IMG/VR virus record: IMGVR_UViG_3300008255_000132 | Location: 7,990 to 71,989 of that record | Source of the DNA: a virus | Strand: one strand, 5' to 3' | DNA length: 64,000 bases | In this document: in pieces, positions 1 to 64,000 of the stretch | Numbering within the stretch: the first letter of the stretch is position 1 | Layout: each line of letters starts with the position of its first letter | Notes under the pieces: model-generated | Databases searched by the model: none | Told to the model about the DNA's origin: nothing | What the model saw: only the letters and a program-made list of their open reading frames with translations | Translations under genes and position numbers: made by a program

Positions 1-1
1 G

Positions 2-3000
2 ATACCGCTCGGATATAAGCACTATGAGGTCACATCCAGCGGTGTAACCATGCTTGGTGGTGGTGTATTTCCGGGCGGGACCACGTTACGGGTAAAGGAC
101 GCGGCCGGGATCCAGTCCAAGGTCCTTGATGCACCTAGGTCTCGGGTCATGTTCGAGCGCCCGATCAATACGGATTCAGCCCAAGTGCTGTATTTAGGCA
201 CATCACTGACTGAGACCGTTGTCGATGAGAGCCGGATTACATTCGTGCGACCGTTGAATACGGGTGTGATCTGGCGTATCGACGCCCCGATCGTAGTCGA
301 CCACGATCACGCGCTGCACCGTACCGTCACGGATGGGACCGCGTTGATTACGCTACCAGCAACCCGCCCCATGAGTCTATCCGGCGGCGCGTTTCAGGCC
401 GACCACCCGGTTCTGGTCTTTATCGACGGTGTACTCCAGGATCCGACTACATATTCCCCGAGTTCAAGCAGGATCATTGCGCTCGATGCCGCACTGACCG
501 CTGATATCCCGGTTGATGTTTGGTATGTGGATGATGAGGATCCGGTAGAGCACCTGCATAACGCGTTGAGCCAGGTAACCCCGCTCACGGTCCCTGAGCA
601 GTACAGTGTGCACTACGCGGCCGCCGATACGTTCAACGCTGCGCGCTGGCCTGTGACTTTGTTCAGGGACGGGTTCCTGGATAATAACCCAGACCAGATT
701 GTTACCGTCGGGGGTCAGTTCATCCAATTAGCGGATGCCTTGACCCCGGGGATCTCAGTCCAGATAGATGCGATCCGCTCTGAGTTCCGGTATAGGCATG
801 TGATTCCCGCTCGCACTGATGTTGACTACGGCTATCAGGGTAGGATTCACAGTATCGGTACGGTACAGGATGGGGTCTCAGCGCCAGGTACCGTGCTTGA
901 GTCTGGTACCGGGTTCAGTTTTGCGCCTGCTACTGAGCCCGGCCAGGACGCGCTGTTGACCGCATCCGTGGCCTGGGATGAAGCCTGGCTCACCGACGTC
1001 GAGGTGGATGAGCGCGCTCTGCACACGGTCTGGGGCGCCCCTATCGGCGTCCTGCGCTATAACAGCTCGGACAGGTATCGGAACCTACTCGCGGCGATTT
1101 ACGGGGCCTACCGCGGCCCTAGTTTCGTAGACAGCCTAGCCAATTTCAGTTCTATCCTACTCGGATCCGCTTACCTTCCGACAGCGGGATACAGTCGCGG
1201 CATCGTGCGCAACGCCGCCGGCTCTGTTGTGCGGATCCAACCAACGGACCCGAAGAAGGATGCGATCGAGATCGCTCTGCTACAGGACCAGCCGCACCGG
1301 ATTCTAGACGGTAACATCGAGATGGCTCGACTCCGTGCTGTGAATCAGCTCGTGACAGTTCAAGACCGTGATCTTAGTTCAGTGCCATGGCTTGCGTTCA
1401 TGGCCCAAGACTTGAGCGAAGATTATGGGTACGCCAATCGCCTCGATGTGCGTGACGCTCACAGCTTCAGCTCTGTGCCAGCCGTGTTTGACGAGCCGAC
1501 CCAGGTCATAACCGACTACTCTGTCAACTTCTACGATCAAGAGGTATGGCCCGGCGATTTGGTGAAGCTGGTACTAGTAGCCGGTACCAGCCCCACGACT
1601 GGGGTCACGACATACACGGCTGACGCGCTGGGGACTGCGCCTGTGACGCGGCTTGTGTACGACTCAGCCAGTATCCCGCCACGATTGAATCTCCACGTGA
1701 CGCCGCCCGCACCGCTGGTTTGGAACTCAGGCTATTACCTGAGCTTGAGCGGTGCTGGGAGTCCCTGGGATACGGCGGTAAGTGAGGCCTTGACTGTGCT
1801 GACACAGAGCCCGGGTGCAGGCGCTGGTGGATCCACTTTGATAAAAGCCGACTGGCTCCCGACGCACGCCGCGCCTTCGGTCAACGTACTCACGCCTTCG
1901 AGTCCGTTACCGGTGCTCCAAGGTGTGGTCAAGGAGCAGAGCACCACGACCCCGAGCATTGCATCCACAATCCAGTTCTCATCGGTCAGTGCTGTGCTTG
2001 ATGCTCACAACATCAGGGTCCCTGTCGTGGTCAGCTCTGAGCACCTCGGGTATGGGGACGCGCACTACGGCGAGCACGGCTATGGCGGTGGTCTGCTCCA
2101 ATCCACGCCGTCGGCTTACACCGTATGGACCCGGCGCACTCGGCGCCTGGATACGTATCTGAGCCTGGATCACGCGCTTGACCAGGCTTATGCTTTGGTC
2201 CCTGGTGAGAGTGTGCAGCTCTTGAACCAGGAGTTGGCCCAGGTCTTGCGCCACAATGTGTTCACCATGGAGCTGGCTTGGGGCCAGATGGTAGATGCTG
2301 AGGCTCTTGGTGACCTGGCCATTTTGATCCAAGGTATCAAGCCCGCCGAGACTCGTGCCCTAGTCTACACAGAGGCATTCCCAGATGGGGTGCTATCTGG
2401 GCAGCTGACTGGTTCGATGATCGATGCTAGCCCGGTGATCGAGACCCTAGCCGACACCTTGTTCATGGGTGAGTCATGGCTAACTACAACCAAAGCAGCC
2501 AGCTTTGGGCCTGAACTTAACTACCTGTACAAGCCGTGGGAGCATCGGTTTGGCCCCCGGCTCGAGTCCGAGCTCAAGGCGCCGCCTACGACACCTGTCG
2601 AAGGCGGTTTCTACCTTGCGGCACCTAAAGGTAATATTGAGCACATAGGCGCCTGGGCCAAGACCTACGGCGCCGATTACGGCCTGGAGGGCACGGTGCT
2701 TCGTTACTATGCGAGCCCGGCTCGCTGGGTGGTGGATTCGGGGTTTCCTCCGAGTGCAGGGTTTGCTACAGACCTGAGTAACGGTGCGCGTCGATTAGTG
2801 GCTGGTCCAATAGGCTCGGCCACAGCGCAGCATAGTGCGCTAACTTTGAGCGTCGGGTCAGGCGAGCCGGTTACAGTCCACGCCAGGGTCTGGATCCCAA
2901 GCGCGTCGTACAGCGCACCGGGCACGGTTTACATTAGCTCGATGAGCCCGGATGTGTTCCAGCTCGGGCTGATCGTAACGAGCCCGGGCCTGCTTCAGCC

Positions 3001-6000
3001 TTGGTTTCGAGCTCACGCGGTCGATACACTCGCGCTTGTAGAGAGCCCATCAGCGTCGTATTACGATCGCTGGGTGAGTCTCACAGGCGTTTACCGCGAG
3101 GGTGTTGGCGGTTACTGGTATTCTGATATCTATGTTGACGACGGGGTACTAGCTGCTACCAGTTCTCCGAGTGGCTCGGCTAGCCCCACTGTGGTACCGG
3201 CTACTGGTGCCACCCGACTCACGCTAGGCGGACGAACGGCCTCGCCCAACACCAGCGAGTCATTCAAGGGTTACCTTGATGAGTTCAGGTTATATGCTGG
3301 GACCGAACTATCGAATCTGGAGATCGCAGCACTTTGGAATGGTGGCGCGCCGGTAATGCCGGAGCTTGGGATGGCGTCTGACGGCAGCCCGGTGGCCCCT
3401 GCTGGCATTTCGGCTTGGTACATATCGGAGCATCACGACCTGGGACAGGTTGTCGACATCTCTGGGCAGGGTTTTATCGCGACCAAGGTTAGCGCAGTGG
3501 CTGACGATGTGCTCAAGGACTGGCGTGTACCAGGTCTGGGCCGGTCTCTGCTACCCAAGCTGGGCGACACCTACGAGGCCAAGGTCGGTGGTCTGTATGT
3601 TGATAAGGGCCAGGTTGTGTCTAGCTTGCTTGCGATCCCGCCTACCCTAAGCAGTTACAGCCCTGAGATGGAGGATGTCTTCGCCGAGGCGCTTGGGACC
3701 AGCACCTTGCTTCCAACATTATTTGGGTACAACGATGTGTTGTACACCAACCCGGCGCCGTGGCTCCATTTTAAGGACACGGCCGGTTGGGTCCTGAGTA
3801 GCAGTAATCCGCAGGCACCCGGCTCGGCTCTAGCTTTGGATCAGGATCCGGTGTTCCTTGGTTTCAGCTCGCCACTAGCCTTGGATGCAGGTGGTATCAG
3901 CCACAGCCCGTTGAGTGCTGACATCGTGTTGGTGGGTGATCGACTAGTAGTCACTGCGGGTGCAAACAACGCCGGCGCGCTTACTCAGCTATCCCTAGAC
4001 GGCAATGAGCTCCTCAACGCCAGCCGCAAGGGGCGTGCAACTCAGTGGTCCTGTGAGTACACCGGGCGTGGTTTTGCGCGCCTGGTCAATGAGGCGGGCA
4101 CCCTCAACTACAGCCCTGATCAGGTCAGCAACTCCGTCCTCTTGTCGGCTAGTGCCGGAGATACGGCCTTAGTTACCTCAGCATACCTGGGTCACGCGGC
4201 TGGGTCCCTAGTCTACGACGGCGCCGCCTACGTGGCCGGCGGCACCGTGCTCCATAAGTACGTTGAGCTCGGATTTGGGGCCAACTCTAACGTTGTCAAG
4301 GTTTCGGCTCATTTCGAGCGTGATTCGAGTACCAAGGACGGGGCCTGGCGCAGCCAGTTTACGACCAGCACGGTTGCTGCCTTGAATCAGATCTGGGTAT
4401 ACCAGCCTGGTGTGAACGAGGCGCCGGTCTCGATTACAGCCCCAGGTGCTATCAACTACCCGACAACCTGGGTTGGTGGTGCTATTTTATCGAATCAGGC
4501 CCAGGATCTGGCTATTGGTGTATTCCACCGCAAGCCGGCCACGGCTACCGGCTGGTTCCAGACCCAGCTCCTAGCAGCCCCGGATAGCGTGGCTTCAAGT
4601 CCTCTTGGGATCTATAGCTCGCTGCTCAACGATCAGGAGTTTCTGGGTGCAAATCCTGGTGTAAGTGCCGGATCGTTCCGGACCGAGCGTTATATCGTAT
4701 CCGGCACTCTGATCGAGGTTGTAGGCGGCTTCAATCAGCTTGCTTACGAACTGGAGGGCGTCCAGCCCTTAATTACCGGTCCGACGCCGGCTACATACCT
4801 GGACATCGTGCAGGGCCCGGATCCGATGACGCTTGGTGCCAGTTTCGGGCTCGTAGTCCAGGCTAAAGGCTCTGGTGGTCTGATTGATACCGGGTTTAAT
4901 TTGACAGGCCTTTTGTCTCTGGTATCGGGCCCAGGCACCCTGAGTGGTGATCTGAACCCGGTGTTCATAGATGGTGAGGCTGTGGTTAGCCCGCTCACTC
5001 TGAGCCTGAGTGGTGGCTACCAGGTCATGGTCACAGCGGCTGGACTTGCGCCTGACCTTGTCACGGTCCAAGTCAATAACCCAGCTCCGTACGCCGTTTC
5101 ACCGACATACTTCATATCGAGCCCGGCTCAGGGTGCGCTGACCCTGTACGGTACTGACTTCATGTCGGTGTCCTACGTGGTCTATTCGAATTGGACCGGG
5201 AGCCCAGACCCGTATCCGAGCACATTGACTTATGTGAGCCCAGGCGAAGTTAGGTTCACACCACCGGCTACTATCCTGTCAGCATCGCCGCAGACTCTGA
5301 CCATCTCGGTCCATAACCCGGGGCCTGGTGGTGGCGCTACAGGTGAGATACCACTTACGATTGAGTCCCCAGCGACGCCGTCCCCAACGGTTGTGATCCC
5401 TGTCGCAGATCACATGCTGTTCAGCACACCCCCGGCATTGCCTGCGTTTCCTCGGGTCGGGCAGGCCACGTTACTTGGGGCGGTAGCTGTTGACTCGACG
5501 CTGGGGTATGCGCTTGATGTAACCGCATCGGGATCGGTTACCTTGAGCCCTGTGTCTATGCCGGCGGGCGCTGTGATTGGTGGTGTATTGAGTCGCGAGT
5601 TAGGTGCAGTCGCCGCAGGTTATTCGGTATTCACAGATATAACGTTTAATAGGGCCGGAACTTACGTGCTAGATGTGGTGCACGAGAGTCCGGCAGTGGT
5701 CGCCACTACATCGCCATCGCTGACACTGTTCGTATTAAACAACGCACCGACCGTTACCAGTTTGATGCCGGATAATACCGACCAGGGTACGCAAAGTCTC
5801 ACGCTCCAGGTTTTCGGCACCAACTTCGTTGAGACTGACACGGAGGTGTTACTTAGCGGGTTTCCCCGGCCTACGACTTATGTAAGCCCGGGTGAAGTCA
5901 CTGCGCTACTCGGCGCGTCTGACTTTCTTGTACCACAGGCTTACGGTATTTCGGTACTCACGAACCAGGGTGGTGGCGCCAGCAGTGCACTTACGTTCAC

Positions 6001-9000
6001 GGTCAATGGCGGCGTCGGTTCAGGATTGGCTGAAGAGGACCTATCCCCAACTATCCGTGTTCTTGGCCCAGACACGTACCAACGGGTCTTGCCTGTAGAA
6101 GGTTCGGTCCTGACCGCTGCGATGGGTCAAGCCCTGCATCGAGCTATTGAGCTGACCGGTAAGGCCACGAACGGAGCCCCGATCCACGTTTATGACGGGT
6201 CGGTCGGCGCTATCGAGGTCATCGAGATTAGCGCAGGTGCCTACAGCGCCCTCGGTGTACGCCCGGGCGCTCAGCCTGTGGCAGCGCTTAACGTTGACAT
6301 GGCTTGGCCCCCAGATGCGCTCCACCCATTGGTGATTCGGGCTGCGAAATGGACCACATCGACGGTCCCGGTCGGCGCGCAGGTCGGGGCACCCGAGCCG
6401 GTGGTGCTTATGCCCCCTCCTAACGACGTCAACAACTCTGGTGATACTCTGGGTCACATCCGAAACCCGTTGTCATCGTATTGGCACCTATACGACATCA
6501 ACATCCTGACGGCGTCACGCACCGGAATGATCACGATGGACAACAAAGGCTCTGGTACGGGTATTTCCAACCCTACCTACAGTTGGCTCGGTTGGCACTT
6601 TACACGTTGCCCGTTGCTGGGTCGTCATGACCACCGCACGTATCGACTCGATCATAACCGCTGGATTGTTGGGGCACAGGAACCTGTCGCAGCTCTGGCC
6701 CAGTTTGACAACGATGGTTCGGTGCTGCCGGCTAAGACTTGGGCACTTGACGACCTGCATCGTGCCCGGTTTGGGCGCCGGCTCACATCCAGTAACGGCT
6801 TTGCATCATCGTGGGCATCGCTCACCTCAATTCCTGCTGGTCAGATTACAGCAATCCACTCAGCCGTGTTCGTTGACCCGAGCCAGAACGTACACCGGGT
6901 CGGTTTGGCGTCGACTAGTGGTGATAAGCTCGTTCATATCGGCCTAGGGCTATTTGACCCGCTAGAGCCGGGTCTTGCGGCGCTGGGTACCGATGATTTC
7001 ATCAAGGCGGCGCCGTTCAACCCGATCACATCCCCTTTGCAGTACGCTACACCGCCGTCGCTGAGCTATACCATGGATGTGACGTGGCTTACCAACGGGT
7101 CGTTCGACGGCGTTCCCGGGGCTGGTGGGACGGTACAGGTTTGGGATCGTGTCGACGACACCACGTTAAGTGCGGGCGCCGTTCTGACGTCGGCCGGCAC
7201 TTTCAGCGTGCCATTGACCCACGGCGTGTCATCTGCCTTCATTTCGCTCACGGGCGCGGGGTCTTTCGCGTTCCGCGCCACAATCAAGGACGAGTTGGGT
7301 AATGCCGTTAAGGACCCGGCCAACCCCGATGCCGACCTGACTCGGAACGCTCTTATTCAGGTTACTCAGCACGGAATGAGCGCGTCACCAGCATCTATTG
7401 CTGTCGTCTATGACATTCCAGATCTTGAAGTGATCGCGTTATCCAACGTTACCTGGGCTTTGGACACGAACTGGACCACGGAGCCGTTCAGTGTAATCCT
7501 GGAGGCACGGACCGATCAAGGTCAGCTATCGATGGAGGTTGATGGCGCGGTTCGTGTCTCGATCAAGAGCGTGAAGACGGTCGAGGGCGTGGACATCACC
7601 CCGACCCCATACATTCTGTCCACGGAGCAGGATCACCTAATGCGTGGTGGTGTCTGCCACGTTATGGACCTGCATCCACAATTTACATCTACTGGTCCGG
7701 GTGATCTCCAGGCGATTCTAAGCGCGTCGGCTTATAGCTACGCGATCATGACCCTGGCTATGACCCCAGTCGGTACAGGGCATGTTAGTCTCGATTCACA
7801 GGAATTCACGTATGAACTCGGTGTCTGGCCCCCGGGCGGCCAGCGTGGTACAGACCCTTCGGCGCTTCCTGCCACGCTTCAGACCTACCCGTGGGCGGCC
7901 CGGCTCACTGACAAGGCGTGGTTAGGGCCTGTTGTTGATGATAACTGGCTGGCTTTAGCCCCTAATAGCGCAATCTCGGCGATTGAGACCAACGCGCCGG
8001 CTCTGGCTAAGATCAAAACCGCGACAGGGTTGCCATTTTGGTCCGGCTGGCCTGGTGATCCGGCGCACCCCAATTTCCGGCTAGGTTATCAAGCGATCTA
8101 CCCTGACCCGTCGATATGCCCAAACCTGACCTACGTCGGCTACCCCGCGACGGTGGCGTCTACCAAGTGGGCGGCGCTCCCGTTCTACTGCGACGACTGG
8201 GTCTATGAAGGCGGCCTAGTCATAAATATTGAGCAAGAGCACGGTTTCTACTTTCATAACACGGCTGGTGACACCGCGGTCAGGGATTCCACCATTATGA
8301 ACGTCGGGCGTACTGCGATCCAGAAGGCAGATAGACGGCTCGAGAACCCGTATTCTGATGTAAACGACCCGAATGACACCGGAGGCCCCGGCCGTGGTGT
8401 GTTCCGGGTCAGTAACAATACGATCATGGAAACGGGCCTGAACGATGGCGGCGGCTCAATCACACTGGCCGGGCATGGGCCGGACGGTGAGTTGATCGTG
8501 GAGGGCAATGCAGTGTTCAACGGCTATGACGATTCGTTAGCCGCTATTCGCAACATCTCTGACGGTATGTTTGGGGCCTCGATGACGGTATGGGGTGAGG
8601 CTTTAGCATCGACAGGTAGTACCACATTCACGCTCTGGAGCCTCGGGTTCAAGACGAACGGTTACCAGCAGTGGAACCCGTTCCTGCTGCGGTCTAATGG
8701 GGCTCCGGTATTCACCTATGCCGAAATCCAAGCCAACCTGGCTCATAAACTCGATTACTTCGGAGCCCTAGGTGTTGTTGGCGGAGACGGGACCCCGGTG
8801 CCTACCCCAACCTGGTACACCGACCTTCTCTACGGCTACCCGATGATGACTTACGCGGGCCAAGTTCTCGGGCTTACAGCGGATGACGGTTTCGCAGGCG
8901 CTAGTCCACAGGTGTATTTAGGGCTTACGCCGGACCCGATCTACGGTATGGGCAGCCCGACATACGGGAGCATGCACCAGAACGGACGGGTCACAGTTCG

Positions 9001-9409
9001 TAATAATCTGTTTGAGACCAACACTCCGATCCAGGGCCGGTCCTGGTCCAGCGCCCTACCTAGCCTCAACCCATATGTATCGGTTTACGCATCTGGGACC
9101 ACATATAGCAACACGCCGACCGTGATCCTTGGCGACATGCGTGAGTTGATCTTCGATAATAACACGATTCACCAGTCGGGTAGCAATGCGTTGTTCCTAG
9201 ATGAGACCGTCTCGGTCTGGACTAGTCCCCTGGAGAAAACGTCAACGCCGCCGTCCGGTATCTCTGGCGGCGACAAGCGCCTGATTATGAAGAATGCGCC
9301 TATCTGGCAGCTGTCTGGTGGCGGGAATATTATTCCAGGCCAGATACTGCGCTTTGGCGTGTCGGCACCGGCTGCGCTTATTCAACAACTCACGAGCCCT
9401 GCCACCTGA
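2..9409 (+). CDS. Giant multidomain baseplate/tail structural protein (>=3119 aa, probably 5'-truncated by the window)
   Basis: Frame is open from nt 2, upstream of the track ATG at 50. N-terminal V-F-x-D-G-V-L-Q beta repeats; baseplate-wedge-like segment (..LIQGIKPAET..); LamG-like domain (WVSLTGVY..IYVDDG..FKGYLDEFRLY, about 2870-3450); two IPT/Ig-like domains (YVSPGEV twice, about 5080-6010); C-terminal beta-helix-like region (VSNNTI, VEGNAV, VRNNLF, FDNNTI). Confidence 0.75.
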   Translation: MPLGYKHYEVTSSGVTMLGGGVFPGGTTLRVKDAAGIQSKVLDAPRSRVMFERPINTDSAQVLYLGTSLTETVVDESRITFVRPLNTGVIWRIDAPIVVDHDHALHRTVTDGTALITLPATRPMSLSGGAFQADHPVLVFIDGVLQDPTTYSPSSSRIIALDAALTADIPVDVWYVDDEDPVEHLHNALSQVTPLTVPEQYSVHYAAADTFNAARWPVTLFRDGFLDNNPDQIVTVGGQFIQLADALTPGISVQIDAIRSEFRYRHVIPARTDVDYGYQGRIHSIGTVQDGVSAPGTVLESGTGFSFAPATEPGQDALLTASVAWDEAWLTDVEVDERALHTVWGAPIGVLRYNSSDRYRNLLAAIYGAYRGPSFVDSLANFSSILLGSAYLPTAGYSRGIVRNAAGSVVRIQPTDPKKDAIEIALLQDQPHRILDGNIEMARLRAVNQLVTVQDRDLSSVPWLAFMAQDLSEDYGYANRLDVRDAHSFSSVPAVFDEPTQVITDYSVNFYDQEVWPGDLVKLVLVAGTSPTTGVTTYTADALGTAPVTRLVYDSASIPPRLNLHVTPPAPLVWNSGYYLSLSGAGSPWDTAVSEALTVLTQSPGAGAGGSTLIKADWLPTHAAPSVNVLTPSSPLPVLQGVVKEQSTTTPSIASTIQFSSVSAVLDAHNIRVPVVVSSEHLGYGDAHYGEHGYGGGLLQSTPSAYTVWTRRTRRLDTYLSLDHALDQAYALVPGESVQLLNQELAQVLRHNVFTMELAWGQMVDAEALGDLAILIQGIKPAETRALVYTEAFPDGVLSGQLTGSMIDASPVIETLADTLFMGESWLTTTKAASFGPELNYLYKPWEHRFGPRLESELKAPPTTPVEGGFYLAAPKGNIEHIGAWAKTYGADYGLEGTVLRYYASPARWVVDSGFPPSAGFATDLSNGARRLVAGPIGSATAQHSALTLSVGSGEPVTVHARVWIPSASYSAPGTVYISSMSPDVFQLGLIVTSPGLLQPWFRAHAVDTLALVESPSASYYDRWVSLTGVYREGVGGYWYSDIYVDDGVLAATSSPSGSASPTVVPATGATRLTLGGRTASPNTSESFKGYLDEFRLYAGTELSNLEIAALWNGGAPVMPELGMASDGSPVAPAGISAWYISEHHDLGQVVDISGQGFIATKVSAVADDVLKDWRVPGLGRSLLPKLGDTYEAKVGGLYVDKGQVVSSLLAIPPTLSSYSPEMEDVFAEALGTSTLLPTLFGYNDVLYTNPAPWLHFKDTAGWVLSSSNPQAPGSALALDQDPVFLGFSSPLALDAGGISHSPLSADIVLVGDRLVVTAGANNAGALTQLSLDGNELLNASRKGRATQWSCEYTGRGFARLVNEAGTLNYSPDQVSNSVLLSASAGDTALVTSAYLGHAAGSLVYDGAAYVAGGTVLHKYVELGFGANSNVVKVSAHFERDSSTKDGAWRSQFTTSTVAALNQIWVYQPGVNEAPVSITAPGAINYPTTWVGGAILSNQAQDLAIGVFHRKPATATGWFQTQLLAAPDSVASSPLGIYSSLLNDQEFLGANPGVSAGSFRTERYIVSGTLIEVVGGFNQLAYELEGVQPLITGPTPATYLDIVQGPDPMTLGASFGLVVQAKGSGGLIDTGFNLTGLLSLVSGPGTLSGDLNPVFIDGEAVVSPLTLSLSGGYQVMVTAAGLAPDLVTVQVNNPAPYAVSPTYFISSPAQGALTLYGTDFMSVSYVVYSNWTGSPDPYPSTLTYVSPGEVRFTPPATILSASPQTLTISVHNPGPGGGATGEIPLTIESPATPSPTVVIPVADHMLFSTPPALPAFPRVGQATLLGAVAVDSTLGYALDVTASGSVTLSPVSMPAGAVIGGVLSRELGAVAAGYSVFTDITFNRAGTYVLDVVHESPAVVATTSPSLTLFVLNNAPTVTSLMPDNTDQGTQSLTLQVFGTNFVETDTEVLLSGFPRPTTYVSPGEVTALLGASDFLVPQAYGISVLTNQGGGASSALTFTVNGGVGSGLAEEDLSPTIRVLGPDTYQRVLPVEGSVLTAAMGQALHRAIELTGKATNGAPIHVYDGSVGAIEVIEISAGAYSALGVRPGAQPVAALNVDMAWPPDALHPLVIRAAKWTTSTVPVGAQVGAPEPVVLMPPPNDVNNSGDTLGHIRNPLSSYWHLYDINILTASRTGMITMDNKGSGTGISNPTYSWLGWHFTRCPLLGRHDHRTYRLDHNRWIVGAQEPVAALAQFDNDGSVLPAKTWALDDLHRARFGRRLTSSNGFASSWASLTSIPAGQITAIHSAVFVDPSQNVHRVGLASTSGDKLVHIGLGLFDPLEPGLAALGTDDFIKAAPFNPITSPLQYATPPSLSYTMDVTWLTNGSFDGVPGAGGTVQVWDRVDDTTLSAGAVLTSAGTFSVPLTHGVSSAFISLTGAGSFAFRATIKDELGNAVKDPANPDADLTRNALIQVTQHGMSASPASIAVVYDIPDLEVIALSNVTWALDTNWTTEPFSVILEARTDQGQLSMEVDGAVRVSIKSVKTVEGVDITPTPYILSTEQDHLMRGGVCHVMDLHPQFTSTGPGDLQAILSASAYSYAIMTLAMTPVGTGHVSLDSQEFTYELGVWPPGGQRGTDPSALPATLQTYPWAARLTDKAWLGPVVDDNWLALAPNSAISAIETNAPALAKIKTATGLPFWSGWPGDPAHPNFRLGYQAIYPDPSICPNLTYVGYPATVASTKWAALPFYCDDWVYEGGLVINIEQEHGFYFHNTAGDTAVRDSTIMNVGRTAIQKADRRLENPYSDVNDPNDTGGPGRGVFRVSNNTIMETGLNDGGGSITLAGHGPDGELIVEGNAVFNGYDDSLAAIRNISDGMFGASMTVWGEALASTGSTTFTLWSLGFKTNGYQQWNPFLLRSNGAPVFTYAEIQANLAHKLDYFGALGVVGGDGTPVPTPTWYTDLLYGYPMMTYAGQVLGLTADDGFAGASPQVYLGLTPDPIYGMGSPTYGSMHQNGRVTVRNNLFETNTPIQGRSWSSALPSLNPYVSVYASGTTYSNTPTVILGDMRELIFDNNTIHQSGSNALFLDETVSVWTSPLEKTSTPPSGISGGDKRLIMKNAPIWQLSGGGNIIPGQILRFGVSAPAALIQQLTSPAT

Positions 9410-9461
9410 GCGGGCTTTGATTCGGCTTTACACTATGGTTGGCGCTTCATACAACCCACGA

Positions 9462-9484
9462 CTGGTACCGGAAACCAGTACCAG
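9462..9484. other. Intergenic hairpin (possible terminator or processing stem)
   Basis: CTGGTAC..GTACCAG inverted repeat with an inner GG-AAA-CC, between the giant gene and the next CDS. No U-tract. Confidence 0.35.
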
Positions 9485-9502
9485 ATCTATTAGGATGATT
9501 CT

Positions 9503-10942
9503 GTGAAGAAGATTAAGTTTGCAAATGGCATGAAGCCGCTGACCGCGGACATGGACTCAATCCACGAGTTAACAGAGGCTGCACTCAGCACTTTGATCCA
9601 GGCTCTGACCAGCGGAACCAGCGGTAAGGTGCTATTCGACAACAAGCCGCCGTCAGGTACCTATGACGCAGGTGCAGGTAGTATCAAGGTCACGGTCCCA
9701 GCCCAGTACTACTCGGTGCTAGGCACTGTGGTCCGGCAAGACGCGACCGAAATCACAGTAGCGGCGGGCTCCACTGACATTCAGATTGGTGTGTACTTGG
9801 TGGCAGGTACCAAGGGGGAGAACGAGACGCGTAACTTCCTCACTATTGACCCGGTTTCGGGCCAGGTTATTCAACAGGATCTGACTCACGAGCTCTATGT
9901 CGACGACAGTTCGCGGGTTCTACTCACAACAGTGTCAGATTTAGTCACGGCGGTACACGAGCCCACACTGGCTGAGGATGACTCTGGATTTGTTAGGCTA
10001 GGCACTATTCGGTTCACAGCATCGACCGGCGCCATCTCGGTTATTGGTAACACGGTTGACACCTACGCATTACCTGGCGGCACTACGGTCCCGGTTGAAG
10101 ACCACGGCGGCACGCACTTGCCTGGCGGTTCCGATCCACTTCCGGTGAGTGCCCTTAGTGGCGGTGCTGATGGTGGTAGTACCGCAGGGCTTCTACCCAC
10201 AGGCGGGCTCACTGCTATTTTAGGGTCTATCCAGGATGTACTGCCGGCGGATTCGGCAGCGTATATCCAGATTTTGACTCAGGGTGATAATTCTAATGAT
10301 GGCTCGGATCTCGACGCCAGGACGGCCACAATAGACCTGCGTCTTGCCGAGTCGCTGACTACGGCTGACTCAGGCGGCGTGATCCGACTCGCGGTATCGC
10401 AGGCGCCAGCTTCTGCGCTCAAGGGATCGAGCGACCGAAGCGCGCGGGAGGACCACATCCACCCTCTGGTCGAGTCTGGATTCATATTCCAGCAGATATC
10501 GTTGGACCTCAGCGCTAACAAGCTGGGTACCGTGATCCCGTATACGGTCACGGCAGCGGCTTCCGGGCAGCCGGCCGCTACCGTTGCCAAGATTATCTCG
10601 GTCGTAGCTATGTGGCAGCCGCCGAATATCAAGAGTGGGTATGAGAACCGTAGCATCGCGGCTGGCTGGGGCTTGGTTAGTTATGCTGGGTCATTGACCA
10701 CAGTGGGGTGCAGGGCGCTAATCACGGGTAAGAACACGTTTGAGCTAGAGATTGGTGCTCTTGGCGCAGCTCACGCATCCAATGCCGCGATTCAGGCGAT
10801 TAATAACTCGGATTCCGACGGTTCGGCTGCGTGGACTAACCCAACCTACCCATCTAGTGGCGAGTTCGCGAACACCGGCAAGATCTTTTTATTTGTCACA
10901 GCACTCCGCGCCGGTGCTGCATTACTGGAGCCAGGTCAGTAA
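9503..10942 (+). CDS. Tail/baseplate-associated structural protein
   Basis: 479 aa, GTG start, acidic and Gly/Ser/Thr-rich. Carries fibre-type His motifs HGGTHLPGGSDPL and SAREDHIHP. Confidence 0.6.
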   Translation: MKKIKFANGMKPLTADMDSIHELTEAALSTLIQALTSGTSGKVLFDNKPPSGTYDAGAGSIKVTVPAQYYSVLGTVVRQDATEITVAAGSTDIQIGVYLVAGTKGENETRNFLTIDPVSGQVIQQDLTHELYVDDSSRVLLTTVSDLVTAVHEPTLAEDDSGFVRLGTIRFTASTGAISVIGNTVDTYALPGGTTVPVEDHGGTHLPGGSDPLPVSALSGGADGGSTAGLLPTGGLTAILGSIQDVLPADSAAYIQILTQGDNSNDGSDLDARTATIDLRLAESLTTADSGGVIRLAVSQAPASALKGSSDRSAREDHIHPLVESGFIFQQISLDLSANKLGTVIPYTVTAAASGQPAATVAKIISVVAMWQPPNIKSGYENRSIAAGWGLVSYAGSLTTVGCRALITGKNTFELEIGALGAAHASNAAIQAINNSDSDGSAAWTNPTYPSSGEFANTGKIFLFVTALRAGAALLEPGQ

Positions 10943-11055
10943 TGGGCAACATGATCAAGCTTAAGCAGCCTGCTGATATGCTTATACGTCATGCTGGTTA
11001 GTCATCAAGCAGCCGGCCGCTCTTGGTCGCCGCGGTGTAACGGGGTGGACCGGGC

Positions 11056-11607
11056 ATGATCCCTGACCAAGTATCCGTCTTGCACGCTACATTCAAGGGG
11101 CGATTACGCATCTACAAGAGCGCGACCTGCCCTAGTCTTGATCAAGGCTGGCCGACACCGGTTCTGGATAAGCCCAACCTGGTCGTTGATACGGCTCAGG
11201 ATATGGTCTTAGGCTTGCTCAAGCGTCAGTTTACGGACTACGCGCCGGCCTATATCGTTTTAGGTTCTGGAGGTGATCTCGAGCAGGTCTCGAAACAAGA
11301 CTTCGGCGCTCGTGTAGCCCCTGCGGTATCTGACACATCGGTACGGGCTGTCGTGGCCAGGCTTCCCATTATCCAGATCACGCCGGACCCTGATGATGAG
11401 ACTAGCTGGGATTACATCACCATTGCCCGGCCTCACGAAGCTAACACCACCGCCCTTAACGAGTTGGGTTTAGAGACGGCGAACAATACTCTGATCTCCC
11501 ATGTCGTCACAGATCCCGAATCTGGTCAGGTTCGGGCCCAGAAGTTTGTCAAGAGTAGCCTCGAATACCTCGTGGTCCGATGGACCATGACCTTCACTCT
11601 GAGTTGA
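11056..11607 (+). CDS. Tail-collar/baseplate fibre-attachment protein (DUF3751-like)
   Basis: Pattern NLVVD..YIVLGSGG..EAN..LNELGL..K..LVVRWTMTF, typical of this small phage baseplate family. Confidence 0.6.
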   Translation: MIPDQVSVLHATFKGRLRIYKSATCPSLDQGWPTPVLDKPNLVVDTAQDMVLGLLKRQFTDYAPAYIVLGSGGDLEQVSKQDFGARVAPAVSDTSVRAVVARLPIIQITPDPDDETSWDYITIARPHEANTTALNELGLETANNTLISHVVTDPESGQVRAQKFVKSSLEYLVVRWTMTFTLS

Positions 11608-13949
11608 TGAGCCAGTCGATCACCACGGCATACCACGCGCTCGATACGTCGAAGCAGCATAATAAGCGCTACAATGGCGTGATCCGGCCTGGGGTCTATG
11701 CGGGGTATTGGGCTCGCGCCAACGTGGGTCAACCCAATCTGATTGACCTAACCCTAGGTGCTGATACCAGCAGCGTGCTAGTCACATCTGAGGGTGTACG
11801 CATTGAGGAGACGTCCCCTCTATTTGCGGTAGCCGCTGTAGCAGCCGCTGATTCCAGCTTGACCAGGATTGATCTCCTCGTGGCTGAGTATCAATACACG
11901 ACTGACACCACGATCGAGCAGAGCTACAAGCTGATCAAGGGGAAGAACCAGACCAATCTGAGCGCGGACCCAATCCGGCCTATGGTCTCGAACCAGTTCC
12001 AGGTCCCACTAGCCTGGATTATGGTCCGACCACAGCAGGCCACCGGTGGTTCAGTCCAGGCCAAAGTCTTGAGTACAGACATTATCCACGTGCCTAAGGC
12101 GGCGTGGGCGGCTGCGCCAGCTGATCTCTCTGGTCTCAAACCTGTGATTGATCCCAACGACTCTCGGCGCGTGTTTGTGCACGAAGGCGTAATGCCCAAC
12201 GTGGACGGGACTCGTGTGATCTCGTTCACGGGCGGGTATAGCGGTGTGATAGATGCTGTTAACCTCGACGACCTCGAGCAGCGTTGGTACACGATTGGTG
12301 TTGATGATCAGGGTGATGTCGAGGTGCTTGGTGATGCGGCGACACGCGCTGCACTACCGGAGCTAACCAGTGCTAGCATCCCGGTGGCGCATGTTCGCGG
12401 TCAGAAGATCGGTGGCCAGCTTCAGCTGCTTGAGCTCATCGACATTCGTCTTACGTTTAGTCGTCAATTATCGCAGGAGCAGGAGAGCTACACATATCGT
12501 GATCTTCTGGCTGGCTCTGTGTTCCGCTACCTGCGTGTCGAAAAGTTTGTCGACGACGCCCTGATCAATCTCGATACGGTCCAGTTTGCCGCATCTGGGT
12601 CATCTGACGACCTGATGGCCGAGATCGATAGCTCGAATACGAGCCTGACCCTGGTCTGGAGCGGGGCGACGTCGGTCCCGACCGAGGAGGTGTCAATCGT
12701 GACCGGTAACCTGCTGAGTGCCACCACAATTAGCCGTGTTGAACACTTCATGCTGGCTGTAGACGCTAGTTTCGACAATCTCGAGTTCCGTTACAGCACG
12801 AGTTCGGCTACCTCCGGGTTCAGTACGACGCGTCACAGCCCGAGGGAGATCGTTCGGATCCAATTTAACGGGGCTACCAAGCTCTTCATCAAGTTCTTGG
12901 TCCCGGTCTCCGGATTCGTGTCTGGTAAGGCGCGTCTGTTTAGTTACGGAGCCCTAATCAACCTCAGTGGTGGCGTAGCCAACGCACAGACTTTGGGTGA
13001 TCTTGGGTTGCTCGCGCTCCCGAACTCGGTCAACAACTTGATTGCCAATGGGTCGTTTTATTACTGGAGTCGGCAGCTAGCTAACGGCACCGTACCCGAC
13101 CTCACTAGCCAGGACGATCTGATATTCAGCCTCAGCTCGGGTGATGACTACCCGCTGGTCGCCGATGGTTGGCAAATGACCAAGTTCCAGAACCCGATGG
13201 CCGGCGAGGCTGCGTCCAGGGTGACGCGTGACCAAGGTGACGGTACCGTAGCTACTGCGCTCGAGCTAATCACAGCTGCTGCGACGTCAGCAGGTTCTGT
13301 TAGTGTGATGGAGTACAGGATACCGGTTGGTGCGGAGATCCAGGGTCAGTACTTGACTTTCGCGATTGGGTTCGAGACAACCACGCCACAAGCCCTAGGC
13401 TTCGGCATCGCCCAGTACTCAAGGTCATCAAGCGGGCTTGTGCTCAAGACTAAGGACGAGGCCTTTGCCCAGACAGCATCCGGCGAGACTTATGTGAAGT
13501 CATCGACCGCGATTGGTCCGGATACGGATCAGATCAGTTTTTATGTGATCATGATCGCTAGCACGAGCGATGTTACGCATAGGCTCTGGGACGCGCGGGC
13601 GGCTGTCGGTGAGTTCTCGGTGCTACCTATGCTCAAGGTGCTCGACGCGCCTGGTGTCCTGCGGCAGTATTACGAACGTGGTCGCATCTTCTCAGCCCAA
13701 AATGTAGTTGAGAATACGCAGGTAGGACAAGCCCAGCAGTTTGGGACACCGAAGGCCGGCTCCTTGGGCGTTATTGTTGGTCGCACGGTTCCGGGCCCTA
13801 GTACGAACCGATCGAGTAATGTAGGCGATCTTATTTATTCCGCGGACCGTCATGGTCTGCTCGTCACCGCGAGTGCTAGCTCAGCTGGTATCGTTACTAT
13901 AGACGCCGACTGGGAGAGCTTCGTCAAGTTTGAGGCCAGTGTTCAATGA
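11607..13949 (+). CDS. Minor tail/baseplate protein with carbohydrate-binding-like module
   Basis: ATG at 11607 overlaps the upstream TGA (TGATG). AADSSLTRIDLLV and ..YKLIKG..VPLAWI tail-protein motifs; NNLIANGSF..DGW CBM-like start in the C-terminal half. Confidence 0.6.
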   Translation: MSQSITTAYHALDTSKQHNKRYNGVIRPGVYAGYWARANVGQPNLIDLTLGADTSSVLVTSEGVRIEETSPLFAVAAVAAADSSLTRIDLLVAEYQYTTDTTIEQSYKLIKGKNQTNLSADPIRPMVSNQFQVPLAWIMVRPQQATGGSVQAKVLSTDIIHVPKAAWAAAPADLSGLKPVIDPNDSRRVFVHEGVMPNVDGTRVISFTGGYSGVIDAVNLDDLEQRWYTIGVDDQGDVEVLGDAATRAALPELTSASIPVAHVRGQKIGGQLQLLELIDIRLTFSRQLSQEQESYTYRDLLAGSVFRYLRVEKFVDDALINLDTVQFAASGSSDDLMAEIDSSNTSLTLVWSGATSVPTEEVSIVTGNLLSATTISRVEHFMLAVDASFDNLEFRYSTSSATSGFSTTRHSPREIVRIQFNGATKLFIKFLVPVSGFVSGKARLFSYGALINLSGGVANAQTLGDLGLLALPNSVNNLIANGSFYYWSRQLANGTVPDLTSQDDLIFSLSSGDDYPLVADGWQMTKFQNPMAGEAASRVTRDQGDGTVATALELITAAATSAGSVSVMEYRIPVGAEIQGQYLTFAIGFETTTPQALGFGIAQYSRSSSGLVLKTKDEAFAQTASGETYVKSSTAIGPDTDQISFYVIMIASTSDVTHRLWDARAAVGEFSVLPMLKVLDAPGVLRQYYERGRIFSAQNVVENTQVGQAQQFGTPKAGSLGVIVGRTVPGPSTNRSSNVGDLIYSADRHGLLVTASASSAGIVTIDADWESFVKFEASVQ

Positions 13950-14593
13950 GTCAAGTTACGCCTGTGCGCTCCGGGACTGCAATTATTAGTAACGTCTACG
14001 AGAAGACGGCTACTGATGGGGATGTGACTAACTTTCTAGGGGCTAATGCCGGCCTCCAGCAGCTTTTTAGAGCTACGGAGGATACAACCAGTCCTGTAGC
14101 GCATAGTTATGGCATTGAGGTCGCATCAGCGCCGTCGGTCACCGACGGCTACGGCAATGTTCTTAAGACTTATGACTTCGATCTCGATTTCAGCTATTTG
14201 GTCGGTGCCCACCAGCTCCTGGTCGCATTAAAGGCGCGTTTTGGCGTCAGTAATCCTGACCAACAGCCAGCCTACGCGTACGCACTAGTACCTAATAAGT
14301 CGGTCAAGGACACGGACCCCACATTCTCTGAAGAGGAGACTTGGTTCGAGGAAATCGACTCAAGCACTGTACGAGTGCACAATCTTCGGTCTGATCGGGT
14401 TATCCTGTGCCTAGTACCGCACACGGCGGTGGCGGCAGTCAGCAAGGAAAAGATCACTGTCAAGAATCAGGGCAACAACGAAGGGGTTGAGCTTGAGGGG
14501 CCGGGTGATGGTGTGCTCATGCGCAGTCCAAACGGCAGTCGGTGGTTGTTGCGGGCGTCGGATGGCGGCACAGTCACCATGGATCCACGCTGA
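13946..14593 (+). CDS. Putative virion structural protein
   Basis: 215 aa, ATGA overlap. C-terminal GVLMRSPNGSRWLLRASDGG hairpin motif of the type seen in phage fibre proteins. Confidence 0.5.
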   Translation: MSQVTPVRSGTAIISNVYEKTATDGDVTNFLGANAGLQQLFRATEDTTSPVAHSYGIEVASAPSVTDGYGNVLKTYDFDLDFSYLVGAHQLLVALKARFGVSNPDQQPAYAYALVPNKSVKDTDPTFSEEETWFEEIDSSTVRVHNLRSDRVILCLVPHTAVAAVSKEKITVKNQGNNEGVELEGPGDGVLMRSPNGSRWLLRASDGGTVTMDPR

Positions 14594-14693
14594 ATCGTGT
14601 GTAATGGCGTTATTTATGCGGTGTACAATCATTAATAACAGCCGTATGTATCGGATCTGTGTTGCTGCGCGACTCGTCATCGCGCCTATCCTC

Positions 14694-14951
14694 ATGTTGA
14701 ATCTAGTATCCGGCGTTGTGCTTTCGAATTCGATGCAGGCCGGTGCTGATGTCCAGGCTACGCCTAGCGGCATTTATATCCCGCTATCGATCTATGTCTC
14801 ATCGTTGCTTGCTGTGGCTATCGCGACCTGGACCGTGGCGCGTTACGACATGTCAAGGATTCGTCGCATGGAGATGCTTGAGTCCACGTTGCTAGCCATC
14901 CAGGCCGAGCTCCGGAGTTCCCGGGAGCCCAACTCTGAGGTTAAGTCATAA
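14694..14951 (+). CDS. Small membrane protein (holin-like candidate)
   Basis: Hydrophobic helix IYIPLSIYVSSLLAVAIATWTVA followed by a charged coiled-coil. Start uncertain; ATG 14694 follows an AT-rich gap. Confidence 0.45.
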   Translation: MLNLVSGVVLSNSMQAGADVQATPSGIYIPLSIYVSSLLAVAIATWTVARYDMSRIRRMEMLESTLLAIQAELRSSREPNSEVKS

Positions 14952-14995
14952 ATACGACGCTATTTTTAGCAGGTCTAATCAGCGGCCTAGAGAAG

Positions 14996-15274
14996 GTGTC
15001 GGCGCGTATCCGGCGTATGCCGACTATGGCCGTGCTTGAGGCTAATCGCGTCCGTCTCACGCCAGGAGAGCGCGCGGCTGCCCTGGAACGAGGGGCGGTC
15101 ATGCGCTACCCGTGGCGCGGTGATAGGTTTATTAGGGACGCCGCAGTATGGAAGTCGGTCACGCCTGATGGTAAGACTTGGTACGTGACCAACACGTCCA
15201 AGTCACACCAGGCCCGGCCAACGCTTCGCGGTGCTATTAGCGTCTATAACTCAGAGGCCAAAGGGCCGTCATGA
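14996..15274 (+). CDS. Hypothetical basic phage protein
   Basis: 92 aa, fills the gap and overlaps the next start (ATGA). Motif AVWKS..GKTWYVTNT..RPTLRGAI. Confidence 0.55.
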   Translation: MSARIRRMPTMAVLEANRVRLTPGERAAALERGAVMRYPWRGDRFIRDAAVWKSVTPDGKTWYVTNTSKSHQARPTLRGAISVYNSEAKGPS

Positions 15275-16356
15275 GCCGCGGATTTACCAGCACGTACCAG
15301 GCTGTAAACCTGATCCGTAACGGGAATCTCGATATGGTCGAGACGCGTGAGGACGGGACTAAGGACGCGCACTTCTGGCATATGACCGACTTGAGCCAAG
15401 TCGAGTCACAGACCACGGTGGTTGATAACATGCTTGAGTTGGTGCAGGTTGAGCCGGGTGTGGCGCCAGCCAACCGGTTCCGGATTCAGCTCGCGGCAAG
15501 TAAGGCGGCTCTGTTGTACCAGGACCTGCGCCGATCAGCTTCGACCCACGTTATGGATTTTCAGGTTCCATTGACACCAGGCTTGCGCTCATCGCTTGCA
15601 TCAGGCTACCTCTCTACCGAGACTCACACGCTACCCGCCGCTAATTACACGCTAGCATTTTCTATGCGTGTTACCCAAGGCGAGGTGCGCATCAATGCAG
15701 CAACCTGGGACCTACACGGGGTGCGCACTGTGCCTACCTATATGCCTGGTGGCGGTGAAGTGGTGGCTGGTCCAGGGTCATCCTGGAAGCGCAGCGTGTT
15801 AACGTTTACGACCGATCAAGGCCTAGGCCAGGTCGGTCTCGAGCTCAGGCGCGTTGCTGGTCAGGATCTTACTGTGGTTGAGATAGGCCTCGTAGCGCTG
15901 GCCCTGGGCCGGTACCGGAGCTTGCCGTACACTGGTGATCCGCTGGTTGGTGCGCTGCCAGTCGGTGCTATTATATTAAGCCTGGGTCAGGCCTGTCCAC
16001 CGGGTTTTGTCGAGCTCGGCGAGGGGGGTCTAGAGCCGCTTAGCGACTGGACCAGTGACGAGCCCGCTGTAAAGGCGCGCAAAGGTAATTACCCACGTTC
16101 CGGTAGCGAACAAGTGGGCACAACGACCCACGGTGTAGATCAGCTCGAGTTAGCCCCTGGTCAGACTGACGCGCTAAGCTTCTACGGGCCTGATAGTAAA
16201 ACGGCGAAGGACGCTAACTTGGTGGATATGGGGTTTGCCAACCCCGCGGTGGATAAGCCCGGAGGCCCCCAGGGAGCTCCGCTACACGAGCACTCGATGG
16301 AGGCGGCCGGAACCCGGCCCGTGAGTCGCAGTTATCTATTCTGCAAACGAATCTGA
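15271..16356 (+). CDS. Tail fibre protein with collar domain (paralog 1)
   Basis: NLIRNGN CBM-like N-terminus; collar motif LPVGAIILSLGQACPPGF; HEH; C-terminal PVSRSYLFCKRI. Confidence 0.7.
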   Translation: MSRGFTSTYQAVNLIRNGNLDMVETREDGTKDAHFWHMTDLSQVESQTTVVDNMLELVQVEPGVAPANRFRIQLAASKAALLYQDLRRSASTHVMDFQVPLTPGLRSSLASGYLSTETHTLPAANYTLAFSMRVTQGEVRINAATWDLHGVRTVPTYMPGGGEVVAGPGSSWKRSVLTFTTDQGLGQVGLELRRVAGQDLTVVEIGLVALALGRYRSLPYTGDPLVGALPVGAIILSLGQACPPGFVELGEGGLEPLSDWTSDEPAVKARKGNYPRSGSEQVGTTTHGVDQLELAPGQTDALSFYGPDSKTAKDANLVDMGFANPAVDKPGGPQGAPLHEHSMEAAGTRPVSRSYLFCKRI

Positions 16357-19300
16357 TGCGTATCAGTACGATGGGCCAGAGCCATACGCTGAATCTGTTG
16401 AGAAACGGGGCGTTATCTCGCGGCAGCGCCTATTGGTGGGGCAGCTATTTGCGCCACAAGCGTATTGGTGGGTCGCAGGGCCAGGGTACAGTCAATGCGC
16501 CGGAGTACGGCCTTGAGGTGTTCCGTGCGGCTGATACCAGCTATCCAAGTACAGTCACGGCGGGTGCTCACCAGTGGTTGGATCGACCGGATCTATTTAC
16601 GTACCCAAGCCGGCGCGTGATCAGCGGCCTTTTGGTCAGCCCCTTTGCTCCGGATAGAGCTATGTTACAGGTCCTGCAAGGCTTGACGGCGGTCGACGGT
16701 GCCGTGCTAGCGGCTAAGCCGGCCCCGGTTGGTGCTTTGACCTATGTGGATCTATTCCAGCACCCTTTCGTGCATTTGGACACAGACCAGACCCGTGTCA
16801 ATATCGCGGCCGGGAGTACGCTGCCGCTAACCGACAATAACCAGGCCGGAGCAAGCGGGCTGTACCGGGTCGGTGCGTTGCTCGAGAATCGCAGTGGTAC
16901 GGCTATGGACACGCCTTACGACTTTGGTGCGCCAAATGTGAACCAGTACAGCTACCACGGGCTTGAGATCAGCCCGCTCGGTAGCGCGGGTTACGAGCCG
17001 CTAATTACGGAGCAGACCTGGGGGGTTGTCAGTACCTGGGTCACGGTTACTGATGGTGTGGTTACGGTCACGATCCAAGCAGCCAAAGCAGTGATCGAGG
17101 CTTTGGTTAGGCCGCAGCCCGGCTCATCCGGGATCCAGGTTGGTGACGTGTTCACCATGGTGGCGCCGTCACTGCTCTCAGGTTCCATTGTTAGCGTATC
17201 GGTACTGGCGACCCAAACCACCGTGGTCTTGATTCCGCTTACTAACTATGGCCAGGTCGTAATCGAGCCGTTCTCGTCTGATATAAATCCGGAACAGTGG
17301 GCGATATACACGACATCTACGGCCACTGTGACCAGGACCTTGCCGCTCTATTCATATGACTTCACATTAGGCTACACTTGTCGGATCAACGCTGGCTACG
17401 GCGTACCAGGCGGGTCCGCCATGTCATTCCACGTCCTTGACGGCGACGCTGTGGAGGGTATGGGGCGAGTCAGCACCACAGTACCGCGTGTCATAGGTCA
17501 AACTAAGGTAGTGAACCTGATTGCAGACCAAGACACGGTAGACGGGGCCTGGCAGCGCAGACTGGAACGTCACGTACGGGAATCAGCGGCTCCGATTGAG
17601 GGCCGGCTTGAGCTTTGCATTGAGCCGCCGGCGGGCTCGATCGACGATTACCCAACGCCACTATCGTCGTTACCAAATGCCGTGTTCTGGGCTTGGTTTA
17701 CGGAGGCCACTGGATCTAATCCGGACCTTAACGACCCACCGGGTACCGTGGACCAGGTTCCGCATTTCAAGATTGAGTGCCCATACGACATTAACAACCC
17801 ACCGCAGCTGATCGAGTGGTCATCGGGTTTCAAGACGTTTTCGATTACAACATTCGGTGACCCAACTGAGCTTTATGACTTCTACACATGGATCCCGCCA
17901 CTACTGCAATTACCGAGCTTCACGATAGCCGCTGCTAAGCTTCAGGCTGGCCTATTTTCGATCTATGTGGAGTGGGACGTGGACACATTTGGCCCACTAC
18001 CATCCATGGACGGGTTTCACGTAGGCTGGCTAGATGAGTTCACTGCCACCTGGGGGTTCAACATCAAGGGTCTGAAGGGGTCCGGCGGTCGATCATTGAT
18101 CAGCGACATTTACCTAGCACACGGCGACTTGGCACAGCGCATGGAACAGCGCGATGATATATCTACCCCAGTCACCGGGCCGTTGACCAACACGGTCTCG
18201 ATCGATCCGCTGCGTCAAGGCATTGATCTAGTTGACCACGTGCTTCCGCCTGGGACTGTCATGCTCTATGCTGGAGGCGGTACGTGTCCTCCGGGCTTCA
18301 AACGGGTTGAAGGGTTTCCAGGTGTAGCGCTACCAGGGATTGGGGCGGCGGCGGCGCTCGCTTTAGACCAAGCTACAGTGACCTACCTGGCAGCCCAGGA
18401 CCGAACCCGGTTCTTGTGGGTTGGCACGGACTTTCCACTGCTCGATGAAAACGGACTCCAGGTCCAGATACCGGAGCTGGCTTTATCCGTGAGCAAGCCT
18501 ATTCCAGGATTCCCCGAATCAAGTGAGGAGGTCGCGTTTGCTCCTGTACAGCAGGTGGTGCAGCCTGGTATGTCGCTGCGGATCCCAGACTTCTTGATTG
18601 ACCCAGCGATTCTCGCCTCTGACCAGCTCTTCACGACGCAGACTGCCGGCAGTATGTTAGGTCTACCCAGCTCCAGCTCAGTCGACATTCTCCGACCCAA
18701 GGAGCCGTTGTTCAAGCGCATGGCTCTCGAGATCTGGTGGCGTCCCACATCTGGTCTGGTCCAAAACAGCGAGGCTGCGATCAGCTGGCTATTCCGTAAG
18801 GCTAAGAATATCGGCAGTGATGTGGTCGGCTGGGGCGCCGGTTTCAGAAATGACGTGCCTAGTTTTAAGAAGCTGACCTGGAGAATTCAAACAAACGGGT
18901 CTCTTGGTTTCCGCAACGACGAGTACACGACATTCTCTGAGGTATTTACAACGGACGGCGGCTCTGGTAACATGCTCCACCTATTGATTGAGTTCGGTGT
19001 CCCGAGCTCGGGTACGGCAGGTGCGCCAGGCGCTGGCGGGACCGCAGATTTGCGGATACTGCTGAGCAATACGGATATTTACGCGCTGGTCGATGAGGCT
19101 CACAACTTTGGTGTAAACCAGGCTGGTGGTGACCTGACACCCGGAGCTCTGCTCCGTATCGGGGAGACGCCGGATGTGGGTGCTGACAGTTCTGGTTATA
19201 TCAATGTACCGTTTGGCGCTATTGTAGATAACTTCCGACTATTCGAGCTTGATAGCGCGCCCCTGACGTCTGATGACAGGGTTGCGCTCTGGAACGGTGG

Positions 19301-20537
19301 CAAAGGCCTCTCAGTAGTGCCTATCAACCTACAGAGCCGACTCATCACGGAGCTCCGCTTAGATGAGGGTTTTGGGACTGTGGCGTCGGACACAGCGCCT
19401 GTTAGCTGGACTACGCCGGCTACTGTTATCGGATCAGCAACGTGGCTGGCTGGTTATATCCAGGCCCAAGGTGGTTCGGATTTCGATGCTGATGACTATC
19501 GAGCCCCATTCGAAGACAAGGATCGCAGTTATCTTGTGACGCGGGTCGAGTCAGTGCTTAACGAGGCCGAGGGCGTGTTTGAGTCTGGGACCCCCTACAC
19601 AGCCACCAACAACGGGCCGGGCAACGGGCAGGGCACGGTACTATACCCGTTCGCTGTAGCAGATAGTGAGCTGATGGCGTCTGATATCAACGAGCCGGTG
19701 CTTGGTCCGGGCTTCGCAGGCCAGACTGAGACCTTTGCTGACGGTACTGCCATGAACGTGATGTTCTGGCTCGCTAAATTCTTCAAGGGGTTGGTGCAGA
19801 ATGTTCAAACGTTCATTCCTATTTTGACTACGACACCACCAGACTGGGCGCCCCAGGTAGGTGATGTCTACTTTATTGATTGGTACAATACAGATACCCC
19901 AACGATTCATAGTGGCCACTTTCTGGCACGGGTCACAGATATCAATTACGAGCCGGCCTCTGGTTACGGAAACGGATACAGATATACGTTTGAGCGCTAC
20001 GATGGACGTCATATCGAGCTTTCAGCCGCGGAGTACGCCCTGCTACAATGGGGGTCCGCTAGTGGCGGCCATAAGGGTCAGATTAGAATCCGACCTGCCA
20101 AGCTATTCGGGGTGGGGCATCATGTCGTGGATACAAGCACAGGTAGTATCATTCCACAAGGCGTGGTGCGGCACTCAGTTGCTTACAATGGGGTCAAGTA
20201 CTGGGTCGTGCGCAAGCTTATCAATGACCTATTGGTCGAGGTTCAGGGCCGCGCGCCGATCCCAGATGGTCTCGAGGCCGTGCGTGTCGAGGCTACCGGA
20301 TACTTGCGTTACGACGACCCACTCGACACCATGGACTACGGAGCTGGAGGGCATAGCCATCGTATAGGGCAGCCCTTGACTGCCGCTGATGATCTTATCC
20401 CTAGGATCTCCGAGACTGGGGCGCTGAAGCTGGCGCCTTACGTGTCTATGGCCCAGAACCATGATCACGGATTTCTGAGCCAGTATAGGTTCCCACTACC
20501 AGAGTTCCGTATCCTCACCGCCTGCCTCAAGCTCTAG
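16356..20537 (+). CDS. Large tail fibre protein with collar domain and inserted LamG-like domain (paralog 2)
   Basis: NLLRNGA N-terminus; LPPGTVMLYAGGGTCPPGF; LamG-like segment (LEIWWRP..VDNFRLF..LWNGG..LDEGFGTVASD); HSH and HDH; C-terminal LPEFRILTACLKL. Confidence 0.7.
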   Translation: MRISTMGQSHTLNLLRNGALSRGSAYWWGSYLRHKRIGGSQGQGTVNAPEYGLEVFRAADTSYPSTVTAGAHQWLDRPDLFTYPSRRVISGLLVSPFAPDRAMLQVLQGLTAVDGAVLAAKPAPVGALTYVDLFQHPFVHLDTDQTRVNIAAGSTLPLTDNNQAGASGLYRVGALLENRSGTAMDTPYDFGAPNVNQYSYHGLEISPLGSAGYEPLITEQTWGVVSTWVTVTDGVVTVTIQAAKAVIEALVRPQPGSSGIQVGDVFTMVAPSLLSGSIVSVSVLATQTTVVLIPLTNYGQVVIEPFSSDINPEQWAIYTTSTATVTRTLPLYSYDFTLGYTCRINAGYGVPGGSAMSFHVLDGDAVEGMGRVSTTVPRVIGQTKVVNLIADQDTVDGAWQRRLERHVRESAAPIEGRLELCIEPPAGSIDDYPTPLSSLPNAVFWAWFTEATGSNPDLNDPPGTVDQVPHFKIECPYDINNPPQLIEWSSGFKTFSITTFGDPTELYDFYTWIPPLLQLPSFTIAAAKLQAGLFSIYVEWDVDTFGPLPSMDGFHVGWLDEFTATWGFNIKGLKGSGGRSLISDIYLAHGDLAQRMEQRDDISTPVTGPLTNTVSIDPLRQGIDLVDHVLPPGTVMLYAGGGTCPPGFKRVEGFPGVALPGIGAAAALALDQATVTYLAAQDRTRFLWVGTDFPLLDENGLQVQIPELALSVSKPIPGFPESSEEVAFAPVQQVVQPGMSLRIPDFLIDPAILASDQLFTTQTAGSMLGLPSSSSVDILRPKEPLFKRMALEIWWRPTSGLVQNSEAAISWLFRKAKNIGSDVVGWGAGFRNDVPSFKKLTWRIQTNGSLGFRNDEYTTFSEVFTTDGGSGNMLHLLIEFGVPSSGTAGAPGAGGTADLRILLSNTDIYALVDEAHNFGVNQAGGDLTPGALLRIGETPDVGADSSGYINVPFGAIVDNFRLFELDSAPLTSDDRVALWNGGKGLSVVPINLQSRLITELRLDEGFGTVASDTAPVSWTTPATVIGSATWLAGYIQAQGGSDFDADDYRAPFEDKDRSYLVTRVESVLNEAEGVFESGTPYTATNNGPGNGQGTVLYPFAVADSELMASDINEPVLGPGFAGQTETFADGTAMNVMFWLAKFFKGLVQNVQTFIPILTTTPPDWAPQVGDVYFIDWYNTDTPTIHSGHFLARVTDINYEPASGYGNGYRYTFERYDGRHIELSAAEYALLQWGSASGGHKGQIRIRPAKLFGVGHHVVDTSTGSIIPQGVVRHSVAYNGVKYWVVRKLINDLLVEVQGRAPIPDGLEAVRVEATGYLRYDDPLDTMDYGAGGHSHRIGQPLTAADDLIPRISETGALKLAPYVSMAQNHDHGFLSQYRFPLPEFRILTACLKL

Positions 20538-20540
20538 GTC

Positions 20541-21662
20541 ATGGCTCTCCCCGACGTACCGGTACTGCACTTGCTTTCGGCCAGCGACCGAGGCCGCCTG
20601 AACGTGCTGCATAATGGGGGCTTCACAGCGTACCCGGCCGGGCTTGGGGTAGTCGAGGATACGCTCGAACTCCGCAAAGGAATTGGCACGACTGGCGTCT
20701 TGCGTTACGACCTGATTGATCAGCGTCTGTATCGAGCGGTATCCGCATCTTTCTCGATACCGGCGTCGAGTAGTGGTGAGCACGTGCTTGGGCACTGGGC
20801 CGTGTACGGCAGTGGTGGTTCGGTTGAGATCGCGCCCATCGATAGTGCGACTGGGGCTGCCTTGACCCCTATCGATGGTGGTAACCTCGCCCGTTTCTCC
20901 TTCACAGAGTCTGGAACCATCACACTGTCCCAACTCATTACGGACCCGGCTCCGCTACGGGGCGAGAATTTGAGCTTGACCTACACCGGCCGCAGCTTTG
21001 CGGGCACAGTCAAGGTCAATACCCGGGTCCTGGTCGACGGGGTTCAGGTCGGGGCTCTGCTCCAGCAGTCTCAAACTTTCGGAGCCTATCGCCGGCCGCA
21101 GTTTGATACAGCAATCCCAATCACTGCCAAGGTCATTGAGGTTCGATTTGAGCTTGAGGCAGGCCCGGGCGCGTCGGTTGGATTTTCAGGTATCGCCGGG
21201 TTTCCGGGGCCTACCGGACCATCAGCTAGTTACACACCTAGTATCGTGGACTTGACCATCCCGTCAGGTACAGTAATTCTATGGGAGGGTCTCGTGTGCC
21301 CAGCTGGGTATCGGCAGCTCCCTGGTAGCGATCAACGCATGATACTACTAACCGGTGGTCCGGCAAACATGCTGTCGGCATCTGGTGAGGCTATCTTCAT
21401 AGGGGGGCAGGATACACACGACCACCACCCGGAGGGCCCGGTTGACAGCCTTGAGACCCCGTTAGGTGCGACGCATGGCACCGACGTGCCAATCCCATTT
21501 GAGTCCCAGACGGCTGTGCACGGCGTGGCGTTCGGAACCCAGGATCAGTACCCGGGTGAGAAGCCCGTTATAGCCCTTGGTGTGAACCATACACACCAGA
21601 CTCGAACCTTGATGACAGCCGTCCCCCCGTGCTTCCCTGTCCGGTGTTGTGTGAAAATCTAG
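20541..21662 (+). CDS. Tail fibre protein with collar domain (paralog 3)
   Basis: NVLHNGGF N-terminus; IPSGTVILWEGLVCPAGY; HDHH and HTH; C-terminal PPCFPVRCCVKI. Confidence 0.7.
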   Translation: MALPDVPVLHLLSASDRGRLNVLHNGGFTAYPAGLGVVEDTLELRKGIGTTGVLRYDLIDQRLYRAVSASFSIPASSSGEHVLGHWAVYGSGGSVEIAPIDSATGAALTPIDGGNLARFSFTESGTITLSQLITDPAPLRGENLSLTYTGRSFAGTVKVNTRVLVDGVQVGALLQQSQTFGAYRRPQFDTAIPITAKVIEVRFELEAGPGASVGFSGIAGFPGPTGPSASYTPSIVDLTIPSGTVILWEGLVCPAGYRQLPGSDQRMILLTGGPANMLSASGEAIFIGGQDTHDHHPEGPVDSLETPLGATHGTDVPIPFESQTAVHGVAFGTQDQYPGEKPVIALGVNHTHQTRTLMTAVPPCFPVRCCVKI

Positions 21663-21931
21663 TGTCAGCTCCAGCTATAACGCTCTATTATCAAAGCGAC
21701 TGCGGCTTATGCCCGGCTGTAATTGAGGCCTGTGCATCTCGGGCAGAGGCTCTAGGTGCGCCTATCCTTATCCGTAAGCCGACGTTAGAGGAACTGAGGT
21801 CAGGGCGTATCCCTGGTTATCCAGCTCTTTTCGTGCCGGCTGGGGTCAAAGGCCTGGCCCGCCCCTACCTTCTCGTCGGAGCCGGCCTCGAAAACCTCCT
21901 TGACCAGTTATTGAGTTCTACGGATGGCTGA
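21662..21931 (+). CDS. Thioredoxin/glutaredoxin-like protein
   Basis: GTG at 21662 overlaps the upstream TAG. ITLYYQSD-CGLC-P plus the cis-Pro-type loop GYPALFV. Confidence 0.65.
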   Translation: MSAPAITLYYQSDCGLCPAVIEACASRAEALGAPILIRKPTLEELRSGRIPGYPALFVPAGVKGLARPYLLVGAGLENLLDQLLSSTDG

Positions 21932-24900
21932 CCTCAGGATTATATCTCAGACCCTCCCACTACTTTTTGTGGGGGATGACTACGCGGTCCGGCTCCAGGC
22001 CCGCGGTGGTACTGCTCCGTACACGTGGACATTAGACTCCGGCGCGCTCCCAAATGGGGTCAGCCTCGATGCGTCAACCGGTGAGCTCTCGGCGTCGGCT
22101 GTAGATCTACTTGCAACCGATGTAGGCGATTTTACGCCTACGTTCCTGGTTACAGACGCGGTCGCGACTACCAGCAGCCTATCGGTTACGCTCACGTTGC
22201 GACCTGCGTCATACCGCAGGGTCAGTGCCGTGTTACTAGACCCCAGGCTCGAATCACTACTCTCTATTTGGGATGTCGGTGTAGCGTCCCGTGCGCAGAT
22301 TGTAGCACACTTTGCGCAGGGTCCGGCCTATACCGCGATGACGCCTGCCGGCCTGTTCAAAGAGGATGTCTGTGTTCACTACGCAGATCAGATCTGCTAT
22401 AGTCAGACCACCGCAAGTCCGCAGAGCCCCGATACGGGCCCTGATCAGACCGTATGGGACAAGCTACAAGAGTTAGACCAGGGCGGGAAGATACTAGCTG
22501 AGCCTAAGATCATCACGATTACGGCTTATAGTTCGACCGAGACATCCGACACGCCTCAGATCGTCTCAGGTTTTGGCCATAACAGCGCATTACTTGGCGA
22601 AGGCCTAGGGCTTCACATTGTGGGCCACGATTACGGCCCAACTTACGGCAGCCCTGAGGATACGCTTGGATATTTCGCGCTAGCACAACGCTTTACGCTT
22701 CCAGGGGCGGCCAGCCCGGCTAGTGTGACATTGTACCTGAGTCGGTACAGTAGCCCCGCGACGCTAGGTAACCTGGTCGTAGGGTTGTCCACAGCGAGCC
22801 CCGGTAATGTGCATATCCCGGCTGGTACTACATCGAAAGCCTGGGGCGACGGTTCGTCTCTCGTCGCCAGCGGCTCTCTGAGCTTGGCTGATGTAACTCT
22901 TGATACAGCCAGGACAGCGTGGACGTCGGCTAACGCGTATTCGGTCACGCTAAACATGAATAGCCCGTATACAGGGCTTGATGCGAATCGGAACTACTAC
23001 CTTGTTGTTGGCGCTGACTTCAGCGGAAGCCCTTTCCTAGAGATTGCAGCCTCGGTTGATGATGTAGCCGATCTGGTCCCGGGTAGTGAAGCCGTGGCGC
23101 TGACCGCTGGTACCGGTAGCCCGTACCACAACCCGGGTATTACCGCCAGCCCGGTACTTTACGTACCGTATGAGCTTGCGGCTAGTCCAGTTGAGGTGAC
23201 GGGCATTGCTTTCAAGCTAACGGCGGCCTGGACCGACCCCATTGTGGGCGTTGTGGCGCTATCCGAGGTGGATCCGTACGCTACCGGCCCCACGATCTAT
23301 GACCGGTACTGGGTTGGTACCACGGATATGTCCGCGGCTGATACTAGGGACATCGCGTTCCGGATTATCGACGGCTATGAGCGCACAAGCGGTAGTCCCG
23401 TACTGGATCAAACCAACTTTGATGAGCTGGTCGATGCCTACGGAAACCAGGCTAGTATTGTCGAGGTGCAGACTACTACTGGCGTTGAGGTTGTGCCTAG
23501 TGGGGGTGGCCAAACGGATGCCGACGGCTTTCTCACGACGGGTGGCGCACGGCTCCGTGTCCAGCTTTTACCGAATTCTCGTGGAACTCTTCCAGAGCTC
23601 CCATTCCGCGTCTTGGCCGGGAGTCGTCGAGCTCTTGCCAACTTGAGCGCGGATAGTCTGATCCGTACCGCGAACAAGACGGGGTCGACTGACGCGGCTG
23701 TTCTGGCTGCTATTGCCGCAGTCAACCCGTCGAACCCGCTTCTGAGCCTGAGCCAATCTCTCAAACCAGACGCATCAGGCAACATTGAGCTCACGACGGG
23801 TAGTGGCGCTTTGGCTTGGGTCCTGAACGCCGGCTCATTTACAGCTGAGCTTCGATTCGCGGCACAGATCGTGGCCACAAACCAGGGCAGCAGCCCACAA
23901 GGATCAATCGACTTCGACAACGATGGCGTCTTGACCCTGGATGCAGCCGATAGCTCGATCACTCTAACCCCGATCCCAAGTTCTAACACGATTCGGATTG
24001 CGGCCGATAGCGGTATTACGACGCTAAATACGGTAGCACCAGATGGATCCGGCGGTCTTAGCCTAATTGCGGGCACGGACACGACGCATGCTACTCAGGT
24101 ATTCACTACGATCGCAGCCGGTTCGGTATCGAACACTATTGAGATCGGTACCAACATCCCAGACGCAACCACAATTGCGGCGGGCCTACTCGGGGTTACT
24201 GATAAGCAGCGAATTGATGCGTTGTTCGCTGGTAATGATGACGTAACTACGGTGGTAACCGGTGGCCTAGCCGGCGGGCACGCGCATGAATCTACAGCAC
24301 TAGCCCTAGGCCGCACTTTGGGCGGTTACTCGACATTGCTCAGCTCTATGAGCATCGCCGATGCGATCGAGGCTCTCAACTTAGTGCTTGCAGCTCAGTT
24401 TACGACTGCATCGGAGGCACCAAACCTGATCACGGTAACCACTAGCTATGTAGATTTTGCTAGTGGGTACCTATCGCTTGGTTCTAATATCAACTACGCA
24501 AGCCCTACCCACATAGCCGGGGCGGCTATCACTGATCTTGTTGAGGCCTCGGCCGGTACTGTGATCACGGTCACTTCGACCCCGTTCGGAAACCCGGGTA
24601 ATGCAGGTACAGTTCGTGTTCAGCTTGAGAATAGCCCAGGCGCAACCAGCCCGTGGTACACGCTTGAGCTTTTGGATCTAGACCAAACCTATTCGAACTC
24701 GTTAGCGGCTATAGGCGGTAGCCCGCCAAATTACACATCGGTGGCCAGTCACATGCAGGCCAACCCGCTGAACGCGTTGGGCGGGGCCACGACCAAGATC
24801 AGCTTTGCCAGCGTGAGCTACTCCGGATTGAGCCTAGCGGCTGCGCCTGTGTTTGAGCTCCAGATCCGGGCCACACCGGTGCTATCCGATCTACCCAATA

Positions 24901-26456
24901 CGTTCGGGCATAACCGGATCAGGTTGTTTCAAGATACGGGAGCATCGACCTACGCGTCAAATGCGATAACTCTGGTCAAGGATGAGTACGCTGGGGCTAA
25001 CGATCCTGTGATAACGACAGCCGTAATTCAACTCCCGACAACTGTAGTCCCGGTTTGGCTAAGCGGGGTCCCGCACTATCCGGCAGCTACTGATCCGGCG
25101 TTTAGGTTCACGGCCGAGAATCTGTTCGATATTGCCTACGTCCAGCAGCCGATCCGGGTCTACGATGCTGACGATAGTCCGACTCAGATCACGTTCCAGT
25201 ACTACGATACTGAGACCGCGAGCCCGCACAGCACGGCCTGGGTCCCGAGCCCGATCGATGTGTTTCAGATCGGTATAGCGGCGGAGCCTTACTCGATTAC
25301 GACTAAGGATATGACTTTCCTAGTCGGTACCAACGAGATTTCGAGCCGTACCCTGACGCTAGAAGTTTCGGATCCGCACGGTGTTCAGGCAACCCAAGCC
25401 TTGATCTACGCGGATCCGACCGCAAGCCCGGGGCGGCTCCTTCACACAGGGCGTGCCGGCCTCAGTGCTGGTGGTCTACAGAGCGAGACGTTTGCCAATG
25501 AGAAATATCGCATCGATCCATTGGATTGGGGCGGTGTTGACCTAGCCAGCCCTGTGGCTAGTCCCGTATTCACCCTGATCACGATTCAGCCGGCTGGTAA
25601 CGGGACTACAGACAGTGACACATATGGCTGGCCTAACGAGACGGCACTGACTGAGTTCTCGGCTGCCAATACGTGGAACGCGACCACGGGCAGCTTGAGT
25701 GCGGCGACGCGTTCCGGTGTTAGTGTGGCCTACGATGCAGGTGTCTTGAGCTCACTCCCGGCTGAGGTCACGGACCTGGGTCTGGTCCACCCGGGCTACA
25801 GTGCGCTCTACAACTTTGCTGACCATAGTTATGCGCCGGCCGAAACAAGCCCTTACAACGCGTATGGCGCGCTAAGCAGCCCGCTAAACTACTATGATGC
25901 GTATTATGCGCAGGGCTCGGTTGTTTACTACCGCCTATTCCAATCGAGCACAGCCACAAACCAGGGCCGGCTTCGTATATACGGCTACAACAGGAGCGCG
26001 GCGAGTCCGATCCCTACTATCTTGAGTCACGAAGATGTCGGCAGCCCAATCAGCACATCTGATATGACTGGATCGTTCCTAAACCTGGGCCCGGCGGCGA
26101 GCCCGACTCCGGTCATGAGTGGCGTCAGTCTTGAGGTTAAGTACCCGAGCGCGACACGGACCCCAATTGGTAATCCAGGCGCGACCGGTTGGCTCGACGC
26201 CTTGACTGAGCCAGGTTCCAGTTTGTACGCTATGGGTGAAGACGGGTACGGGGCGCTTGACACCTCGGTACACAGTACCGGCATGGTCCAAGGTGCTGGT
26301 TATGTTGACGTGTACTGGCGTACTGGGTCGTACACGACCGGGATGAGTAACAAACAGGCCGTAGTCCGGGTCGGGTTGCACGATAAAGGTTTTGTGATCA
26401 CGGGTGTGGATATGCTCAACCAGAGTACGGACACACCCTGGAGTAACGGGGCCTGA
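21924..26456 (+). CDS. Large virion surface/fibre protein with N-terminal Ig (He_PIG-like) domain
   Basis: GGTAPYTWTLDSGALPNGVSLDASTGELS; fibre motifs LKPDASGNIEL, VAPDGSGGLSL and ATTIAAGLLGVTDKQRID; strongly Ser-Pro rich. Confidence 0.7.
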   Translation: MADLRIISQTLPLLFVGDDYAVRLQARGGTAPYTWTLDSGALPNGVSLDASTGELSASAVDLLATDVGDFTPTFLVTDAVATTSSLSVTLTLRPASYRRVSAVLLDPRLESLLSIWDVGVASRAQIVAHFAQGPAYTAMTPAGLFKEDVCVHYADQICYSQTTASPQSPDTGPDQTVWDKLQELDQGGKILAEPKIITITAYSSTETSDTPQIVSGFGHNSALLGEGLGLHIVGHDYGPTYGSPEDTLGYFALAQRFTLPGAASPASVTLYLSRYSSPATLGNLVVGLSTASPGNVHIPAGTTSKAWGDGSSLVASGSLSLADVTLDTARTAWTSANAYSVTLNMNSPYTGLDANRNYYLVVGADFSGSPFLEIAASVDDVADLVPGSEAVALTAGTGSPYHNPGITASPVLYVPYELAASPVEVTGIAFKLTAAWTDPIVGVVALSEVDPYATGPTIYDRYWVGTTDMSAADTRDIAFRIIDGYERTSGSPVLDQTNFDELVDAYGNQASIVEVQTTTGVEVVPSGGGQTDADGFLTTGGARLRVQLLPNSRGTLPELPFRVLAGSRRALANLSADSLIRTANKTGSTDAAVLAAIAAVNPSNPLLSLSQSLKPDASGNIELTTGSGALAWVLNAGSFTAELRFAAQIVATNQGSSPQGSIDFDNDGVLTLDAADSSITLTPIPSSNTIRIAADSGITTLNTVAPDGSGGLSLIAGTDTTHATQVFTTIAAGSVSNTIEIGTNIPDATTIAAGLLGVTDKQRIDALFAGNDDVTTVVTGGLAGGHAHESTALALGRTLGGYSTLLSSMSIADAIEALNLVLAAQFTTASEAPNLITVTTSYVDFASGYLSLGSNINYASPTHIAGAAITDLVEASAGTVITVTSTPFGNPGNAGTVRVQLENSPGATSPWYTLELLDLDQTYSNSLAAIGGSPPNYTSVASHMQANPLNALGGATTKISFASVSYSGLSLAAAPVFELQIRATPVLSDLPNTFGHNRIRLFQDTGASTYASNAITLVKDEYAGANDPVITTAVIQLPTTVVPVWLSGVPHYPAATDPAFRFTAENLFDIAYVQQPIRVYDADDSPTQITFQYYDTETASPHSTAWVPSPIDVFQIGIAAEPYSITTKDMTFLVGTNEISSRTLTLEVSDPHGVQATQALIYADPTASPGRLLHTGRAGLSAGGLQSETFANEKYRIDPLDWGGVDLASPVASPVFTLITIQPAGNGTTDSDTYGWPNETALTEFSAANTWNATTGSLSAATRSGVSVAYDAGVLSSLPAEVTDLGLVHPGYSALYNFADHSYAPAETSPYNAYGALSSPLNYYDAYYAQGSVVYYRLFQSSTATNQGRLRIYGYNRSAASPIPTILSHEDVGSPISTSDMTGSFLNLGPAASPTPVMSGVSLEVKYPSATRTPIGNPGATGWLDALTEPGSSLYAMGEDGYGALDTSVHSTGMVQGAGYVDVYWRTGSYTTGMSNKQAVVRVGLHDKGFVITGVDMLNQSTDTPWSNGA

Positions 26457-26498
26457 TTACTAACGGTCACGCTTAATCGGTGCTGTGAATAAGATCAA

Positions 26499-26900
26499 AT
26501 GAAAAAGACCAATACTGAGATTCTGTCAGATACTGTCCTCTCCAAGTTGGCCGAAGCCGCGAACGACCGAGACCGTTCGGATTCGGTGTGCGGCTCAAGC
26601 AAGCTGGCGGCATTCATCGACGGTATGGCGCACACCTTCACTAGACATGGAGCAGTCAGTGCCGGTCCAGCGCGTGAGCCGCGCCAGAGTCACGCATCAA
26701 TCTTGACGGGTATGGTTGATAAGTTGGCCGCCATGGATGAGGACGGCAGTGTCTACAATATGGAGCCGACCGAATCCAAAGGACCAGATAAGGACGAGAA
26801 GAAGAGGCTTGCTAAGAATCGGATCCGTCTACGTGATCAGATGAGGGGCGCGAGGACAGTCAGCACCGAATCTGCCAACGAGGACGGGAACACAGAATGA
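26499..26900 (+). CDS. Hypothetical protein with KxA motifs (putative head-internal protein)
   Basis: 133 aa; LSKLAE, SKLAAFIDGM, MVDKLAA; charged C-terminus. Confidence 0.6.
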   Translation: MKKTNTEILSDTVLSKLAEAANDRDRSDSVCGSSKLAAFIDGMAHTFTRHGAVSAGPAREPRQSHASILTGMVDKLAAMDEDGSVYNMEPTESKGPDKDEKKRLAKNRIRLRDQMRGARTVSTESANEDGNTE

Positions 26901-27022
26901 AGTCAGCATACGCATTTGGAAGCCGGCTGACGACCAGGCTGGCTGAGGCTTACGTTAGTTGCGGTATGCTGGTCAAAGGTTTCTGGGACGTGCACCGGGG
27001 TTGCTAGCACCTGTATATCGGC

Positions 27023-27952
27023 ATGGCACTGAGCGATATTACGATCGAGTCCTACATTGAGAGCCTCATCAAGAGGGCTCAAGGCCAGGGGCATACATCG
27101 GAGTCGTTCGGTCTTTATGAGGACCCAGCACCGCGTAGCGGTCCTGGATCTGGGTTACCTAGCCACCCGATACTGCACGCGAATCAGATCATCGGGGATA
27201 CCCTGGTGGTCCCGCCCCCGGATCTCGGGCATCTAGGCGACAACGGGACTATCAAGCAGTTCGGTAATCAGTGGGTTACGACACCCTGCGTCGCGATGCG
27301 TTTGACCGAGATTACGACGGTCGGCGATAGTCGGGCTTGGATCGCGGTTGACGGTGTTGACGCTACGGTTGACGAGCCCTGGGCGTTCAAGGCGCCGGGT
27401 GTCGGATTCCTTGATACCTGGGTCAATGGGGACGCGGCCGCGTCCGCGGTCCAGAACTCTAACGGGTATTCGTACAAGGCTCGGTTTTGGTGGGGTGAGC
27501 CTGAACCTATCAACGAAATAGATTTCGCGGTCCACCCAAGCAAGCCGTTCTGGGATCCGAGCACTGGTATCTTGGTTTGGGCCAAAGCGAGTCCGTATGC
27601 ATCGATCATCGCGCCGGCATCACCGCTCTGGTTCACTGGGTACCTTTATACAGGCTCTACAGTTAAGAGTCTACTCAACGCGGCCGGCGGTTCTAGTAAC
27701 CCTTGGACACGTGTCGTAGGTTGTATTAACGGCGGCACAGCTGGTGTTGGTATTTTGGGTATGGCTGTGACCTATGACATCACGTTGGAGGTGTACAACA
27801 CTACAACAGCGCTTGTCTATCAGAACGGAGTCCTGCTCAAGCCAATCGTGGACTACACGTTCCCTACCACAACATCATTGCGCTTCACGCAAACGCGTCG
27901 CCGGCTTTCGGGTGGCGATGAGATTCAGGCCCAGTACGAGACGGCATCATGA
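27023..27952 (+). CDS. Putative virion structural protein
   Basis: 309 aa; C-terminal ALVYQNGVLLKPIVDYTF..GDEIQAQY repeat typical of large-phage structural proteins. Confidence 0.6.
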   Translation: MALSDITIESYIESLIKRAQGQGHTSESFGLYEDPAPRSGPGSGLPSHPILHANQIIGDTLVVPPPDLGHLGDNGTIKQFGNQWVTTPCVAMRLTEITTVGDSRAWIAVDGVDATVDEPWAFKAPGVGFLDTWVNGDAAASAVQNSNGYSYKARFWWGEPEPINEIDFAVHPSKPFWDPSTGILVWAKASPYASIIAPASPLWFTGYLYTGSTVKSLLNAAGGSSNPWTRVVGCINGGTAGVGILGMAVTYDITLEVYNTTTALVYQNGVLLKPIVDYTFPTTTSLRFTQTRRRLSGGDEIQAQYETAS

Positions 27953-28875
27953 CTATGGTAACCCCGGGACTAGTTTCACTGGCAGTCCGTTTTAAGATTG
28001 ATGGTGTTGATCAACAGGTCGAGGCGTTGCGGGCCGAGGTCTACAATTCGCTTGGTGTATTGCAGCACACGGCCGTGTTCGGCAGCCCGGTCGGAGGAAT
28101 TGAGATCACGGAAGTAATCGCAAGCCCGGACATCACCTATGAGATTACGGATCTTGATGTATCCGACCACCTGGCATGGCCTGGTGCCTTTCTTACTGTG
28201 GCATGGACCGTGTTGGACAGTCCAGCTGTGTTTGATCCTGAGACTAAATTCTATTCTTTTATCCCTACGTCACCACTCCCCAGCACGAGCACAGTGTTGA
28301 CTTGGGCGCCAACCAGGGCTGAACCTCTGTTCGTTGGATACACGATATACCGCCGGCTGCCGGACCAGACCGCGTGGACCTATGTAGGTAGTTCCGACTT
28401 CCCGGCTTTCGTCGATACGGCTGAGTTCAGCTCGGAGCTCCTGGCACTGACCGCCGAGTATGAAATCCGGGTCTTGACTCAGGACAATTCAGACCCTACT
28501 GGGACTGAGCTAGCCGAGGTCGCAATGACCCAAACTCTGACATTATCTAAGTACCGGACTGATCAGTCCCTATGCTTAGTTGTGGGCCAGATTGTGGATG
28601 TAGGGGGCCGTCCAGATACGGATCAGATCGTAAACTTCTTCATACACGCGAAGGATGCGCCGACTACGCTTGGCCTGACCACCTTCAAACAGGCGGCTGT
28701 GACCGTGCCCCTTACGGCCTACGGTAAATTCGCGGCGCATCTGGTCCAAGGCACCCTGGTAACGTGTGAGATACCGAGCGCAGGCTACACTGCGCGTTTC
28801 GTGGTCCCGACCCAACCTTCGGCATTGTTGGCCGATCTGACCACGATCCCCGTCGAACTTCTCAGGGGCGAATAG
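27949..28875 (+). CDS. Structural protein with FN3/Ig-like domain
   Basis: LTWAP..GYTIYRR..WTYVG..FVDT FN3-like signature; ATGA overlap. Confidence 0.55.
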   Translation: MTMVTPGLVSLAVRFKIDGVDQQVEALRAEVYNSLGVLQHTAVFGSPVGGIEITEVIASPDITYEITDLDVSDHLAWPGAFLTVAWTVLDSPAVFDPETKFYSFIPTSPLPSTSTVLTWAPTRAEPLFVGYTIYRRLPDQTAWTYVGSSDFPAFVDTAEFSSELLALTAEYEIRVLTQDNSDPTGTELAEVAMTQTLTLSKYRTDQSLCLVVGQIVDVGGRPDTDQIVNFFIHAKDAPTTLGLTTFKQAAVTVPLTAYGKFAAHLVQGTLVTCEIPSAGYTARFVVPTQPSALLADLTTIPVELLRGE

Positions 28876-31800
28876 ATGGCTAACCAGGACTACACCACAA
28901 CCCAGTACATCACGTTGAAGAAGCCGCTCAGCGGCAGCTTCCAGAATATCTGGGATATACCGCTCAACGAGAACTGGGACAGCATCGCAGCCCTCTTCGC
29001 AGGTGCCGTAGAGGTCGGCCACACCCACAGCGGAGCTGATGGGCAGGGTCCGCAGATCGATCATGATGGGCTGCTGAACACAGGGTCTAACACTCACAGC
29101 GATATCGACGCGCATATCGCCGATGCGTCGGTTCATGCTGATACCATGATCGGGACCATCAGCGGTGACGACCTGAACGGTGCGTTGGTTACGGTCAACG
29201 GTGTAGCCCACATCAAGTTCTATAACGCCACGATCGCGGACAGCGGAAGTGGTGTGGTAAGTGTCACGGCGGTCGGGACCGGTACCGTACCTGAGCTGTT
29301 TTCTCGAACGCAGAGCGCGCCGATCACTTGGACTGATAATTTCAATTGGCCACATGGTTCGGGGCTAGACGGGCACTGCTGGAGCACGGTACAGCCTTCG
29401 GATCAACATCCTAAGTTCCTCGTTAAAGGCCCCAGCGCGTCAGGCCCAGGTACTCTGGTACACATCGATATCGATGGTGCAGCCCAATCCCAGGGTTACT
29501 CTTTGAACCACGCGACGTGCCACATCCCGCACGGGACGGCACAACGCATTACGGTCCGTGTCGATCGGTTCAACACGGCTCAGGGTGCAAGTATCGCAAC
29601 AGCCGATGATGTAACCCTGACCCTAGATATTCTTTCAGCTACGATCGGCAAAAGTTTTGATAGGCCATCAGCCTTCGGCCTGAGCCTTGTTATCAATAAA
29701 CCGGCTGGTGCCGACACCTTGGACTTCGCCCTAAGTCTGAGGCCACACGGGACCGATGATAATCAGGAGGTTATCTGGACCGATTTCTCGGGCCCGCTAC
29801 CCACGGCGTACGCCGGTTCTTTCGATATCCTGCCACAGGATTTCTTCGTTGGTTGTCACGAGTTTAGCCTGCGGCGTGACGCGTCGGTGATCGGTGCATT
29901 CTGGCTCCAGTACTACTACAACGAGGGCTTGGTATTCCGGAAGTACTTCGACCCGAGCAGTACGGACGCGACCACGGCCTTGTTTGCCAGCGAGCTCCAG
30001 AACCTGATCACGAATTTGGGAAACTGGTCCGTATCCCAGCCTGCTTACGGCCGTATTGGCTGGGGCCTGGGCTACAACATGGTATCTGCCGATACTCTGG
30101 TGTGTGAGCTTGGCTGTGTTACCATCGGATCCCAGGACGACCTTGAAGTCGTTACGGGCCCGCTCACCCCATACCCGGATACGATTGACCCGCCGGTGCC
30201 GGTCGCGTCTCCGTGCTGTCCTGATTACCCGGATTTTGCCGGCCTCGTGGTCGGCGATACGTGGGATTTTGATGGGCCAGGCTCGGGCCTCTCGGCTGAT
30301 CAATGGGAGATCGTAGGCCTAATATCGACTGAATACGGGGTTCAGAACGGCGAAGGGTTCGAGGTCTGGAACATCAACAACGACTCGTACTGGCCTGTGT
30401 TCTGCGCCCCACCAACGGCCACGCAAGAGGCTCAACCTACCCAGATCACTGGCTACGAGAGCAGTAATACCCTGGTTCTGACTGGGATCGCGCTTCCGAC
30501 TGGGGGCAATGAACACGCCAGGATTGAGCTGGCTTTTGGTGACAGTACGTGGCCATTGACCTGGTTGAACCCAGGTGGTTCACAGTTTTTCAACGCGAGT
30601 GATCCGGTAGGCTCTGGAGATGCGACGGTCTATAACGGAATCTTAACGGTCTCAGGCATGACCTGGACCGCAGAGCCCGCAGGTACTAGCCGGTTGACGC
30701 TGACCTACTCTACTGGACCGAATTTACCCTGGAACCGAACACTAGATATCACGGTTCGACCTGGCTACGACGACCTGTTGGCATCTGACTACTCAGCGAC
30801 CTGGTCTGATGTGGTCAAGGTGGTGCCGGCGGCGGCGCTTACCACGCTGCCAGGCGCCGGCCTCAGTGTCGCATACTGGGATGATGTGACTGATCCAGCC
30901 AACCCTGTTTGGACCAAGGCTAGTGCCGTGGTACCGGTTCCTGAAGGCTCCTGGGTATATGTCACGGTCTCGGCGGCAAACTGGCCGATTGGCGCGATGT
31001 TCTGGGACCAAGGTGGCGGTTTCCAGGACTGGACTATCGAGGATACAGCGACTGGTGGTGTGCTGGTTCCTGGTGAGTATGGCATCAACTTCCTACCAGC
31101 CGCCGGCTTGACCCTGCTCTGGAGTCGGTTCACGCCAGATACTGTTCCGAGCACATTATCAGGGGCCCTGCCAGCCTTCATCTCTGGTACTACCCTACTA
31201 GGCTCTGACCCATTTACCACGCTCCCACCAGATTACGTGTTAGGTAGTGCGCCGGTGACCGGTCTCGGGGCTGTTCAGCTATACGCGATCTTCAAGCTTG
31301 ATGACGACTACTACACGGCTCAGGGTTCGAGTGTGCCGGTCAATCTCGCACTGCGTAACCCACTGACCGGAGCCTCGGTCGGTAATGGCGGGCTGCCGGA
31401 GACCGTGATCAGCCAGGTCAATCCGCGCAAGCCTGTGGTCGACCTGGACTCGAAGACAATCAGTACTACCATGTACACACCCGGTGAGTCCGGTGTATCC
31501 ATCAGTTTTGACGCGTTGTACATCGATGCGGTTGACAACACGATTGAGTGCGGCATGACTGGCGGTTGGGATCCGTCGGTCCCGACCACAATCACGATCG
31601 ATACGGCATCGCCTCACAGCATGACGCTGACGGACCTGGGGACCGGGTATGTGCGTTGCACCGTAGGCGGCCTGACCCTTGGTGCTGGCGGTGTGTTGCG
31701 CACAACAATCAAAAACGCACTGATCCCGGATCCGCTACCGAACATAGCTACGTTGAGTTGGGGCACGATCAGCACGCTTACGGTACCCAGCATCAGTCAG

Positions 31801-34056
31801 ACAGCACTGGCCGTATATGAGAACGCGACCACCACGCTTACGCTCAAGGTCAAGGACATCTTGATTTCGGCCTTCATCAAGCTCGGTGACACTACTAACT
31901 TCGCTATCCAGTCCCAGGATACTGCTGATGTTGTATTGTCCAAGGTACCGGACGGCACCGGGTATTATGATTGGGTTGTGAAGGTTACAGGCTACGAGAC
32001 AGCGGGCGTATTCCCGGCCACCCTCTCCGTGATCGTTGATAATGGCAACTCTAAGACCGCGACACTAGTCGTCACTGGTGTCGAGTCCGCTCAGCCCTGC
32101 ATTACCGAGATTACGGTGGGCAGCGCGGATCCGGTCGCCAGCGGTGGTGTAATCATCTGGTCATATCCAGAGGCGCTTGAAGATGAGCAGGTGCTCTACT
32201 TTCACACCACAGGTATCGATGACACATTACCGGACACGCCCACGTTCGTGCCTACGACCGCCGCGGGCCCGGGTACCTTATCAGCGATCGGCAACATTGA
32301 GCTTCTCAGTGGTGCGCCACCGGCCTCCGCCGTTTGGTCCCAGTCATTCATCCGATCCGCGGACGTTGACTATACGACTCAGATCGCATTCACATCTAAT
32401 ACGGCGTCGAACGGTGACCCGAAGACGTGCACCCTGGCCTACCCCGATTCGATTCTATTTGAACCTATCGTGGCGTTAGCTGACGGTGGGATTTTGGGTG
32501 TGACCAAGAGCAGCGGTGGCGGCGCGTCCCAGCTGGCGCAGGCCCAGGTTGCGTTCTCGCAAACACCAGAAGAGGGTCACTATGCGCAGTTCACGGTTTA
32601 TGGCCGTTTTGTACCTGCTGACAGCGCTGGAAGTGATTTGGCCGTAGCCTTCGTCGATGAGAACGGCGCCAGCCTTACCGACAGCGTGCTGATCACAGCA
32701 GCCAGTGCCGGATCAGTATCCGGTACTGCATTGTTCGCCGACAGTACCGACGGTCGATCGATCCGGGTCCGGGTCACGAACACGACGCTGAGCAAAGAGG
32801 CTAACGGCGTGCTGAACAGGGTCGTGACCAGGCATGCGGCACCTCGGATCCGGGGCGCCAGCATGACTCCGCCGCACGAAGGCACGACAGGCGCTACGAT
32901 CACGGTAGTCGGGTCCAACCTAACCCCACCCACACCGCCGGCGGGCTCATCGGCGCTAAGTTACGGCTACACCTTCTTCGACAGCGCGGCCAGTGCGGTC
33001 TTATCATCGGCGGCATTGGTATCAGCTACTGACAAGCAGCTGGTGTTCACTGCCGATATTGACGCTAGTACTGCTGGTGAGACCATCGGGCTTGCGGTTG
33101 ATTACCTGGGTGGTAACACACACAGGGCCGGTAATCTGGTCACGATCCTGGCCGAAGAGGCCGGAGACGCGTCGGTCACTGATATCCTACTATATGCGAC
33201 AGGGGCAGACCCTGATGATGCGCCAGTGGCCCCGCTCACCTATATAGATGGTACGTGCTGGCTCCGGATCACAGGTAGCGGCCTAGGCCGCGCCAATGTG
33301 GCTTCGGACGGTACCGGGCTGTTCCTTGAGATTGTGGGCGAACTCGATGACACGGTGGCTGCTGATGTATCTGAAACACCACCGGGCCCTGGTATTACCG
33401 AGGCTCTGGCTGCCCCCAAAATATACCCAGGTACGTTCCGGGTCCAAAGCGACACTCAGCTAGTGATCCAAGTCCCGTGCACCACGGCCTACTCCAATGC
33501 ACGTGTCAGGATCCACCTGGTTAAGCCGACTACACATCCGGACGGTGCCACTGAGTGGGATCAAGCTGTGATTGATGATACAGGTAGCGGCGCAGGCCGT
33601 AACCTAGCCAACGTAGGCCTAACAGCTCGCTACGGCGCGGCGGCTCGGCCTCCCAGGATTAACACGGACCCAGATGCGGGTACCACGCACTACGATGTTG
33701 CGCACACGTTCCAGGCCTTGTGCGGGGTCGGCACGGAGGGTGATAGATTTTCAGTCACGGTCCGTCTCGAGTCTGCGATCACGACAGCAAACCCACCGGC
33801 AGTAATCACTGTGTCCGACAGCCTCTACGGGGTCGAGTTTGAGGATGTGATCGTAGCCAAGACATCGAATCCGCTCGAGATCCTAATCACGGTTACGGTC
33901 CCTACTCCGGGTACGAACAACACGTACCCACATGCTGGTTTCGTGACCACAACTCCGGTCATAACCGCGTTGCGATTTGCCAACGGCCAGCCGATTGCGG
34001 CAGTCAAGCTAGGCGCAGCCGATTGGGGTAGCGTATCCACGCAGGTCCCGTATTGA
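28876..34056 (+). CDS. Large tail fibre/adhesin with multiple Ig/IPT-like domains
   Basis: Fibre-type N-terminus LKKP..WDIPLNENWDSI, HTHSGADGQGPQI, IDAHIAD; repeated IPT-like strands (ITVVGSNL, LRITGSGL). Confidence 0.7.
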   Translation: MANQDYTTTQYITLKKPLSGSFQNIWDIPLNENWDSIAALFAGAVEVGHTHSGADGQGPQIDHDGLLNTGSNTHSDIDAHIADASVHADTMIGTISGDDLNGALVTVNGVAHIKFYNATIADSGSGVVSVTAVGTGTVPELFSRTQSAPITWTDNFNWPHGSGLDGHCWSTVQPSDQHPKFLVKGPSASGPGTLVHIDIDGAAQSQGYSLNHATCHIPHGTAQRITVRVDRFNTAQGASIATADDVTLTLDILSATIGKSFDRPSAFGLSLVINKPAGADTLDFALSLRPHGTDDNQEVIWTDFSGPLPTAYAGSFDILPQDFFVGCHEFSLRRDASVIGAFWLQYYYNEGLVFRKYFDPSSTDATTALFASELQNLITNLGNWSVSQPAYGRIGWGLGYNMVSADTLVCELGCVTIGSQDDLEVVTGPLTPYPDTIDPPVPVASPCCPDYPDFAGLVVGDTWDFDGPGSGLSADQWEIVGLISTEYGVQNGEGFEVWNINNDSYWPVFCAPPTATQEAQPTQITGYESSNTLVLTGIALPTGGNEHARIELAFGDSTWPLTWLNPGGSQFFNASDPVGSGDATVYNGILTVSGMTWTAEPAGTSRLTLTYSTGPNLPWNRTLDITVRPGYDDLLASDYSATWSDVVKVVPAAALTTLPGAGLSVAYWDDVTDPANPVWTKASAVVPVPEGSWVYVTVSAANWPIGAMFWDQGGGFQDWTIEDTATGGVLVPGEYGINFLPAAGLTLLWSRFTPDTVPSTLSGALPAFISGTTLLGSDPFTTLPPDYVLGSAPVTGLGAVQLYAIFKLDDDYYTAQGSSVPVNLALRNPLTGASVGNGGLPETVISQVNPRKPVVDLDSKTISTTMYTPGESGVSISFDALYIDAVDNTIECGMTGGWDPSVPTTITIDTASPHSMTLTDLGTGYVRCTVGGLTLGAGGVLRTTIKNALIPDPLPNIATLSWGTISTLTVPSISQTALAVYENATTTLTLKVKDILISAFIKLGDTTNFAIQSQDTADVVLSKVPDGTGYYDWVVKVTGYETAGVFPATLSVIVDNGNSKTATLVVTGVESAQPCITEITVGSADPVASGGVIIWSYPEALEDEQVLYFHTTGIDDTLPDTPTFVPTTAAGPGTLSAIGNIELLSGAPPASAVWSQSFIRSADVDYTTQIAFTSNTASNGDPKTCTLAYPDSILFEPIVALADGGILGVTKSSGGGASQLAQAQVAFSQTPEEGHYAQFTVYGRFVPADSAGSDLAVAFVDENGASLTDSVLITAASAGSVSGTALFADSTDGRSIRVRVTNTTLSKEANGVLNRVVTRHAAPRIRGASMTPPHEGTTGATITVVGSNLTPPTPPAGSSALSYGYTFFDSAASAVLSSAALVSATDKQLVFTADIDASTAGETIGLAVDYLGGNTHRAGNLVTILAEEAGDASVTDILLYATGADPDDAPVAPLTYIDGTCWLRITGSGLGRANVASDGTGLFLEIVGELDDTVAADVSETPPGPGITEALAAPKIYPGTFRVQSDTQLVIQVPCTTAYSNARVRIHLVKPTTHPDGATEWDQAVIDDTGSGAGRNLANVGLTARYGAAARPPRINTDPDAGTTHYDVAHTFQALCGVGTEGDRFSVTVRLESAITTANPPAVITVSDSLYGVEFEDVIVAKTSNPLEILITVTVPTPGTNNTYPHAGFVTTTPVITALRFANGQPIAAVKLGAADWGSVSTQVPY

Positions 34057-34095
34057 CCTATCCTCTAACTAAAGGCCATTTGAGCTATTAGATCG

Positions 34096-34515
34096 ATGAC
34101 ATTGCTACCCAAGCTCCACAAATTAGCGGCTGATGTTATGTGGGACCCAGAAACACGGCAGATGTCGACTAAGCCCACGAGGCCCTCGGAGCATCGAGCG
34201 GCTCAGCAGGCACCGCAACCCCCAGACGCGGTCCAAGGCCGCCCTACACCTGATATGATGGATATGGAGAACACGCGGCTGCAAAAGGTGTTGGATAACG
34301 CCAAGCTGCGGCTTCAGATCACGCGGACTGAGCAACGGCTAGCCGACGTCAAGGCGGATAGGGCCTCTGGTGCCAAGCTATCGTCAGCGACTACGGCAAC
34401 CGCCACCAAGAACCCAGCGACTAAGGCTGTAGCCAAGGTCTTAGGCGAGAAGGCTCGCACTAGTGGGAAACAGGACAAGAAACTCAAGGCACATGATTCT
34501 GTGGAGAAGGCCTAA
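34096..34515 (+). CDS. Hypothetical basic coiled-coil protein with N-terminal KLA motif
   Basis: 139 aa, begins MTLLPKLHKLAA; TAATG-coupled to the next gene. Confidence 0.6.
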   Translation: MTLLPKLHKLAADVMWDPETRQMSTKPTRPSEHRAAQQAPQPPDAVQGRPTPDMMDMENTRLQKVLDNAKLRLQITRTEQRLADVKADRASGAKLSSATTATATKNPATKAVAKVLGEKARTSGKQDKKLKAHDSVEKA

Positions 34516-35528
34516 TGGACAAGCTGGCCGGAAGGATTATCGATTTCAATGATGATCCTCGATTCGTTTCGGATCTGCGCGCTCAAGGCCTCTACGGGGC
34601 TGAACTCGTCGATATTGCTAGGTTGGACGATTTGCCGGACTCTGCCTTTGCGGTTAAGATTGCGTCGGGTGGGCACACGCACCGGCGATTCCCGATCCAT
34701 AATCGAGTCGCTACTCAGCTCTCGGCAACCTACCTTAGCGCTGCGAGCGATGCTGGGCTAGAGCCCGAGATTACACGCGTGGCCTCGTATCACGTCAAGG
34801 ATGCGTGCGAGCGCTTCGGCCTTGATGTCCCTGCTATCGCGTGCGGGAGCGTTGACCCAGGTACGCGCGACGTCACTCTGGTCTCGAGCGACCAACAGGG
34901 ATTCCGCAGCATCGAGAAGGTCGCGGAGTATGCTCATGATCGGATCGCAAGCGAATTCTGTAACATGGGGCCCGAGCGCCGCACCCTGGCGGTCCAGGCG
35001 TTGGTCAAAGCAGCTGGGTGTGACTCGATCCGGTCGAGCATGCTCTGGGACTATGTACCCAAGGCTCAGTATGGTCCAACGTTCTTCACCGGGATGTCAA
35101 TGCGCGGCAACCTGGTGAAGCGTGCTGAGGCTGATCGGATCCCTATTGCTGGAGCCTTGTTTGATCAGCTTGAGATCGAGCTTAAGACTGCGGATCCGAG
35201 AGAGGCACCGAAGCTGCTAGCCCAGTTCGACAAGCTGGCAGGCCTCGACACCCGGTACAGAGAGGGGTTGCTTGATCCGTATCAAACATGCTGGGGCGGT
35301 TTTGCGTTACCAAAGACTGCGCGGGCCTGTGTCAAGGCCTCGGTCGACTCGATTCTAGGCCCGACCCATGATCGTGGGTCTGAGCTGGAGTATCTGGTTG
35401 ATCTTGAGCACCGGTTCCCAGCTAACGACGCGGGTTTCTCTAAAGTGGCAGCGGTAGCCTGTGCCACTGTGGATTCGCAGTCATGGCCTGATACATACAA
35501 GGCGGCGATCCGCCGATATTTCGCTTAA
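34515..35528 (+). CDS. Head-module protein with LPDSAFA..RFPI motif (DUF6582-like) and many KxA sites
   Basis: RLDDLPDSAFAV..RRFPIHN; MDKLAG, IEKVAE, LVKAAG, LVKRAE, FDKLAG, LPKTAR, FSKVAA. Confidence 0.65.
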   Translation: MDKLAGRIIDFNDDPRFVSDLRAQGLYGAELVDIARLDDLPDSAFAVKIASGGHTHRRFPIHNRVATQLSATYLSAASDAGLEPEITRVASYHVKDACERFGLDVPAIACGSVDPGTRDVTLVSSDQQGFRSIEKVAEYAHDRIASEFCNMGPERRTLAVQALVKAAGCDSIRSSMLWDYVPKAQYGPTFFTGMSMRGNLVKRAEADRIPIAGALFDQLEIELKTADPREAPKLLAQFDKLAGLDTRYREGLLDPYQTCWGGFALPKTARACVKASVDSILGPTHDRGSELEYLVDLEHRFPANDAGFSKVAAVACATVDSQSWPDTYKAAIRRYFA

Positions 35529-35672
35529 TGACGCGTCTGGTTAAGACTGTGTCGAGTGTTTGCGGTACTCTAGAGCTGAGCGCTGGGTGTCAACAGCTGT
35601 TTAATAACCGCAACTGCGCGGTAAGTAAGGCACTGCATTGGCAGATTAGCTCACCTGTTCAGAGCCACTATC

Positions 35673-36290
35673 ATGGGTCCGAATCAAATCCTATTTAGTT
35701 CTAAGGGCATCTGGCCCGGTGTGTATCAAGCCGTCCTAGGCCGGGAGTTTGGTCCGGCTTGGCTCACGTGGGAGCCTGAGACGCTCTGGGCCGAGATCAA
35801 TAGAGTCTGGTCCGCTGCGCCTACCGGGGAGGTCCGCTCCAAGATCCTAGCGACTAGGGCTTGTATCGTCACAGACTTGTTTTATACGGACGCGCCGGCA
35901 TTTGAGAACATGGTGCTAGCCGTCAACGACCTCCAATATGATCCTGGCGAGGTACAGCTAGCGTCACCAGAGGAGATGGTCTACGCGGTCCGTGTCATGT
36001 CTCCGCTCAAAGACGGCACCTTCGGCCGTGAAGTAGTTGGTTATGTGCGGACATGCTGTCGTAAGTCCGGATTACTGCGCTACCCGGATGATCTGCGTTT
36101 TGCTGAGCCCGAATACCCGCCAGATCTGGCTAAGTACGCGGCACAGATCAAGGCTGAAGACGGCGGTGATAATATAGATCCTACGTCAATCGTTGGTGTA
36201 CAGTCCGACCTGCTGTACCGTATCAACGTCTACGTCGCGGACAAGATGGCCCAAATGGCTGTCGACGCACTACAACCATCGACGGCCTAG
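35673..36290 (+). CDS. Hypothetical protein upstream of portal
   Basis: 205 aa, WLTWEPETLWAEI motif; ends 3 nt before the portal start. Confidence 0.65.
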   Translation: MGPNQILFSSKGIWPGVYQAVLGREFGPAWLTWEPETLWAEINRVWSAAPTGEVRSKILATRACIVTDLFYTDAPAFENMVLAVNDLQYDPGEVQLASPEEMVYAVRVMSPLKDGTFGREVVGYVRTCCRKSGLLRYPDDLRFAEPEYPPDLAKYAAQIKAEDGGDNIDPTSIVGVQSDLLYRINVYVADKMAQMAVDALQPSTA

Positions 36291-36293
36291 CCC

Positions 36294-38192
36294 ATGAGTA
36301 GCTTCGAATCAGGGTCAACAGTAACAGGACGCGGGATCAGGAACGATCGAGGGCTCAACACATACCCTCATCAGTTCTTCGATCCGAGTACGTCGTACAT
36401 TCCGCACTCAGTCAAGGAGCTGTTCCGTTGGTGCCAGTTTCTGTATATGACGCACTCGGAGATCGCTCCGGTTATCAACAAGAAGTGCTCGTACGTCATT
36501 ACGCGCCTGATTTACGACTCGGATATGGACGCCAACGTAGCTGCGTGGCGGGATGTGCTAGAACGGACCCTCGACATTCGGCAGATGGAGTACAAGCTTC
36601 TGCTTGATTACGAGGTCTACGGCAATGCATTTGTATCGATCCACTACCCATTTGAGCGGTATCTCACGTGTCGGTCCTGTAAGAACACGTCGCCAGCTCG
36701 GAGCATGACTTGGGTCTACAAGGACAACAAGTTCAGCTCTAGATGTCTCAAGTGCCACCACGAGGGTGAGTTCGATCCGGTCGATCGGAATATCAGAAAC
36801 AGGAGCCGGATGCGTCTGATCCGGTGGAACCCGAAGTTCATAAATATCCGGTATAACCCGTTCACTGACGACTCGGTCTATATTTACCGGATCCCGACCT
36901 GGTTGAAGAAGAAGCTGACTACGGCTGGTGAGAACCACGAGTTAGTGTCAGGCACCCCACTCGTGATTCTTGAGGCCATCAAGTCGCAGCGTGATGTTGA
37001 GTTAGATCGTGACAACATCTACCACTTCAAGAACCCGAGCATCAGCCTAGAAGATGACGCGTTTGGTATGCCGCCGCTATTGGCCGTGTTTAAAGACGCG
37101 TGGCTGTTCCAGACCTATCGTAGGGCCCAGGAATCGATCGCGCTCGAGCATATTCTGCCTCTGACCCTGCTAGTACCGGCTGCAAGTAGCTCAGGTGCCG
37201 CGCCTCACATGAGCATGGACCTTGGTGATTGGGCTGATAAGATGCAGCTTATTATCAAGAAGTGGCGCCGGGATCCTAACGGCCTGTTCACGATCCCGTT
37301 CCCAGCTACGATCGAGAACGTACGCGGTGATGCCCAGGCACTGAACGTGCACAACGACATGACCCAGATCCGTCAACAGATTACGGGCGGCCTCGATGTT
37401 CCCCAGGAGTTCATCTATGGCGGGCTAAACTGGTCAGGATCTTCGATCAGCCTGCGTGTGCTAGAAAACCTGTTCATTGGTCGTAAGGAGCAGCTAGATG
37501 AGTTCCTTAAGTGGGTCGTAGAGCGTGTCCAGCGATTCTGCCGCTTGCCCGAGATAAAGGCTCGTCACCGAGACTTCAAGATGGCTGACGACGCGCAGCA
37601 GAAGCAGATCGCACTCAGCCTTCGTCAGACCAATACGATCTCGGATCAGACCACGGTTGAGGAGCTCGGGTTTGACTTTGGGCGCGAGGTTCTACGCAGG
37701 GAGCGTGAGGAGCGTGAGCGCCTCGGAATCATGGAGCGCTCCCAGATGCGTCAGGCCGAGACCCAGGGCAAGATCATGGTGGCGCAGGCGGAGGCCCAAG
37801 CCAAAGCTGAGGCGGCCCAGATGAAGCAACAAGAGACGCAGCGCGCCAAAGGTATCCAAGAGGGCTTCAACATGGGCCAGGCTGAGGAGGCTGCTGGGGC
37901 CGGGGCCTCTGATGGTGACGGGGCAGACCAGACCCAGAGCACCGAACCACCGCAGACGGCAACGGACGAGGGTATGCTACAGGATCCCGTCTTGCTAGAT
38001 ATGATGGCGAACCACGTGATCAAAGGCACTCCGCCACATCTAATCGAAATGGAACTACAAGCCCTCGAATCAACTAATCCAGCCCTTGCCAAGGCCGTGC
38101 GGGCCCGGATCAAGAGGATTCAGACACAAACTGACAGCCTTACCCCATTGCCGGAGCAGAAACCCCCACGTCGGGCGGTTTCGCCAGTCTAA
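36294..38192 (+). CDS. Portal protein with inserted Zn-finger
   Basis: LLLDYEVYGNAFV, RWNPKFINI, IYHFK..FGMPPL, QITGGLDVPQEFI, C-terminal coiled coil. CRSC..CLKC inserted after the YGNAF motif. Confidence 0.75.
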   Translation: MSSFESGSTVTGRGIRNDRGLNTYPHQFFDPSTSYIPHSVKELFRWCQFLYMTHSEIAPVINKKCSYVITRLIYDSDMDANVAAWRDVLERTLDIRQMEYKLLLDYEVYGNAFVSIHYPFERYLTCRSCKNTSPARSMTWVYKDNKFSSRCLKCHHEGEFDPVDRNIRNRSRMRLIRWNPKFINIRYNPFTDDSVYIYRIPTWLKKKLTTAGENHELVSGTPLVILEAIKSQRDVELDRDNIYHFKNPSISLEDDAFGMPPLLAVFKDAWLFQTYRRAQESIALEHILPLTLLVPAASSSGAAPHMSMDLGDWADKMQLIIKKWRRDPNGLFTIPFPATIENVRGDAQALNVHNDMTQIRQQITGGLDVPQEFIYGGLNWSGSSISLRVLENLFIGRKEQLDEFLKWVVERVQRFCRLPEIKARHRDFKMADDAQQKQIALSLRQTNTISDQTTVEELGFDFGREVLRREREERERLGIMERSQMRQAETQGKIMVAQAEAQAKAEAAQMKQQETQRAKGIQEGFNMGQAEEAAGAGASDGDGADQTQSTEPPQTATDEGMLQDPVLLDMMANHVIKGTPPHLIEMELQALESTNPALAKAVRARIKRIQTQTDSLTPLPEQKPPRRAVSPV

Positions 38193-38575
38193 TGGCCGGG
38201 GTTAATGGAAGCAGCGGCCGAGTTCGTGTTGAGGCTCAGCTTGTCCATCAGGTGCGTGACGGCATGCAGCGCAGGCTGGCTACGACTGGGACTATGACAA
38301 AGATCGGCGCCGTGTTACTACGTCCAATGTACGGGGTGCAGCGGCGGATGCGTCGTGAGTCTCTGGATATGGACAACGCCGCGGATCAGGAGCGTTGGCA
38401 GATGCTGCACAACGACCTGGAGCGCTACGAGATCGTGTCGGAGAAAGACAGCAACACGACGCGCGGTAACCACTGCCATGTGGTCTATATCGAGAAGGGC
38501 GATGACCTACCACTGGTCAAGAGTGGGGCAGATCTGCGACGCAAGGATAAGGCTCGGATCAGGGAAGACAGCTGA
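38192..38575 (+). CDS. Hypothetical protein
   Basis: 127 aa; coupled to the portal by TAATG and to the RNAP by TGATG. Confidence 0.6.
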   Translation: MAGVNGSSGRVRVEAQLVHQVRDGMQRRLATTGTMTKIGAVLLRPMYGVQRRMRRESLDMDNAADQERWQMLHNDLERYEIVSEKDSNTTRGNHCHVVYIEKGDDLPLVKSGADLRRKDKARIREDS

Positions 38576-41500
38576 TGCTTGAGAACAAGCATTTCAAGCA
38601 GTTTACCGATACGTTAAAGCGGTCCGAGGCTATCGTTGCGCGTATGTTCCCGATCCAAGGCCCGACCAAGAGTCTTGAGGTCAAGAACCTACGCTGGACT
38701 AATGTTGGCCCTGATGTCCTATTTGACATCGATCGACAGAAAAAAGCCAAACTCAAAGAACAGTCGCTCAGTGCAGTACTGGTCGGTGATGTGACTCTGC
38801 GTGAGCTCGGTGCATCTAATAAGGTTCTGGACACAGCGCTTAAGTATCCGATACTCTCGATCCCGCATCTGACGATGAACGCAGGTTACATCGTGGACGG
38901 CAAAGAGAGGCAGGTCATAAACCAGTTCCGGCTTAGGCCCGGTGTGTACACCAGATTTACTGGTGATGATAACGTCGAGGCGTTTCTCAACACGACGGCA
39001 GTTGGTACCTACAAGGTCGTCCTAGACCGGGCCACTGGTATCCTACGGATGCGGGTTGGTTCCACGGCACGTACGCCGCTCTACTCTGTGCTTATCGCGG
39101 TTGGGATGCGTGACGATGAGATCAAGGCCCTGCTTGGGTCAGAGCTCTTTGCCGAGAATAAGCGAGCAGCCAATCCGGCCAAGGACATCCCTAGTCTGCT
39201 GAAGCGGATGCGTCCGTATCTGGTTCAACCAAGCGAGCTAGGCGAGAAAGCGACCCTGGTCCGCCAGTATCTCGAGTCAAAGCCGTTGGATCCGGCTGTG
39301 AACAAGGTCACGCTTGGTAAGGAGCTGGACAAGATTGACAGGCGTGCGCTTGAGGAGACCACGCGCAAGATTATCAAGCTGTCACATGGGGAGATTGAGC
39401 CTGACGATACCGAGAGCCTGGCGTTTAAATACATTCTATCGATTGAGGACTTTGTGCCGGAGCGGCTGGAGAAGGCTGTCGATGGTATGAAATATAAGAT
39501 CCTAGGCGATCTACGCCGACGCAACGAGATCCGCCTGATCTTGCCGCCTAACCGATTAAGCTCGCCGGTCGATGCGTTTTTCACTGGATCGGAGTTCACG
39601 CGGTACTCGGACCAGCACAATCCGATCGACATGGCCGCTGTTGCGAGCCTCACTACGAGCTTAGGCGACGGCGGTATCAGCAGCACCTATGCAGTTACCG
39701 ATGAGATCCGAACGATCCACCCGAGTCATTACGGCTTGCTGGATCCGATGCACACACCGGAGGGTGACAAGGTCGGCGTATCCGGTCACCTCACGATTGG
39801 TGCGCTAAAGCGAAACCGGACCCTATACCTGCCGGTATACAACGCAAAGACTGGTCAGCGTGTTGAGATGTCGGTTCAGGATTTAGACCAGGCTACGGTT
39901 GCGTTCCCCGACCAGTATGACAACCTCCCGGATGCTCCAAAGGCGTCTGTCGGCGCCGCGCCGCATACGACCAAACCACTGGTCAAGGTCAGGAGCAAGA
40001 ACGTGCTTATGGAGGTCAAGCCAGCAGCCGTAGACTATGTCTTCGTAAGCTCTGACGCTTTCTTCAGTTCAACCACGGCTGCGATCCCGTTCCTACCCAA
40101 TAACGACGCGAACCGCGTCCTGATGGGTGATAAGCACGTAGAGCAGTCTGTAAATCTGATGAACCCAGACGCCCCGTTGGTCCAGCATAGGATCCGTGGT
40201 AAGGGTTACGAAGAGTTGTTCGGCGAACGGCTAATCCCGCGGGCCTTGGACCCTGCTACGGGTAAGCCTATTGGCGGGGAGGTTGTGGAGGTGACCAATA
40301 ACTCGATCACTATCAAGCCCGATGGCGGCGGCCGGTCTCGTGTCAAGATCCCGCTCCATGACCATTATCCGCTAAATAGTCGCACATTCCTGCACGACAC
40401 CGCAATCGTGAAGAAGGGGGACCGTGTTGAGCCTGGTCAGGCCTTGGCTTCGAATAATTTCACCAAAGGCGGGCAGCTTGCTATTGGCGCTAACCTCCGC
40501 GTGGCTTACACCGCGTACAAGGGTTACAACTTCGAGGATGGCGTTGTAATCTCAGAGGGTGCAGCAAAGAAACTGACTTCGATCCACAAGTATGAGGCTC
40601 GTGTTGAGAAGGAGTCGAAGGTGGTGATCGGAGCCGACACCTATATAGCGGCCTACCCATCAGAGCTCGGCCATGTGCGGGATCGGGCTAAGCGCTATGA
40701 CGCAGCCGGTATCATCAGGAAGGGTCAGGTTCTGGTACCTGGTGATGTGATTATCCCAGCGATCAGAGAGGTTGATATCCATCCAGAGTACGACTATAAG
40801 AAGCTGCATCGGAGCGCTGGTCTGCGCTTTATGGATATAAGTGAGACTTGGGACCATGACTTCGACGGGTTGGTAATCGATGTTGTTACGACCCGAACCT
40901 TTGTCAAGGTGATCACGAAGAGTCAGGAGCCGATGCAAATTGGCGATAAGCTTAGTTCACGCCACGGCGCCAAGGGTATCGTGGTTAAGATCATCCCAGA
41001 TTCCGAGATGTACCGGGACGAGTCTGGGGCTGTGATTGATATCCTGCTCAACCCCGCGGGCGTGCCTGGTCGAGTTAATACAGGCCAGATGCTAGAGGCC
41101 GCCGCTGGTAAGCTAGCACGGATTACGGGTAAGACATACTACACCGACAACTTCAACGCGAAGGGTAGTGCAGTGGCTCGTGTCCGTAAGGATTTAGCCG
41201 ATGCAGGGCTATCTGACGAGGAGGTGATCACTGACCCGAAGACAGGGCACCAGCTGGGTCGGGTCTTGGTTGGCGATACCCACATCTATAAACTAACGCA
41301 CCAGGTCGCGGGCAAGATGAAGTCGCGTGCTGCTGTTGGTGAGGCGTACTCAACCGATGAGCAACCCACCAAGGGGTCTGGTTCAGGTTCGCAACGGATT
41401 GGGATCCTGGACACGTTTAGCTTGCTGTCTGGTGACGCCACAGCGTTCCTCAATGACGCATTTGGCCTTAAGTCGCAGAAGAATGATGAGTACTGGCGCG

Positions 41501-44500
41501 CGCTTCAACTTGGTCAACAATTGCCGCCACCTAGGACCCCATTCGTTGAGGAGAAGTTCATTGCCATGCTGATCGGGGCTGGCATCGACCTGAAGCAGAA
41601 GGGCTCCAGGATCGAAGCTAGTCCGATGACGGATGCAGAGGTTCGGTCTATGTCGAATGGCGTGATCGAGAAGCCGATCGCAGTCAAGGCTTCGAACCTG
41701 AAACCAGAGCGTGGTGGCTTATTTGATCCAGGCAAGACAGGGGGGCCGGGCGGTAACTACTGGAACCATATCGAGTTGGCCTCAGCTGTGGTCCATCCTC
41801 TCATGCTCGGTGCGGCAGCCTCTGTCGGGGGCTTCAAGACACGTAAAGAGTTGGATCAGATCATTGCAGGTCTGCTGGCTGTCGATGAGGAGGGTACCGT
41901 TGTATCCGCGGGTACTAAAGGCGCCGTGGCTGGTGGGGCCGGGGTTCAGCGACGCCTTGCGAAGATCGACGTGAAGCGCGAGATTGCCAGCACGGAGGCA
42001 ATCGCTACCGGCGCGAGGGGTGTGAAGCTGGACCAAGCCTATAAGAAGCTGCGTTATCTCCGTGCCTTGGATAAAACTGGCTTAACCCCGGCCGAAGCGT
42101 ACGTGAACAGGGCGATCTCGATCATCCCAGCAAAGTTCCGTCAGATCTCGCCGATGCCTGACGGCAGCCTAAGCGTAGCCGACGCTAATCACGGATACCG
42201 CGAGGTTCTCTTGGTCAACGAGAAGATCAAGCAGCTCCAAGCCCTGGGTGTTGATGAAGCCAATCTTCGGGACCTGAATAAGGCGCTGGCCGAGGCCACC
42301 GCGGGACTAGTCGGTACAGCACCGCCACTAAGCCGAGGTAAGGTGTTCCGCGGATTTGTGAGCCAGATCCATGGACCAAGCCCAAAGTCGGGTTTCGCAC
42401 AGTCGAAGGTCATGCGTAGGAACCAGGACCTGAGCGGCCGATCTACCGTTATCCCAAACCCCAAGCTGGGTATGGATGAAGTCGGGCTGCCAGCGGGCAT
42501 CGCATTCAATGTCTATAAGCCGTTTATTATCAAGCGGCTGGTTGAGGGCGGGCACAGACCCTTGGACGCTCGGTCTATGGTCGAGGATAAACACCCCGCA
42601 GCGCTTCGCGCGCTCCAGGTCGAGATCGAGTCCAGGCCCGTACTGATGAACCGGGCTCCGTCGCTCCACAAGTTCTCGATCCAGGCCCTGAAGCCGCGGA
42701 TCATTGACGGCAAAGCGATCGAGGTAAACCCGCTGATCGTAAGCGGCTATAACATGGACTTCGATGGTGATACTGCGGGTATCCACGTGCCGGTATCGGA
42801 GGAGGCTCGGCGTGAGGCGCTTGAGAAGCTGTTACCTAGCCGTAACCTATTCAGCCCCCGCGCCGAGTTCGTGGTGCATGCTCCGACCAAGGAGACCGTG
42901 TTTGGTCTCTACCTTATGACTATGCCAAAGGGGGTGGCTGAACGGGTGTTCGAGTCGGATCAAGCTCTGATGAAAGCGTATCAGGCTAAGGAGGTCGCGG
43001 TAAACACGGCGGTCAAGGTAGGGGGCTCGATCACGTGCGCTGGACAGGTTGTATTGAACGCAGCGCTGCCGGCCGGTATCCAGGTCGGCCGTATACCCGT
43101 AACAAGCAAGGTATTGGATCGTCTATTACTACGTATAGCCAAGGAGCTGGGCCCGGACCCGGCTGCCCATCTGATCTCCAGCCTTAAGGACCTAGGCAAT
43201 CACTATGTAACTGAAATCGGCTTTTCAGTCAGTCTCAAGGACCTAGAGATCGACACAGTGAAACGTGATGCGATCATTAAGCAGTTGAAGACCAGTGCGG
43301 GCACCAAAGGATTCGACGCCGCGGCGGCCGTGGCGCTAGATGACATCGCGGCGCTACTCGCAGCATCCGAGGATAACCGTTTTGTGGAGGCCGGTATCGT
43401 GTCGGGTGCCTTGGGCTCCAAAGGTATTCACAGAATGTTGGCCAGCACAGTGGCTGTTACCGATCACAAAGGGCGTACTATTCCGATTGCAGTAGAAAAG
43501 TCTTACGCTGAGGGTCACGACTTGGGTACGTACCTTGGGACTACGCCGGGTGCGCGTAAGGGTTTGATTGACAAGGGTCTGAGCGTAGCTGACACTGGCT
43601 ATTTCAGCCGGATGCTGGTTAACACCTCGATTGAGAATCAAGTGTCATCTACGGATTGCGGAACTAAATCGGGCGTCGATCTACCGATAGAGTCACCAGA
43701 GCTTGCGAGCCGTTACGGGGCTGACGGGCCCTACCGTAATGTACTAATTACAGCAGATATCGCACGCCGACTCCGATCGTCAGGTATCCGCACGATCAAG
43801 GTCAGGAGTCCGTTGACGTGCCAAGTCCAGAAAGGTGTGTGTCAATTATGCTTCGGCTTGCTCGAGACCGGTAAGAAGCCTCAGATCGGGTACCACGTTG
43901 GTGCCCTGGCTGGCCAAACCTTAGGTGAGGTTGCTACCCAGCTCACGTTGCGTAGCTTCCACACAGGCGGCGCAGTCGGTGGCCCTAACCTTGGTTTTGA
44001 GCGGATCAGACAAATCATGGAAATGCCGCAGAGCATCAAAGGCAAGGCAGTACTTAGTACGGCCGCCGGGGTCATTACCAGGATCGACAAAGCACCGGTC
44101 GGCGGTAGTTACGTTTACGTCGGGCTGGCCCGTCACTTCGTGCCTCAGGAGTTGGGATTGGTCATGCACGTAGGTGACCGGGTCAAGAGCGGTGACATGC
44201 TGAGCGCTACTGGTGTGATCAAGCCTCAGGAACTACTAGAGACGACTGGGGACGTCCACAAGGTCCGTCAGCACTTGATCAACGAACTGGATTTGAACTA
44301 CAAGGCTGCGGGCAAGGCGGTTAACCGACGTATCTTTGAGACCGTAGTCAAGCCGCTTACAGATCGGGCTACAGTCACTGACGTCGGGGACGGTGAAAGA
44401 TTATTTCCGGTTCATGCCGGTGACGTCTTGAGCACAAATCGGATTGAAGAGTGGAACCGCCGGATCAAGCAGATGAACCTACGCCCGATCTTGTTCGATC

Positions 44501-44700
44501 CTATGATCCTGGGTATCAAGCAGGCTCCGCTACTAAGTGAGGATTTTATCGGTACGCTATCCCATGAGAAGTTAAAGAAGACGCTGTCGGATGCCCCAAG
44601 CTTGGGCAAGTCTACCGACCTTCTGAACGGGCACCCGATGGCCCGACTTGCACTCACCAACCTGCGTTCAATTGACGCAATCAAGCGGCCTCGAGGTTAG
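38575..44700 (+). CDS. rpoBC: DNA-directed RNA polymerase, fused beta::beta' single polypeptide
   Basis: Beta motifs: YIVDGKERQVINQ, HPSHYGLLDPMHTPEG, IPFLPNNDANRVLMG, GYNFEDG, GDKLSSRHGAKG, NPAGVPGRVNTGQ. Beta' motifs: KPERGGLF, DLSGRSTV, NRAPSLH, catalytic YNMDFDGD, bridge helix GARKGLID, RSPLTC..VCQLCFG, trigger loop GEVATQLTLRSFHTGG. Confidence 0.97.
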   Translation: MLENKHFKQFTDTLKRSEAIVARMFPIQGPTKSLEVKNLRWTNVGPDVLFDIDRQKKAKLKEQSLSAVLVGDVTLRELGASNKVLDTALKYPILSIPHLTMNAGYIVDGKERQVINQFRLRPGVYTRFTGDDNVEAFLNTTAVGTYKVVLDRATGILRMRVGSTARTPLYSVLIAVGMRDDEIKALLGSELFAENKRAANPAKDIPSLLKRMRPYLVQPSELGEKATLVRQYLESKPLDPAVNKVTLGKELDKIDRRALEETTRKIIKLSHGEIEPDDTESLAFKYILSIEDFVPERLEKAVDGMKYKILGDLRRRNEIRLILPPNRLSSPVDAFFTGSEFTRYSDQHNPIDMAAVASLTTSLGDGGISSTYAVTDEIRTIHPSHYGLLDPMHTPEGDKVGVSGHLTIGALKRNRTLYLPVYNAKTGQRVEMSVQDLDQATVAFPDQYDNLPDAPKASVGAAPHTTKPLVKVRSKNVLMEVKPAAVDYVFVSSDAFFSSTTAAIPFLPNNDANRVLMGDKHVEQSVNLMNPDAPLVQHRIRGKGYEELFGERLIPRALDPATGKPIGGEVVEVTNNSITIKPDGGGRSRVKIPLHDHYPLNSRTFLHDTAIVKKGDRVEPGQALASNNFTKGGQLAIGANLRVAYTAYKGYNFEDGVVISEGAAKKLTSIHKYEARVEKESKVVIGADTYIAAYPSELGHVRDRAKRYDAAGIIRKGQVLVPGDVIIPAIREVDIHPEYDYKKLHRSAGLRFMDISETWDHDFDGLVIDVVTTRTFVKVITKSQEPMQIGDKLSSRHGAKGIVVKIIPDSEMYRDESGAVIDILLNPAGVPGRVNTGQMLEAAAGKLARITGKTYYTDNFNAKGSAVARVRKDLADAGLSDEEVITDPKTGHQLGRVLVGDTHIYKLTHQVAGKMKSRAAVGEAYSTDEQPTKGSGSGSQRIGILDTFSLLSGDATAFLNDAFGLKSQKNDEYWRALQLGQQLPPPRTPFVEEKFIAMLIGAGIDLKQKGSRIEASPMTDAEVRSMSNGVIEKPIAVKASNLKPERGGLFDPGKTGGPGGNYWNHIELASAVVHPLMLGAAASVGGFKTRKELDQIIAGLLAVDEEGTVVSAGTKGAVAGGAGVQRRLAKIDVKREIASTEAIATGARGVKLDQAYKKLRYLRALDKTGLTPAEAYVNRAISIIPAKFRQISPMPDGSLSVADANHGYREVLLVNEKIKQLQALGVDEANLRDLNKALAEATAGLVGTAPPLSRGKVFRGFVSQIHGPSPKSGFAQSKVMRRNQDLSGRSTVIPNPKLGMDEVGLPAGIAFNVYKPFIIKRLVEGGHRPLDARSMVEDKHPAALRALQVEIESRPVLMNRAPSLHKFSIQALKPRIIDGKAIEVNPLIVSGYNMDFDGDTAGIHVPVSEEARREALEKLLPSRNLFSPRAEFVVHAPTKETVFGLYLMTMPKGVAERVFESDQALMKAYQAKEVAVNTAVKVGGSITCAGQVVLNAALPAGIQVGRIPVTSKVLDRLLLRIAKELGPDPAAHLISSLKDLGNHYVTEIGFSVSLKDLEIDTVKRDAIIKQLKTSAGTKGFDAAAAVALDDIAALLAASEDNRFVEAGIVSGALGSKGIHRMLASTVAVTDHKGRTIPIAVEKSYAEGHDLGTYLGTTPGARKGLIDKGLSVADTGYFSRMLVNTSIENQVSSTDCGTKSGVDLPIESPELASRYGADGPYRNVLITADIARRLRSSGIRTIKVRSPLTCQVQKGVCQLCFGLLETGKKPQIGYHVGALAGQTLGEVATQLTLRSFHTGGAVGGPNLGFERIRQIMEMPQSIKGKAVLSTAAGVITRIDKAPVGGSYVYVGLARHFVPQELGLVMHVGDRVKSGDMLSATGVIKPQELLETTGDVHKVRQHLINELDLNYKAAGKAVNRRIFETVVKPLTDRATVTDVGDGERLFPVHAGDVLSTNRIEEWNRRIKQMNLRPILFDPMILGIKQAPLLSEDFIGTLSHEKLKKTLSDAPSLGKSTDLLNGHPMARLALTNLRSIDAIKRPRG

Positions 44701-44704
44701 ACAC

Positions 44705-45064
44705 ATGAAGAAGCAAGCATCATACGGCGCCGCCTATATCAGTCGGCTGTACAAGACTGGGGCTGACATCAAGGAGAAGCCCAAGACCAAACCACTAGAC
44801 CGGGTCGCGATTGACAAGGCTCGGCTAAATCCAGATCTGATGCGGATCATGCGGATGCGCTCAAGCGTGGCCGTCCCGCTCCAGGGCGGGGAGAAGCTAG
44901 CCGTTCGGCGCCTAGCCAGAAGGAGCCTCCCATTGATGCGGCAACACAACTCAAACCTAACCGAGGACGCGTTGTACACAAGGCTGGTGAACCTGGTCGA
45001 AAGCCGGCGGCCTGAGATGCGAAAACGCTTGATTGCGGAGATCTCAGCACAGTACGGGTCCTGA
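44705..45064 (+). CDS. Small basic hypothetical protein with KxA motifs
   Basis: ATG 4 nt after the RNAP stop; MKKQAS, LYKTGA, GEKLAV. Confidence 0.6.
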   Translation: MKKQASYGAAYISRLYKTGADIKEKPKTKPLDRVAIDKARLNPDLMRIMRMRSSVAVPLQGGEKLAVRRLARRSLPLMRQHNSNLTEDALYTRLVNLVESRRPEMRKRLIAEISAQYGS

Positions 45065-45067
45065 ACG

Positions 45068-46342
45068 TTGCAGCCTCAATACGAAGTCGATAGTTGGTCC
45101 GGATTGACCGAGCTGGCCCAAGGCCCTCGAGACATGAGGGGGCTACGTGTCGGGGCGGTCCGGACCTATGACCCAGATCGGAAGTTGTACTGGATTTCGG
45201 TGGAGGGTATAGGTGACCGCCAGTGTAGGCGTATGCTGACTGGTCTTGACAAGCCGCTGCCACCCGGAGCTGCGTGTCTAGTTGTGCCTGTCGTAGCGCA
45301 CCACTGGGTAGTCATAGGTGAGCTAGATCGCCCAACCCGCCAGCCCGATCGTGCGCTACCGGGTTCCAACGATCAGGAAGCCGCGATCGAAGGTCGATTA
45401 GCCGCAGCCCTGGGGCAGCGGGACTCAGCGCTGGCGCCGCTCTACCGTCCTCTGGATCTTCAAGGGATGGCCGAGGAGCCGCAGTTTGTCGGCGATGCTA
45501 GCCTTGAGAACCGCACCAAGGACCACATCCGGCGATCCCGCATCAAGGTCTACAGCTTCGGAGACATCATGCTTTGGGCGTCAGCTCTGTGCTACAGCAT
45601 CTACCACAGAGCTACTAATACGGTATACCGCCGGTGCCGAAACGAGGTTTTCGAGGCCTTCGGTGTCGTATTACAAGTTATCACTCCGACTGAGGGGGAC
45701 AACGCGGGCCGAACCACGCGGCGACTCGTGGTGCGGCATAATGCCGAGGCCAAAACAACGATCGATAAGGTCCGATCTGAGGGGCAAATGCTAGCCGCTG
45801 ATGCCGTAGATGGTGAAGGGCTCCTAGTAGGGCCTATAGCCGCCCGAGGGGAGCGCGCTATCTGGGGCACGCACCGGGTAGAGGAGGTTGATAACGATAC
45901 GGGTACATACCGGACCCAGCAGGAGCTGGGGGACGGGACCAGAATCACAACGCAAGTAGGCGCCTTAGTCGCGGAGAACTCAAACCATCCGGTATCGGGG
46001 ATCCAGAACCCCTCAACGCCCAGCGGCGTTATTCGTTCCGATGGTGATGGGGTGGTAGAGCGCGGTGCGCACTATCGGTTCGCGAATGGGTTAGAGGTTA
46101 CGGTGGACGCAGCCCGCGGTGAGCTTGAAGTCCTGAATCTGGCTACAGACGAGGTGCATAGGGTCGTCATGGCTCCAGATCGTCTAGTAATAGAGCGCGG
46201 CTCTCAATCATTCCGACTCGACGCGTCCGGGCTTACGATCAAAGCTAAGGCCTACACCCTCGATATTGACGGGGCTGTACAAACCACGGCTGGCGGTAAC
46301 GTTACGATCAATGCCGCTGACATGGACGTTAATCTTGGCTGA
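45068..46342 (+). CDS. Baseplate central spike protein (gp5/gpV/VgrG-like)
   Basis: N-terminal OB-fold-like pattern (GAVRTYD..LPPGAACLV..WVVIGEL); C-terminal beta-strand repeats (FRLDASGLTIKA..GNVTINA); directly followed by PAAR. TTG start. Confidence 0.7.
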   Translation: MQPQYEVDSWSGLTELAQGPRDMRGLRVGAVRTYDPDRKLYWISVEGIGDRQCRRMLTGLDKPLPPGAACLVVPVVAHHWVVIGELDRPTRQPDRALPGSNDQEAAIEGRLAAALGQRDSALAPLYRPLDLQGMAEEPQFVGDASLENRTKDHIRRSRIKVYSFGDIMLWASALCYSIYHRATNTVYRRCRNEVFEAFGVVLQVITPTEGDNAGRTTRRLVVRHNAEAKTTIDKVRSEGQMLAADAVDGEGLLVGPIAARGERAIWGTHRVEEVDNDTGTYRTQQELGDGTRITTQVGALVAENSNHPVSGIQNPSTPSGVIRSDGDGVVERGAHYRFANGLEVTVDAARGELEVLNLATDEVHRVVMAPDRLVIERGSQSFRLDASGLTIKAKAYTLDIDGAVQTTAGGNVTINAADMDVNLG

Positions 46343-46619
46343 GCTACAACGAGAGGGGGACCCTATCAGCTGCGGTGATCGCCACGGCACGGCCGGTGGC
46401 TTCCTACTCAATGGGAAACGGGTCGCGCTGCTTGGTGAGCTATCGGAGGGGCACGCTGGGTTTGCGCCGACACCGGTTCTTGATGGTCTCGCACTGTTCA
46501 GGGTCAATGGGGTCCCGGTAGTGCTAGTCGGAGCCGCCTACGTACCGCACGCCCTGGGGCAAACGGTCCACGCGGTACGGTTGGCTCAGGGTGGTGGCGT
46601 GAGCCTGAATGTAGGCTAG
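46335..46619 (+). CDS. PAAR-like spike tip protein (T4 gp5.4-like)
   Basis: TTG start at 46335 gives MAELQREGDPISCGD..NGKRVALLG..GH..FAPT..VNGVPVVLVG..H..H, about 94 aa with potential metal-binding Cys/His. Confidence 0.8.
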   Translation: MAELQREGDPISCGDRHGTAGGFLLNGKRVALLGELSEGHAGFAPTPVLDGLALFRVNGVPVVLVGAAYVPHALGQTVHAVRLAQGGGVSLNVG

Positions 46620-46639
46620 ACTGAATTATATAAAAAGCC

Positions 46640-46984
46640 ATGCCGAATTACGAAACAGACCCGATCCTGGCCAGTCGAGCCGAGAATAACACAGAATCAG
46701 CCCGCATTATACCGATTCAGGCCCCGCCTAGTTGGTTGTCCGAGATTGGTGATTTTGGCTTGGCCAGAGTCTGGCCCCGGCTTCGATCGTTCCTAGCCGC
46801 TATTTTCCACGTATTTACACCGTCGTACTGTTTCATACACTTATCTGTGAATGGTGCTGTAAATCGGGATATCGAGATTGACCTGTACGCGCCGCAACAA
46901 GCGCGGTATAGGCCGCAGCCCGCTCTAACCGCACCGGTCCAGCGCCTGCCGGGTCGTGTCACCACTAACCGCAACGATTCTTGA
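46640..46984 (+). CDS. Hypothetical protein
   Basis: 114 aa after a short AT-rich gap; overlaps the next ORF. Confidence 0.5.
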   Translation: MPNYETDPILASRAENNTESARIIPIQAPPSWLSEIGDFGLARVWPRLRSFLAAIFHVFTPSYCFIHLSVNGAVNRDIEIDLYAPQQARYRPQPALTAPVQRLPGRVTTNRNDS

Positions 46985-46986
46985 TC

Positions 46987-47340
46987 ATGAGCGCCATCGG
47001 AGTTACCCAAATCCAATCGAGTTATACAGCCGCTTCACCGCTTGTGGTGCCTGCCGGTAATCTGTCTGCATCTGGCGCATCATCCTACGTGGTGCAGAAC
47101 ATTGGCCAGGATGTGGTCTGGTGTCGTCTGACCAATGTAACAGCAGCAACCACCACTAACTGGGCCCGATCCGTGCCGGGTCAGCGTCTGGTGGTCGCTA
47201 TTGCCGGGACCGGGGGCCAGGTCCTTACCCTTGATATGTATCTGGCACCGCAGAGCTATAGGTTCATTCCTATGAACGATTTCACCTACGCACCCGTGAG
47301 CAGCATCGGCCGTGTGGAGATCATTGATCATGAAAACTAA
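46987..47340 (+). CDS. Small beta-rich putative structural protein
   Basis: About 117 aa; start is ATG 46987 or TTG 46981; YVVQNIGQDVVW beta-sandwich-like motif. Confidence 0.5.
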   Translation: MSAIGVTQIQSSYTAASPLVVPAGNLSASGASSYVVQNIGQDVVWCRLTNVTAATTTNWARSVPGQRLVVAIAGTGGQVLTLDMYLAPQSYRFIPMNDFTYAPVSSIGRVEIIDHEN

Positions 47341-49063
47341 TCCGACACTGAACGGTGCGGCTCTGTTCTTCACCCCGGCGCCCAGCCTCGCTAAGTTCGC
47401 CAACTCGAAGCTATCCAAGGACCCTGGTGATTGGGAGCAGGAGATCATAGATTATCTTCATGAGCAGCACCCGTACATCGCTGAGCACAAGATCGTGGTC
47501 TCGATGTACAAGACTGACTCCGACGAGGGCCACGGGGTCGGCAACATCAAGATCGGGGATAAGGTAGTGCTACCCATCGTGATCGAGTCTAATCGGCTCC
47601 AGCCGCTGGATCTGTTCGTGGCATCGGATCGGATCCAACCGCTGACTAAGGCAGCGTTCGACGCCGCTGTACAGAGCCAATCGTTCGGCAAGGCTGTCAA
47701 GCCAGGTCAAGGCGAAGCGGCCGACAGTTCAATCACCTATGCCACACTGCCGCCGTTCGACGGGAAATACGCCTACGGCTCATCGCTTACATACACCAAA
47801 GACGATCTGGCGAGGGTTCTGAGTCGTGTCGGCGATGGTGGGCAGCTAGATGCCTGCTTAGCCAATGCGTGGTTCACAGATGTAGCGGGTCAGTTCGCGA
47901 AGCATGCCAGCCCTGTAGCTAATCTTGAGAATCAGGCTAATGTGCCGGCGACGTTCGCGGCTAATTTTGTTCAAATCCGCCCGTTCGTGAAAGCGGCTGA
48001 GGCCGGTCTCTATGAAGTTATGACGCCGGGTGGGGTCGCGACTGGGGTCGTATTCGACACATACCTGACATTCGGCTCCCACGGCCTTGTGGACCAAGGC
48101 CGGGTCACGTTCATTGGGCTGGACAAGACAGCCCACGCATATGTTGGCCGCGGCAATATTGGAGTCCGAGCTGTTGCTGATTTGGTGAGCAAGGGCGCTG
48201 TAACTCTGTTGAGCGACAGCCTGGATAAGCGTGCGGCCTTGGCCACGGTTATCGACAACCACGGGGTAGTGTCGGAGCCTTTTACTGTGCTAAGCTCCGA
48301 CAATGGTCGTACACGCATCGAAACCGACGACGGGCGCCGTTTTGTGCTACGAACCGAAGCCGACGCATTCTACAAGGAGGCTGGTGACCACGTCTTTGTA
48401 AACGATTGCTGGAGTATTATCCCAATTGGCGATGTTGTTGAGGTATTCGATGATACGATCGCTAACCAGCGCCAGATCCCGTTGGGGACCGCCTCATTGG
48501 ATAAGGTCGGGTCGCGGATCCGGGTACTGAACCCTGGTAATGTAGCTTGTTTGCGTGACGCACCCGGCGAGGGTGTGCCGTTGAACAAGCTGGGCGAGCT
48601 ACTTCGCGATCTAGATGAAAATAGTTGTCGCGCTGTTAGTGATCGACTGATGACGTACGGCCACGCCTTTATCCAGGTCGACCAGCCGCTGACCAAGGTC
48701 TCGGGCAGGTCCTATGAGTTCAACGGTCTAACCACAGAGGCTCTAGCCAACCTGACCTATGCTGTCGGCTTGTTCGTTACTCCTGAGTTGTGCAAGTTTG
48801 CCAAGGTCCAGGAGGAGACGGCTAAGCGTACAATTGATACGGTCCTAGGCTTGAACTTCCTAGGCGAGGAGAACATGCACAAGTTCGTCGACAAGGTCGA
48901 TACACTAGATGACGCTAAGGATTGCATCGCAGAATTGCTTCTGGCTAGCCGTATCGGGCTTACTATCGACTCCCAGCCACTGCGCACGGCCTTGTTCTCC
49001 ATCGACGCCGTAATCCGAGACCTACGCGAGCTCCGTAACGCCGTCAATATTAAGCAGGTCTGA
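47330..49063 (+). CDS. Head-module protein with about 10 KxA-type sites (putative core/scaffold)
   Basis: ATG 47330. LAKFAN, FAKHAS, FVKAAE, LDKTAH, LDKRAA, FYKEAG, LDKVGS, LNKLGE, LTKVSG, LCKFAK; helical C-terminus TIDTVLGLNFL..LLLASRIG. Confidence 0.65.
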   Translation: MKTNPTLNGAALFFTPAPSLAKFANSKLSKDPGDWEQEIIDYLHEQHPYIAEHKIVVSMYKTDSDEGHGVGNIKIGDKVVLPIVIESNRLQPLDLFVASDRIQPLTKAAFDAAVQSQSFGKAVKPGQGEAADSSITYATLPPFDGKYAYGSSLTYTKDDLARVLSRVGDGGQLDACLANAWFTDVAGQFAKHASPVANLENQANVPATFAANFVQIRPFVKAAEAGLYEVMTPGGVATGVVFDTYLTFGSHGLVDQGRVTFIGLDKTAHAYVGRGNIGVRAVADLVSKGAVTLLSDSLDKRAALATVIDNHGVVSEPFTVLSSDNGRTRIETDDGRRFVLRTEADAFYKEAGDHVFVNDCWSIIPIGDVVEVFDDTIANQRQIPLGTASLDKVGSRIRVLNPGNVACLRDAPGEGVPLNKLGELLRDLDENSCRAVSDRLMTYGHAFIQVDQPLTKVSGRSYEFNGLTTEALANLTYAVGLFVTPELCKFAKVQEETAKRTIDTVLGLNFLGEENMHKFVDKVDTLDDAKDCIAELLLASRIGLTIDSQPLRTALFSIDAVIRDLRELRNAVNIKQV

Positions 49064-49064
49064 T

Positions 49065-50150
49065 ATGGCCGCTGACACGGGTCCATACTCACGGGCGCAG
49101 TTCTGCCGTAAGTACGGGATCACGGATAAGACATTCCGAGACTTAGAGCGTGCAGGCGATTTGCAGCTCGAGTGGGAGTCTCGTAATGGGCTGTTAGTGG
49201 CCTCGGTAGCCGATATCGAGCAGCGTCGCATCTTGACGGCGGCTCGTAACCATATCGCCACCTACGGACGCGGTAAGAGCTTTGCTCGGGTGCCATTCCA
49301 GCGTTTCTTGTTCCTGCGTTTTTTACAGGTGCCGGTAGAGGATCTGTATTGCGAGTTGGTCGAGCGCCACCTGATCCACGCCAGAGGATTCCCGATCACG
49401 CGGCTCAAGGCTATGCGTAAAGCCTTCATAACAGAGGTGCCCAGGCCCCTGCGCAAACGGGTCGAGGCCTATGAGGCCCCGAGTACGGCCGTAGAACAGG
49501 CTCAGCTCGACATTCTGCTGCGTGTTTGCGGCATTGAGCTAGCCTACAATAACCCAGTACTGGAGCAGAGCTTCAGCTGCATGTCGGACCCTGATGTCAA
49601 GCTCGGGTTTGATATTGGACTGAGTACACAGGCTGTCCTACCAGAGGTACAGGCTTTCCTAGAAGATGTGGCCTCGATAACGATCAGTCAAGAGGGGCTT
49701 CTCTTTTACCAGCTACTGTTCCACGACATCCCGGTGCTGGACAGTGAAGAGGTCCAGGACTACCTTAAGACCCAGAAACCGTCGCACCGTGGTTTGTTAC
49801 AGCAGGCAATCGGCCAGCCGATCAGTAGTCTGCGCACGATCATCGGGCTTCAGGACAATACCAACGAATTTGAACTACTGCTTGAGCTGAAGAGCCGAGC
49901 CATGACGGACGTGCTAGCGGCTATGCTTCAGCCCAAGACCGCAGAATCTCGCCGAGATTTCAATACACAACTCAAGAACCTGCTCATGCTGATCGACCGG
50001 ACAGCGATGAGCACAGGCCCAGGCGGACCAGGCGCACCCGGTTCGCTGCCATCTGTATTTGATCGCTTTGAGCTCAAGACATCCACTATGAGCAGCAACC
50101 TATTCCAGATCCCGTCGACAGAACCGGCGGATAAGGCTAATCATGGGTGA
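49065..50150 (+). CDS. HTH-containing protein, candidate terminase small subunit
   Basis: N-terminal excisionase/MerR-like HTH (YSRAQFCRKYGITDKTFRDLERAG); overlaps the TerL start. Confidence 0.5.
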   Translation: MAADTGPYSRAQFCRKYGITDKTFRDLERAGDLQLEWESRNGLLVASVADIEQRRILTAARNHIATYGRGKSFARVPFQRFLFLRFLQVPVEDLYCELVERHLIHARGFPITRLKAMRKAFITEVPRPLRKRVEAYEAPSTAVEQAQLDILLRVCGIELAYNNPVLEQSFSCMSDPDVKLGFDIGLSTQAVLPEVQAFLEDVASITISQEGLLFYQLLFHDIPVLDSEEVQDYLKTQKPSHRGLLQQAIGQPISSLRTIIGLQDNTNEFELLLELKSRAMTDVLAAMLQPKTAESRRDFNTQLKNLLMLIDRTAMSTGPGGPGAPGSLPSVFDRFELKTSTMSSNLFQIPSTEPADKANHG

Positions 50151-51966
50151 CACCACTTTCGGTGGTGTGTCGACACAGGTCGATCGCGGCTTGTTATTCG
50201 AACAGCTCTGTGAATTTTTCAAAGATAACGAGCAGGTCGATGATGAGGCTTGGGAGTCGCTGGATTGGTCTGGCTATAACCAGAAGGCAGAGGCTGCGGC
50301 GGAGCAGTCAGCGGACGATGCTATAGATATTGATCCAGGCCGCGCCGCCCGGGCGTTATCCGACGGCGGTATGATCCTAGCCACTATCTCGGACATGGTG
50401 GCAAACTTGCTAACTGTAGACCAGGCTCCGTTCAGTTTCGTAGGTCGCGAATACCTCCAAGGTCTGTACGACCCGGTCCAGGAGCACCCGGAAGGGTGCC
50501 GTAACCAGATTTGGCTCGCTGGCCGCCAGGTTGAGAAATCGACGACGCAGGCTGCGAAGTCGATTGTTCTCGGGGCTTTTCGTAAGAGTTACAAAACGCT
50601 GTACGTCGCACCACGGTTCGAGCAGGTCCGTGTATTCAGTCAGCAGCGCTTTAAGCCTATGTGCGAGGATAGCCCAAACTTATCGCCTTGGATTAAGCCT
50701 AGTCGAACTCTGTGGCAGGTCAGCTCCAGGGAGTTTGTCAATGGGGCCTTCTTCAACTTCCGAAGCTGTTACCTGAGTGCTGACAACGCCCGAGGTATCA
50801 CATGCCACCACCTAAATGTGGACGAGATCCAGGACATCGTGTCGGACTCTATCCCTGTCCTTGAGGAGTGCCAGAGTCACGCCACCCCGGAGCTGCGTTT
50901 TAGGTCCTATGCGGGTACACCCAAGACCACTAGTAACGTACTTAGTCGACGGTTTGATAACAGCTGCCAGTTTGAGTGGCATACGCGGTGTGATGCCTGT
51001 AACCACTGGAATTTCTTAGATGAACGGATCGTAGGTAATAACAGCTTCGTCTGCGCGCGCTGCGACCGGGAGATTAACCCCAAGAAGGGGCAATTCATCC
51101 CGATGAGGCCGAGTCTACTAGATAAATGCTGGGGATTCCGGATCAGCCAGCTCATGGTTCCGTTCCAGACCCACGCTGATATCATATCAAAGCGGGATGA
51201 CCCTAACTATAGCCGACAGAAGTACTTCAATGAGTGCTTAGGGCTAGCCTATGACGAGGGTCAACTGGTCCTGACCGAGGCTGTAATGGCGGAGGCCTGT
51301 AACACGGAGCCGATGCGCAGTATTGACCGTATCCGTGAGATGGCGGACCGCGGTGTCCCACTGTTCGGTGGTGTTGACTACGGTCCTGGTGAGGGTGAGA
51401 ACCCGTCATTTACTGTTCTGACTATCGGCTGGTGGCATACGTCGGGTTATTTTGAGGTTTTGTGGATGCGTCGGCTGGTCGGTAACGACTCCAACCTAGC
51501 TAGACAACCAGGTGTGATCAACAGCCTATTCACGAAGGCTGGGGTGCGCTGGACCGGGGCCGACTGGGGTTTCGGGGCTGCTATCAATGAGCAGTTAATA
51601 CAGGAGCACGGATGGCATCGGGTATCATCCAGTAGATGCCTCATGGAGTTCCAATATGGCGGCCAGCGTGAGCTTGCATCGTGGAATGATAAGGCGCGCC
51701 GGTATGTGATTGACCGGAATCAGGGCATGGAGAGGTTAATTGACGGGATACGCACAGCAAAGGTTCGGTTCTTCCGCATGGAGGAAATGGCGCCATTCGT
51801 GGATGACTTTACGACGATCTATGTCGAGTTTGATGAGCGTCGGAATACGCGTAAGTATGACCACGACCTGCCTGATGATGCGTTCCACTCTGTAAACTAC
51901 GCGTTCATGGCTGCGTGCCAATACGCTGGGCGCCTAGTCCCAACCTGGCTCACCCCCTTGTCTTAG
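50143..51966 (+). CDS. terL: Terminase large subunit
   Basis: Walker A GRQVEKST, LYVAP, ARGI..Walker B LNVDEIQD, coupling motif GTP, Zn-ribbon CDAC..CARC, nuclease GGVDYG and PDDAFHS. Confidence 0.93.
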   Translation: MGDTTFGGVSTQVDRGLLFEQLCEFFKDNEQVDDEAWESLDWSGYNQKAEAAAEQSADDAIDIDPGRAARALSDGGMILATISDMVANLLTVDQAPFSFVGREYLQGLYDPVQEHPEGCRNQIWLAGRQVEKSTTQAAKSIVLGAFRKSYKTLYVAPRFEQVRVFSQQRFKPMCEDSPNLSPWIKPSRTLWQVSSREFVNGAFFNFRSCYLSADNARGITCHHLNVDEIQDIVSDSIPVLEECQSHATPELRFRSYAGTPKTTSNVLSRRFDNSCQFEWHTRCDACNHWNFLDERIVGNNSFVCARCDREINPKKGQFIPMRPSLLDKCWGFRISQLMVPFQTHADIISKRDDPNYSRQKYFNECLGLAYDEGQLVLTEAVMAEACNTEPMRSIDRIREMADRGVPLFGGVDYGPGEGENPSFTVLTIGWWHTSGYFEVLWMRRLVGNDSNLARQPGVINSLFTKAGVRWTGADWGFGAAINEQLIQEHGWHRVSSSRCLMEFQYGGQRELASWNDKARRYVIDRNQGMERLIDGIRTAKVRFFRMEEMAPFVDDFTTIYVEFDERRNTRKYDHDLPDDAFHSVNYAFMAACQYAGRLVPTWLTPLS

Positions 51967-52165
51967 TCCGTTGTATATCGGTCACAGTAACGTGCCCTTT
52001 AGTCAAGGGTTGTGCAGCTCCGGCCTGCTTCCTACACCCAACGCGGGGCGCCTAGCCCCAATCTGGCTCACTCCCTTGTCTTAGTCCGTTGTATATCGGT
52101 CACAGTAACGTACCCTTTAGTCAAGGGTTGTGCAGCTCCGGCCTGCTTCCTACACTCAACGCTGG
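51923..52165. repeat. 118-bp tandem direct duplication
   Basis: 51923-52040 and 52041-52158 differ at 6 positions by manual alignment; the start ACGCTGG recurs at 52159-52165. Confidence 0.95.
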
Positions 52166-52204
52166 CACCCCATACCGGTACCAGCTAGCTAAGACAATAC
52201 ACGT

Positions 52205-53347
52205 ATGAACCCTGTAGCCTTATACCTCATGGCCCGCAATGCGGCTCATGACCTGATTCGGGCCAACACTCCGTTGAACCAGGGCATTGCGAAGCAGGCG
52301 ACATTGCACGGCCTGAGCCAACTACAGATACAGCGTGTGGTCGAGTCCGCGAATCACGAGGCCAACGCATTGCTACAGAAGACGGCGCAGGACAAAACAT
52401 TCAGCTTCAGTCTAGCCAGCCTAGACGGCGTCCTAGCCGCCCTGACCGCTGAAACTTCTAGTCCTGTCGTATCTTTCTCTAAGGCGGCCGCCTGTGTCGA
52501 TGCAGCGCTGGCCCCAGCCGAGTCGTTTGATGACCTGCTCGCAGCGTTCCCCGCACATAACACCGAGGTACGGGCCGCTGACCTGCGCGGTGCTGTAATC
52601 AACCTAGAGAAAGTGGCGTTACGAGCTCAGGCCTTGGGCCGGCAGGTCCTGGCCAGTCGCGTAGCGTTCACAGAGAAGGTTGCGGAGGCATTCGAAACCG
52701 TACTGGATCGGTCTAAGGATTACGTCCGCAGGGGCGGGTACCTAGCCAATATCCAGAAATACGCTCATGCAGTTGACCCTGGCTTCACAGCCGGCTGGGA
52801 CCTACTCCTGGGCCGGGTCCGTGATGAGATGCTGAAGCTTGGTCACCCTTTCACAGGGGAGCTGGCACCGGCGCTGGAGCTGACAGGCGACCGGGTTGAT
52901 CGCCCCGGTGGGCCGTTATTAGTTCCGATGGTAATCCAGATCGCAAACGGTCGTCATCAGCTAGCCGGCGAGCTCCAGCAGCTCAGAGATGGTATCTCAG
53001 TTATGGATCGCATGTCAGATCGGACCCGCGCGATTGATAACTTCATGACTAGCATCCGCGTGGCGCAGCGCCTGATCCGGGATAACGACGATGTTGATGT
53101 CTCGATATGCAAGCAGGCTGCGCACCTGGCTGAGCTTCCGGATCCAAAGCTTGCTGAGTATATCGAGAAGTCGGCCAATGACTCGAGCACAAAAGCTACG
53201 ATCGCAGCCAAAGGAGCTGTAGGCGCTGTAGTGGATCGCGCGGGTAAGGCCAGTATCAAAGCCGTAGTCAAGCGCGGCACCAGCGACTGGATCCCGGGTG
53301 CCTTTGTAGGTCCTGGGACATCAGCTGTGTATCGGAGCAAGTCGTGA
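52205..53347 (+). CDS. Helical head-module protein with about 10 KxA sites (putative prohead core/scaffold)
   Basis: LNQGIAKQAT..QIQRVVESAN motif; LQKTAQ, FSKAAA, LEKVAL, TEKVAE, IQKYAH, ICKQAA, IEKSAN. Confidence 0.65.
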   Translation: MNPVALYLMARNAAHDLIRANTPLNQGIAKQATLHGLSQLQIQRVVESANHEANALLQKTAQDKTFSFSLASLDGVLAALTAETSSPVVSFSKAAACVDAALAPAESFDDLLAAFPAHNTEVRAADLRGAVINLEKVALRAQALGRQVLASRVAFTEKVAEAFETVLDRSKDYVRRGGYLANIQKYAHAVDPGFTAGWDLLLGRVRDEMLKLGHPFTGELAPALELTGDRVDRPGGPLLVPMVIQIANGRHQLAGELQQLRDGISVMDRMSDRTRAIDNFMTSIRVAQRLIRDNDDVDVSICKQAAHLAELPDPKLAEYIEKSANDSSTKATIAAKGAVGAVVDRAGKASIKAVVKRGTSDWIPGAFVGPGTSAVYRSKS

Positions 53348-54108
53348 ATAATATCCTAACTAAGTTCGCGGGTGTCTATGGCGGGCCCCTGAATCCCGAG
53401 GAGCAGCGAGATGTTAGCATCTTCGCGCTCCAGGTGATCAAATCAGCCTCAGCCGGTGATGGTGCGACACTGACCAACTTGATCAAGACGGCTGCGGCCC
53501 AGATCACGGATGTCGATGACTACGAGGCCTTGATGGGTCTTCTCGATCACATTGAGAAGGAAGGCTCGTTTGATTACAAGAAGGCTCTGATGTACGGACT
53601 ACCAGTAGTGGCTGCTGGACTAAGCGCGGCCCCGGCCGTCGCGTCCGCGGTCATGGGCAGAGGCCGTCGTGATAATATCGAACGTAGCCGGATTCAGGTT
53701 CTTAGAGAGCACCCTGAGCTACAAGGGGATACCGATTTCAACCGGTACTTCGACACGATCAAACGTTTCGCGCCAGATGTAGCCGCGGATCCGCTTGTAG
53801 CTGGCAACATTATGATCGAGATGCATCGACTAGGCCCGGCGGCAATGACACCGACCAGGATCAACGAGCTCCTCGGACTCCAGGGTAGGCTGGGTGATCT
53901 ATCTAAGGTCATCCCGGATCAGATTGCGTCGATCGGTACCGGTATTTCCGGTGGTGTACGGATGTACGGCGATACCCGTAAGCTATTTGCTAGTAAGCCG
54001 GGCCTGGGCGATCCGGCGGTACCTACCGGAATCAACGCGGCGCCAAGACTTAAGAAAGACCCCTGGGAGTTTTACAAAGAACCTAGCCTGGGCCCGACGA
54101 GCACCTGA
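53344..54108 (+). CDS. KxA-motif protein with hydrophobic helix
   Basis: LTKFAG, VIKSAS, LIKTAA, IEKEGS, then YGLPVVAAGLSAAPAVASAVM and FDTIKRFAPDVAADPLVAG. Confidence 0.65.
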   Translation: MNNILTKFAGVYGGPLNPEEQRDVSIFALQVIKSASAGDGATLTNLIKTAAAQITDVDDYEALMGLLDHIEKEGSFDYKKALMYGLPVVAAGLSAAPAVASAVMGRGRRDNIERSRIQVLREHPELQGDTDFNRYFDTIKRFAPDVAADPLVAGNIMIEMHRLGPAAMTPTRINELLGLQGRLGDLSKVIPDQIASIGTGISGGVRMYGDTRKLFASKPGLGDPAVPTGINAAPRLKKDPWEFYKEPSLGPTST

Positions 54109-54338
54109 TGTCAACGCAATACACCGTACACCAAGCCCCGTCTACGAAGGCGTCATTCAGGTTGATGAATAACGACTCTTCAAGGCTCGGCCAGCTTAAG
54201 GACAAGGAGCTATCAGACGAGGACAGTCGCGGCCCAATCCTGGATAAACAGACCCGTGTCAAACCAGTCGCACACCGGCACAGTAAATATGCAGCCCTAT
54301 TAGAGGCCATTGTCTTAGGGACGACCCGATCGAGATGA
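54108..54338 (+). CDS. Small hypothetical protein
   Basis: 76 aa; TGATG and ATGA coupling at the two ends. Confidence 0.5.
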   Translation: MSTQYTVHQAPSTKASFRLMNNDSSRLGQLKDKELSDEDSRGPILDKQTRVKPVAHRHSKYAALLEAIVLGTTRSR

Positions 54339-55750
54339 GCAACCTTGCTCTAGAGAAATACCTAACCGCAGGTGACTACGCAGCCGCCGGGTGGGGCCCG
54401 AGCTATGTAGCGGTACACAGCGGACTGCTCGAAAAGGTGGCTGGCGATTTGTACACGCCACAGACTCTGGTCAACGTGATCTCTAAGCTGCGCGCCCGCC
54501 CGGAGGGTCGGTATATCCTGCTGCATGCTATCGGGGCTTACGAATATTGGGGTGCGAACCGAAACGGGGACGCATTCCCAGAATGGAGCTTACGCTCAAT
54601 GGCACCGCCTAAGTCGGCGCAGGCGGTGCTTGACGGCCCGGTTAAGAAGTCCTGCCCAGATTTCCGGACACCATCGACTACTTACTATGGGTGCTCGACC
54701 TTTGTCCAGTTTGCGCACGTGTACCGCGGTCACGCGAATCAGGACCCACTCAGAGCTTGTGGCGATGTGATTGCCGCAGCCTACAACCAGCGGATGCACA
54801 GGATCGAGCTGATTGTGTTTGTGTACACGTCCCGTGCACCTGATATTGTGGATAGAATCGACCGGTACCAGCCCGTTGCTTGGTCAATGGGTGCGAAACT
54901 GCCTTTCGATATTTGCTCTATCTGTGGTAACGTGGCGCGGACCCGGGCTCAGTACTGCGATCACTTAAGTCGCGAGTTGTGCTCGGTTTACCCTGATGGC
55001 CGGAAGGTCTTTAGCTACAATTTCTTCCCCAGATTCTTTGACATTAGTGAGGTCAGTGTTCCGGCTGATCGCAGCGCCTGGACCCTGGCCAAGGTGGCCA
55101 GTGTCATCCCAACGCCTGCATTACCGTCACTTCAGTTTATATCTAAGACGGCCATAATTGAGAAGCAGCCTGACGCTATGCGGGCCCGTAACTTGGGTCA
55201 AGCGCCGATCGATCCTGAGCTCCTGAGTTTTATGCGGAGCGCGGTCCTGCTTGATCACGTCGCTTTTGAGGAGCTCCCAGATGCGCAGCTACAGGCCATG
55301 AAGCGGCACAGCCTGGCCGACAGCCTGGCAGCCAGTGCTTTGATGGGGCTTATTCTACACCCATCTGAAGTCGAGAAACTGGCGTCGGATCCAGCACAAC
55401 TACCGAACCGCCTTGAGTTTGCGGTGGTTGACCGCACACTGATGGAAAGCTTCGGCTCTGTTTTACAGAGTCGATCGTTGTTCGAGCCCTTCATTACGAA
55501 GCGCGCGGCACGACGTCTGATCAAACAGGCGGCTCCGATCTTTACAAAAAATAAGCAATCACCGGTGTTCGAGAAGTACGCTGAGCTCATCAGGTCTATG
55601 GACTTGAGCAAATGGGCTCACGTGATCGAGTCGGATCCGGTTGTTCGTCTCGCCATCGACCCGGACGCGCTGGCAACAGCGTGGACTGGGCATAGCGGGG
55701 CTCATCCTCCGTGGCTGCCTTTTGTAGTCGGCGCGGCAAACATCCTCTAG
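54335..55750 (+). CDS. Prohead (capsid maturation) protease with Zn-finger and C-terminal extension
   Basis: NRNGDAFP, HVYRGHAN (candidate catalytic His, 54731), WSMG (candidate Ser, 54884), CSICGN..CDH, FFDISEVSVPAD. Lies between terminase and capsid. Confidence 0.75.
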   Translation: MSNLALEKYLTAGDYAAAGWGPSYVAVHSGLLEKVAGDLYTPQTLVNVISKLRARPEGRYILLHAIGAYEYWGANRNGDAFPEWSLRSMAPPKSAQAVLDGPVKKSCPDFRTPSTTYYGCSTFVQFAHVYRGHANQDPLRACGDVIAAAYNQRMHRIELIVFVYTSRAPDIVDRIDRYQPVAWSMGAKLPFDICSICGNVARTRAQYCDHLSRELCSVYPDGRKVFSYNFFPRFFDISEVSVPADRSAWTLAKVASVIPTPALPSLQFISKTAIIEKQPDAMRARNLGQAPIDPELLSFMRSAVLLDHVAFEELPDAQLQAMKRHSLADSLAASALMGLILHPSEVEKLASDPAQLPNRLEFAVVDRTLMESFGSVLQSRSLFEPFITKRAARRLIKQAAPIFTKNKQSPVFEKYAELIRSMDLSKWAHVIESDPVVRLAIDPDALATAWTGHSGAHPPWLPFVVGAANIL

Positions 55751-55763
55751 CTAGACTTAACTC

Positions 55764-56144
55764 ATGAGCCTGAAACTTGACCTCGACGCGCTGTTCCAGC
55801 ATGTCACCAGCGGGGGTGCTGACATTAGCAAGACCGCCGGAATCCATAGAGAATCTGATACTGACGACATGGCAAAACTTGCGGAAGAGCTGCACGCTGG
55901 CGGTGAGATCTTTGGCAAAGCCGCGGCCGACCGCATTCTAGCCAAGTTGGCAGAGTGTGTCTCGGCCGGCGGCGGCGGTGTCGAGCCCCGCTCGGCTGCT
56001 GAGCAGATCGCAGAGGCTATCGCCAAGGCCAAGGGCAAGGTTTCGGCCACGCCCGGCGATGACACATCTATCCGTGCCGAAGCGAACCCGACCCCGGGAG
56101 CTAAGGGTGTCGCCAACGCCGCCACCGCTCTCGGTCAACGCTAA
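55764..56144 (+). CDS. Scaffold-like Ala-rich protein with KxA sites
   Basis: ISKTAG, MAKLAE, FGKAAA, LAKLAE. Confidence 0.65.
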   Translation: MSLKLDLDALFQHVTSGGADISKTAGIHRESDTDDMAKLAEELHAGGEIFGKAAADRILAKLAECVSAGGGGVEPRSAAEQIAEAIAKAKGKVSATPGDDTSIRAEANPTPGAKGVANAATALGQR

Positions 56145-56163
56145 GCCCTGACCAATAATTACC

Positions 56164-56625
56164 ATGAAGACCCTCAAAGATATTCGAGATGCCGCGGATG
56201 CGGCTGAGTACCAAGTCAAGCTGGCCGCGGTAGCCGAAGCCTATGGAGGCGATGCTGAGTGCCTGGCCTTGCTAGATGAGGCCATTGACCTCGTCAAGCA
56301 GGCTGAAGAAGCTGGTGAGATTGCCCCAACTACGGAATCCGGTATGCTGACCGTCGCAGTCCAGCTTGTTGAAGACTATCTGGATAAGATGGCCGCGGAT
56401 GCCGATTTCGACGAATCCGACGACACTCTTGACGACATCAGTCTAGACAAGGAGGCGGCCGCTCATGTTACGGCGCTCGGAGAAGCCGCTGCTCAGATTT
56501 TGGCGTCACGCGGTATCACTCAAGAGGATCTCGACAAAGTAGCCTCAGATAGTGAGATGCGCGATATCGGCGAGTATGTGGCGTGTGCCTTGCTCGACTC
56601 GTTCGCTACGGACGGCGAGAATTAA
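56164..56625 (+). CDS. Acidic scaffold-like protein with KxA sites
   Basis: QVKLAA, LVKQAE, LDKMAA, LDKEAA, LDKVAS; almost every Lys falls within the motif. Confidence 0.7.
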   Translation: MKTLKDIRDAADAAEYQVKLAAVAEAYGGDAECLALLDEAIDLVKQAEEAGEIAPTTESGMLTVAVQLVEDYLDKMAADADFDESDDTLDDISLDKEAAAHVTALGEAAAQILASRGITQEDLDKVASDSEMRDIGEYVACALLDSFATDGEN

Positions 56626-56628
56626 CTA

Positions 56629-56844
56629 ATGCTTAGCACCTCGTTGGTGGAGCTATTTCTCACGGCGGCACTCGCGGATCGTGAGGATGAATCCCAGGTC
56701 AAGGCAGCGTCGGCCGATACGGCTGAGTTACTTGATCACATCGACGAGGCGCTTGGTGAGCCGACCTACCGGATCGAGAAGCGGGCTAGTCGTCTTGGTG
56801 TAGCCAAGATTATGGCTGCTATCGACATTTTGGCTAATAACTGA
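56629..56844 (+). CDS. Small KxA-motif protein
   Basis: 71 aa; QVKAAS, IEKRAS; 3-nt gaps on both sides. Confidence 0.6.
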   Translation: MLSTSLVELFLTAALADREDESQVKAASADTAELLDHIDEALGEPTYRIEKRASRLGVAKIMAAIDILANN

Positions 56845-56847
56845 ACC

Positions 56848-57216
56848 GTGACTTCTGCAAAGGACCTGAAGGATCTACTACGGAGCGCCCGAGACGTCCT
56901 AATCAAACAGGCGGCCGAGCGTGACGCAGCGGTGTCCGAGACGGCTAGGCTCGAGACCGAGAACGGCGTGTTACACGACGTGCTTGGGCTCGTTGGCACG
57001 GGTCTGATCGACCCAGATGATGTCACTACTAAACTCGCCGAGTTCCTGTTGAATCCGGCGCAACTCACCATTATCAAGCAGGCATCAGATGCTGGGTTCG
57101 TGGTTTCCGCGCACCTAGGGAAGCTGGCCGGTACCGACCCCACACAGGGTTCGGGGTCGTCTAGCACACCTGAATCCCGCCTGGCGAGTCGTCTCCAAAG
57201 CATCGTAAACGAGTAA
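56848..57216 (+). CDS. Coiled-coil scaffold-like protein with KxA sites
   Basis: GTG start; LIKQAA, TTKLAE, IIKQAS, LGKLAG. Confidence 0.65.
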   Translation: MTSAKDLKDLLRSARDVLIKQAAERDAAVSETARLETENGVLHDVLGLVGTGLIDPDDVTTKLAEFLLNPAQLTIIKQASDAGFVVSAHLGKLAGTDPTQGSGSSSTPESRLASRLQSIVNE

Positions 57217-57221
57217 TAACC

Positions 57222-57719
57222 ATGGTCCGTAAGACTCAATCCACTGTCGCGCTCAACGCGAAGATCTCCAGCGTAAACCTGCAAGCAATCCCCACCGACG
57301 GATCGGCGTCGTTTGCCGAGGGCGCCCCCCTGGCTCGGGACTCCACGACTTACAAGGCGATCGCCCCCACGGGTGGGGACACGTACCAAGCCGTGTATGT
57401 CAACTATGTCGACTCGGCTCGGTCCGATATCACGTTCACCCAAGGCGACCCATCGGGCGACGCCACCGCTCCGAGCCGCTCGATTCAGAGCGGCGGTTTG
57501 ACCGGCATCATCGGTAACGGTTGTGAAATTGGGATGCCAGCTGGCGCCTGGACCGGCGGTGTACTACCCGACGTAGGCCAAATGGTTCAGGTTAACGCCA
57601 GTACCAAGCTGTTCGGCGGTGTCAGCCCGGCCGCAACCATGAGTCACGGCATCGTGACTCGAAAGGAGCAAGGCTACGCCTTCTTCCTCTTCTATTCGGT
57701 TCCGTCTAACGGTGCCTAA
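57222..57719 (+). CDS. Capsid decoration/cement protein (putative)
   Basis: 165-aa beta-rich protein immediately upstream of the major capsid gene, with high-GC3 codon usage. Confidence 0.6.
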   Translation: MVRKTQSTVALNAKISSVNLQAIPTDGSASFAEGAPLARDSTTYKAIAPTGGDTYQAVYVNYVDSARSDITFTQGDPSGDATAPSRSIQSGGLTGIIGNGCEIGMPAGAWTGGVLPDVGQMVQVNASTKLFGGVSPAATMSHGIVTRKEQGYAFFLFYSVPSNGA

Positions 57720-57759
57720 TTCTGATTGACCTTAGCCACATCTGGGGCTTGGGTCTCTG

Positions 57760-57827
57760 TTCGCTTCTTTCTCTTTCTCTTTCTCTCCACTCTCACCACG
57801 ACAACCTCACACGAGGTGCACTGAACA
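57760..57827 (+). promoter_or_regulatory. Major capsid leader: pyrimidine tract plus hairpin-embedded Shine-Dalgarno
   Basis: Repeated TTCTCT tract, then ACCTC-ACAC-GAGGT (57804-57817). GAGGTG ends 9 nt before the ATG. Confidence 0.55.
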
Positions 57828-59093
57828 ATGGACACCATCAATACAACTGAGTTCAACGCGCTCTTCGGGGAAGCTCTTGGCCGAGGCGGGGATTCGCTGG
57901 ACAAGGTGGCTGCTGTCACCGGCTTGTACATTCAAGACAAGCTTCGCGAGGCCTCCTTCGCCCGTAAGCTCCTACCTCCGCAGACCGTCACAACGGCCGA
58001 GTTGACCCGCAACACGACCGACGAGGGTCTGGTCTACATCGACGATATCGAGCCGGATTCTTTGGCCATGCAGGTCAACTGGCGCGGCGAGCCGAGCAAG
58101 ACCTACATCGAAGGTAAGCGCTATGCGATCAAGATTAGCACGGTGACTTCTGACAAGTTCACCAAATCGATCCAAGAGCTGCGTTCCTACCGCATGCCGA
58201 TCGTGCGGGTCATCGAGCAGAACACGGTCAAGGATATCCAGGAGACGCAGGACCGGGTCTTCATGGAGCACGTCCGTGTTGCGCTAATGCTCGGCACCCG
58301 CCGGCGCATGAACGACCTAATCGACAGGGGCACGGTCACGCACACCGGTGATAACGCCTTGAACTCGACCACGGGTCACAACTTTGCGTCAGAGTATGAC
58401 TTCGCGTCGTACCTGTTTACGCGCAATGTCGACGATGCTGGCGGCGTTGGGGGCTTGAGCGCCACGACCCCGTCCCCGACGTCCCCGGGCGCGCGCGGCT
58501 GGGGCATGGCCGCGACGTCGGATGCGAACTATAACCCGGCGACGGGTCAGTTCTCGAACATCATCCTTACCGAAGAGACTGAATTCGGTCGCGCCGTGCT
58601 GCGTGATGCAATCAGGGTCCAGTCCTCGCGTGAGATGAAGGCACGCTGCTTCCTCCTGCATGAGTTCGACTGGAATGCGACGGTTGGCTGGCTTGACTCA
58701 GAGGCGGGCCTCGAGGTCACGTCCGAGATCGTCCGCGACGGGTACAAGTACTCGACCGTGGGCGGCTACACCTTCGTAACCACGGTCCGCGACAACCCGG
58801 ATATCCTGCTACCGGGCCAGATCTACACGTTCCCTAGCCCGGAGTTCCTGGGCCGCTTCCTCCTCCTTGACGGGACGCAGTTCTACATCAACAAGGAGGG
58901 GCGTTTCATGAGCATGGAGGCCTGGGAAGATAGCGGCGTCGGTTTCGGCAACATCAAGGGTGTCGGTCTCGTGCTGCTGTCTGGTGCCGAAGTCACGCTC
59001 CCCGCGATCTGGCAGAACTCCGCCGGTACTGACCTGGATGTGACCAGCACCTTCCGCCTGGTCAACGACGTGGCGGCGCCTATCGGTGCCTGA
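57828..59093 (+). CDS. Major capsid protein (HK97-fold, putative)
   Basis: YIQDKLREASFARKLLPP, IDDIEPDS, DIQETQDRVFM, E-D-S-G-V-G-F-G-N C-terminal strand. Position after protease, scaffold and decoration genes; strongest codon bias in the window. Confidence 0.85.
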   Translation: MDTINTTEFNALFGEALGRGGDSLDKVAAVTGLYIQDKLREASFARKLLPPQTVTTAELTRNTTDEGLVYIDDIEPDSLAMQVNWRGEPSKTYIEGKRYAIKISTVTSDKFTKSIQELRSYRMPIVRVIEQNTVKDIQETQDRVFMEHVRVALMLGTRRRMNDLIDRGTVTHTGDNALNSTTGHNFASEYDFASYLFTRNVDDAGGVGGLSATTPSPTSPGARGWGMAATSDANYNPATGQFSNIILTEETEFGRAVLRDAIRVQSSREMKARCFLLHEFDWNATVGWLDSEAGLEVTSEIVRDGYKYSTVGGYTFVTTVRDNPDILLPGQIYTFPSPEFLGRFLLLDGTQFYINKEGRFMSMEAWEDSGVGFGNIKGVGLVLLSGAEVTLPAIWQNSAGTDLDVTSTFRLVNDVAAPIGA

Positions 59094-59126
59094 TTTGACG
59101 CCAGCCGGTAACGGTTGACAATACTG

Positions 59127-59160
59127 AGGCTTCGATGGGCGACTAAACCCATCGAAGCCT
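59127..59160 (+). terminator. Perfect 13-bp stem-loop after the capsid gene
   Basis: AGGCTTCGATGGG-cgactaaa-CCCATCGAAGCCT; no downstream U-tract. Confidence 0.6.
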
Positions 59161-59184
59161 ACCATCCAACCAGGACGTATCGCT

Positions 59185-59790
59185 ATGTCAGTGAAAAAAG
59201 TTACATGGTTAGGCATCGGCACACTTCGCCCTCTGGCCATCCCTACGGGCCGGACTAAGACGATCCAGAGCGCACTCTTGACTGGTGCTGTGATGCGTCT
59301 CCACGGAGCCTATCTCGTGGTGCAGGACGCCCGTACGGGTTTGGTCGAGTTCCAGGGTAATCTGATCACCGAGGCTGCGGTACGTACGCTCAAAGGCTTT
59401 CGTGGTTACGCGCCGGGCGCGGCCCGCCCGGTACTGACCAATCTTCCTGAGCCTGAACACGTGCGACGTCCGGTAGTTACGCGACCACAGCACGGTGTAC
59501 TGGAGCCTGCGCCGGTATTGGAGCATGGGCCCAGTGTCGCGTCAGAGACTGAACCAGTGCTAGAACCCGTGCTGGAGCTGGACCCTGTTGTCACCGCAAT
59601 CGAGGCGGCGCCAACGCGCAAGCTACGCGAACTAGCAGGCATCAACGGGCTTCCGACGACCGGGGGTGCCCGGGTTTTGAGGGCTGCGCTGCTTGAGAAG
59701 CATGTTGTAGATGGCGTGATTCTCGAAGTCACCGGGATTCTTAATGTACCGACGCCTGCGTCTCTCGACGTGTTTGAGGACCTGATCTAG
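59185..59790 (+). CDS. Protein with C-terminal HeH/SAP/Rho-N-like domain
   Basis: PTRKLRELAGINGLPTTGGARVLRAALLE after an EPVL-repeat linker. Confidence 0.55.
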   Translation: MSVKKVTWLGIGTLRPLAIPTGRTKTIQSALLTGAVMRLHGAYLVVQDARTGLVEFQGNLITEAAVRTLKGFRGYAPGAARPVLTNLPEPEHVRRPVVTRPQHGVLEPAPVLEHGPSVASETEPVLEPVLELDPVVTAIEAAPTRKLRELAGINGLPTTGGARVLRAALLEKHVVDGVILEVTGILNVPTPASLDVFEDLI

Positions 59791-59804
59791 ACCAGGTGTA
59801 ATAA

Positions 59805-60377
59805 GTGTCTGAAGATCTATCAAAGCTAGTAAGTGCCCCGAAGACCCGGGTCGGGGTCAACGAAGGCCGGAGCGTGGTCGTACCTGGTTCGCTGGTGCGT
59901 ATGCTCAGATCCATGCTCGTGGATTACCCACAAACAAACGAGCTATTTGAGGGCGAAGAGAACAGTGATGAGAAGCTGGCGCGCTACCTCGTGCTTGCAT
60001 TCGACGACTGGAACTCAACACCACCGATTCTCAGGTACCAGCTGGCACCGATCGACGTAGTTGCTGTGACTGCTTTCTACCCGTTCCGGCCCTTAGTCCT
60101 GACATCGGCTCTATGTGCCGTGCTACAGAGCACGATGCTCAAGTTGGCACGCAACGATGTGCCGTACCAAGCCGGTAACGTGACAATGCAGCGCAACGCT
60201 CCGTGGCGTAACCTGATTGAGCTTCAGCGTCAGATCAAGCTAGAGAATGCGCAGCGGGTGACAGCTGCTAAGGTCAGCCTGAACGTAGCCGGCTTCTACG
60301 GCGACGGCGGGTACCGAGCTATGCTGACCGAACACTATGACGGCCTAGAGGCGGACGCGATCTCGGTGGTCATCTAA
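59805..60377 (+). CDS. Head-tail adaptor (neck) protein, putative
   Basis: LRSMLVDYP..NEL..SDE..AFDDWNSTPP..ARNDVPYQAGNV; gp6-like size and position after the capsid gene. Confidence 0.6.
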   Translation: MSEDLSKLVSAPKTRVGVNEGRSVVVPGSLVRMLRSMLVDYPQTNELFEGEENSDEKLARYLVLAFDDWNSTPPILRYQLAPIDVVAVTAFYPFRPLVLTSALCAVLQSTMLKLARNDVPYQAGNVTMQRNAPWRNLIELQRQIKLENAQRVTAAKVSLNVAGFYGDGGYRAMLTEHYDGLEADAISVVI

Positions 60378-60847
60378 TGAATATCAACGCATTTATTGAT
60401 GGCATGCTCAAGCACGCGGGCCTCCGGGATGTGGTCCAAGGCCAGGTCGACGGTTCGCACGCGCTTAGTGGCGTAGACCACGGGATCCGGCAGATCCTTG
60501 CTAGCCGTGAGCATGTGGATGACCGACTCGCGCACGGCCTGGCTGGCGCCGCGCAGTTTGGGATTCCAGCCACGGCCGCTGGCGCCTTGATCGGCGCGGG
60601 TTTGGCCATGCTCCTGGACAATGATCCGTTAGCTGGTGCGGGATTAGGTGCCGTGCTATTGGGGACGAGTTCAGCAGCGGTCGGCCAAGTGTCGGGTCAG
60701 CTTGATTCGGACGCCAATACGCTAGAACAAGCTGGACTAAAAGGCTCAATACCTAACCCTACACGATTCGCGCTACCATACCATATTGCTAGCTTGCTGG
60801 CCGACCCCGGCCACCTATCGGTAACTAAAACCAAATTACAGGACTAA
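60377..60847 (+). CDS. Gly-zipper membrane-like protein with N-terminal KHA leader
   Basis: NAFIDGMLKHAG, then AAGALIGAGLAML..LAGAGLGAVLLG. Confidence 0.65.
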   Translation: MNINAFIDGMLKHAGLRDVVQGQVDGSHALSGVDHGIRQILASREHVDDRLAHGLAGAAQFGIPATAAGALIGAGLAMLLDNDPLAGAGLGAVLLGTSSAAVGQVSGQLDSDANTLEQAGLKGSIPNPTRFALPYHIASLLADPGHLSVTKTKLQD

Positions 60848-60848
60848 C

Positions 60849-61226
60849 ATGAGCACGATTTATACCACGTTCTACGACGCCTTTGTGACTGAACTCGCCA
60901 AGCACGCGAGCGACGTAGACCCTGAGGTACGTGATGGTGCACGCAGCGCAGCGACCGTCGGCGGTGTGCTGGGGGCTGGTGTCATGTACTCAAAGAGCCG
61001 AGCTGGCAAATACAAGAAGGTGGAGACCCTGGGGTCTAAGGTGCGTCGATCTAGCGCCAAGACCCGTAAATTATTCGGCAATAACCCAGAATTGATCGTA
61101 CCGGCCAAGCGCAAAGTGGCTGCTGGGGTCGCGCGCTCGGCGGCTCGCTCAATCCCTGCGGGCCTCGCAGCAGCCTTTGTGGCCAAGAAAAGTTACGACG
61201 TATACCGCGCCGCTAATAAGGCTTGA
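60849..61226 (+). CDS. Basic Gly/Ala-rich protein with N-terminal KHA leader
   Basis: FYDAFVTELAKHAS, then ATVGGVLGAGVMY; Lys/Arg-rich. Confidence 0.65.
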   Translation: MSTIYTTFYDAFVTELAKHASDVDPEVRDGARSAATVGGVLGAGVMYSKSRAGKYKKVETLGSKVRRSSAKTRKLFGNNPELIVPAKRKVAAGVARSAARSIPAGLAAAFVAKKSYDVYRAANKA

Positions 61227-61693
61227 CGCACTTGAGGCCGCTAGTCCTAGGCTTCATTGAGAAGTTTTCAGAACTGTCGGCCGATCGTCAGCGGGCGTTG
61301 TCTGATGCCGAGTCTGGTGAGCTTATTCTAGCGTCACGCGGCGGGCAGCTTACTGGTGCTTTAGTTAGCTATAACGTATCTAAGCGGACGACCCGACGAG
61401 CGTTGGCCGGTCTAAGAGCTACCGGCGCTGGTGCGGCTAAAAAAAGGGCTAAAGGAGCCGCTTTGGCCATCAAGGCACTCGGGGCTATGGCTGGGTCTAC
61501 CGTCGGTGCTGGACTGACGTCACGTAAGATTATGTCGTCTATCCAGAACTACCGGAGGGGGCGTCTCCGTGGTGACCCGCCAGTCCCAGTCAAATACCGA
61601 ATCAAACAGGTCCAACGACAGATTGGCGCCGAGCTGCGGCAGGTAGAGAAGATTCCGCGATCGTACATATCGATCCACAATGCTAGTCAGTAA
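61223..61693 (+). CDS. Basic Gly/Ala-rich protein with N-terminal KxS leader
   Basis: TTG start; LGFIEKFSE; ALGAMAGSTVGAGL. Confidence 0.55.
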   Translation: MTHLRPLVLGFIEKFSELSADRQRALSDAESGELILASRGGQLTGALVSYNVSKRTTRRALAGLRATGAGAAKKRAKGAALAIKALGAMAGSTVGAGLTSRKIMSSIQNYRRGRLRGDPPVPVKYRIKQVQRQIGAELRQVEKIPRSYISIHNASQ

Positions 61694-62583
61694 TGGGCAC
61701 CACACTAGCGCGACTTCTTGATATCCACGTGTTCCAGCAATCGACCGATGCTCAGGTCGTTGGCTGGACCTACATCCCTGTTGGTGGAGCCCCGACCACG
61801 GGCGCCACCGTGCAGGTTGAGCGTTCCTATGTCCAGAATGATAGGTTCGAGACCCTAGATGCGGCTGTACCGGCGTCGCAGGGGTTCTATAAGGATACAT
61901 CGGTGATGCTGCACGACCAGTGGCGGCGTGTGTTCTATCGGTTGACTCTTGATGACGGTATCAATAGCCCAAAGCTGATCGGCACGTACTGGATCGAATA
62001 CGAGGTTCCAGGCCCTGCACGAGGTCTGATCCGGAACACTGAAGCATTGCTGAGACTTGGCGGTGTCCCAGTTATGATTTTCCAGCGCGTGTTTGATCTT
62101 GATGCTCGCTGCACGTGCTGGGACCCGGTTATGGGCATGGTCACTAGCTCGAGCTGTACTAGCTGCTTCGGAACCGGGTTTACTGGTGGTTATAACGCCC
62201 CAATCTTAACATTGGCCCAAATCCAGCCGGCCACTAAGCAGTCCGTGCCGGGTGATACGCTACGGCAACCGCGCATTACCGCGGGGCTATTCTCGAACTA
62301 CCCTATCCTCCGACCCAGAGACCTCGTGGTCGAGATCAACAAGGGCCGCCGGTACCGGGTAGGCTCCGTGGCTACGGCTGAGTACGGACGAATACTGATC
62401 AATCAATCGACACAGCTCGAAGCCCTTAACCCATCTGACGTCGAACATCAGATCGATCAGCCAGATCCGACGACCCTAACCCCCCTGTTGCGCAGGGTTG
62501 GTCCGGTCGAGCACAGACTGCTTCTATCCGACAATATTACGAGCCCTATAAGCACGCCAACTTTAACCGTGATCGATCTGTAG
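61693..62583 (+). CDS. Head-closure/neck protein with Cys cluster
   Basis: FN3-like N-terminus; RCTCWDP..CTSCFGTGFTGGY; YPILRPRDLVVE..RYRV. Confidence 0.6.
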   Translation: MGTTLARLLDIHVFQQSTDAQVVGWTYIPVGGAPTTGATVQVERSYVQNDRFETLDAAVPASQGFYKDTSVMLHDQWRRVFYRLTLDDGINSPKLIGTYWIEYEVPGPARGLIRNTEALLRLGGVPVMIFQRVFDLDARCTCWDPVMGMVTSSSCTSCFGTGFTGGYNAPILTLAQIQPATKQSVPGDTLRQPRITAGLFSNYPILRPRDLVVEINKGRRYRVGSVATAEYGRILINQSTQLEALNPSDVEHQIDQPDPTTLTPLLRRVGPVEHRLLLSDNITSPISTPTLTVIDL

Positions 62584-62622
62584 TGCGCAGGCCGTTGACC
62601 CGGCCGTAAGCTATTATCAAGA

Positions 62623-63894
62623 ATGGGTCTGTCTGAACAACGCTATTTCAATCGACTACGCCTAGCCCTTTACCCGGAGGGTGCCGGTCTGGTTGAGCCA
62701 TTGGATAAGGTGGCGACAGAGACCGGTTCAGGCCGTCAGCACTCGTCTCTTACAGACGACGAGCGCCTGCGGCGAGCTGTTACCAGGGGTGTTTTCATCG
62801 GTGGCAGCCTCGGAGCGTTATCGAGCGCCGCCATTAACATGGCTACGAATAAGAATTTTGGTCGACGTGCTGTGATTCTTAGATCGGGTGCAACATCTCT
62901 GGGCGGACCTACAGGGGTTCTAATCGGCGCCGGCGTCGGCGGCCTGATCCAACACAGGCGCCGATCAAAGCCATTGGATAAGGTGGCGACAGAGACCGGT
63001 TCAGGCCGTCAGCACTCGTTTCTTACCGAGGACCAGCCCACGCTGCGCTCGGCGGCCAAGGGTGCCCTCATCGGTGGCAGCATCGGATCGTTGGTAGGTA
63101 CCGCCTTTGATCTAGCTTCTAATAAGAAGTACAGCCCAGTGACTACGATTCTCCGATCGAGTGCCCGATCTCTGGGTGCGCCTGTTGGGACTATGATCGG
63201 CGCCGGTATTGGGTCGATTCAACAGCAGCGTAGTGGGTATAAGTCAACGGACGAGAAGGTTCTCAGAGGCTCTGCGCTAGCCGGGGCTGCGGCCGGTATT
63301 GCACACGGGCTTAGAATCAGCGGCGCTGGTAACCCGAAGTATACAGCCATATTAGGGTCGGTAGGCGCGGCGGCTGCGACGACAACGGCCGCCACCGGTA
63401 TGGCGCTGTACCGAGCCCTCGGGCGTCGCCGAGCGGGGCTGCCGATGGAGCTACGCCCAAATGCGGGCCCTGTCGGGTCTGTATTGGGCACTGCGGCGAC
63501 CGGAGCCGCCCTAGGTAAGGCGCTGGCCACACGCGTTGGTGTAAAGCAGCTGGTTCAGGCCCAGGCCACGAATAACCCGGCGAGTGCTGAACGCGTCACC
63601 AAGCTATTCTCGCGTAGAGCGTGGACCGAGGCTGGTCCGATGGCCTCTACTGCACGCCGTTCAGCCAAAGCCGTAGCTAAGGCTACACGCGCAAATGTAC
63701 GCGGTAATATCGCGTGGCATTTTAGGCCACTAGAACAAAAAGGGGCTCTTATTGGAGCAGCAGCTGGTGCCGGCCTGGCGTTGGGCCTACTAGCGGCTAA
63801 GTCACGTCGACGCAAGAACCAAAAAATACAAGATGAAACAATCGACGCCCGACGAACAAGACTTGATGCAGAAGATCGCAACGATTCTGCATGA
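62623..63894 (+). CDS. Basic multi-Gly-zipper protein with internal 91-aa duplication and KVA sites
   Basis: PLDKVATETGSGRQHS occurs twice; many GxxxG hydrophobic helices. Confidence 0.7.
   Translation: MGLSEQRYFNRLRLALYPEGAGLVEPLDKVATETGSGRQHSSLTDDERLRRAVTRGVFIGGSLGALSSAAINMATNKNFGRRAVILRSGATSLGGPTGVLIGAGVGGLIQHRRRSKPLDKVATETGSGRQHSFLTEDQPTLRSAAKGALIGGSIGSLVGTAFDLASNKKYSPVTTILRSSARSLGAPVGTMIGAGIGSIQQQRSGYKSTDEKVLRGSALAGAAAGIAHGLRISGAGNPKYTAILGSVGAAAATTTAATGMALYRALGRRRAGLPMELRPNAGPVGSVLGTAATGAALGKALATRVGVKQLVQAQATNNPASAERVTKLFSRRAWTEAGPMASTARRSAKAVAKATRANVRGNIAWHFRPLEQKGALIGAAAGAGLALGLLAAKSRRRKNQKIQDETIDARRTRLDAEDRNDSA
62696..63240 (+). repeat. Intragenic 273-bp duplication with a 51-bp identical head
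   Basis: 62696-62746 is identical to 62969-63019; the remainder of each unit is diverged but alignable. Confidence 0.9.
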
Positions 63895-64000
63895 CGACCG
63901 CACAGCTGGCCTACCTCAGAGCGTGTTTCTATCCGACGGCCTTGGGGCTCATGTCGACCTGGATCATGAGAAGTTGGTAGAGTCCTATGAGGATGTGTAC
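63866..64000 (+). CDS. 3'-truncated protein starting MQKIA
   Basis: ATG 63866 is open to the window end (MQKIATILHDDRTAG..EDVY) and begins with the KxA motif. Confidence 0.55.
   Translation, partial: MQKIATILHDDRTAGLPQSVFLSDGLGAHVDLDHEKLVESYEDVY

Follow-up and report, generated by a model that had tools for sequence, protein, structure and literature searches.

The question raised by this locus is why a large phage protein should encode one dipeptide, Ser-Pro (SP), through only one of the two families of serine codons. The gene lies in a 64,000-nucleotide stretch of viral DNA (the window), as an open reading frame with no internal stops:

21924..26456, + strand, gene for a 1510-aa SP-rich protein (open frame in the structural module, adjoined by fibre-like genes)

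The phage is an uncultured jumbo phage, and the product is likely to be associated with its tail or baseplate. The protein contains 28 SP dipeptides against 9.3 expected from its composition (Poisson P=6e-7), and five Pro-Ser dipeptides. All 28 SP serines are encoded by AGY (22 AGC and 6 AGT) and none by TCN, while the other 125 serine codons of the gene are divided into 62 AGY and 63 TCN (Fisher p=5.3e-8). The preliminary description, based on manual counting, had reported 28 SP and about five Pro-Ser, with AGY at every SP and TCN common elsewhere; exact counting reproduces this, as it does the claim that Ala, Gly, Ser or Thr precedes most sites (23 of 28) and the low numbers in the comparison genes (two SP in each of the 1393-aa and 1726-aa proteins, seven in the 2041-aa RNA polymerase). 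The SP set is a genuine motif at the protein level, and its unusual restriction to one codon family is partly explained. The sites, and three columns at which SP has been lost or is latent, are listed below; where no homologue is mentioned, the entry is based on the codon list and the homologue alignment.

22416..22421, +, SP site S165, AGT CCG (SP in all four close homologues)
22425..22430, +, SP site S168, AGC CCC (TP in P0005)
22437..22442, +, Gly172-Pro, GGC CCT, lost or latent SP (SP in P0003, P0004, P0005 and P0090)
22650..22655, +, SP site S243, AGC CCT
22713..22718, +, SP site S264, AGC CCG (NP in P0005)
22752..22757, +, SP site S277, AGC CCC
22797..22802, +, SP site S292, AGC CCC
22962..22967, +, SP site S347, AGC CCG
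23028..23033, +, SP site S369, AGC CCT
23118..23123, +, SP site S399, AGC CCG
23130..23135, +, Asn403-Pro, AAC CCG, lost SP (SP in other homologues)
23148..23153, +, SP site S409, AGC CCG (SL in P0005)
23184..23189, +, SP site S421, AGT CCA
23286..23291, +, Gly455-Pro, GGC CCC, lost SP (SP in other homologues)
23394..23399, +, SP site S491, AGT CCC (SA in P0005)
23892..23897, +, SP site S657, AGC CCA
24501..24506, +, SP site S860, AGC CCT
24633..24638, +, SP site S904, AGC CCA
24648..24653, +, SP site S909, AGC CCG
24720..24725, +, SP site S933, AGC CCG
25176..25181, +, SP site S1085, AGT CCG
25221..25226, +, SP site S1100, AGC CCG
25248..25253, +, SP site S1109, AGC CCG
25425..25430, +, SP site S1168, AGC CCG
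25548..25553, +, SP site S1209, AGC CCT, first half of ASPV-ASPV
25560..25565, +, SP site S1213, AGT CCC, second half of ASPV-ASPV
25848..25853, +, SP site S1309, AGC CCT
25878..25883, +, SP site S1319, AGC CCG
26004..26009, +, SP site S1361, AGT CCG
26043..26048, +, SP site S1374, AGC CCA
26100..26105, +, SP site S1393, AGC CCG

The residue at −1 is Ala, Gly or Ser at 21 of the 28 sites against a background of 31% (p=2.6e-6), and hydrophobic residues peak at positions −6, +2, +4/+5 and +7, a sequence pattern which suggests that SP lies in a loop between two strands. Thr-Pro is not enriched (9 observed, ~10 expected), so the motif is Ser-specific rather than a classical S/T-P sequon. Self-BLASTP of the protein returned the self-match alone, with no motif-bearing internal repeats, and descent of the sites from one ancestral SP unit multiplied within a repeat protein was rejected on this basis. 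Repetition is confined to short local doublets (ASPV-ASPV, SPQSP and SPGATSP), and ASPV-ASPV at 25545–25568 looks like a local duplication. Two domains were delimited in the N-terminal part of the protein:

21972..22196, +, N-terminal He_PIG Ig-like domain, aa 17–91 (Pfam PF05345, E=5.6e-7, 30.3 bits against a cut-off of 24)
22212..23633, +, domain common to the short homologues P0091–P0093, aa 97–570 (beta-sandwich-like fold, 12 SP sites)

There is no SP within the He_PIG domain, which is the only region covered by 84 of 88 database matches; just three of the 88 are full-length relatives. In an AF2 model of aa 97–570, with weak Foldseek matches, 11 of the 12 SP fall in coil and one at a strand start, though the structure models are of low quality (pLDDT 53.9, the mean for this domain, and 28.4) and too poor to confirm a loop position. 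Ser, Thr, Asp and Asn are all tolerated in Asx-turns and ST-turns with Pro, and in S/T-P-X-X turns. ST-turns are listed among small motifs in an excerpt of PMC2651126. A Ser that precedes Pro where a loop is predicted to meet a strand, and that follows a small residue, would fit such a side-chain-capped turn, but the phage motif is enriched for Ser alone, the neighbouring fibres avoid SP, and the geometry proposed for the phage protein is a prediction.

Conservation at the DNA level was assessed against G001, a complete 193-kb phage and the sole relative so compared with the genome under study (G000). The G001 orthologue is 71% identical and retains 28 of 28 SP sites among a total of 37, all AGY (33 AGC, 4 AGT), despite saturation at four-fold sites (p-distance 0.67, with differences at 326 of 485). 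Of the 37 SP columns, 24 do not vary among the four close homologues, and all 24 belong to the 28 sites of the query; the baseline for adjacent residue pairs is 32%. The more distant P0090 (46% identical) carries 43 SP against 12.6 expected, of which 22 coincide with shared columns and 21 occupy new positions. Five homologues maintain an SP density ~3 times that expected while individual sites turn over. The excess is absent from short homologues with this N-terminal fold (3 SP observed for 4.0 expected, and 3 for 2.5); there the SP serines align with a mixture of residues (T, A, S, G, V, N and P), in a poor alignment at ~30% identity. Judged from these alignments, SP in the target is clearly under protein-level selection. 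G001 also carries an RVT_1 reverse transcriptase gene, but BLASTN of the RVT_1 region and of the whole G001 genome found no template/variable repeat pair, and a diversity-generating retroelement target is rejected on this ground and on the invariance of the 24 columns.

Where the serine of an SP column has been replaced in the close homologues, the substitutes include Gly (columns 172, 455 and 954) and Asn (264 and 403), with Thr seen twice. Most SP losses are Ser to Gly or Asn, by one transition each, and this is the main route by which SP serines are replaced. All seven SNPs found across four runs are transitions. At one lost-SP column a GGC/AGC polymorphism segregates in natural samples, where G>A at 22437 yields AGC (Ser172) in one contig of run X6 (depth 2.6); a synonymous C>T at 22430, in the S168 site, is present in one contig. 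The earlier proposal that SP is a selected sequon reached from GP and NP codons by transitions is thus upheld as to protein-level selection, gains, Gly/Asn losses and the GGC/AGC polymorphism, and falls short in that no enzyme of six families was found, Thr-Pro is not enriched, and a mutation model predicts only 0.39–0.74 AGY.

The SP excess is family-wide among homologues of the target and extends to three other large proteins of the lineage. In G001 these have 36 SP against 10.1 expected (1262 aa), 23 against 6.6 (1258 aa) and 53 against 22.6 (the giant protein), and two genes in the window show related patterns:

1..9409, +, giant 3435-aa protein, 5' end before the window, with a weaker form of the feature (Pfam Laminin_G_3)
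27949..28875, +, 308-aa protein with 4 SP, 3 of them AGY (G001 orthologue with 6 SP, all AGY)

Two fibres are SP-depleted (0 against 7.0 expected, P=0.0009; 2 against 9.2, P=0.005). Gly, Asn or Asp stands before a fraction of 0.17–0.21 of prolines in the target and 0.12–0.22 in other large proteins, and this equality indicates that the SP pairs are extra rather than a converted pool. The giant protein of the window has 38 SP against 20.9 expected, 26 AGY and 12 TCN. At its 29 conserved SP sites the codon is AGY in both genomes in 17, switched in 12 and TCN in both in none, and the switching is also seen in well-conserved contexts. In 5 of 8 switched codons TCC in G000 stands opposite AGC, while TCC makes up 29 of 157 non-SP TCN codons (binomial P ~0.007, calculated by hand); the TCN codons at SP apparently represent recent AGC-to-TCC change, and SP serines in this faster-evolving protein have decayed towards TCN.

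The codon restriction does not follow from sequence background. In 497 bacterial ORFs, Ser before Pro is AGY in 363 of 1085 cases (0.33, against 0.38 overall), and in the rest of G001 the fraction is 0.50, like that before other next codons starting with C (0.45–0.51). Synonymous-codon shuffles of the target (n=200) contain a mean of 16.4 in-frame AGYCC, and none reaches 28. A generic codon-pair or next-base bias is rejected accordingly: the per-gene comparison suggested in the preliminary description places both the SP count and the AGY usage beyond generic expectation. The effect is specific to the serine directly 5' of Pro, as serines at offsets −3 to +4 from an AGY-encoded SP are 38 AGY and 43 TCN, and distant serines 377 and 445.

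The serine codons form two islands, AGY and TCN, which no single mutation connects. The reading we tentatively prefer, without granting it an even chance, is that [A/G/S]-Ser-Pro is a Ser-specific loop motif in which serines come and go by transitions from and to Gly and Asn and are locked in the AGY island. The motif would sit in short loops just before beta-strands of the large tail or baseplate protein, probably as a surface-loop cap or as a recognition or modification site. Selection retains the existing sites, and relatives have acquired new ones. On this view the serines would arise from Gly (GGY) and Asn (AAY) codons, and revert to them, in one transition, with some sites copied by small local duplications. 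If Ser itself is required in the target, passage via Thr, Ala or Cys is closed and TCN is unreachable, and AGY-only coding would most likely be an evolutionary footprint, not a signal. Protein-level selection and frame specificity of SP are established; we infer that every SP site began with an AGY codon and that the target gene holds its serines there tightly enough.

That tightness is demanding. Between G000 and G001 none of the 28 target SP sites has changed codon class, whereas 15 of 78 conserved non-SP serines of the same gene have switched, as have 4 of 81 in the RNA polymerase; switches at conserved serines are seen in most genes of both genomes. Of 23 non-SP serines invariant in a five-way comparison, 7 are AGY in both genomes, 11 TCN in both and 5 switched, and these mixed classes argue that the AGY restriction is not a by-product of constraint. 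Class switching is thus common both at invariant non-SP serines (5/23) and at SP of the giant protein (12/29), which counts against the island lock, as does the expectation that Pro gains beside existing serines should yield TCN-encoded SP. Zero switches in 28 requires an unusually tight lock (0.78^28 ~0.001, by hand). A single-step mutation model gives P(AGY) of 0.39–0.47 for ordinary genes and at most 0.74 for the target's own X-Pro pool at kappa 8, values which under the model are far too low for 37 of 37 unless precursors were limited to Gly and Asn.

Two earlier cases resemble the proposed lock. In 'a tale of two serines', Brenner (1988) reportedly treated the two unconnected serine codon families as marks of descent at essential serines. 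Multi-nucleotide Ser switches are the topic of 10.1101/2020.05.13.091652. As in Brenner's case, an essential serine would keep its codon family because single-step paths cross other residues, and the family would reflect origin. Unlike that case, some 28–37 independent phage sites share one family and are defined by an adjacent Pro, with more in unrelated proteins, and other invariant serines of the target use both families and switch. AGY codons have one-step access to Gly, Asn, Arg and Thr, and Wagner, Milstein and Neuberger (1995) are said to have noted AGY serine codons in antibody CDRs. Their concentration there is presented under the phrase 'codon bias targets mutation' in PMC5118421. 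The phage gene is similar in using AGY in one functional class of site against its overall usage, but CDR sites are variable targets of hypermutation, whereas the phage SP sites are among the most conserved of the protein and are not targeted by a diversifying element.

A close second to the AGY-island lock is direct codon-level selection. Under this explanation, possible though on the whole doubtful, AGY-CCN is favoured over TCN-CCN in translation at functional SP sites of late genes, and protein function depends on synonymous choice; the cause might be tRNA-Ser(GCU) occupying the P site while Pro is slowly added, a lower vulnerability of AGY when serine runs short, or a codon-dependent co-translational event. 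It would account for the absence of switches at conserved SP despite saturated divergence, for the confinement of the bias to Ser directly 5' of Pro, and for its presence in several unrelated proteins of the lineage but not in the bacterial background. The three G001 sites resembling young gains (A4 columns 221, 292 and 876) are all AGY, and SP sites unshared between the two genomes, over all genes, are 49 AGY and 22 TCN. Against it, TCN-CCN occurs at background rates in other genes of both phages, the major capsid gene has TCN at 2 of 3 SP, and 12 of the 29 conserved sites in the giant protein carry TCN in one of the two genomes. Among gains and losses of Pro beside an unchanged Ser, the allele with SP has AGY in 6 cases and TCN in 4. 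The choice of Pro codon after Ser in the target is ordinary, neither phage genome has a tRNA-Ser gene, and we know of no mechanism for AGY-CCN selection. A partial precedent is the translational sensing of serine starvation through TCN versus AGY codons in SinR of Bacillus subtilis, the two families being translated differently under starvation in B. subtilis and E. coli according to an excerpt of PMC3862929. As in that system, the families need not be equivalent for the ribosome, which makes codon-level selection conceivable; the SinR effect, as excerpted, is context-independent and gene-wide, unlike the phage bias, which is found only at Ser before Pro. A SinR-type sensor is rejected for the target in view of its balanced non-SP serines.

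A separate proposal, which concerns the function of the motif and is compatible with either codon-bias account, is that SP is a modification sequon (O-glycosylation or phosphorylation) of exposed virion proteins, acted on by a host or unrecognised phage enzyme. We regard this as unlikely, though it has points in its favour: SP enrichment with site turnover in five homologues but not in short ones of the same fold, enrichment in other large proteins with depletion in two fibres, the small residue at −1, and the excess of SP over Pro-Ser. Glycosylated capsid and tail proteins, with phage-encoded glycosyltransferases, have reportedly been found in mycobacteriophages (Freeman et al., 2023), which shows that phage virion proteins of cytoplasmic origin can receive O-linked modifications. 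Because virions assemble in the cytoplasm, periplasmic oligosaccharyltransferases are excluded. Unlike in the mycobacteriophages, none of four glycosyltransferase families (Glycos_transf_2, Glycos_transf_1, Glyco_tranf_2_3 and Glyco_transf_9; PF00535, PF00534, PF13641 and PF01075) matched in G000 or G001, which speaks against phage-encoded O-glycosylation. Pkinase likewise had no match in these two phage genomes, the search covering phage rather than host, and with Thr-Pro at expectation proline-directed S/T-P phosphorylation by a phage kinase is rejected, though a host kinase may act; hydroxyproline/Ser-Pro glycomodules of the extensin, arabinogalactan or chlorovirus type are rejected for lack of a 2OG-FeII_Oxy_3 match in either genome. 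When 40 G001 proteins of medium and large size were scanned against Pfam, a set that leaves aside ~120 mostly small ORFs, no transferase or kinase was found. The search for glycosyltransferase, kinase and tRNA-Ser genes advised in the preliminary description therefore came back empty for the families tested, and a protein-level sequon alone leaves the codon restriction unexplained.

More doubtful still is the suggestion that SP function is itself codon-dependent, AGY read by tRNA-Ser(GCU) before Pro giving an outcome that TCN does not. Candidate outcomes, to which we give the same low weight, are co-translational modification, a pause for strand-by-strand folding, and protection from host stress on UCN decoding. 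If true, the phage would write structural-protein information into synonymous choice at ~30 sites per gene.

The preliminary description had also raised a nucleic-acid signal; as such, AGYCC might serve in methylation, restriction, recombination or binding and read as SP by chance. AGCCC is slightly above Markov expectation genome-wide (245 against 206.7 in G000; 708 against 645.9 in G001), but the enrichment of AGYCC is confined to frame 0, with counts by frame of 28/0/3 in the target (reverse complement 2/2/2) and 37/2/0 in the G001 orthologue, and the reverse complement is at expectation. Frame 2 would read common Ala/Val-Leu/Pro pairs, yet is unused, third positions of the Ser and Pro codons drift freely between the two genomes, no extended DNA context around the sites is conserved, and Markov k-mer expectations revealed no DNA-level skew. 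This very improbable reading is effectively refuted. The last of the earlier options was context-dependent decoding; taken together with editing, it would mean that an AGY codon ahead of CCN specifies something other than plain serine. Its sole argument is the completeness of the restriction, and it is equally remote, since the two codon families replace one another at aligned conserved serines across G000 and G001, translation under table 11 gives open frames, and G000 has no tRNA genes and G001 only two tRNA-Leu, so that codon reassignment or a special tRNA is rejected too.

If the restriction is a historical lock, it would be an unusually clean natural example of the split serine codons recording the origin of sites and constraining their evolution, and would point out, in the large tail proteins of an uncultured jumbo phage from groundwater, a loop motif specific to Ser. 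Selection on the codon itself would instead make synonymous sites functional in a virion protein, with a bearing on recoding, heterologous expression and models of codon evolution. Either way, SP is enriched in some virion proteins and avoided in neighbouring fibres, which points to an unrecognised surface property or modification.

The Ser-Pro-rich protein of the window (ORF 21924-26456, + strand) is encoded without stops under table 11 and is 1510 aa in length, with 153 Ser and 92 Pro residues. The counts given in the preliminary description were reproduced: 28 Ser-Pro (SP) dipeptides are present where 9.3 are expected, vs 5 Pro-Ser, and the SP serines are encoded by AGY codons at all 28 sites (22 AGC, 6 AGT), although TCN codons are common elsewhere in the gene, the other 125 serines being 62 AGY and 63 TCN (Fisher p=5.3e-8). 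Following within-gene synonymous codon shuffling, in-frame AGYCC occurred 16.4 times on average, and none of 200 shuffles reached 28. Chance or composition as the cause of this pattern is ruled out by the Fisher test, the shuffles and the observed-vs-expected counts; the observation is genuine and lies far outside chance expectation. The residue preceding SP is, as had been described, mostly A, G, S or T (A 12, G 6, S 3, T 2; also N 2, and Q, D and P 1 each), with A, G or S at 21 of the 28 sites (background 31%, p=2.6e-6). A literature search found no description of a phage protein with a Ser-Pro motif encoded by AGY alone, which does not prove that none exists.

The virus record that includes the window (G000; 71,989 bases, rated 37% complete, 57% G+C) is collinear with its relative G001, a complete record of 193,018 bases with 123-base terminal repeats and 63% G+C, from 159.8 kb of G001 across the ends up to 37.6 kb, which makes G000 part of a jumbo phage genome of ~193 kb. 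PHROGs matches were obtained to a terminase, head protease, major head protein and fused RNA polymerase beta/beta', and G001 also carries sigma-70-like, family A DNA polymerase, DnaB-like, UvrD-like and RecA-like genes and two tRNA-Leu. The SP-rich protein, probably tail- or baseplate-associated, has no match in PHROGs or among 50,697 deposited phage records, its sole Pfam domain being an N-terminal He_PIG Ig domain. The metagenome runs containing its gene are labelled groundwater and aquifer, with no RNA run among those listed. CTGCAG is missing from both genomes (0 vs 30.7 expected in G000, 0 vs 74.3 in G001) and G001 is nearly devoid of AAGCTT (2 vs 62.8), ATGCAT (2 vs 33.7) and TTAA (2 vs 71), deficits that look like restriction-site avoidance. 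Adjoining ThiF (E1-like) and JAB-domain proteins in G001 (L088:10757-13499, - strand; L088 is a piece of this genome) suggest a putative ubiquitin-like conjugation or deconjugation module.

Further proteins of the two phages depart from their expected SP content in either direction, as listed below.

Ser-Pro dipeptides in proteins of the two phages, observed vs expected, with AGY:TCN among the SP serines where noted
G001, orthologue of the SP-rich protein: 37 vs 10.6; 37:0
G001, giant protein of 3406 aa (its G000 orthologue, 3435 aa, lies at window 1..9409, + strand, with its 5' end before the window): 53 vs 22.6; 42:11
G001, 1262-aa protein: 36 vs 10.1; 29:7
G001 73633-77409 (L087:13633-17409, + strand), 1258-aa SP-rich protein: 23 vs 6.6; 13:10
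Window 28876-34056, fibre-like 1726-aa protein: 2 vs 9.2, depleted (P=0.005)
G001 181145-185377, fibre-like 1410-aa protein: 0 vs 7.0, depleted (P=0.0009)
Window 16356-20537, fibre-like 1393-aa protein: 2 vs 6.7

The comparison counts first reported were correct: the 1393-aa and 1726-aa proteins have 2 SP apiece and the 2041-aa RNA polymerase has 7. Pro-Ser in the SP-avoiding fibre-like proteins is at expectation (7-8). The four SP-rich G001 proteins have no mutual similarity. The AGY:TCN ratio of each gene was predicted by hand arithmetic, with all excess SP taken as AGY and the expected SP at the gene's own ratio. Predicted and observed values were 39:13.6 vs 42:11 for the G001 giant protein, 25.5:12.5 vs 26:12 for its G000 orthologue and 30.4:5.7 vs 29:7 for the 1262-aa protein; in the window's SP-rich gene ~5 TCN-encoded SP serines are expected and none is seen. 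The 1258-aa protein contains tandem repeats of ~190 bases, 62-81% identical, in which the serines of the TSLGSP motif are encoded by TCN as well as AGY.

The AGY restriction is tentatively attributed to history together with a mutational lock, which is ranked first among the explanations. The split serine codon set would hold the AGY family apart from TCN, SP serines would arise from, and give way to, Gly and Asn, SP sites may be copied by small local duplications, and a strict need for Ser at these sites would keep the lock. Brenner is said to have used the two serine codon families as descent markers in 1988. At SP columns of the close homologues Ser is replaced by Gly (172, 455, 954), Asn (264, 403) or Thr (168, 210), and loss of Pro yields SL, ST, SA or SM. 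In G000, GGC-CCT, AAC-CCG and GGC-CCC are found where others have SP, each one transition from AGC. Low-depth contigs from four DNA runs showed 7 differences from the window, all 7 transitions, including G>A at 22437 in run X6, which changes GGC-CCT to AGC-CCT (Gly172-Pro to Ser-Pro) at an SP column; this evidence is weak because it comes from one contig at depth 2.6. The transitions from GP and NP codons originally proposed are thus real from Gly and Asn, but alone they do not account for 37/37 AGY: a single-step model of X-Pro to Ser-Pro over all routes gives P(AGY) of 0.39-0.47 in ordinary genes, and at most 0.74 on the gene's own X-Pro pool. Conversion of a Gly/Asn/Asp-Pro pool was not supported, as Pro after these residues is no rarer in this protein than elsewhere. 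The ASPV-ASPV at window 25545-25568 (GCC AGC CCT GTG, then GCT AGT CCC GTA) has the appearance of an ancient 12-base tandem duplication whose codons have all diverged at the third position.

Direct codon-level selection on AGY at SP sites is ranked second and is only somewhat less probable. Codon comparisons of the SP-rich gene cover G000 and G001, between which four-fold sites have reached saturation (326/485 differ, 0.67). All 28 SP sites are kept in G001 and none has switched codon class, vs 19% of conserved and 22% of invariant non-SP serines; the chance of no switch at those rates is 0.81^28 ~0.003 and 0.78^28 ~0.001 (hand arithmetic). Either the lock is much tighter in this gene or the codon itself is selected. 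Against such selection, 12 of the 29 conserved SP sites of the giant protein (55% identity) have switched, 17 being AGY in both genomes and none TCN in both, with similar local conservation at switched and unswitched sites (0.54 against 0.57). Of the 8 switched codons in its G000 copy, 5 read TCC where G001 has AGC; TCC makes up only 29 of 157 non-SP TCN codons (P ~0.007, hand binomial). This pattern fits an all-AGY ancestor now decaying and argues against strong present codon selection in that gene. Counted across all genes, gains or losses of Pro beside a retained Ser involved an AGY codon in the SP allele 6 times and a TCN codon 4 times, slightly favouring the historical reading. AGY serine codons in antibody CDRs were reportedly tied to codon bias and mutation targeting by Wagner et al. 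in 1995. Three studies deal with AGY vs TCN serine codons in translation under serine starvation (PMC3862929), AGY serine codons in antibody CDRs (PMC5118421) and multi-nucleotide switches between Ser codon families (10.1101/2020.05.13.091652).

That Ser-Pro is a modification sequon is unlikely; this reading concerns the function of the motif and does not exclude either codon account. Its best argument is the enrichment of SP in some virion proteins and its depletion in others, and Freeman et al. are said to have described glycosylated mycobacteriophage capsid and tail proteins in 2023. Against it, Thr-Pro is not enriched (9 vs ~10), indicating that the motif is Ser-specific, and no enzyme was found: Glycos_transf_2, Glycos_transf_1, Glyco_tranf_2_3, Glyco_transf_9, Pkinase and 2OG-FeII_Oxy_3 had no match in G000 or G001, whereas each of these searches hit between 3 and 14 of the 14 named control genomes. 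Pfam scans of 40 mid-size and large G001 proteins, a set that leaves aside about 120 mostly small ORFs, detected no domains beyond those of replication, recombination, sigma factors, ThiF, JAB and reverse transcriptase; the negative result applies to phage-encoded enzymes, not to those of the host.

The nucleic-acid signal once suggested for AGYCC is highly improbable, as its frame distribution is 28/0/3 in G000 and 37/2/0 in G001, its reverse complement occurs about as often as expected, and Markov k-mers show nothing. The proposed special decoding is equally implausible, as AGY and TCN interchange at conserved serines in most genes; neither genome has a tRNA-Ser gene. TCNCC avoidance at the DNA level was rejected (no k-mer avoidance vs Markov expectation); frame-1 TCNCC is below the synonymous-shuffle level in several G000 genes, an effect missing in G001. 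Restriction avoidance of GGCC or GGGCCC (GGC to AGC) also fails: compared with words of equal length, neither ranks in the top eight for depletion in G000 or in G001, and the gene itself contains both. A general codon-pair or next-base effect was not seen in 497 background bacterial ORFs (metagenome loci matched via the common Ig domain), where Ser before Pro is 0.33 AGY vs 0.38 overall; in the remaining G001 genes it is 0.50 AGY, like other C-starting next codons. The Ser codon family does vary with the first base of the next codon in G001 without its three SP-richest genes (AGY share 0.45-0.51 before C, 0.23-0.37 before A and 0.29-0.40 before G). AGY does not mark old or constrained serines, since 23 five-way invariant non-SP serines comprise 7 AGY in both genomes, 11 TCN in both and 5 switches; the 18 five-way invariant SP serines are all AGY in both. 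Nor does loop context favour AGY generally (38 AGY, 43 TCN at offsets -3 to +4 of AGY-SP). No internal repeats multiplying an SP unit were found in the protein, and a diversity-generating retroelement was rejected, as G001, although it encodes a reverse transcriptase, lacks a template/variable repeat pair. This reverse transcriptase (367 aa; RVT_1, E=4e-14) lies in the replication region at G001 94652-95755 (L088:14652-15755, - strand).

A search of 5.8 billion proteins gave 88 matches, of which only P0003 (73%), P0004 (71%, the G001 protein) and P0005 (69%) are full-length relatives, the remainder matching the Ig domain alone. A profile search of 1.84 billion representatives with this domain left out added P0090 (1536 aa, 46%) and three short proteins (P0091-P0093) sharing aa 97 to ~570; P0003, P0005 and P0090-P0093 were compared as protein. 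Viral-contig scans with P0090, P0003 and P0005 gave no new loci, a scan of genome contigs gave no matches, and a terminase scan returned another copy of G001 only. Hydrophobic residues peak at -6, +2, +4/+5 and +7 around SP and at -1 are absent from the window's protein and few (0.03-0.16) in its four relatives, a spacing expected of a short inter-strand loop. A predicted model of aa 97-570 (pLDDT 53.9, too weak for proof) places one of 12 SP at the start of a strand and the other 11 in coil; that of aa 1040-1510 is unusable (pLDDT 28.4). The Foldseek matches, to jelly-roll and phi812-baseplate structures, were all weak (TM ~0.2), and an ESM Atlas search gave no usable match. The S/T-P-X-X turn is a known Ser/Thr-Pro turn type. 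ST-turns appear among the small protein motifs in PMC2651126. Across the four close homologues, 24 of 37 SP columns are invariant (adjacent-residue-pair baseline 32%). P0090 has 43 SP vs 12.6 expected, 22 of them at shared and 21 at new columns; at alignment columns 348, 892 and 903 its Ser-Pro stands opposite a TCG- or TCT-encoded Ser and a non-Pro residue in G000 and G001, except that at 892 Ser is found in G001 only, with Val in G000. The short homologues have 3 vs 4.0 (P0091), 3 vs 2.5 (P0092) and 9 vs 3.4 (P0093). These conservation data and counts show that the long subfamily maintains its SP density and can in part renew it; the fold itself has no need of it. The SP excess is due to selection on the [A/G/S]-Ser-Pro motif at the protein level, to which the AGY restriction adds a second, genuine layer.

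Follow-up and report, generated by a model that had tools for sequence, protein, structure and literature searches.

A one-chain beta::beta' RNA polymerase among the head and tail genes of an uncultured phage

A 64,000-nucleotide stretch of the IMG/VR virus record IMGVR_UViG_3300008255_000132, hereafter the window, contains a single open reading frame (ORF) in which both catalytic subunits of a bacterial-type RNA polymerase (RNAP) appear to be joined. This locus raises several questions: is the frame a genuine one-chain enzyme, which partner subunits does it use, and does it travel in the phage particle? The original prediction, made from the sequence alone, described a minimised, possibly alpha-independent polymerase that is packaged in the virion.

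Both catalytic subunits in one chain

The ORF (P0001) has an ATG start and zero internal stops, and the Pfam matches along its 2041 residues comprise beta domains first and then beta' domains: Rpb2_3 (residues 345-408), Rpb2_6 (591-934, E 3.4e-57), Rpb1_1 (1011-1052, weak and below the cut-off), Rpb1_2 (1352-1417), Rpb1_3 (1424-1557) and Rpb1_5 (1653-1829). A genuine one-chain beta::beta' RNA polymerase of the bacterial two-barrel type, as had been predicted, is thereby confirmed. Its features are as follows.

38575..44700 (+): complete RNAP ORF, 2041 aa
38575..41604 (+): beta module, residues 1-1010 (Pfam Rpb2_3 and Rpb2_6; phmmer)
39763..39768 (no strand): empty intein site, residues 397/398, HTPEG/DKVG (comparison with P0003 and L005)
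40786..40821 (+): probable beta flap tip, residues 738-749 (pLDDT below 50)
41575..41628 (+): beta/beta' junction GAGIDLKQKG/SRIEASPM, residues 1001-1018 (alignment, model, contigs)
41605..44697 (+): beta' module, residues 1011-2041 (Pfam Rpb1_1, Rpb1_2, Rpb1_3 and Rpb1_5)
41716..41778 (+): site of the absent beta' N-terminal zinc-binding domain (GGLFDPGKTGGPGGNYWNHIEL), where the Salmonella beta' alignment breaks
42178..42315 (+): clamp helices (coiled coil), residues 1202-1247
42751..42771 (+): catalytic loop NMDFDGD, residues 1393-1399 (family consensus NADFDGD)
43657..43851 (+): second zinc site, with cysteines C1695, C1749, C1756 and C1759 kept in nearly invariant columns

With phmmer, chain residues 96-298 and 330-1022 aligned to residues 118-328 and 457-1160 of S. 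aureus beta. The solved structures closest to the beta' module were bacterial beta' chains (B. subtilis 6wvj_D, E 2.7e-103, 349.6 bits), and Foldseek gave this module a TM of 0.68 normalised to cyanobacterial beta' N-half chains. The catalytic residues D1395, D1397 and D1399 are invariant across 24 aligned family members, as are D791, K792 and K800 of beta. The clamp helices, which are the chief sigma-docking element of bacterial RNAP, align without gaps to Salmonella beta' 263-309 and appear as two long helices in the predicted structure (mean pLDDT 89.1, pTM 0.83). Residues 738-749 (model residues 179-190), the sole internal stretch where the model falls below pLDDT 50, form the probable beta flap tip, as read off the alignment to the Salmonella sequence.

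Where exactly do the two subunits meet? The junction string begins at residue 1001, corresponding to nt 41575, the position originally claimed. The phmmer match to the S. aureus beta C-terminal region ends at residue 1022 and the match to the beta' N-terminus begins at residue 1020; the subunits therefore abut directly, with no linker between them. This stretch is predicted as a helix-hairpin-helix with pLDDT 90-95, and the beta C-terminus is fused straight to the beta' N-terminus via a structured hairpin. Neither a stop nor a frameshift interrupts the junction: contigs from 4/4 other sequencing runs bridge it with 0 differences. The junction is also gapless and conserved in 81/81 intein-free relatives and is covered by 150/150 listed cluster representatives. 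Both Rpb2_6 and Rpb1_2 are present in 119 of the 120 listed homologues, and the remaining one, P0090, begins 46 residues ahead of the junction and spans it. Judging from these sequences, the fusion is ancient and universal within the family; we found no paper that describes it in this phage family.

The term "minimised" holds insofar as the chain is smaller than cellular pairs, at 74% of Salmonella beta plus beta' (1342 + 1407 = 2749 aa) and ~85% of the S. aureus pair (stop-to-stop frames of 1185 and 1215 aa), but the reduction is modest, ~15% relative to the Firmicute pair. The clearest loss seen in the alignments is that of the zinc-binding domain at the beta' N-terminus; several lineage-specific inserts are missing as well. 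The alignment to Salmonella beta' breaks past beta' residue 63, at 41716..41778, and no cysteines are present in this segment; the short form lacking the zinc domain is common to all family rows printed and to the consensus. At residues 397/398, the nearest relatives, P0003 and L005, possess a 340-aa in-frame insert, the first residue of which is C and which ends in GN before S.

Gene neighbourhood and phage family

The gene had been placed in a virion morphogenesis operon, and its location in a head and tail gene block is borne out by the surrounding genes.

36294..38192 (+): portal protein homologue, 632 aa (tblastn, Atlas clusters, iterated HMM)
38192..38575 (+): conserved 127-aa ORF between portal and RNAP (homologues in relatives)
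44705..45064 (+): small gene, beginning 4 nt downstream of the RNAP stop (homologues: L005, L011)
45068..46342 (+): candidate tail central spike, 424 aa (homologues downstream of RNAP in 7 family loci)
46266..46619 (+): candidate PAAR-like protein (Pfam PAAR_motif, E 0.012, 16.3 bits vs a cut-off of 27)
50143..51966 (+): large terminase subunit (Pfam GpA_ATPase, E 5.7e-9)

The stop of the upstream 127-aa ORF and the RNAP start codon overlap (TGATG), as do the stop of the portal homologue and the start of the 127-aa ORF. The predicted coupling downstream of the portal is thus correct as to overlapping stops and starts and to the identity of the portal, but one ORF intervenes. The portal homologue matched neither Pfam nor PHROG profiles; it is 74% identical to its counterpart in L005 and resembles gp204 ("portal protein") of the cultured relative, Salmonella phage Arash (tblastn, 26% identity, E 1.5e-72), and among the named Atlas clusters its top ten matches are portal families without exception (score 0.92). 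With the iterated HMM, a portal was located upstream of RNAP in 9/15 family loci having upstream DNA. The 127-aa ORF, likewise lacking Pfam and PHROG matches, has homologues immediately upstream of RNAP in L005, L010, L007 and L006. A small ORF occupies the equivalent position in Arash (gp205) and D69, and this arrangement of portal, small ORF and RNAP extends from the window to both genomes. On the downstream side, the spike and PAAR assignments survive as candidates: the spike model is poor (pLDDT 53), with top Foldseek rows that are baseplate or central-spike chains at E of at least 1.4e-3 and TM of at most 0.19, and the PAAR_motif score lies below the cut-off. The capsid candidate of the window had no profile match.

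By sequence comparison, the RNAP is one member of a very large phage family (350 clusters at E <= 1e-30) rather than a singular find, and this family is little described. A tree was built from the 80 top-scoring genome hits (Bacillota, Bacteroidota, Patescibacteria, Planctomycetota and Pseudomonadota) by a "quick" search, without an archaeal or eukaryotic outgroup and without phiKZ or AR9 rows. In this tree, the fused family formed one split with SH-aLRT 100 (29 rows, among them Arash and D69), and 37 bacterial rpoB-rpoC pairs formed a separate split with support of 99. The fused family therefore branches outside the sampled Bacteria, a result that does not amount to "sister to all Bacteria".

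Partner subunits and probable carriage in the virion

A search of the full 71,989-b record detected neither sigma-70 region 2 nor the alpha N-terminal domain, in agreement with the original prediction. As regards sigma, this absence is explained by the record being only a 37%-complete fragment of a ~190 kb phage: Sigma70_r2 scored above the cut-off in 5/5 relatives searched, one of which is a 100%-complete 193-kb genome whose RNAP is 78% identical. The sigma-70-family genes of the relatives fall into two orthologous groups, and the G001 copy of one group contains regions 2, 3 and 4. Since relatives encode sigma-70 proteins, the enzyme is most likely sigma-dependent, unlike those of phiKZ and AR9, although this link is drawn through relatives, and it may be the host core that the phage sigmas work with. 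Pfam profiles detected alpha in 0/5 relatives and omega in 0/5, but such profiles would overlook a subunit that is very divergent or only structurally analogous; controls for these searches were positive in 14/14 genomes. The absence of alpha and omega genes from the five relatives is the one observation that speaks for alpha-independence, and use of host alpha is still compatible with it.

Is the polymerase carried in the particle? In the Arash virion proteome (PMC10585845), Gp206, the homologue of the window RNAP, heads all proteins with 128 unique peptides and 3516 spectra, Gp216 has 1210 spectra and the sigma protein Gp10 has 467; Gp196 is absent from the main text, including Table 2. The 116 proteins include DNA ligase, primase, ribonucleotide reductase and helicases. 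The preparation was therefore not clean, and proteins abundant in infected cells may have been carried over, a point that its authors also make (PMC10585845). By homology with this one proteome, of a relative with ~31-33% identity, the window RNAP is probably carried in the virion, as had been proposed.

The reading that we favour, with fair confidence, is that the chain is the sole RNAP of an uncultured ~190 kb groundwater/aquifer phage, sigma-dependent, probably virion-carried and working with no phage alpha or omega; each of the five relatives searched has a single RNAP locus. The enzyme would be loaded into the capsid and ejected together with the DNA, and with a co-packaged sigma (orthologue of Arash gp10) it would start phage transcription, while a second sigma (orthologue of Arash gp196) may redirect that core at a later stage of infection. 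The fusion might take over part of the scaffolding role played by the alpha dimer in cells.

An alternative, stated by the Arash authors as well (PMC10585845), is a non-virion RNAP for middle or late transcription that is not deliberately packaged, the Arash count representing carry-over of an abundant large protein. Many peptides are expected from a 2041-aa protein, and the Arash preparation, in which 116 of 272 annotated features were listed, held many non-structural enzymes. Nevertheless, Gp206 has 3516 spectra, 2.6x as many as the major capsid protein (1333), and Gp216 also ranks near the top. Only one RNAP locus exists per genome; were the enzyme not packaged, a phage with a sigma-dependent core of its own would have to rely on the host RNAP to express its first genes. 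In distant family members, too, the gene follows the portal and precedes tail genes, and its stop and start codons overlap with those of its neighbours. We consider this alternative unlikely. Another possibility, which we hold to be only somewhat less doubtful, concerns self-sufficiency: after ejection or synthesis, the chain may assemble with a host alpha dimer and perhaps omega. It scores 349.6 bits against B. subtilis beta' and at best 82 bits against phiKZ-type PHROG profiles; being closer to bacterial beta/beta', it could therefore have retained bacterial subunit surfaces, and the lack of alpha and omega genes in the relatives fits this scheme too. On the other hand, an ejected packaged enzyme would first have to find host alpha, and the phiKZ and AR9 non-virion RNAPs function without alpha, as jumbo phage RNAP cores do according to PMC7598289.

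The usual bacterial order places rpoB next to rpoC, and identity to bacterial proteins is readily detected, which could point to a captured or mis-binned cellular rpoB-rpoC or to an assembly or frameshift artefact joining two genes. This reading is contradicted by the phage genes on both flanks and on one strand, by the GC of the gene (0.555-0.565, the same as in the remaining window), by the split from Bacteria (supports 100 and 99) and by the identical junction in hundreds of independent assemblies and in the other runs, and we regard it as extremely improbable.

Relation to known polymerases

The closest known systems to the fused, probably virion-carried enzyme are those of Arash (Gp206 + Gp216; OQ632216.1; PMC10585845) and Vibrio phages D69, D181 and D148, with genomes of 181-187 kb and homologues only about 28-33% identical to the window RNAP. 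Arash and D69 belong to the same family in the tree, and Arash-like relatives carry sigma genes of both orthologous groups. In Arash, beta is joined to beta' at the same junction, and Gp206 (1525 aa) covers query residues 21-1483; the available text names it "subunit beta" and is silent on fusion (PMC10585845). In Arash and D69, beta' is divided into two parts beyond about residue 1483-1508, whereas the window chain is uninterrupted. Approximately 4.8 kb with nine annotated genes separates the two beta' parts in Arash, two small ORFs separate them in D69, and a homing endonuclease lies beneath the RNAP match in D181 and D148. The tree nests the cut forms inside the fused family, and the cut is therefore derived.

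The mReC phages (Weinheimer & Aylward 2020, PMC7481178) are likewise uncultured tailed phages from IMG/VR and metagenomes whose beta and beta' were found by cellular profiles and form a clade apart from cellular RNAPs, near Bacteria; our tree gives a similar picture. In that paper, "fused" and "fusion" occur once each, both in reference to crAssphage, and "virion", "packaged" and "sigma" have 0 occurrences (PMC7481178). The mReC filter demanded NADxDGD, whereas the window protein has NMDFDGD, and the terminases and capsids detected in mReC phages were PF03237 and PF07068, respectively (PMC7481178), whereas the window terminase matches PF05876.

The phiKZ-like and AR9-like virion RNAPs are described (PMC7598289, PMC7824862) as two-barrel, beta/beta'-related enzymes packaged for early transcription, without alpha or omega. 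They consist of four or five polypeptides in virion and non-virion sets, use no sigma-70 and are highly divergent, whereas the window RNAP is one chain, the sole set in relatives, and its relatives carry sigma-70 genes. The rpoB-rpoC fusions of Helicobacter and Wolbachia and an engineered E. coli fusion also join the beta C-terminus to the beta' N-terminus and are functional, but those are cellular enzymes of full size, with alpha2 and omega retained as partners. The phage chain falls ~26% short of E. coli beta plus beta' in length, is missing the zinc-binding domain of beta' and is not accompanied by an alpha or omega gene. Other very large single-polypeptide RNAPs that travel inside the particle and are delivered together with the DNA are the N4 vRNAP (mentioned in PMC7824862), crAss-like gp66 (crAss is mentioned in PMC7481178) and the tape-measure-fused RNAP of P23-45. 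The N4 enzyme is T7-like, unlike the two-barrel enzyme of the window; those of crAss and P23-45 are two-barrel but too divergent for cellular profiles, whereas the window RNAP reaches a Pfam E of 3e-57.

The single-chain polymerase and its family

The RNA polymerase (RNAP) gene lies at 38575-44700 (+ strand) of the window and comprises 2041 codons, with an ATG start and no internal stop in the translation; its GC content equals that of the remaining window. The original prediction that both catalytic subunits are encoded in one 2041-aa ORF was borne out, as the ORF is intact and Pfam profiles place the beta domains before the beta' domains in the same chain.

Pfam domains of the RNAP (RNAP residues; gene on the + strand)
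345-408: Rpb2_3
591-934: Rpb2_6, E 3.4e-57
1011-1052: Rpb1_1, weak
1352-1417: Rpb1_2, E 1.3e-27
1424-1557: Rpb1_3
1653-1829: Rpb1_5

The beta-type barrel is recognized by Rpb2_6 together with the active-site lysines; D791, K792 and K800 in GDKLSSRHGAKG do not vary among 24 sequences. In the beta'-type barrel, the DxDxD metal-binding loop reads NMDFDGD (residues 1393-1399), and its three Asp residues are invariant in the same number of sequences, while Met occupies the position of Ala in the family consensus NADFDGD. We regard the identity of the protein as a single-chain bacterial-type beta::beta' polymerase as virtually certain.

The junction between the two parts was placed at about 41575-41630 by the original prediction, and the string quoted there indeed begins at residue 1001, corresponding to nt 41575. 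In phmmer comparisons with the Salmonella and S. aureus subunits (sequences of public records), the beta C-terminal region reaches residue 1022 and the beta' N-terminus starts at residue 1020; thus, the subunits are joined end to end without an added linker. A stop or frameshift at this point was looked for in the contigs of four further public runs (X2-X5), which were aligned on 41000-42200 with the possible source run excluded. None was found: in each of the four runs one contig spans the junction without a single differing letter or indel. When 81 family members (1950-2170 aa) are aligned, a stretch of 80 residues around the junction is gapless, and its mean frequency of the commonest residue (0.49-0.55) is no lower than that of the catalytic regions. 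An AlphaFold2 model of residues 560-1500, built from 59 aligned sequences (mean pLDDT 89.1, pTM 0.83), predicts a helix, a beta-hairpin and a helix at the junction, with pLDDT of 90-95, and its beta' half resembles solved bacterial beta' (Foldseek E 4.6e-37; TM 0.68 normalised to the cyanobacterial N-half chain 9dvs_D). Beta-beta' fusions occur naturally in Helicobacter and Wolbachia, and one has been engineered in E. coli.

Is the fusion a peculiarity of one assembly or a property of a wider group of phages? A homologue search of 5.8 billion clustered proteins yielded 220 matches, and among the best 120 of these, 119 contain both Rpb2_6 and Rpb1_2; the sole exception, P0090, is a partial sequence whose start lies 46 residues ahead of the junction, which it spans. 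A query of 251 residues centred on the junction, searched against 1.84 billion cluster representatives (clusters at 50% identity), matched 1066 proteins at E <= 0.001, of which 350 reached E <= 1e-30, and the matched stretch spans the junction in all 150 matches listed. The fusion is a family trait that extends beyond one assembly. Nearest to the window is G001, a record of 193,018 b that has terminal repeats and is rated 100% complete; its RNAP is 78% identical to that of the window. Cultured relatives are the Vibrio phages D69, D181 and D148 (186-188 kb) and the Salmonella phage Arash (181 kb), with RNAPs of ~28-33% identity to the window protein. Environmental data contain the family in very large numbers, and its cultured members make the predictions testable now. 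Three further members (L027, L028 and L029) are located on 162-204 kb contigs filed in Leptolyngbyaceae cyanobacterium, Bacteroidales and Thermoguttaceae MAGs; these are probably phage contigs caught up in the binning, and as hints of a host they are weak at best.

Members of the family differ in inserted and divided forms. Many carry one or more inteins and reach lengths of 2400 to ~3100 aa, and in the closest relatives the conserved beta-part stretch HTPEG|DKVG is interrupted by an intein of 340 aa (C...GN|S). The window RNAP is a further, intein-free member and a useful clean reference sequence. In D69 and Arash, the beta' part is divided in two after about residue 1483-1508. Both are nested in the fused family in the tree described below, which makes the beta' cut a later, derived event. 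A search of the D69 gap for an intron gave no Rfam match at E <= 0.1. In D181 and D148, the RNAP match overlies a homing endonuclease.

Insertion sites in the RNAP genes
Window 39763-39768: empty intein site at residues 397/398 (HTPEG|DKVG)
RNAP locus L005, 12801-13822 in G001 coordinates: intein of the nearest relative, after residue 397
D69 locus L002, 13497-14136: gap in beta', with two small ORFs inside
Arash locus L003, 13491-18262: gap in beta' of ~4.8 kb, with nine annotated genes inside

Neighbouring genes and the virion

According to CheckV, the record (71,989 b) is 37% complete, which corresponds to a genome of ~190 kb. The runs containing the window stretch are labelled as groundwater or aquifer metagenomes, and no RNA datasets are listed among them. 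The stop of a 127-aa ORF runs into the RNAP start codon (TGATG), this ORF itself overlaps the stop of a 632-aa ORF, and the next gene begins 4 nt past the RNAP stop. A portal gene upstream in this block had been predicted, and the evidence agrees with it. The 632-aa protein matches Arash gp204, annotated as 'portal protein' (E 1.5e-72); the order portal, small ORF, RNAP is common to the window, Arash and D69; and the ten best named Atlas clusters for the protein are all portal families. With an iterated profile, a portal was detected upstream of the RNAP in 9 of the 15 family loci that have upstream DNA. The basic 127-aa ORF (38192-38575), wedged between portal and RNAP with overlapping stops and starts, is kept in four closer relatives and has positional counterparts in D69 and in Arash (gp205), the latter absent from the Arash virion table as far as that source was available.

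The identity of the other neighbours is less clear. None of the eight neighbouring proteins has a match in PHROGs, and Pfam gave no match for the portal, the 127-aa ORF, a 424-aa ORF or the capsid-region proteins, including a 421-aa capsid candidate. The 'spike' and 'PAAR' neighbours of the original prediction are unproven. For the 424-aa spike candidate, the AlphaFold model is poor (7 sequences, pLDDT 53, pTM 0.39) and no Foldseek match reached E <= 0.001; baseplate and central-spike chains are over-represented among its weak Foldseek rows, which we did not accept as a test. The PAAR candidate has a Pfam E of 0.012, below the cut-off.

The large terminase gene is located 5.4 kb downstream, with PF05876 as its only Pfam match. 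At window positions 51923-52158 there are two tandem copies, 95% alike, of a 118-nt unit, the first of which starts within the terminase gene, at its 3' end. This could be a promoter or regulatory unit. Each copy contains TGTATATCGG, which also occurs at 27012-27021 just ahead of the next gene; these 3 exact occurrences all fall in intergenic gaps. Allowing one mismatch gives 7 matches where 2.85 are expected, and 5 of 100 shuffles reach 7; we rejected TGTATATCGG as a promoter motif on the grounds of such weak statistics.

Direct data on packaging come from the Arash homologue alone. In the virion LC-MS table of PMC10585845, as far as it was available, Gp206 (beta plus the N part of beta') has the highest count, with 128 unique peptides and 3516 spectra, and Gp216 (the C part of beta') has 1210 spectra; both are among the five highest counts, the major capsid protein having 1333. 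The sigma factor Gp10 is represented by 467 spectra at 100% coverage, and Gp196 is absent from the available text. Because the same table includes ligase, primase and ribonucleotide reductases, and the authors allow for carry-over, packaging of the RNAP in the virion is taken by analogy with Arash as likely only. That the gene keeps its place behind the portal, with stop and start codons that overlap, is in line with a head-associated protein.

Reduced core and sigma factors

A compact enzyme had been anticipated from comparison with the E. coli-type pair, and the lengths agree with this: the chain has 74% of the length of Salmonella beta plus beta' (1342 + 1407 aa) and ~85% of that of the S. 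aureus pair. Mapping with phmmer onto S. aureus revealed shortening at the beta N-terminus, in the lobe region (S. aureus 329-456 vs RNAP 299-329), in the beta' N-terminal region (49-167 vs 1052-1116), in the region after Rpb1_3 (541-621 vs 1484-1511) and at the C-terminus. The clearest loss is that of the beta' N-terminal zinc-binding domain, and it is family-wide: only 16 residues, with no cysteine among them, separate GGLFD from HIEL, a short form shared by all family rows displayed and by the consensus. The second zinc site keeps its four cysteines, and the clamp helices align without gaps to Salmonella beta' 263-309. The sole disordered internal stretch of the model is read, by its length, as the flap tip.

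Neither alpha nor sigma had been recognized in the window, and this held for the whole of its 37% complete record: profiles for Sigma70 region 2 and the alpha N-terminal domain found nothing there, and tblastn with nine frames from the sigma loci of relatives, 8 of them sigma candidates, gave nothing better than E 0.015 in window or record. Upstream of the window, a 105-aa frame on the minus strand of the same record (G000:C1:2521-2589) contains a sub-threshold Sigma70_r4-like helix-turn-helix (16.2 bits, E 6.4e-4); it probably encodes a small DNA-binding protein and not a sigma factor. The search for alpha, omega and sigma was extended to five relatives, namely the complete 193-kb genome, two IMG/VR records (81% and 70% complete), D69 and Arash, each with one RNAP locus.

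Profile searches in the five relatives
Sigma70_r2 over cut-off: 5/5 relatives
Alpha (PF01000): 0/5 relatives; profile detected in 14/14 control genomes
Omega (PF01192): 0/5 relatives; profile detected in 14/14 control genomes

T7-like RNAP (PF00940) was found in 0/5 relatives and likewise in 0/14 control genomes, hence this result is uninformative. The sigma candidates form two orthologous groups. One comprises Arash gp196 and its counterparts in D69 and in G001-G003, the G001 copy having regions 2, 3 and 4; the other comprises Arash gp10 and a G001 protein (E 1.5e-17), with region 3 over the cut-off and region 2 weak. By colinearity with the 193-kb relative, we infer that a gp196-type sigma gene may lie just past the end of the window's record. 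On these sequence data the family quite probably uses phage sigmas, while for full independence from host alpha the chances appear evenly divided.

We propose the following mechanism. The RNAP chain would be packed in the capsid together with a gp10-type sigma, ejected with the DNA, and would then transcribe the early genes; a gp196-type sigma synthesised after infection would redirect the same core, and the covalent beta-beta' link would take over some of what the alpha dimer does in assembly. The single RNAP per genome fits packaging, since a phage dependent on its own sigma-driven core needs the RNAP at the start. If the chain does work without alpha and omega, it would be the simplest known sigma-dependent bacterial-type RNAP, and one core gene plus one sigma gene would provide a tractable model for studies of assembly, promoter recognition and inhibitors.

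Phylogenetic position and relation to known phage polymerases

The best solved relatives of the window RNAP are bacterial beta' chains, headed by B. subtilis 6wvj_D (E 2.7e-103, 349.6 bits). Among PHROG profiles, those of the phiKZ type score no higher than 82 bits, and two unnamed ones score 245 bits (1191 positions) and 380 bits (1216 positions). A phylogeny against cellular and phage RNAPs, as the original prediction had suggested, was built from the segments beta 591-1000, beta' 1117-1484 and beta' 1600-1830 (1049 columns after trimming) under LG+C20+F+G4 with a quick search. Its 69 rows comprise 24 family proteins, Arash and D69, the three family contigs filed in MAGs, 37 bacterial rpoB-rpoC pairs (35 of the 77 loci kept by the genome scan plus 2 public records) and three other phages. 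The fused family forms one split (SH-aLRT 100, stem length 0.89) and the bacteria another (SH-aLRT 99), in a tree whose bacterial rows are limited to Bacillota, Bacteroidota, Patescibacteria, Planctomycetota and Pseudomonadota and which has neither an archaeal outgroup nor phiKZ or AR9 rows. Such a position outside the sampled Bacteria is relevant to how the enzyme evolved early on.

A comparable position is described in PMC7481178 for multimeric-RNAP-encoding Caudovirales (mReC), a clade apart from cells and near Bacteria in the parts of that paper available. Does the fused family belong to this group? The separation from cellular RNAPs matches our tree, with its limited bacterial sampling and lack of an archaeal outgroup, and the window, too, is a tailed-phage contig with beta and beta' both found by cellular profiles. 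In contrast, the published NADxDGD inclusion filter would exclude the NMDFDGD of the window (family consensus NADFDGD), and the markers reported in the available text are capsid PF07068 and terminase PF03237, whereas the window has terminase PF05876 and a capsid candidate without a Pfam match. Since that text counts just 8 capsids and 17 Pfam terminases across the 97 mReC contigs, the marker mismatch is compatible with membership. Because the filter, terminase and capsid differ, and the comparison is with the published description as far as available rather than contig by contig, the family is not established as mReC. The words 'fused' and 'fusion' occur once each in the available text, both concerning crAssphage.

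Public sequences, cultured members, phage-encoded bacterial-like RNAPs and virion RNAPs as kinds are already known. Descriptions of the fusion, and likewise of sigma dependence and the portal-adjacent position of the family RNAP, were not found in literature searches or in the accessible portions of PMC10585845, PMC7481178, PMC7598289, PMC7824862, PMC13282480 and PMC12619734; in these portions, PMC10585845 names Gp206 'subunit beta', and the subject of PMC12619734 is phages without RNAP. N4, phiKZ/AR9, crAss-like phages and P23-45 differ from the family, which combines sigma-70 genes with a single-chain enzyme highly similar to bacterial beta/beta'. The most far-reaching proposal, which we put forward tentatively and consider rather doubtful as a whole, is a minimal alpha/omega-free single-chain core with two phage sigma-70s, stored in the capsid, ejected through the tail and independent of host RNAP from the first minute, of a lineage that would have split off before the sampled bacterial phyla diverged. 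If true, a tailed phage would bring its own transcription by a single chain with bacterial-like beta/beta' and sigma-70, a new combination of traits.

Two minor observations concern the remaining rows of the tree. YerA41 (L107), Rhizobium phage RHph_TM3_3_6 (L108) and Cobetia phage Carin-5 (L109) fall outside both the fused family and the bacteria; their bacterial-like RNAP genes are ordered beta' then beta, and in Carin-5 a sigma gene lies directly upstream of them. Four MAGs titled 'uncultured Gammaproteobacteria' or 'Pseudomonadales' (L045, L054, L078 and L089) have rpoB-rpoC that group with Patescibacteria, L078 adjoining a Saccharimonadales MAG with branches of 0.05, and from the placement of these genes the four titles look wrong.
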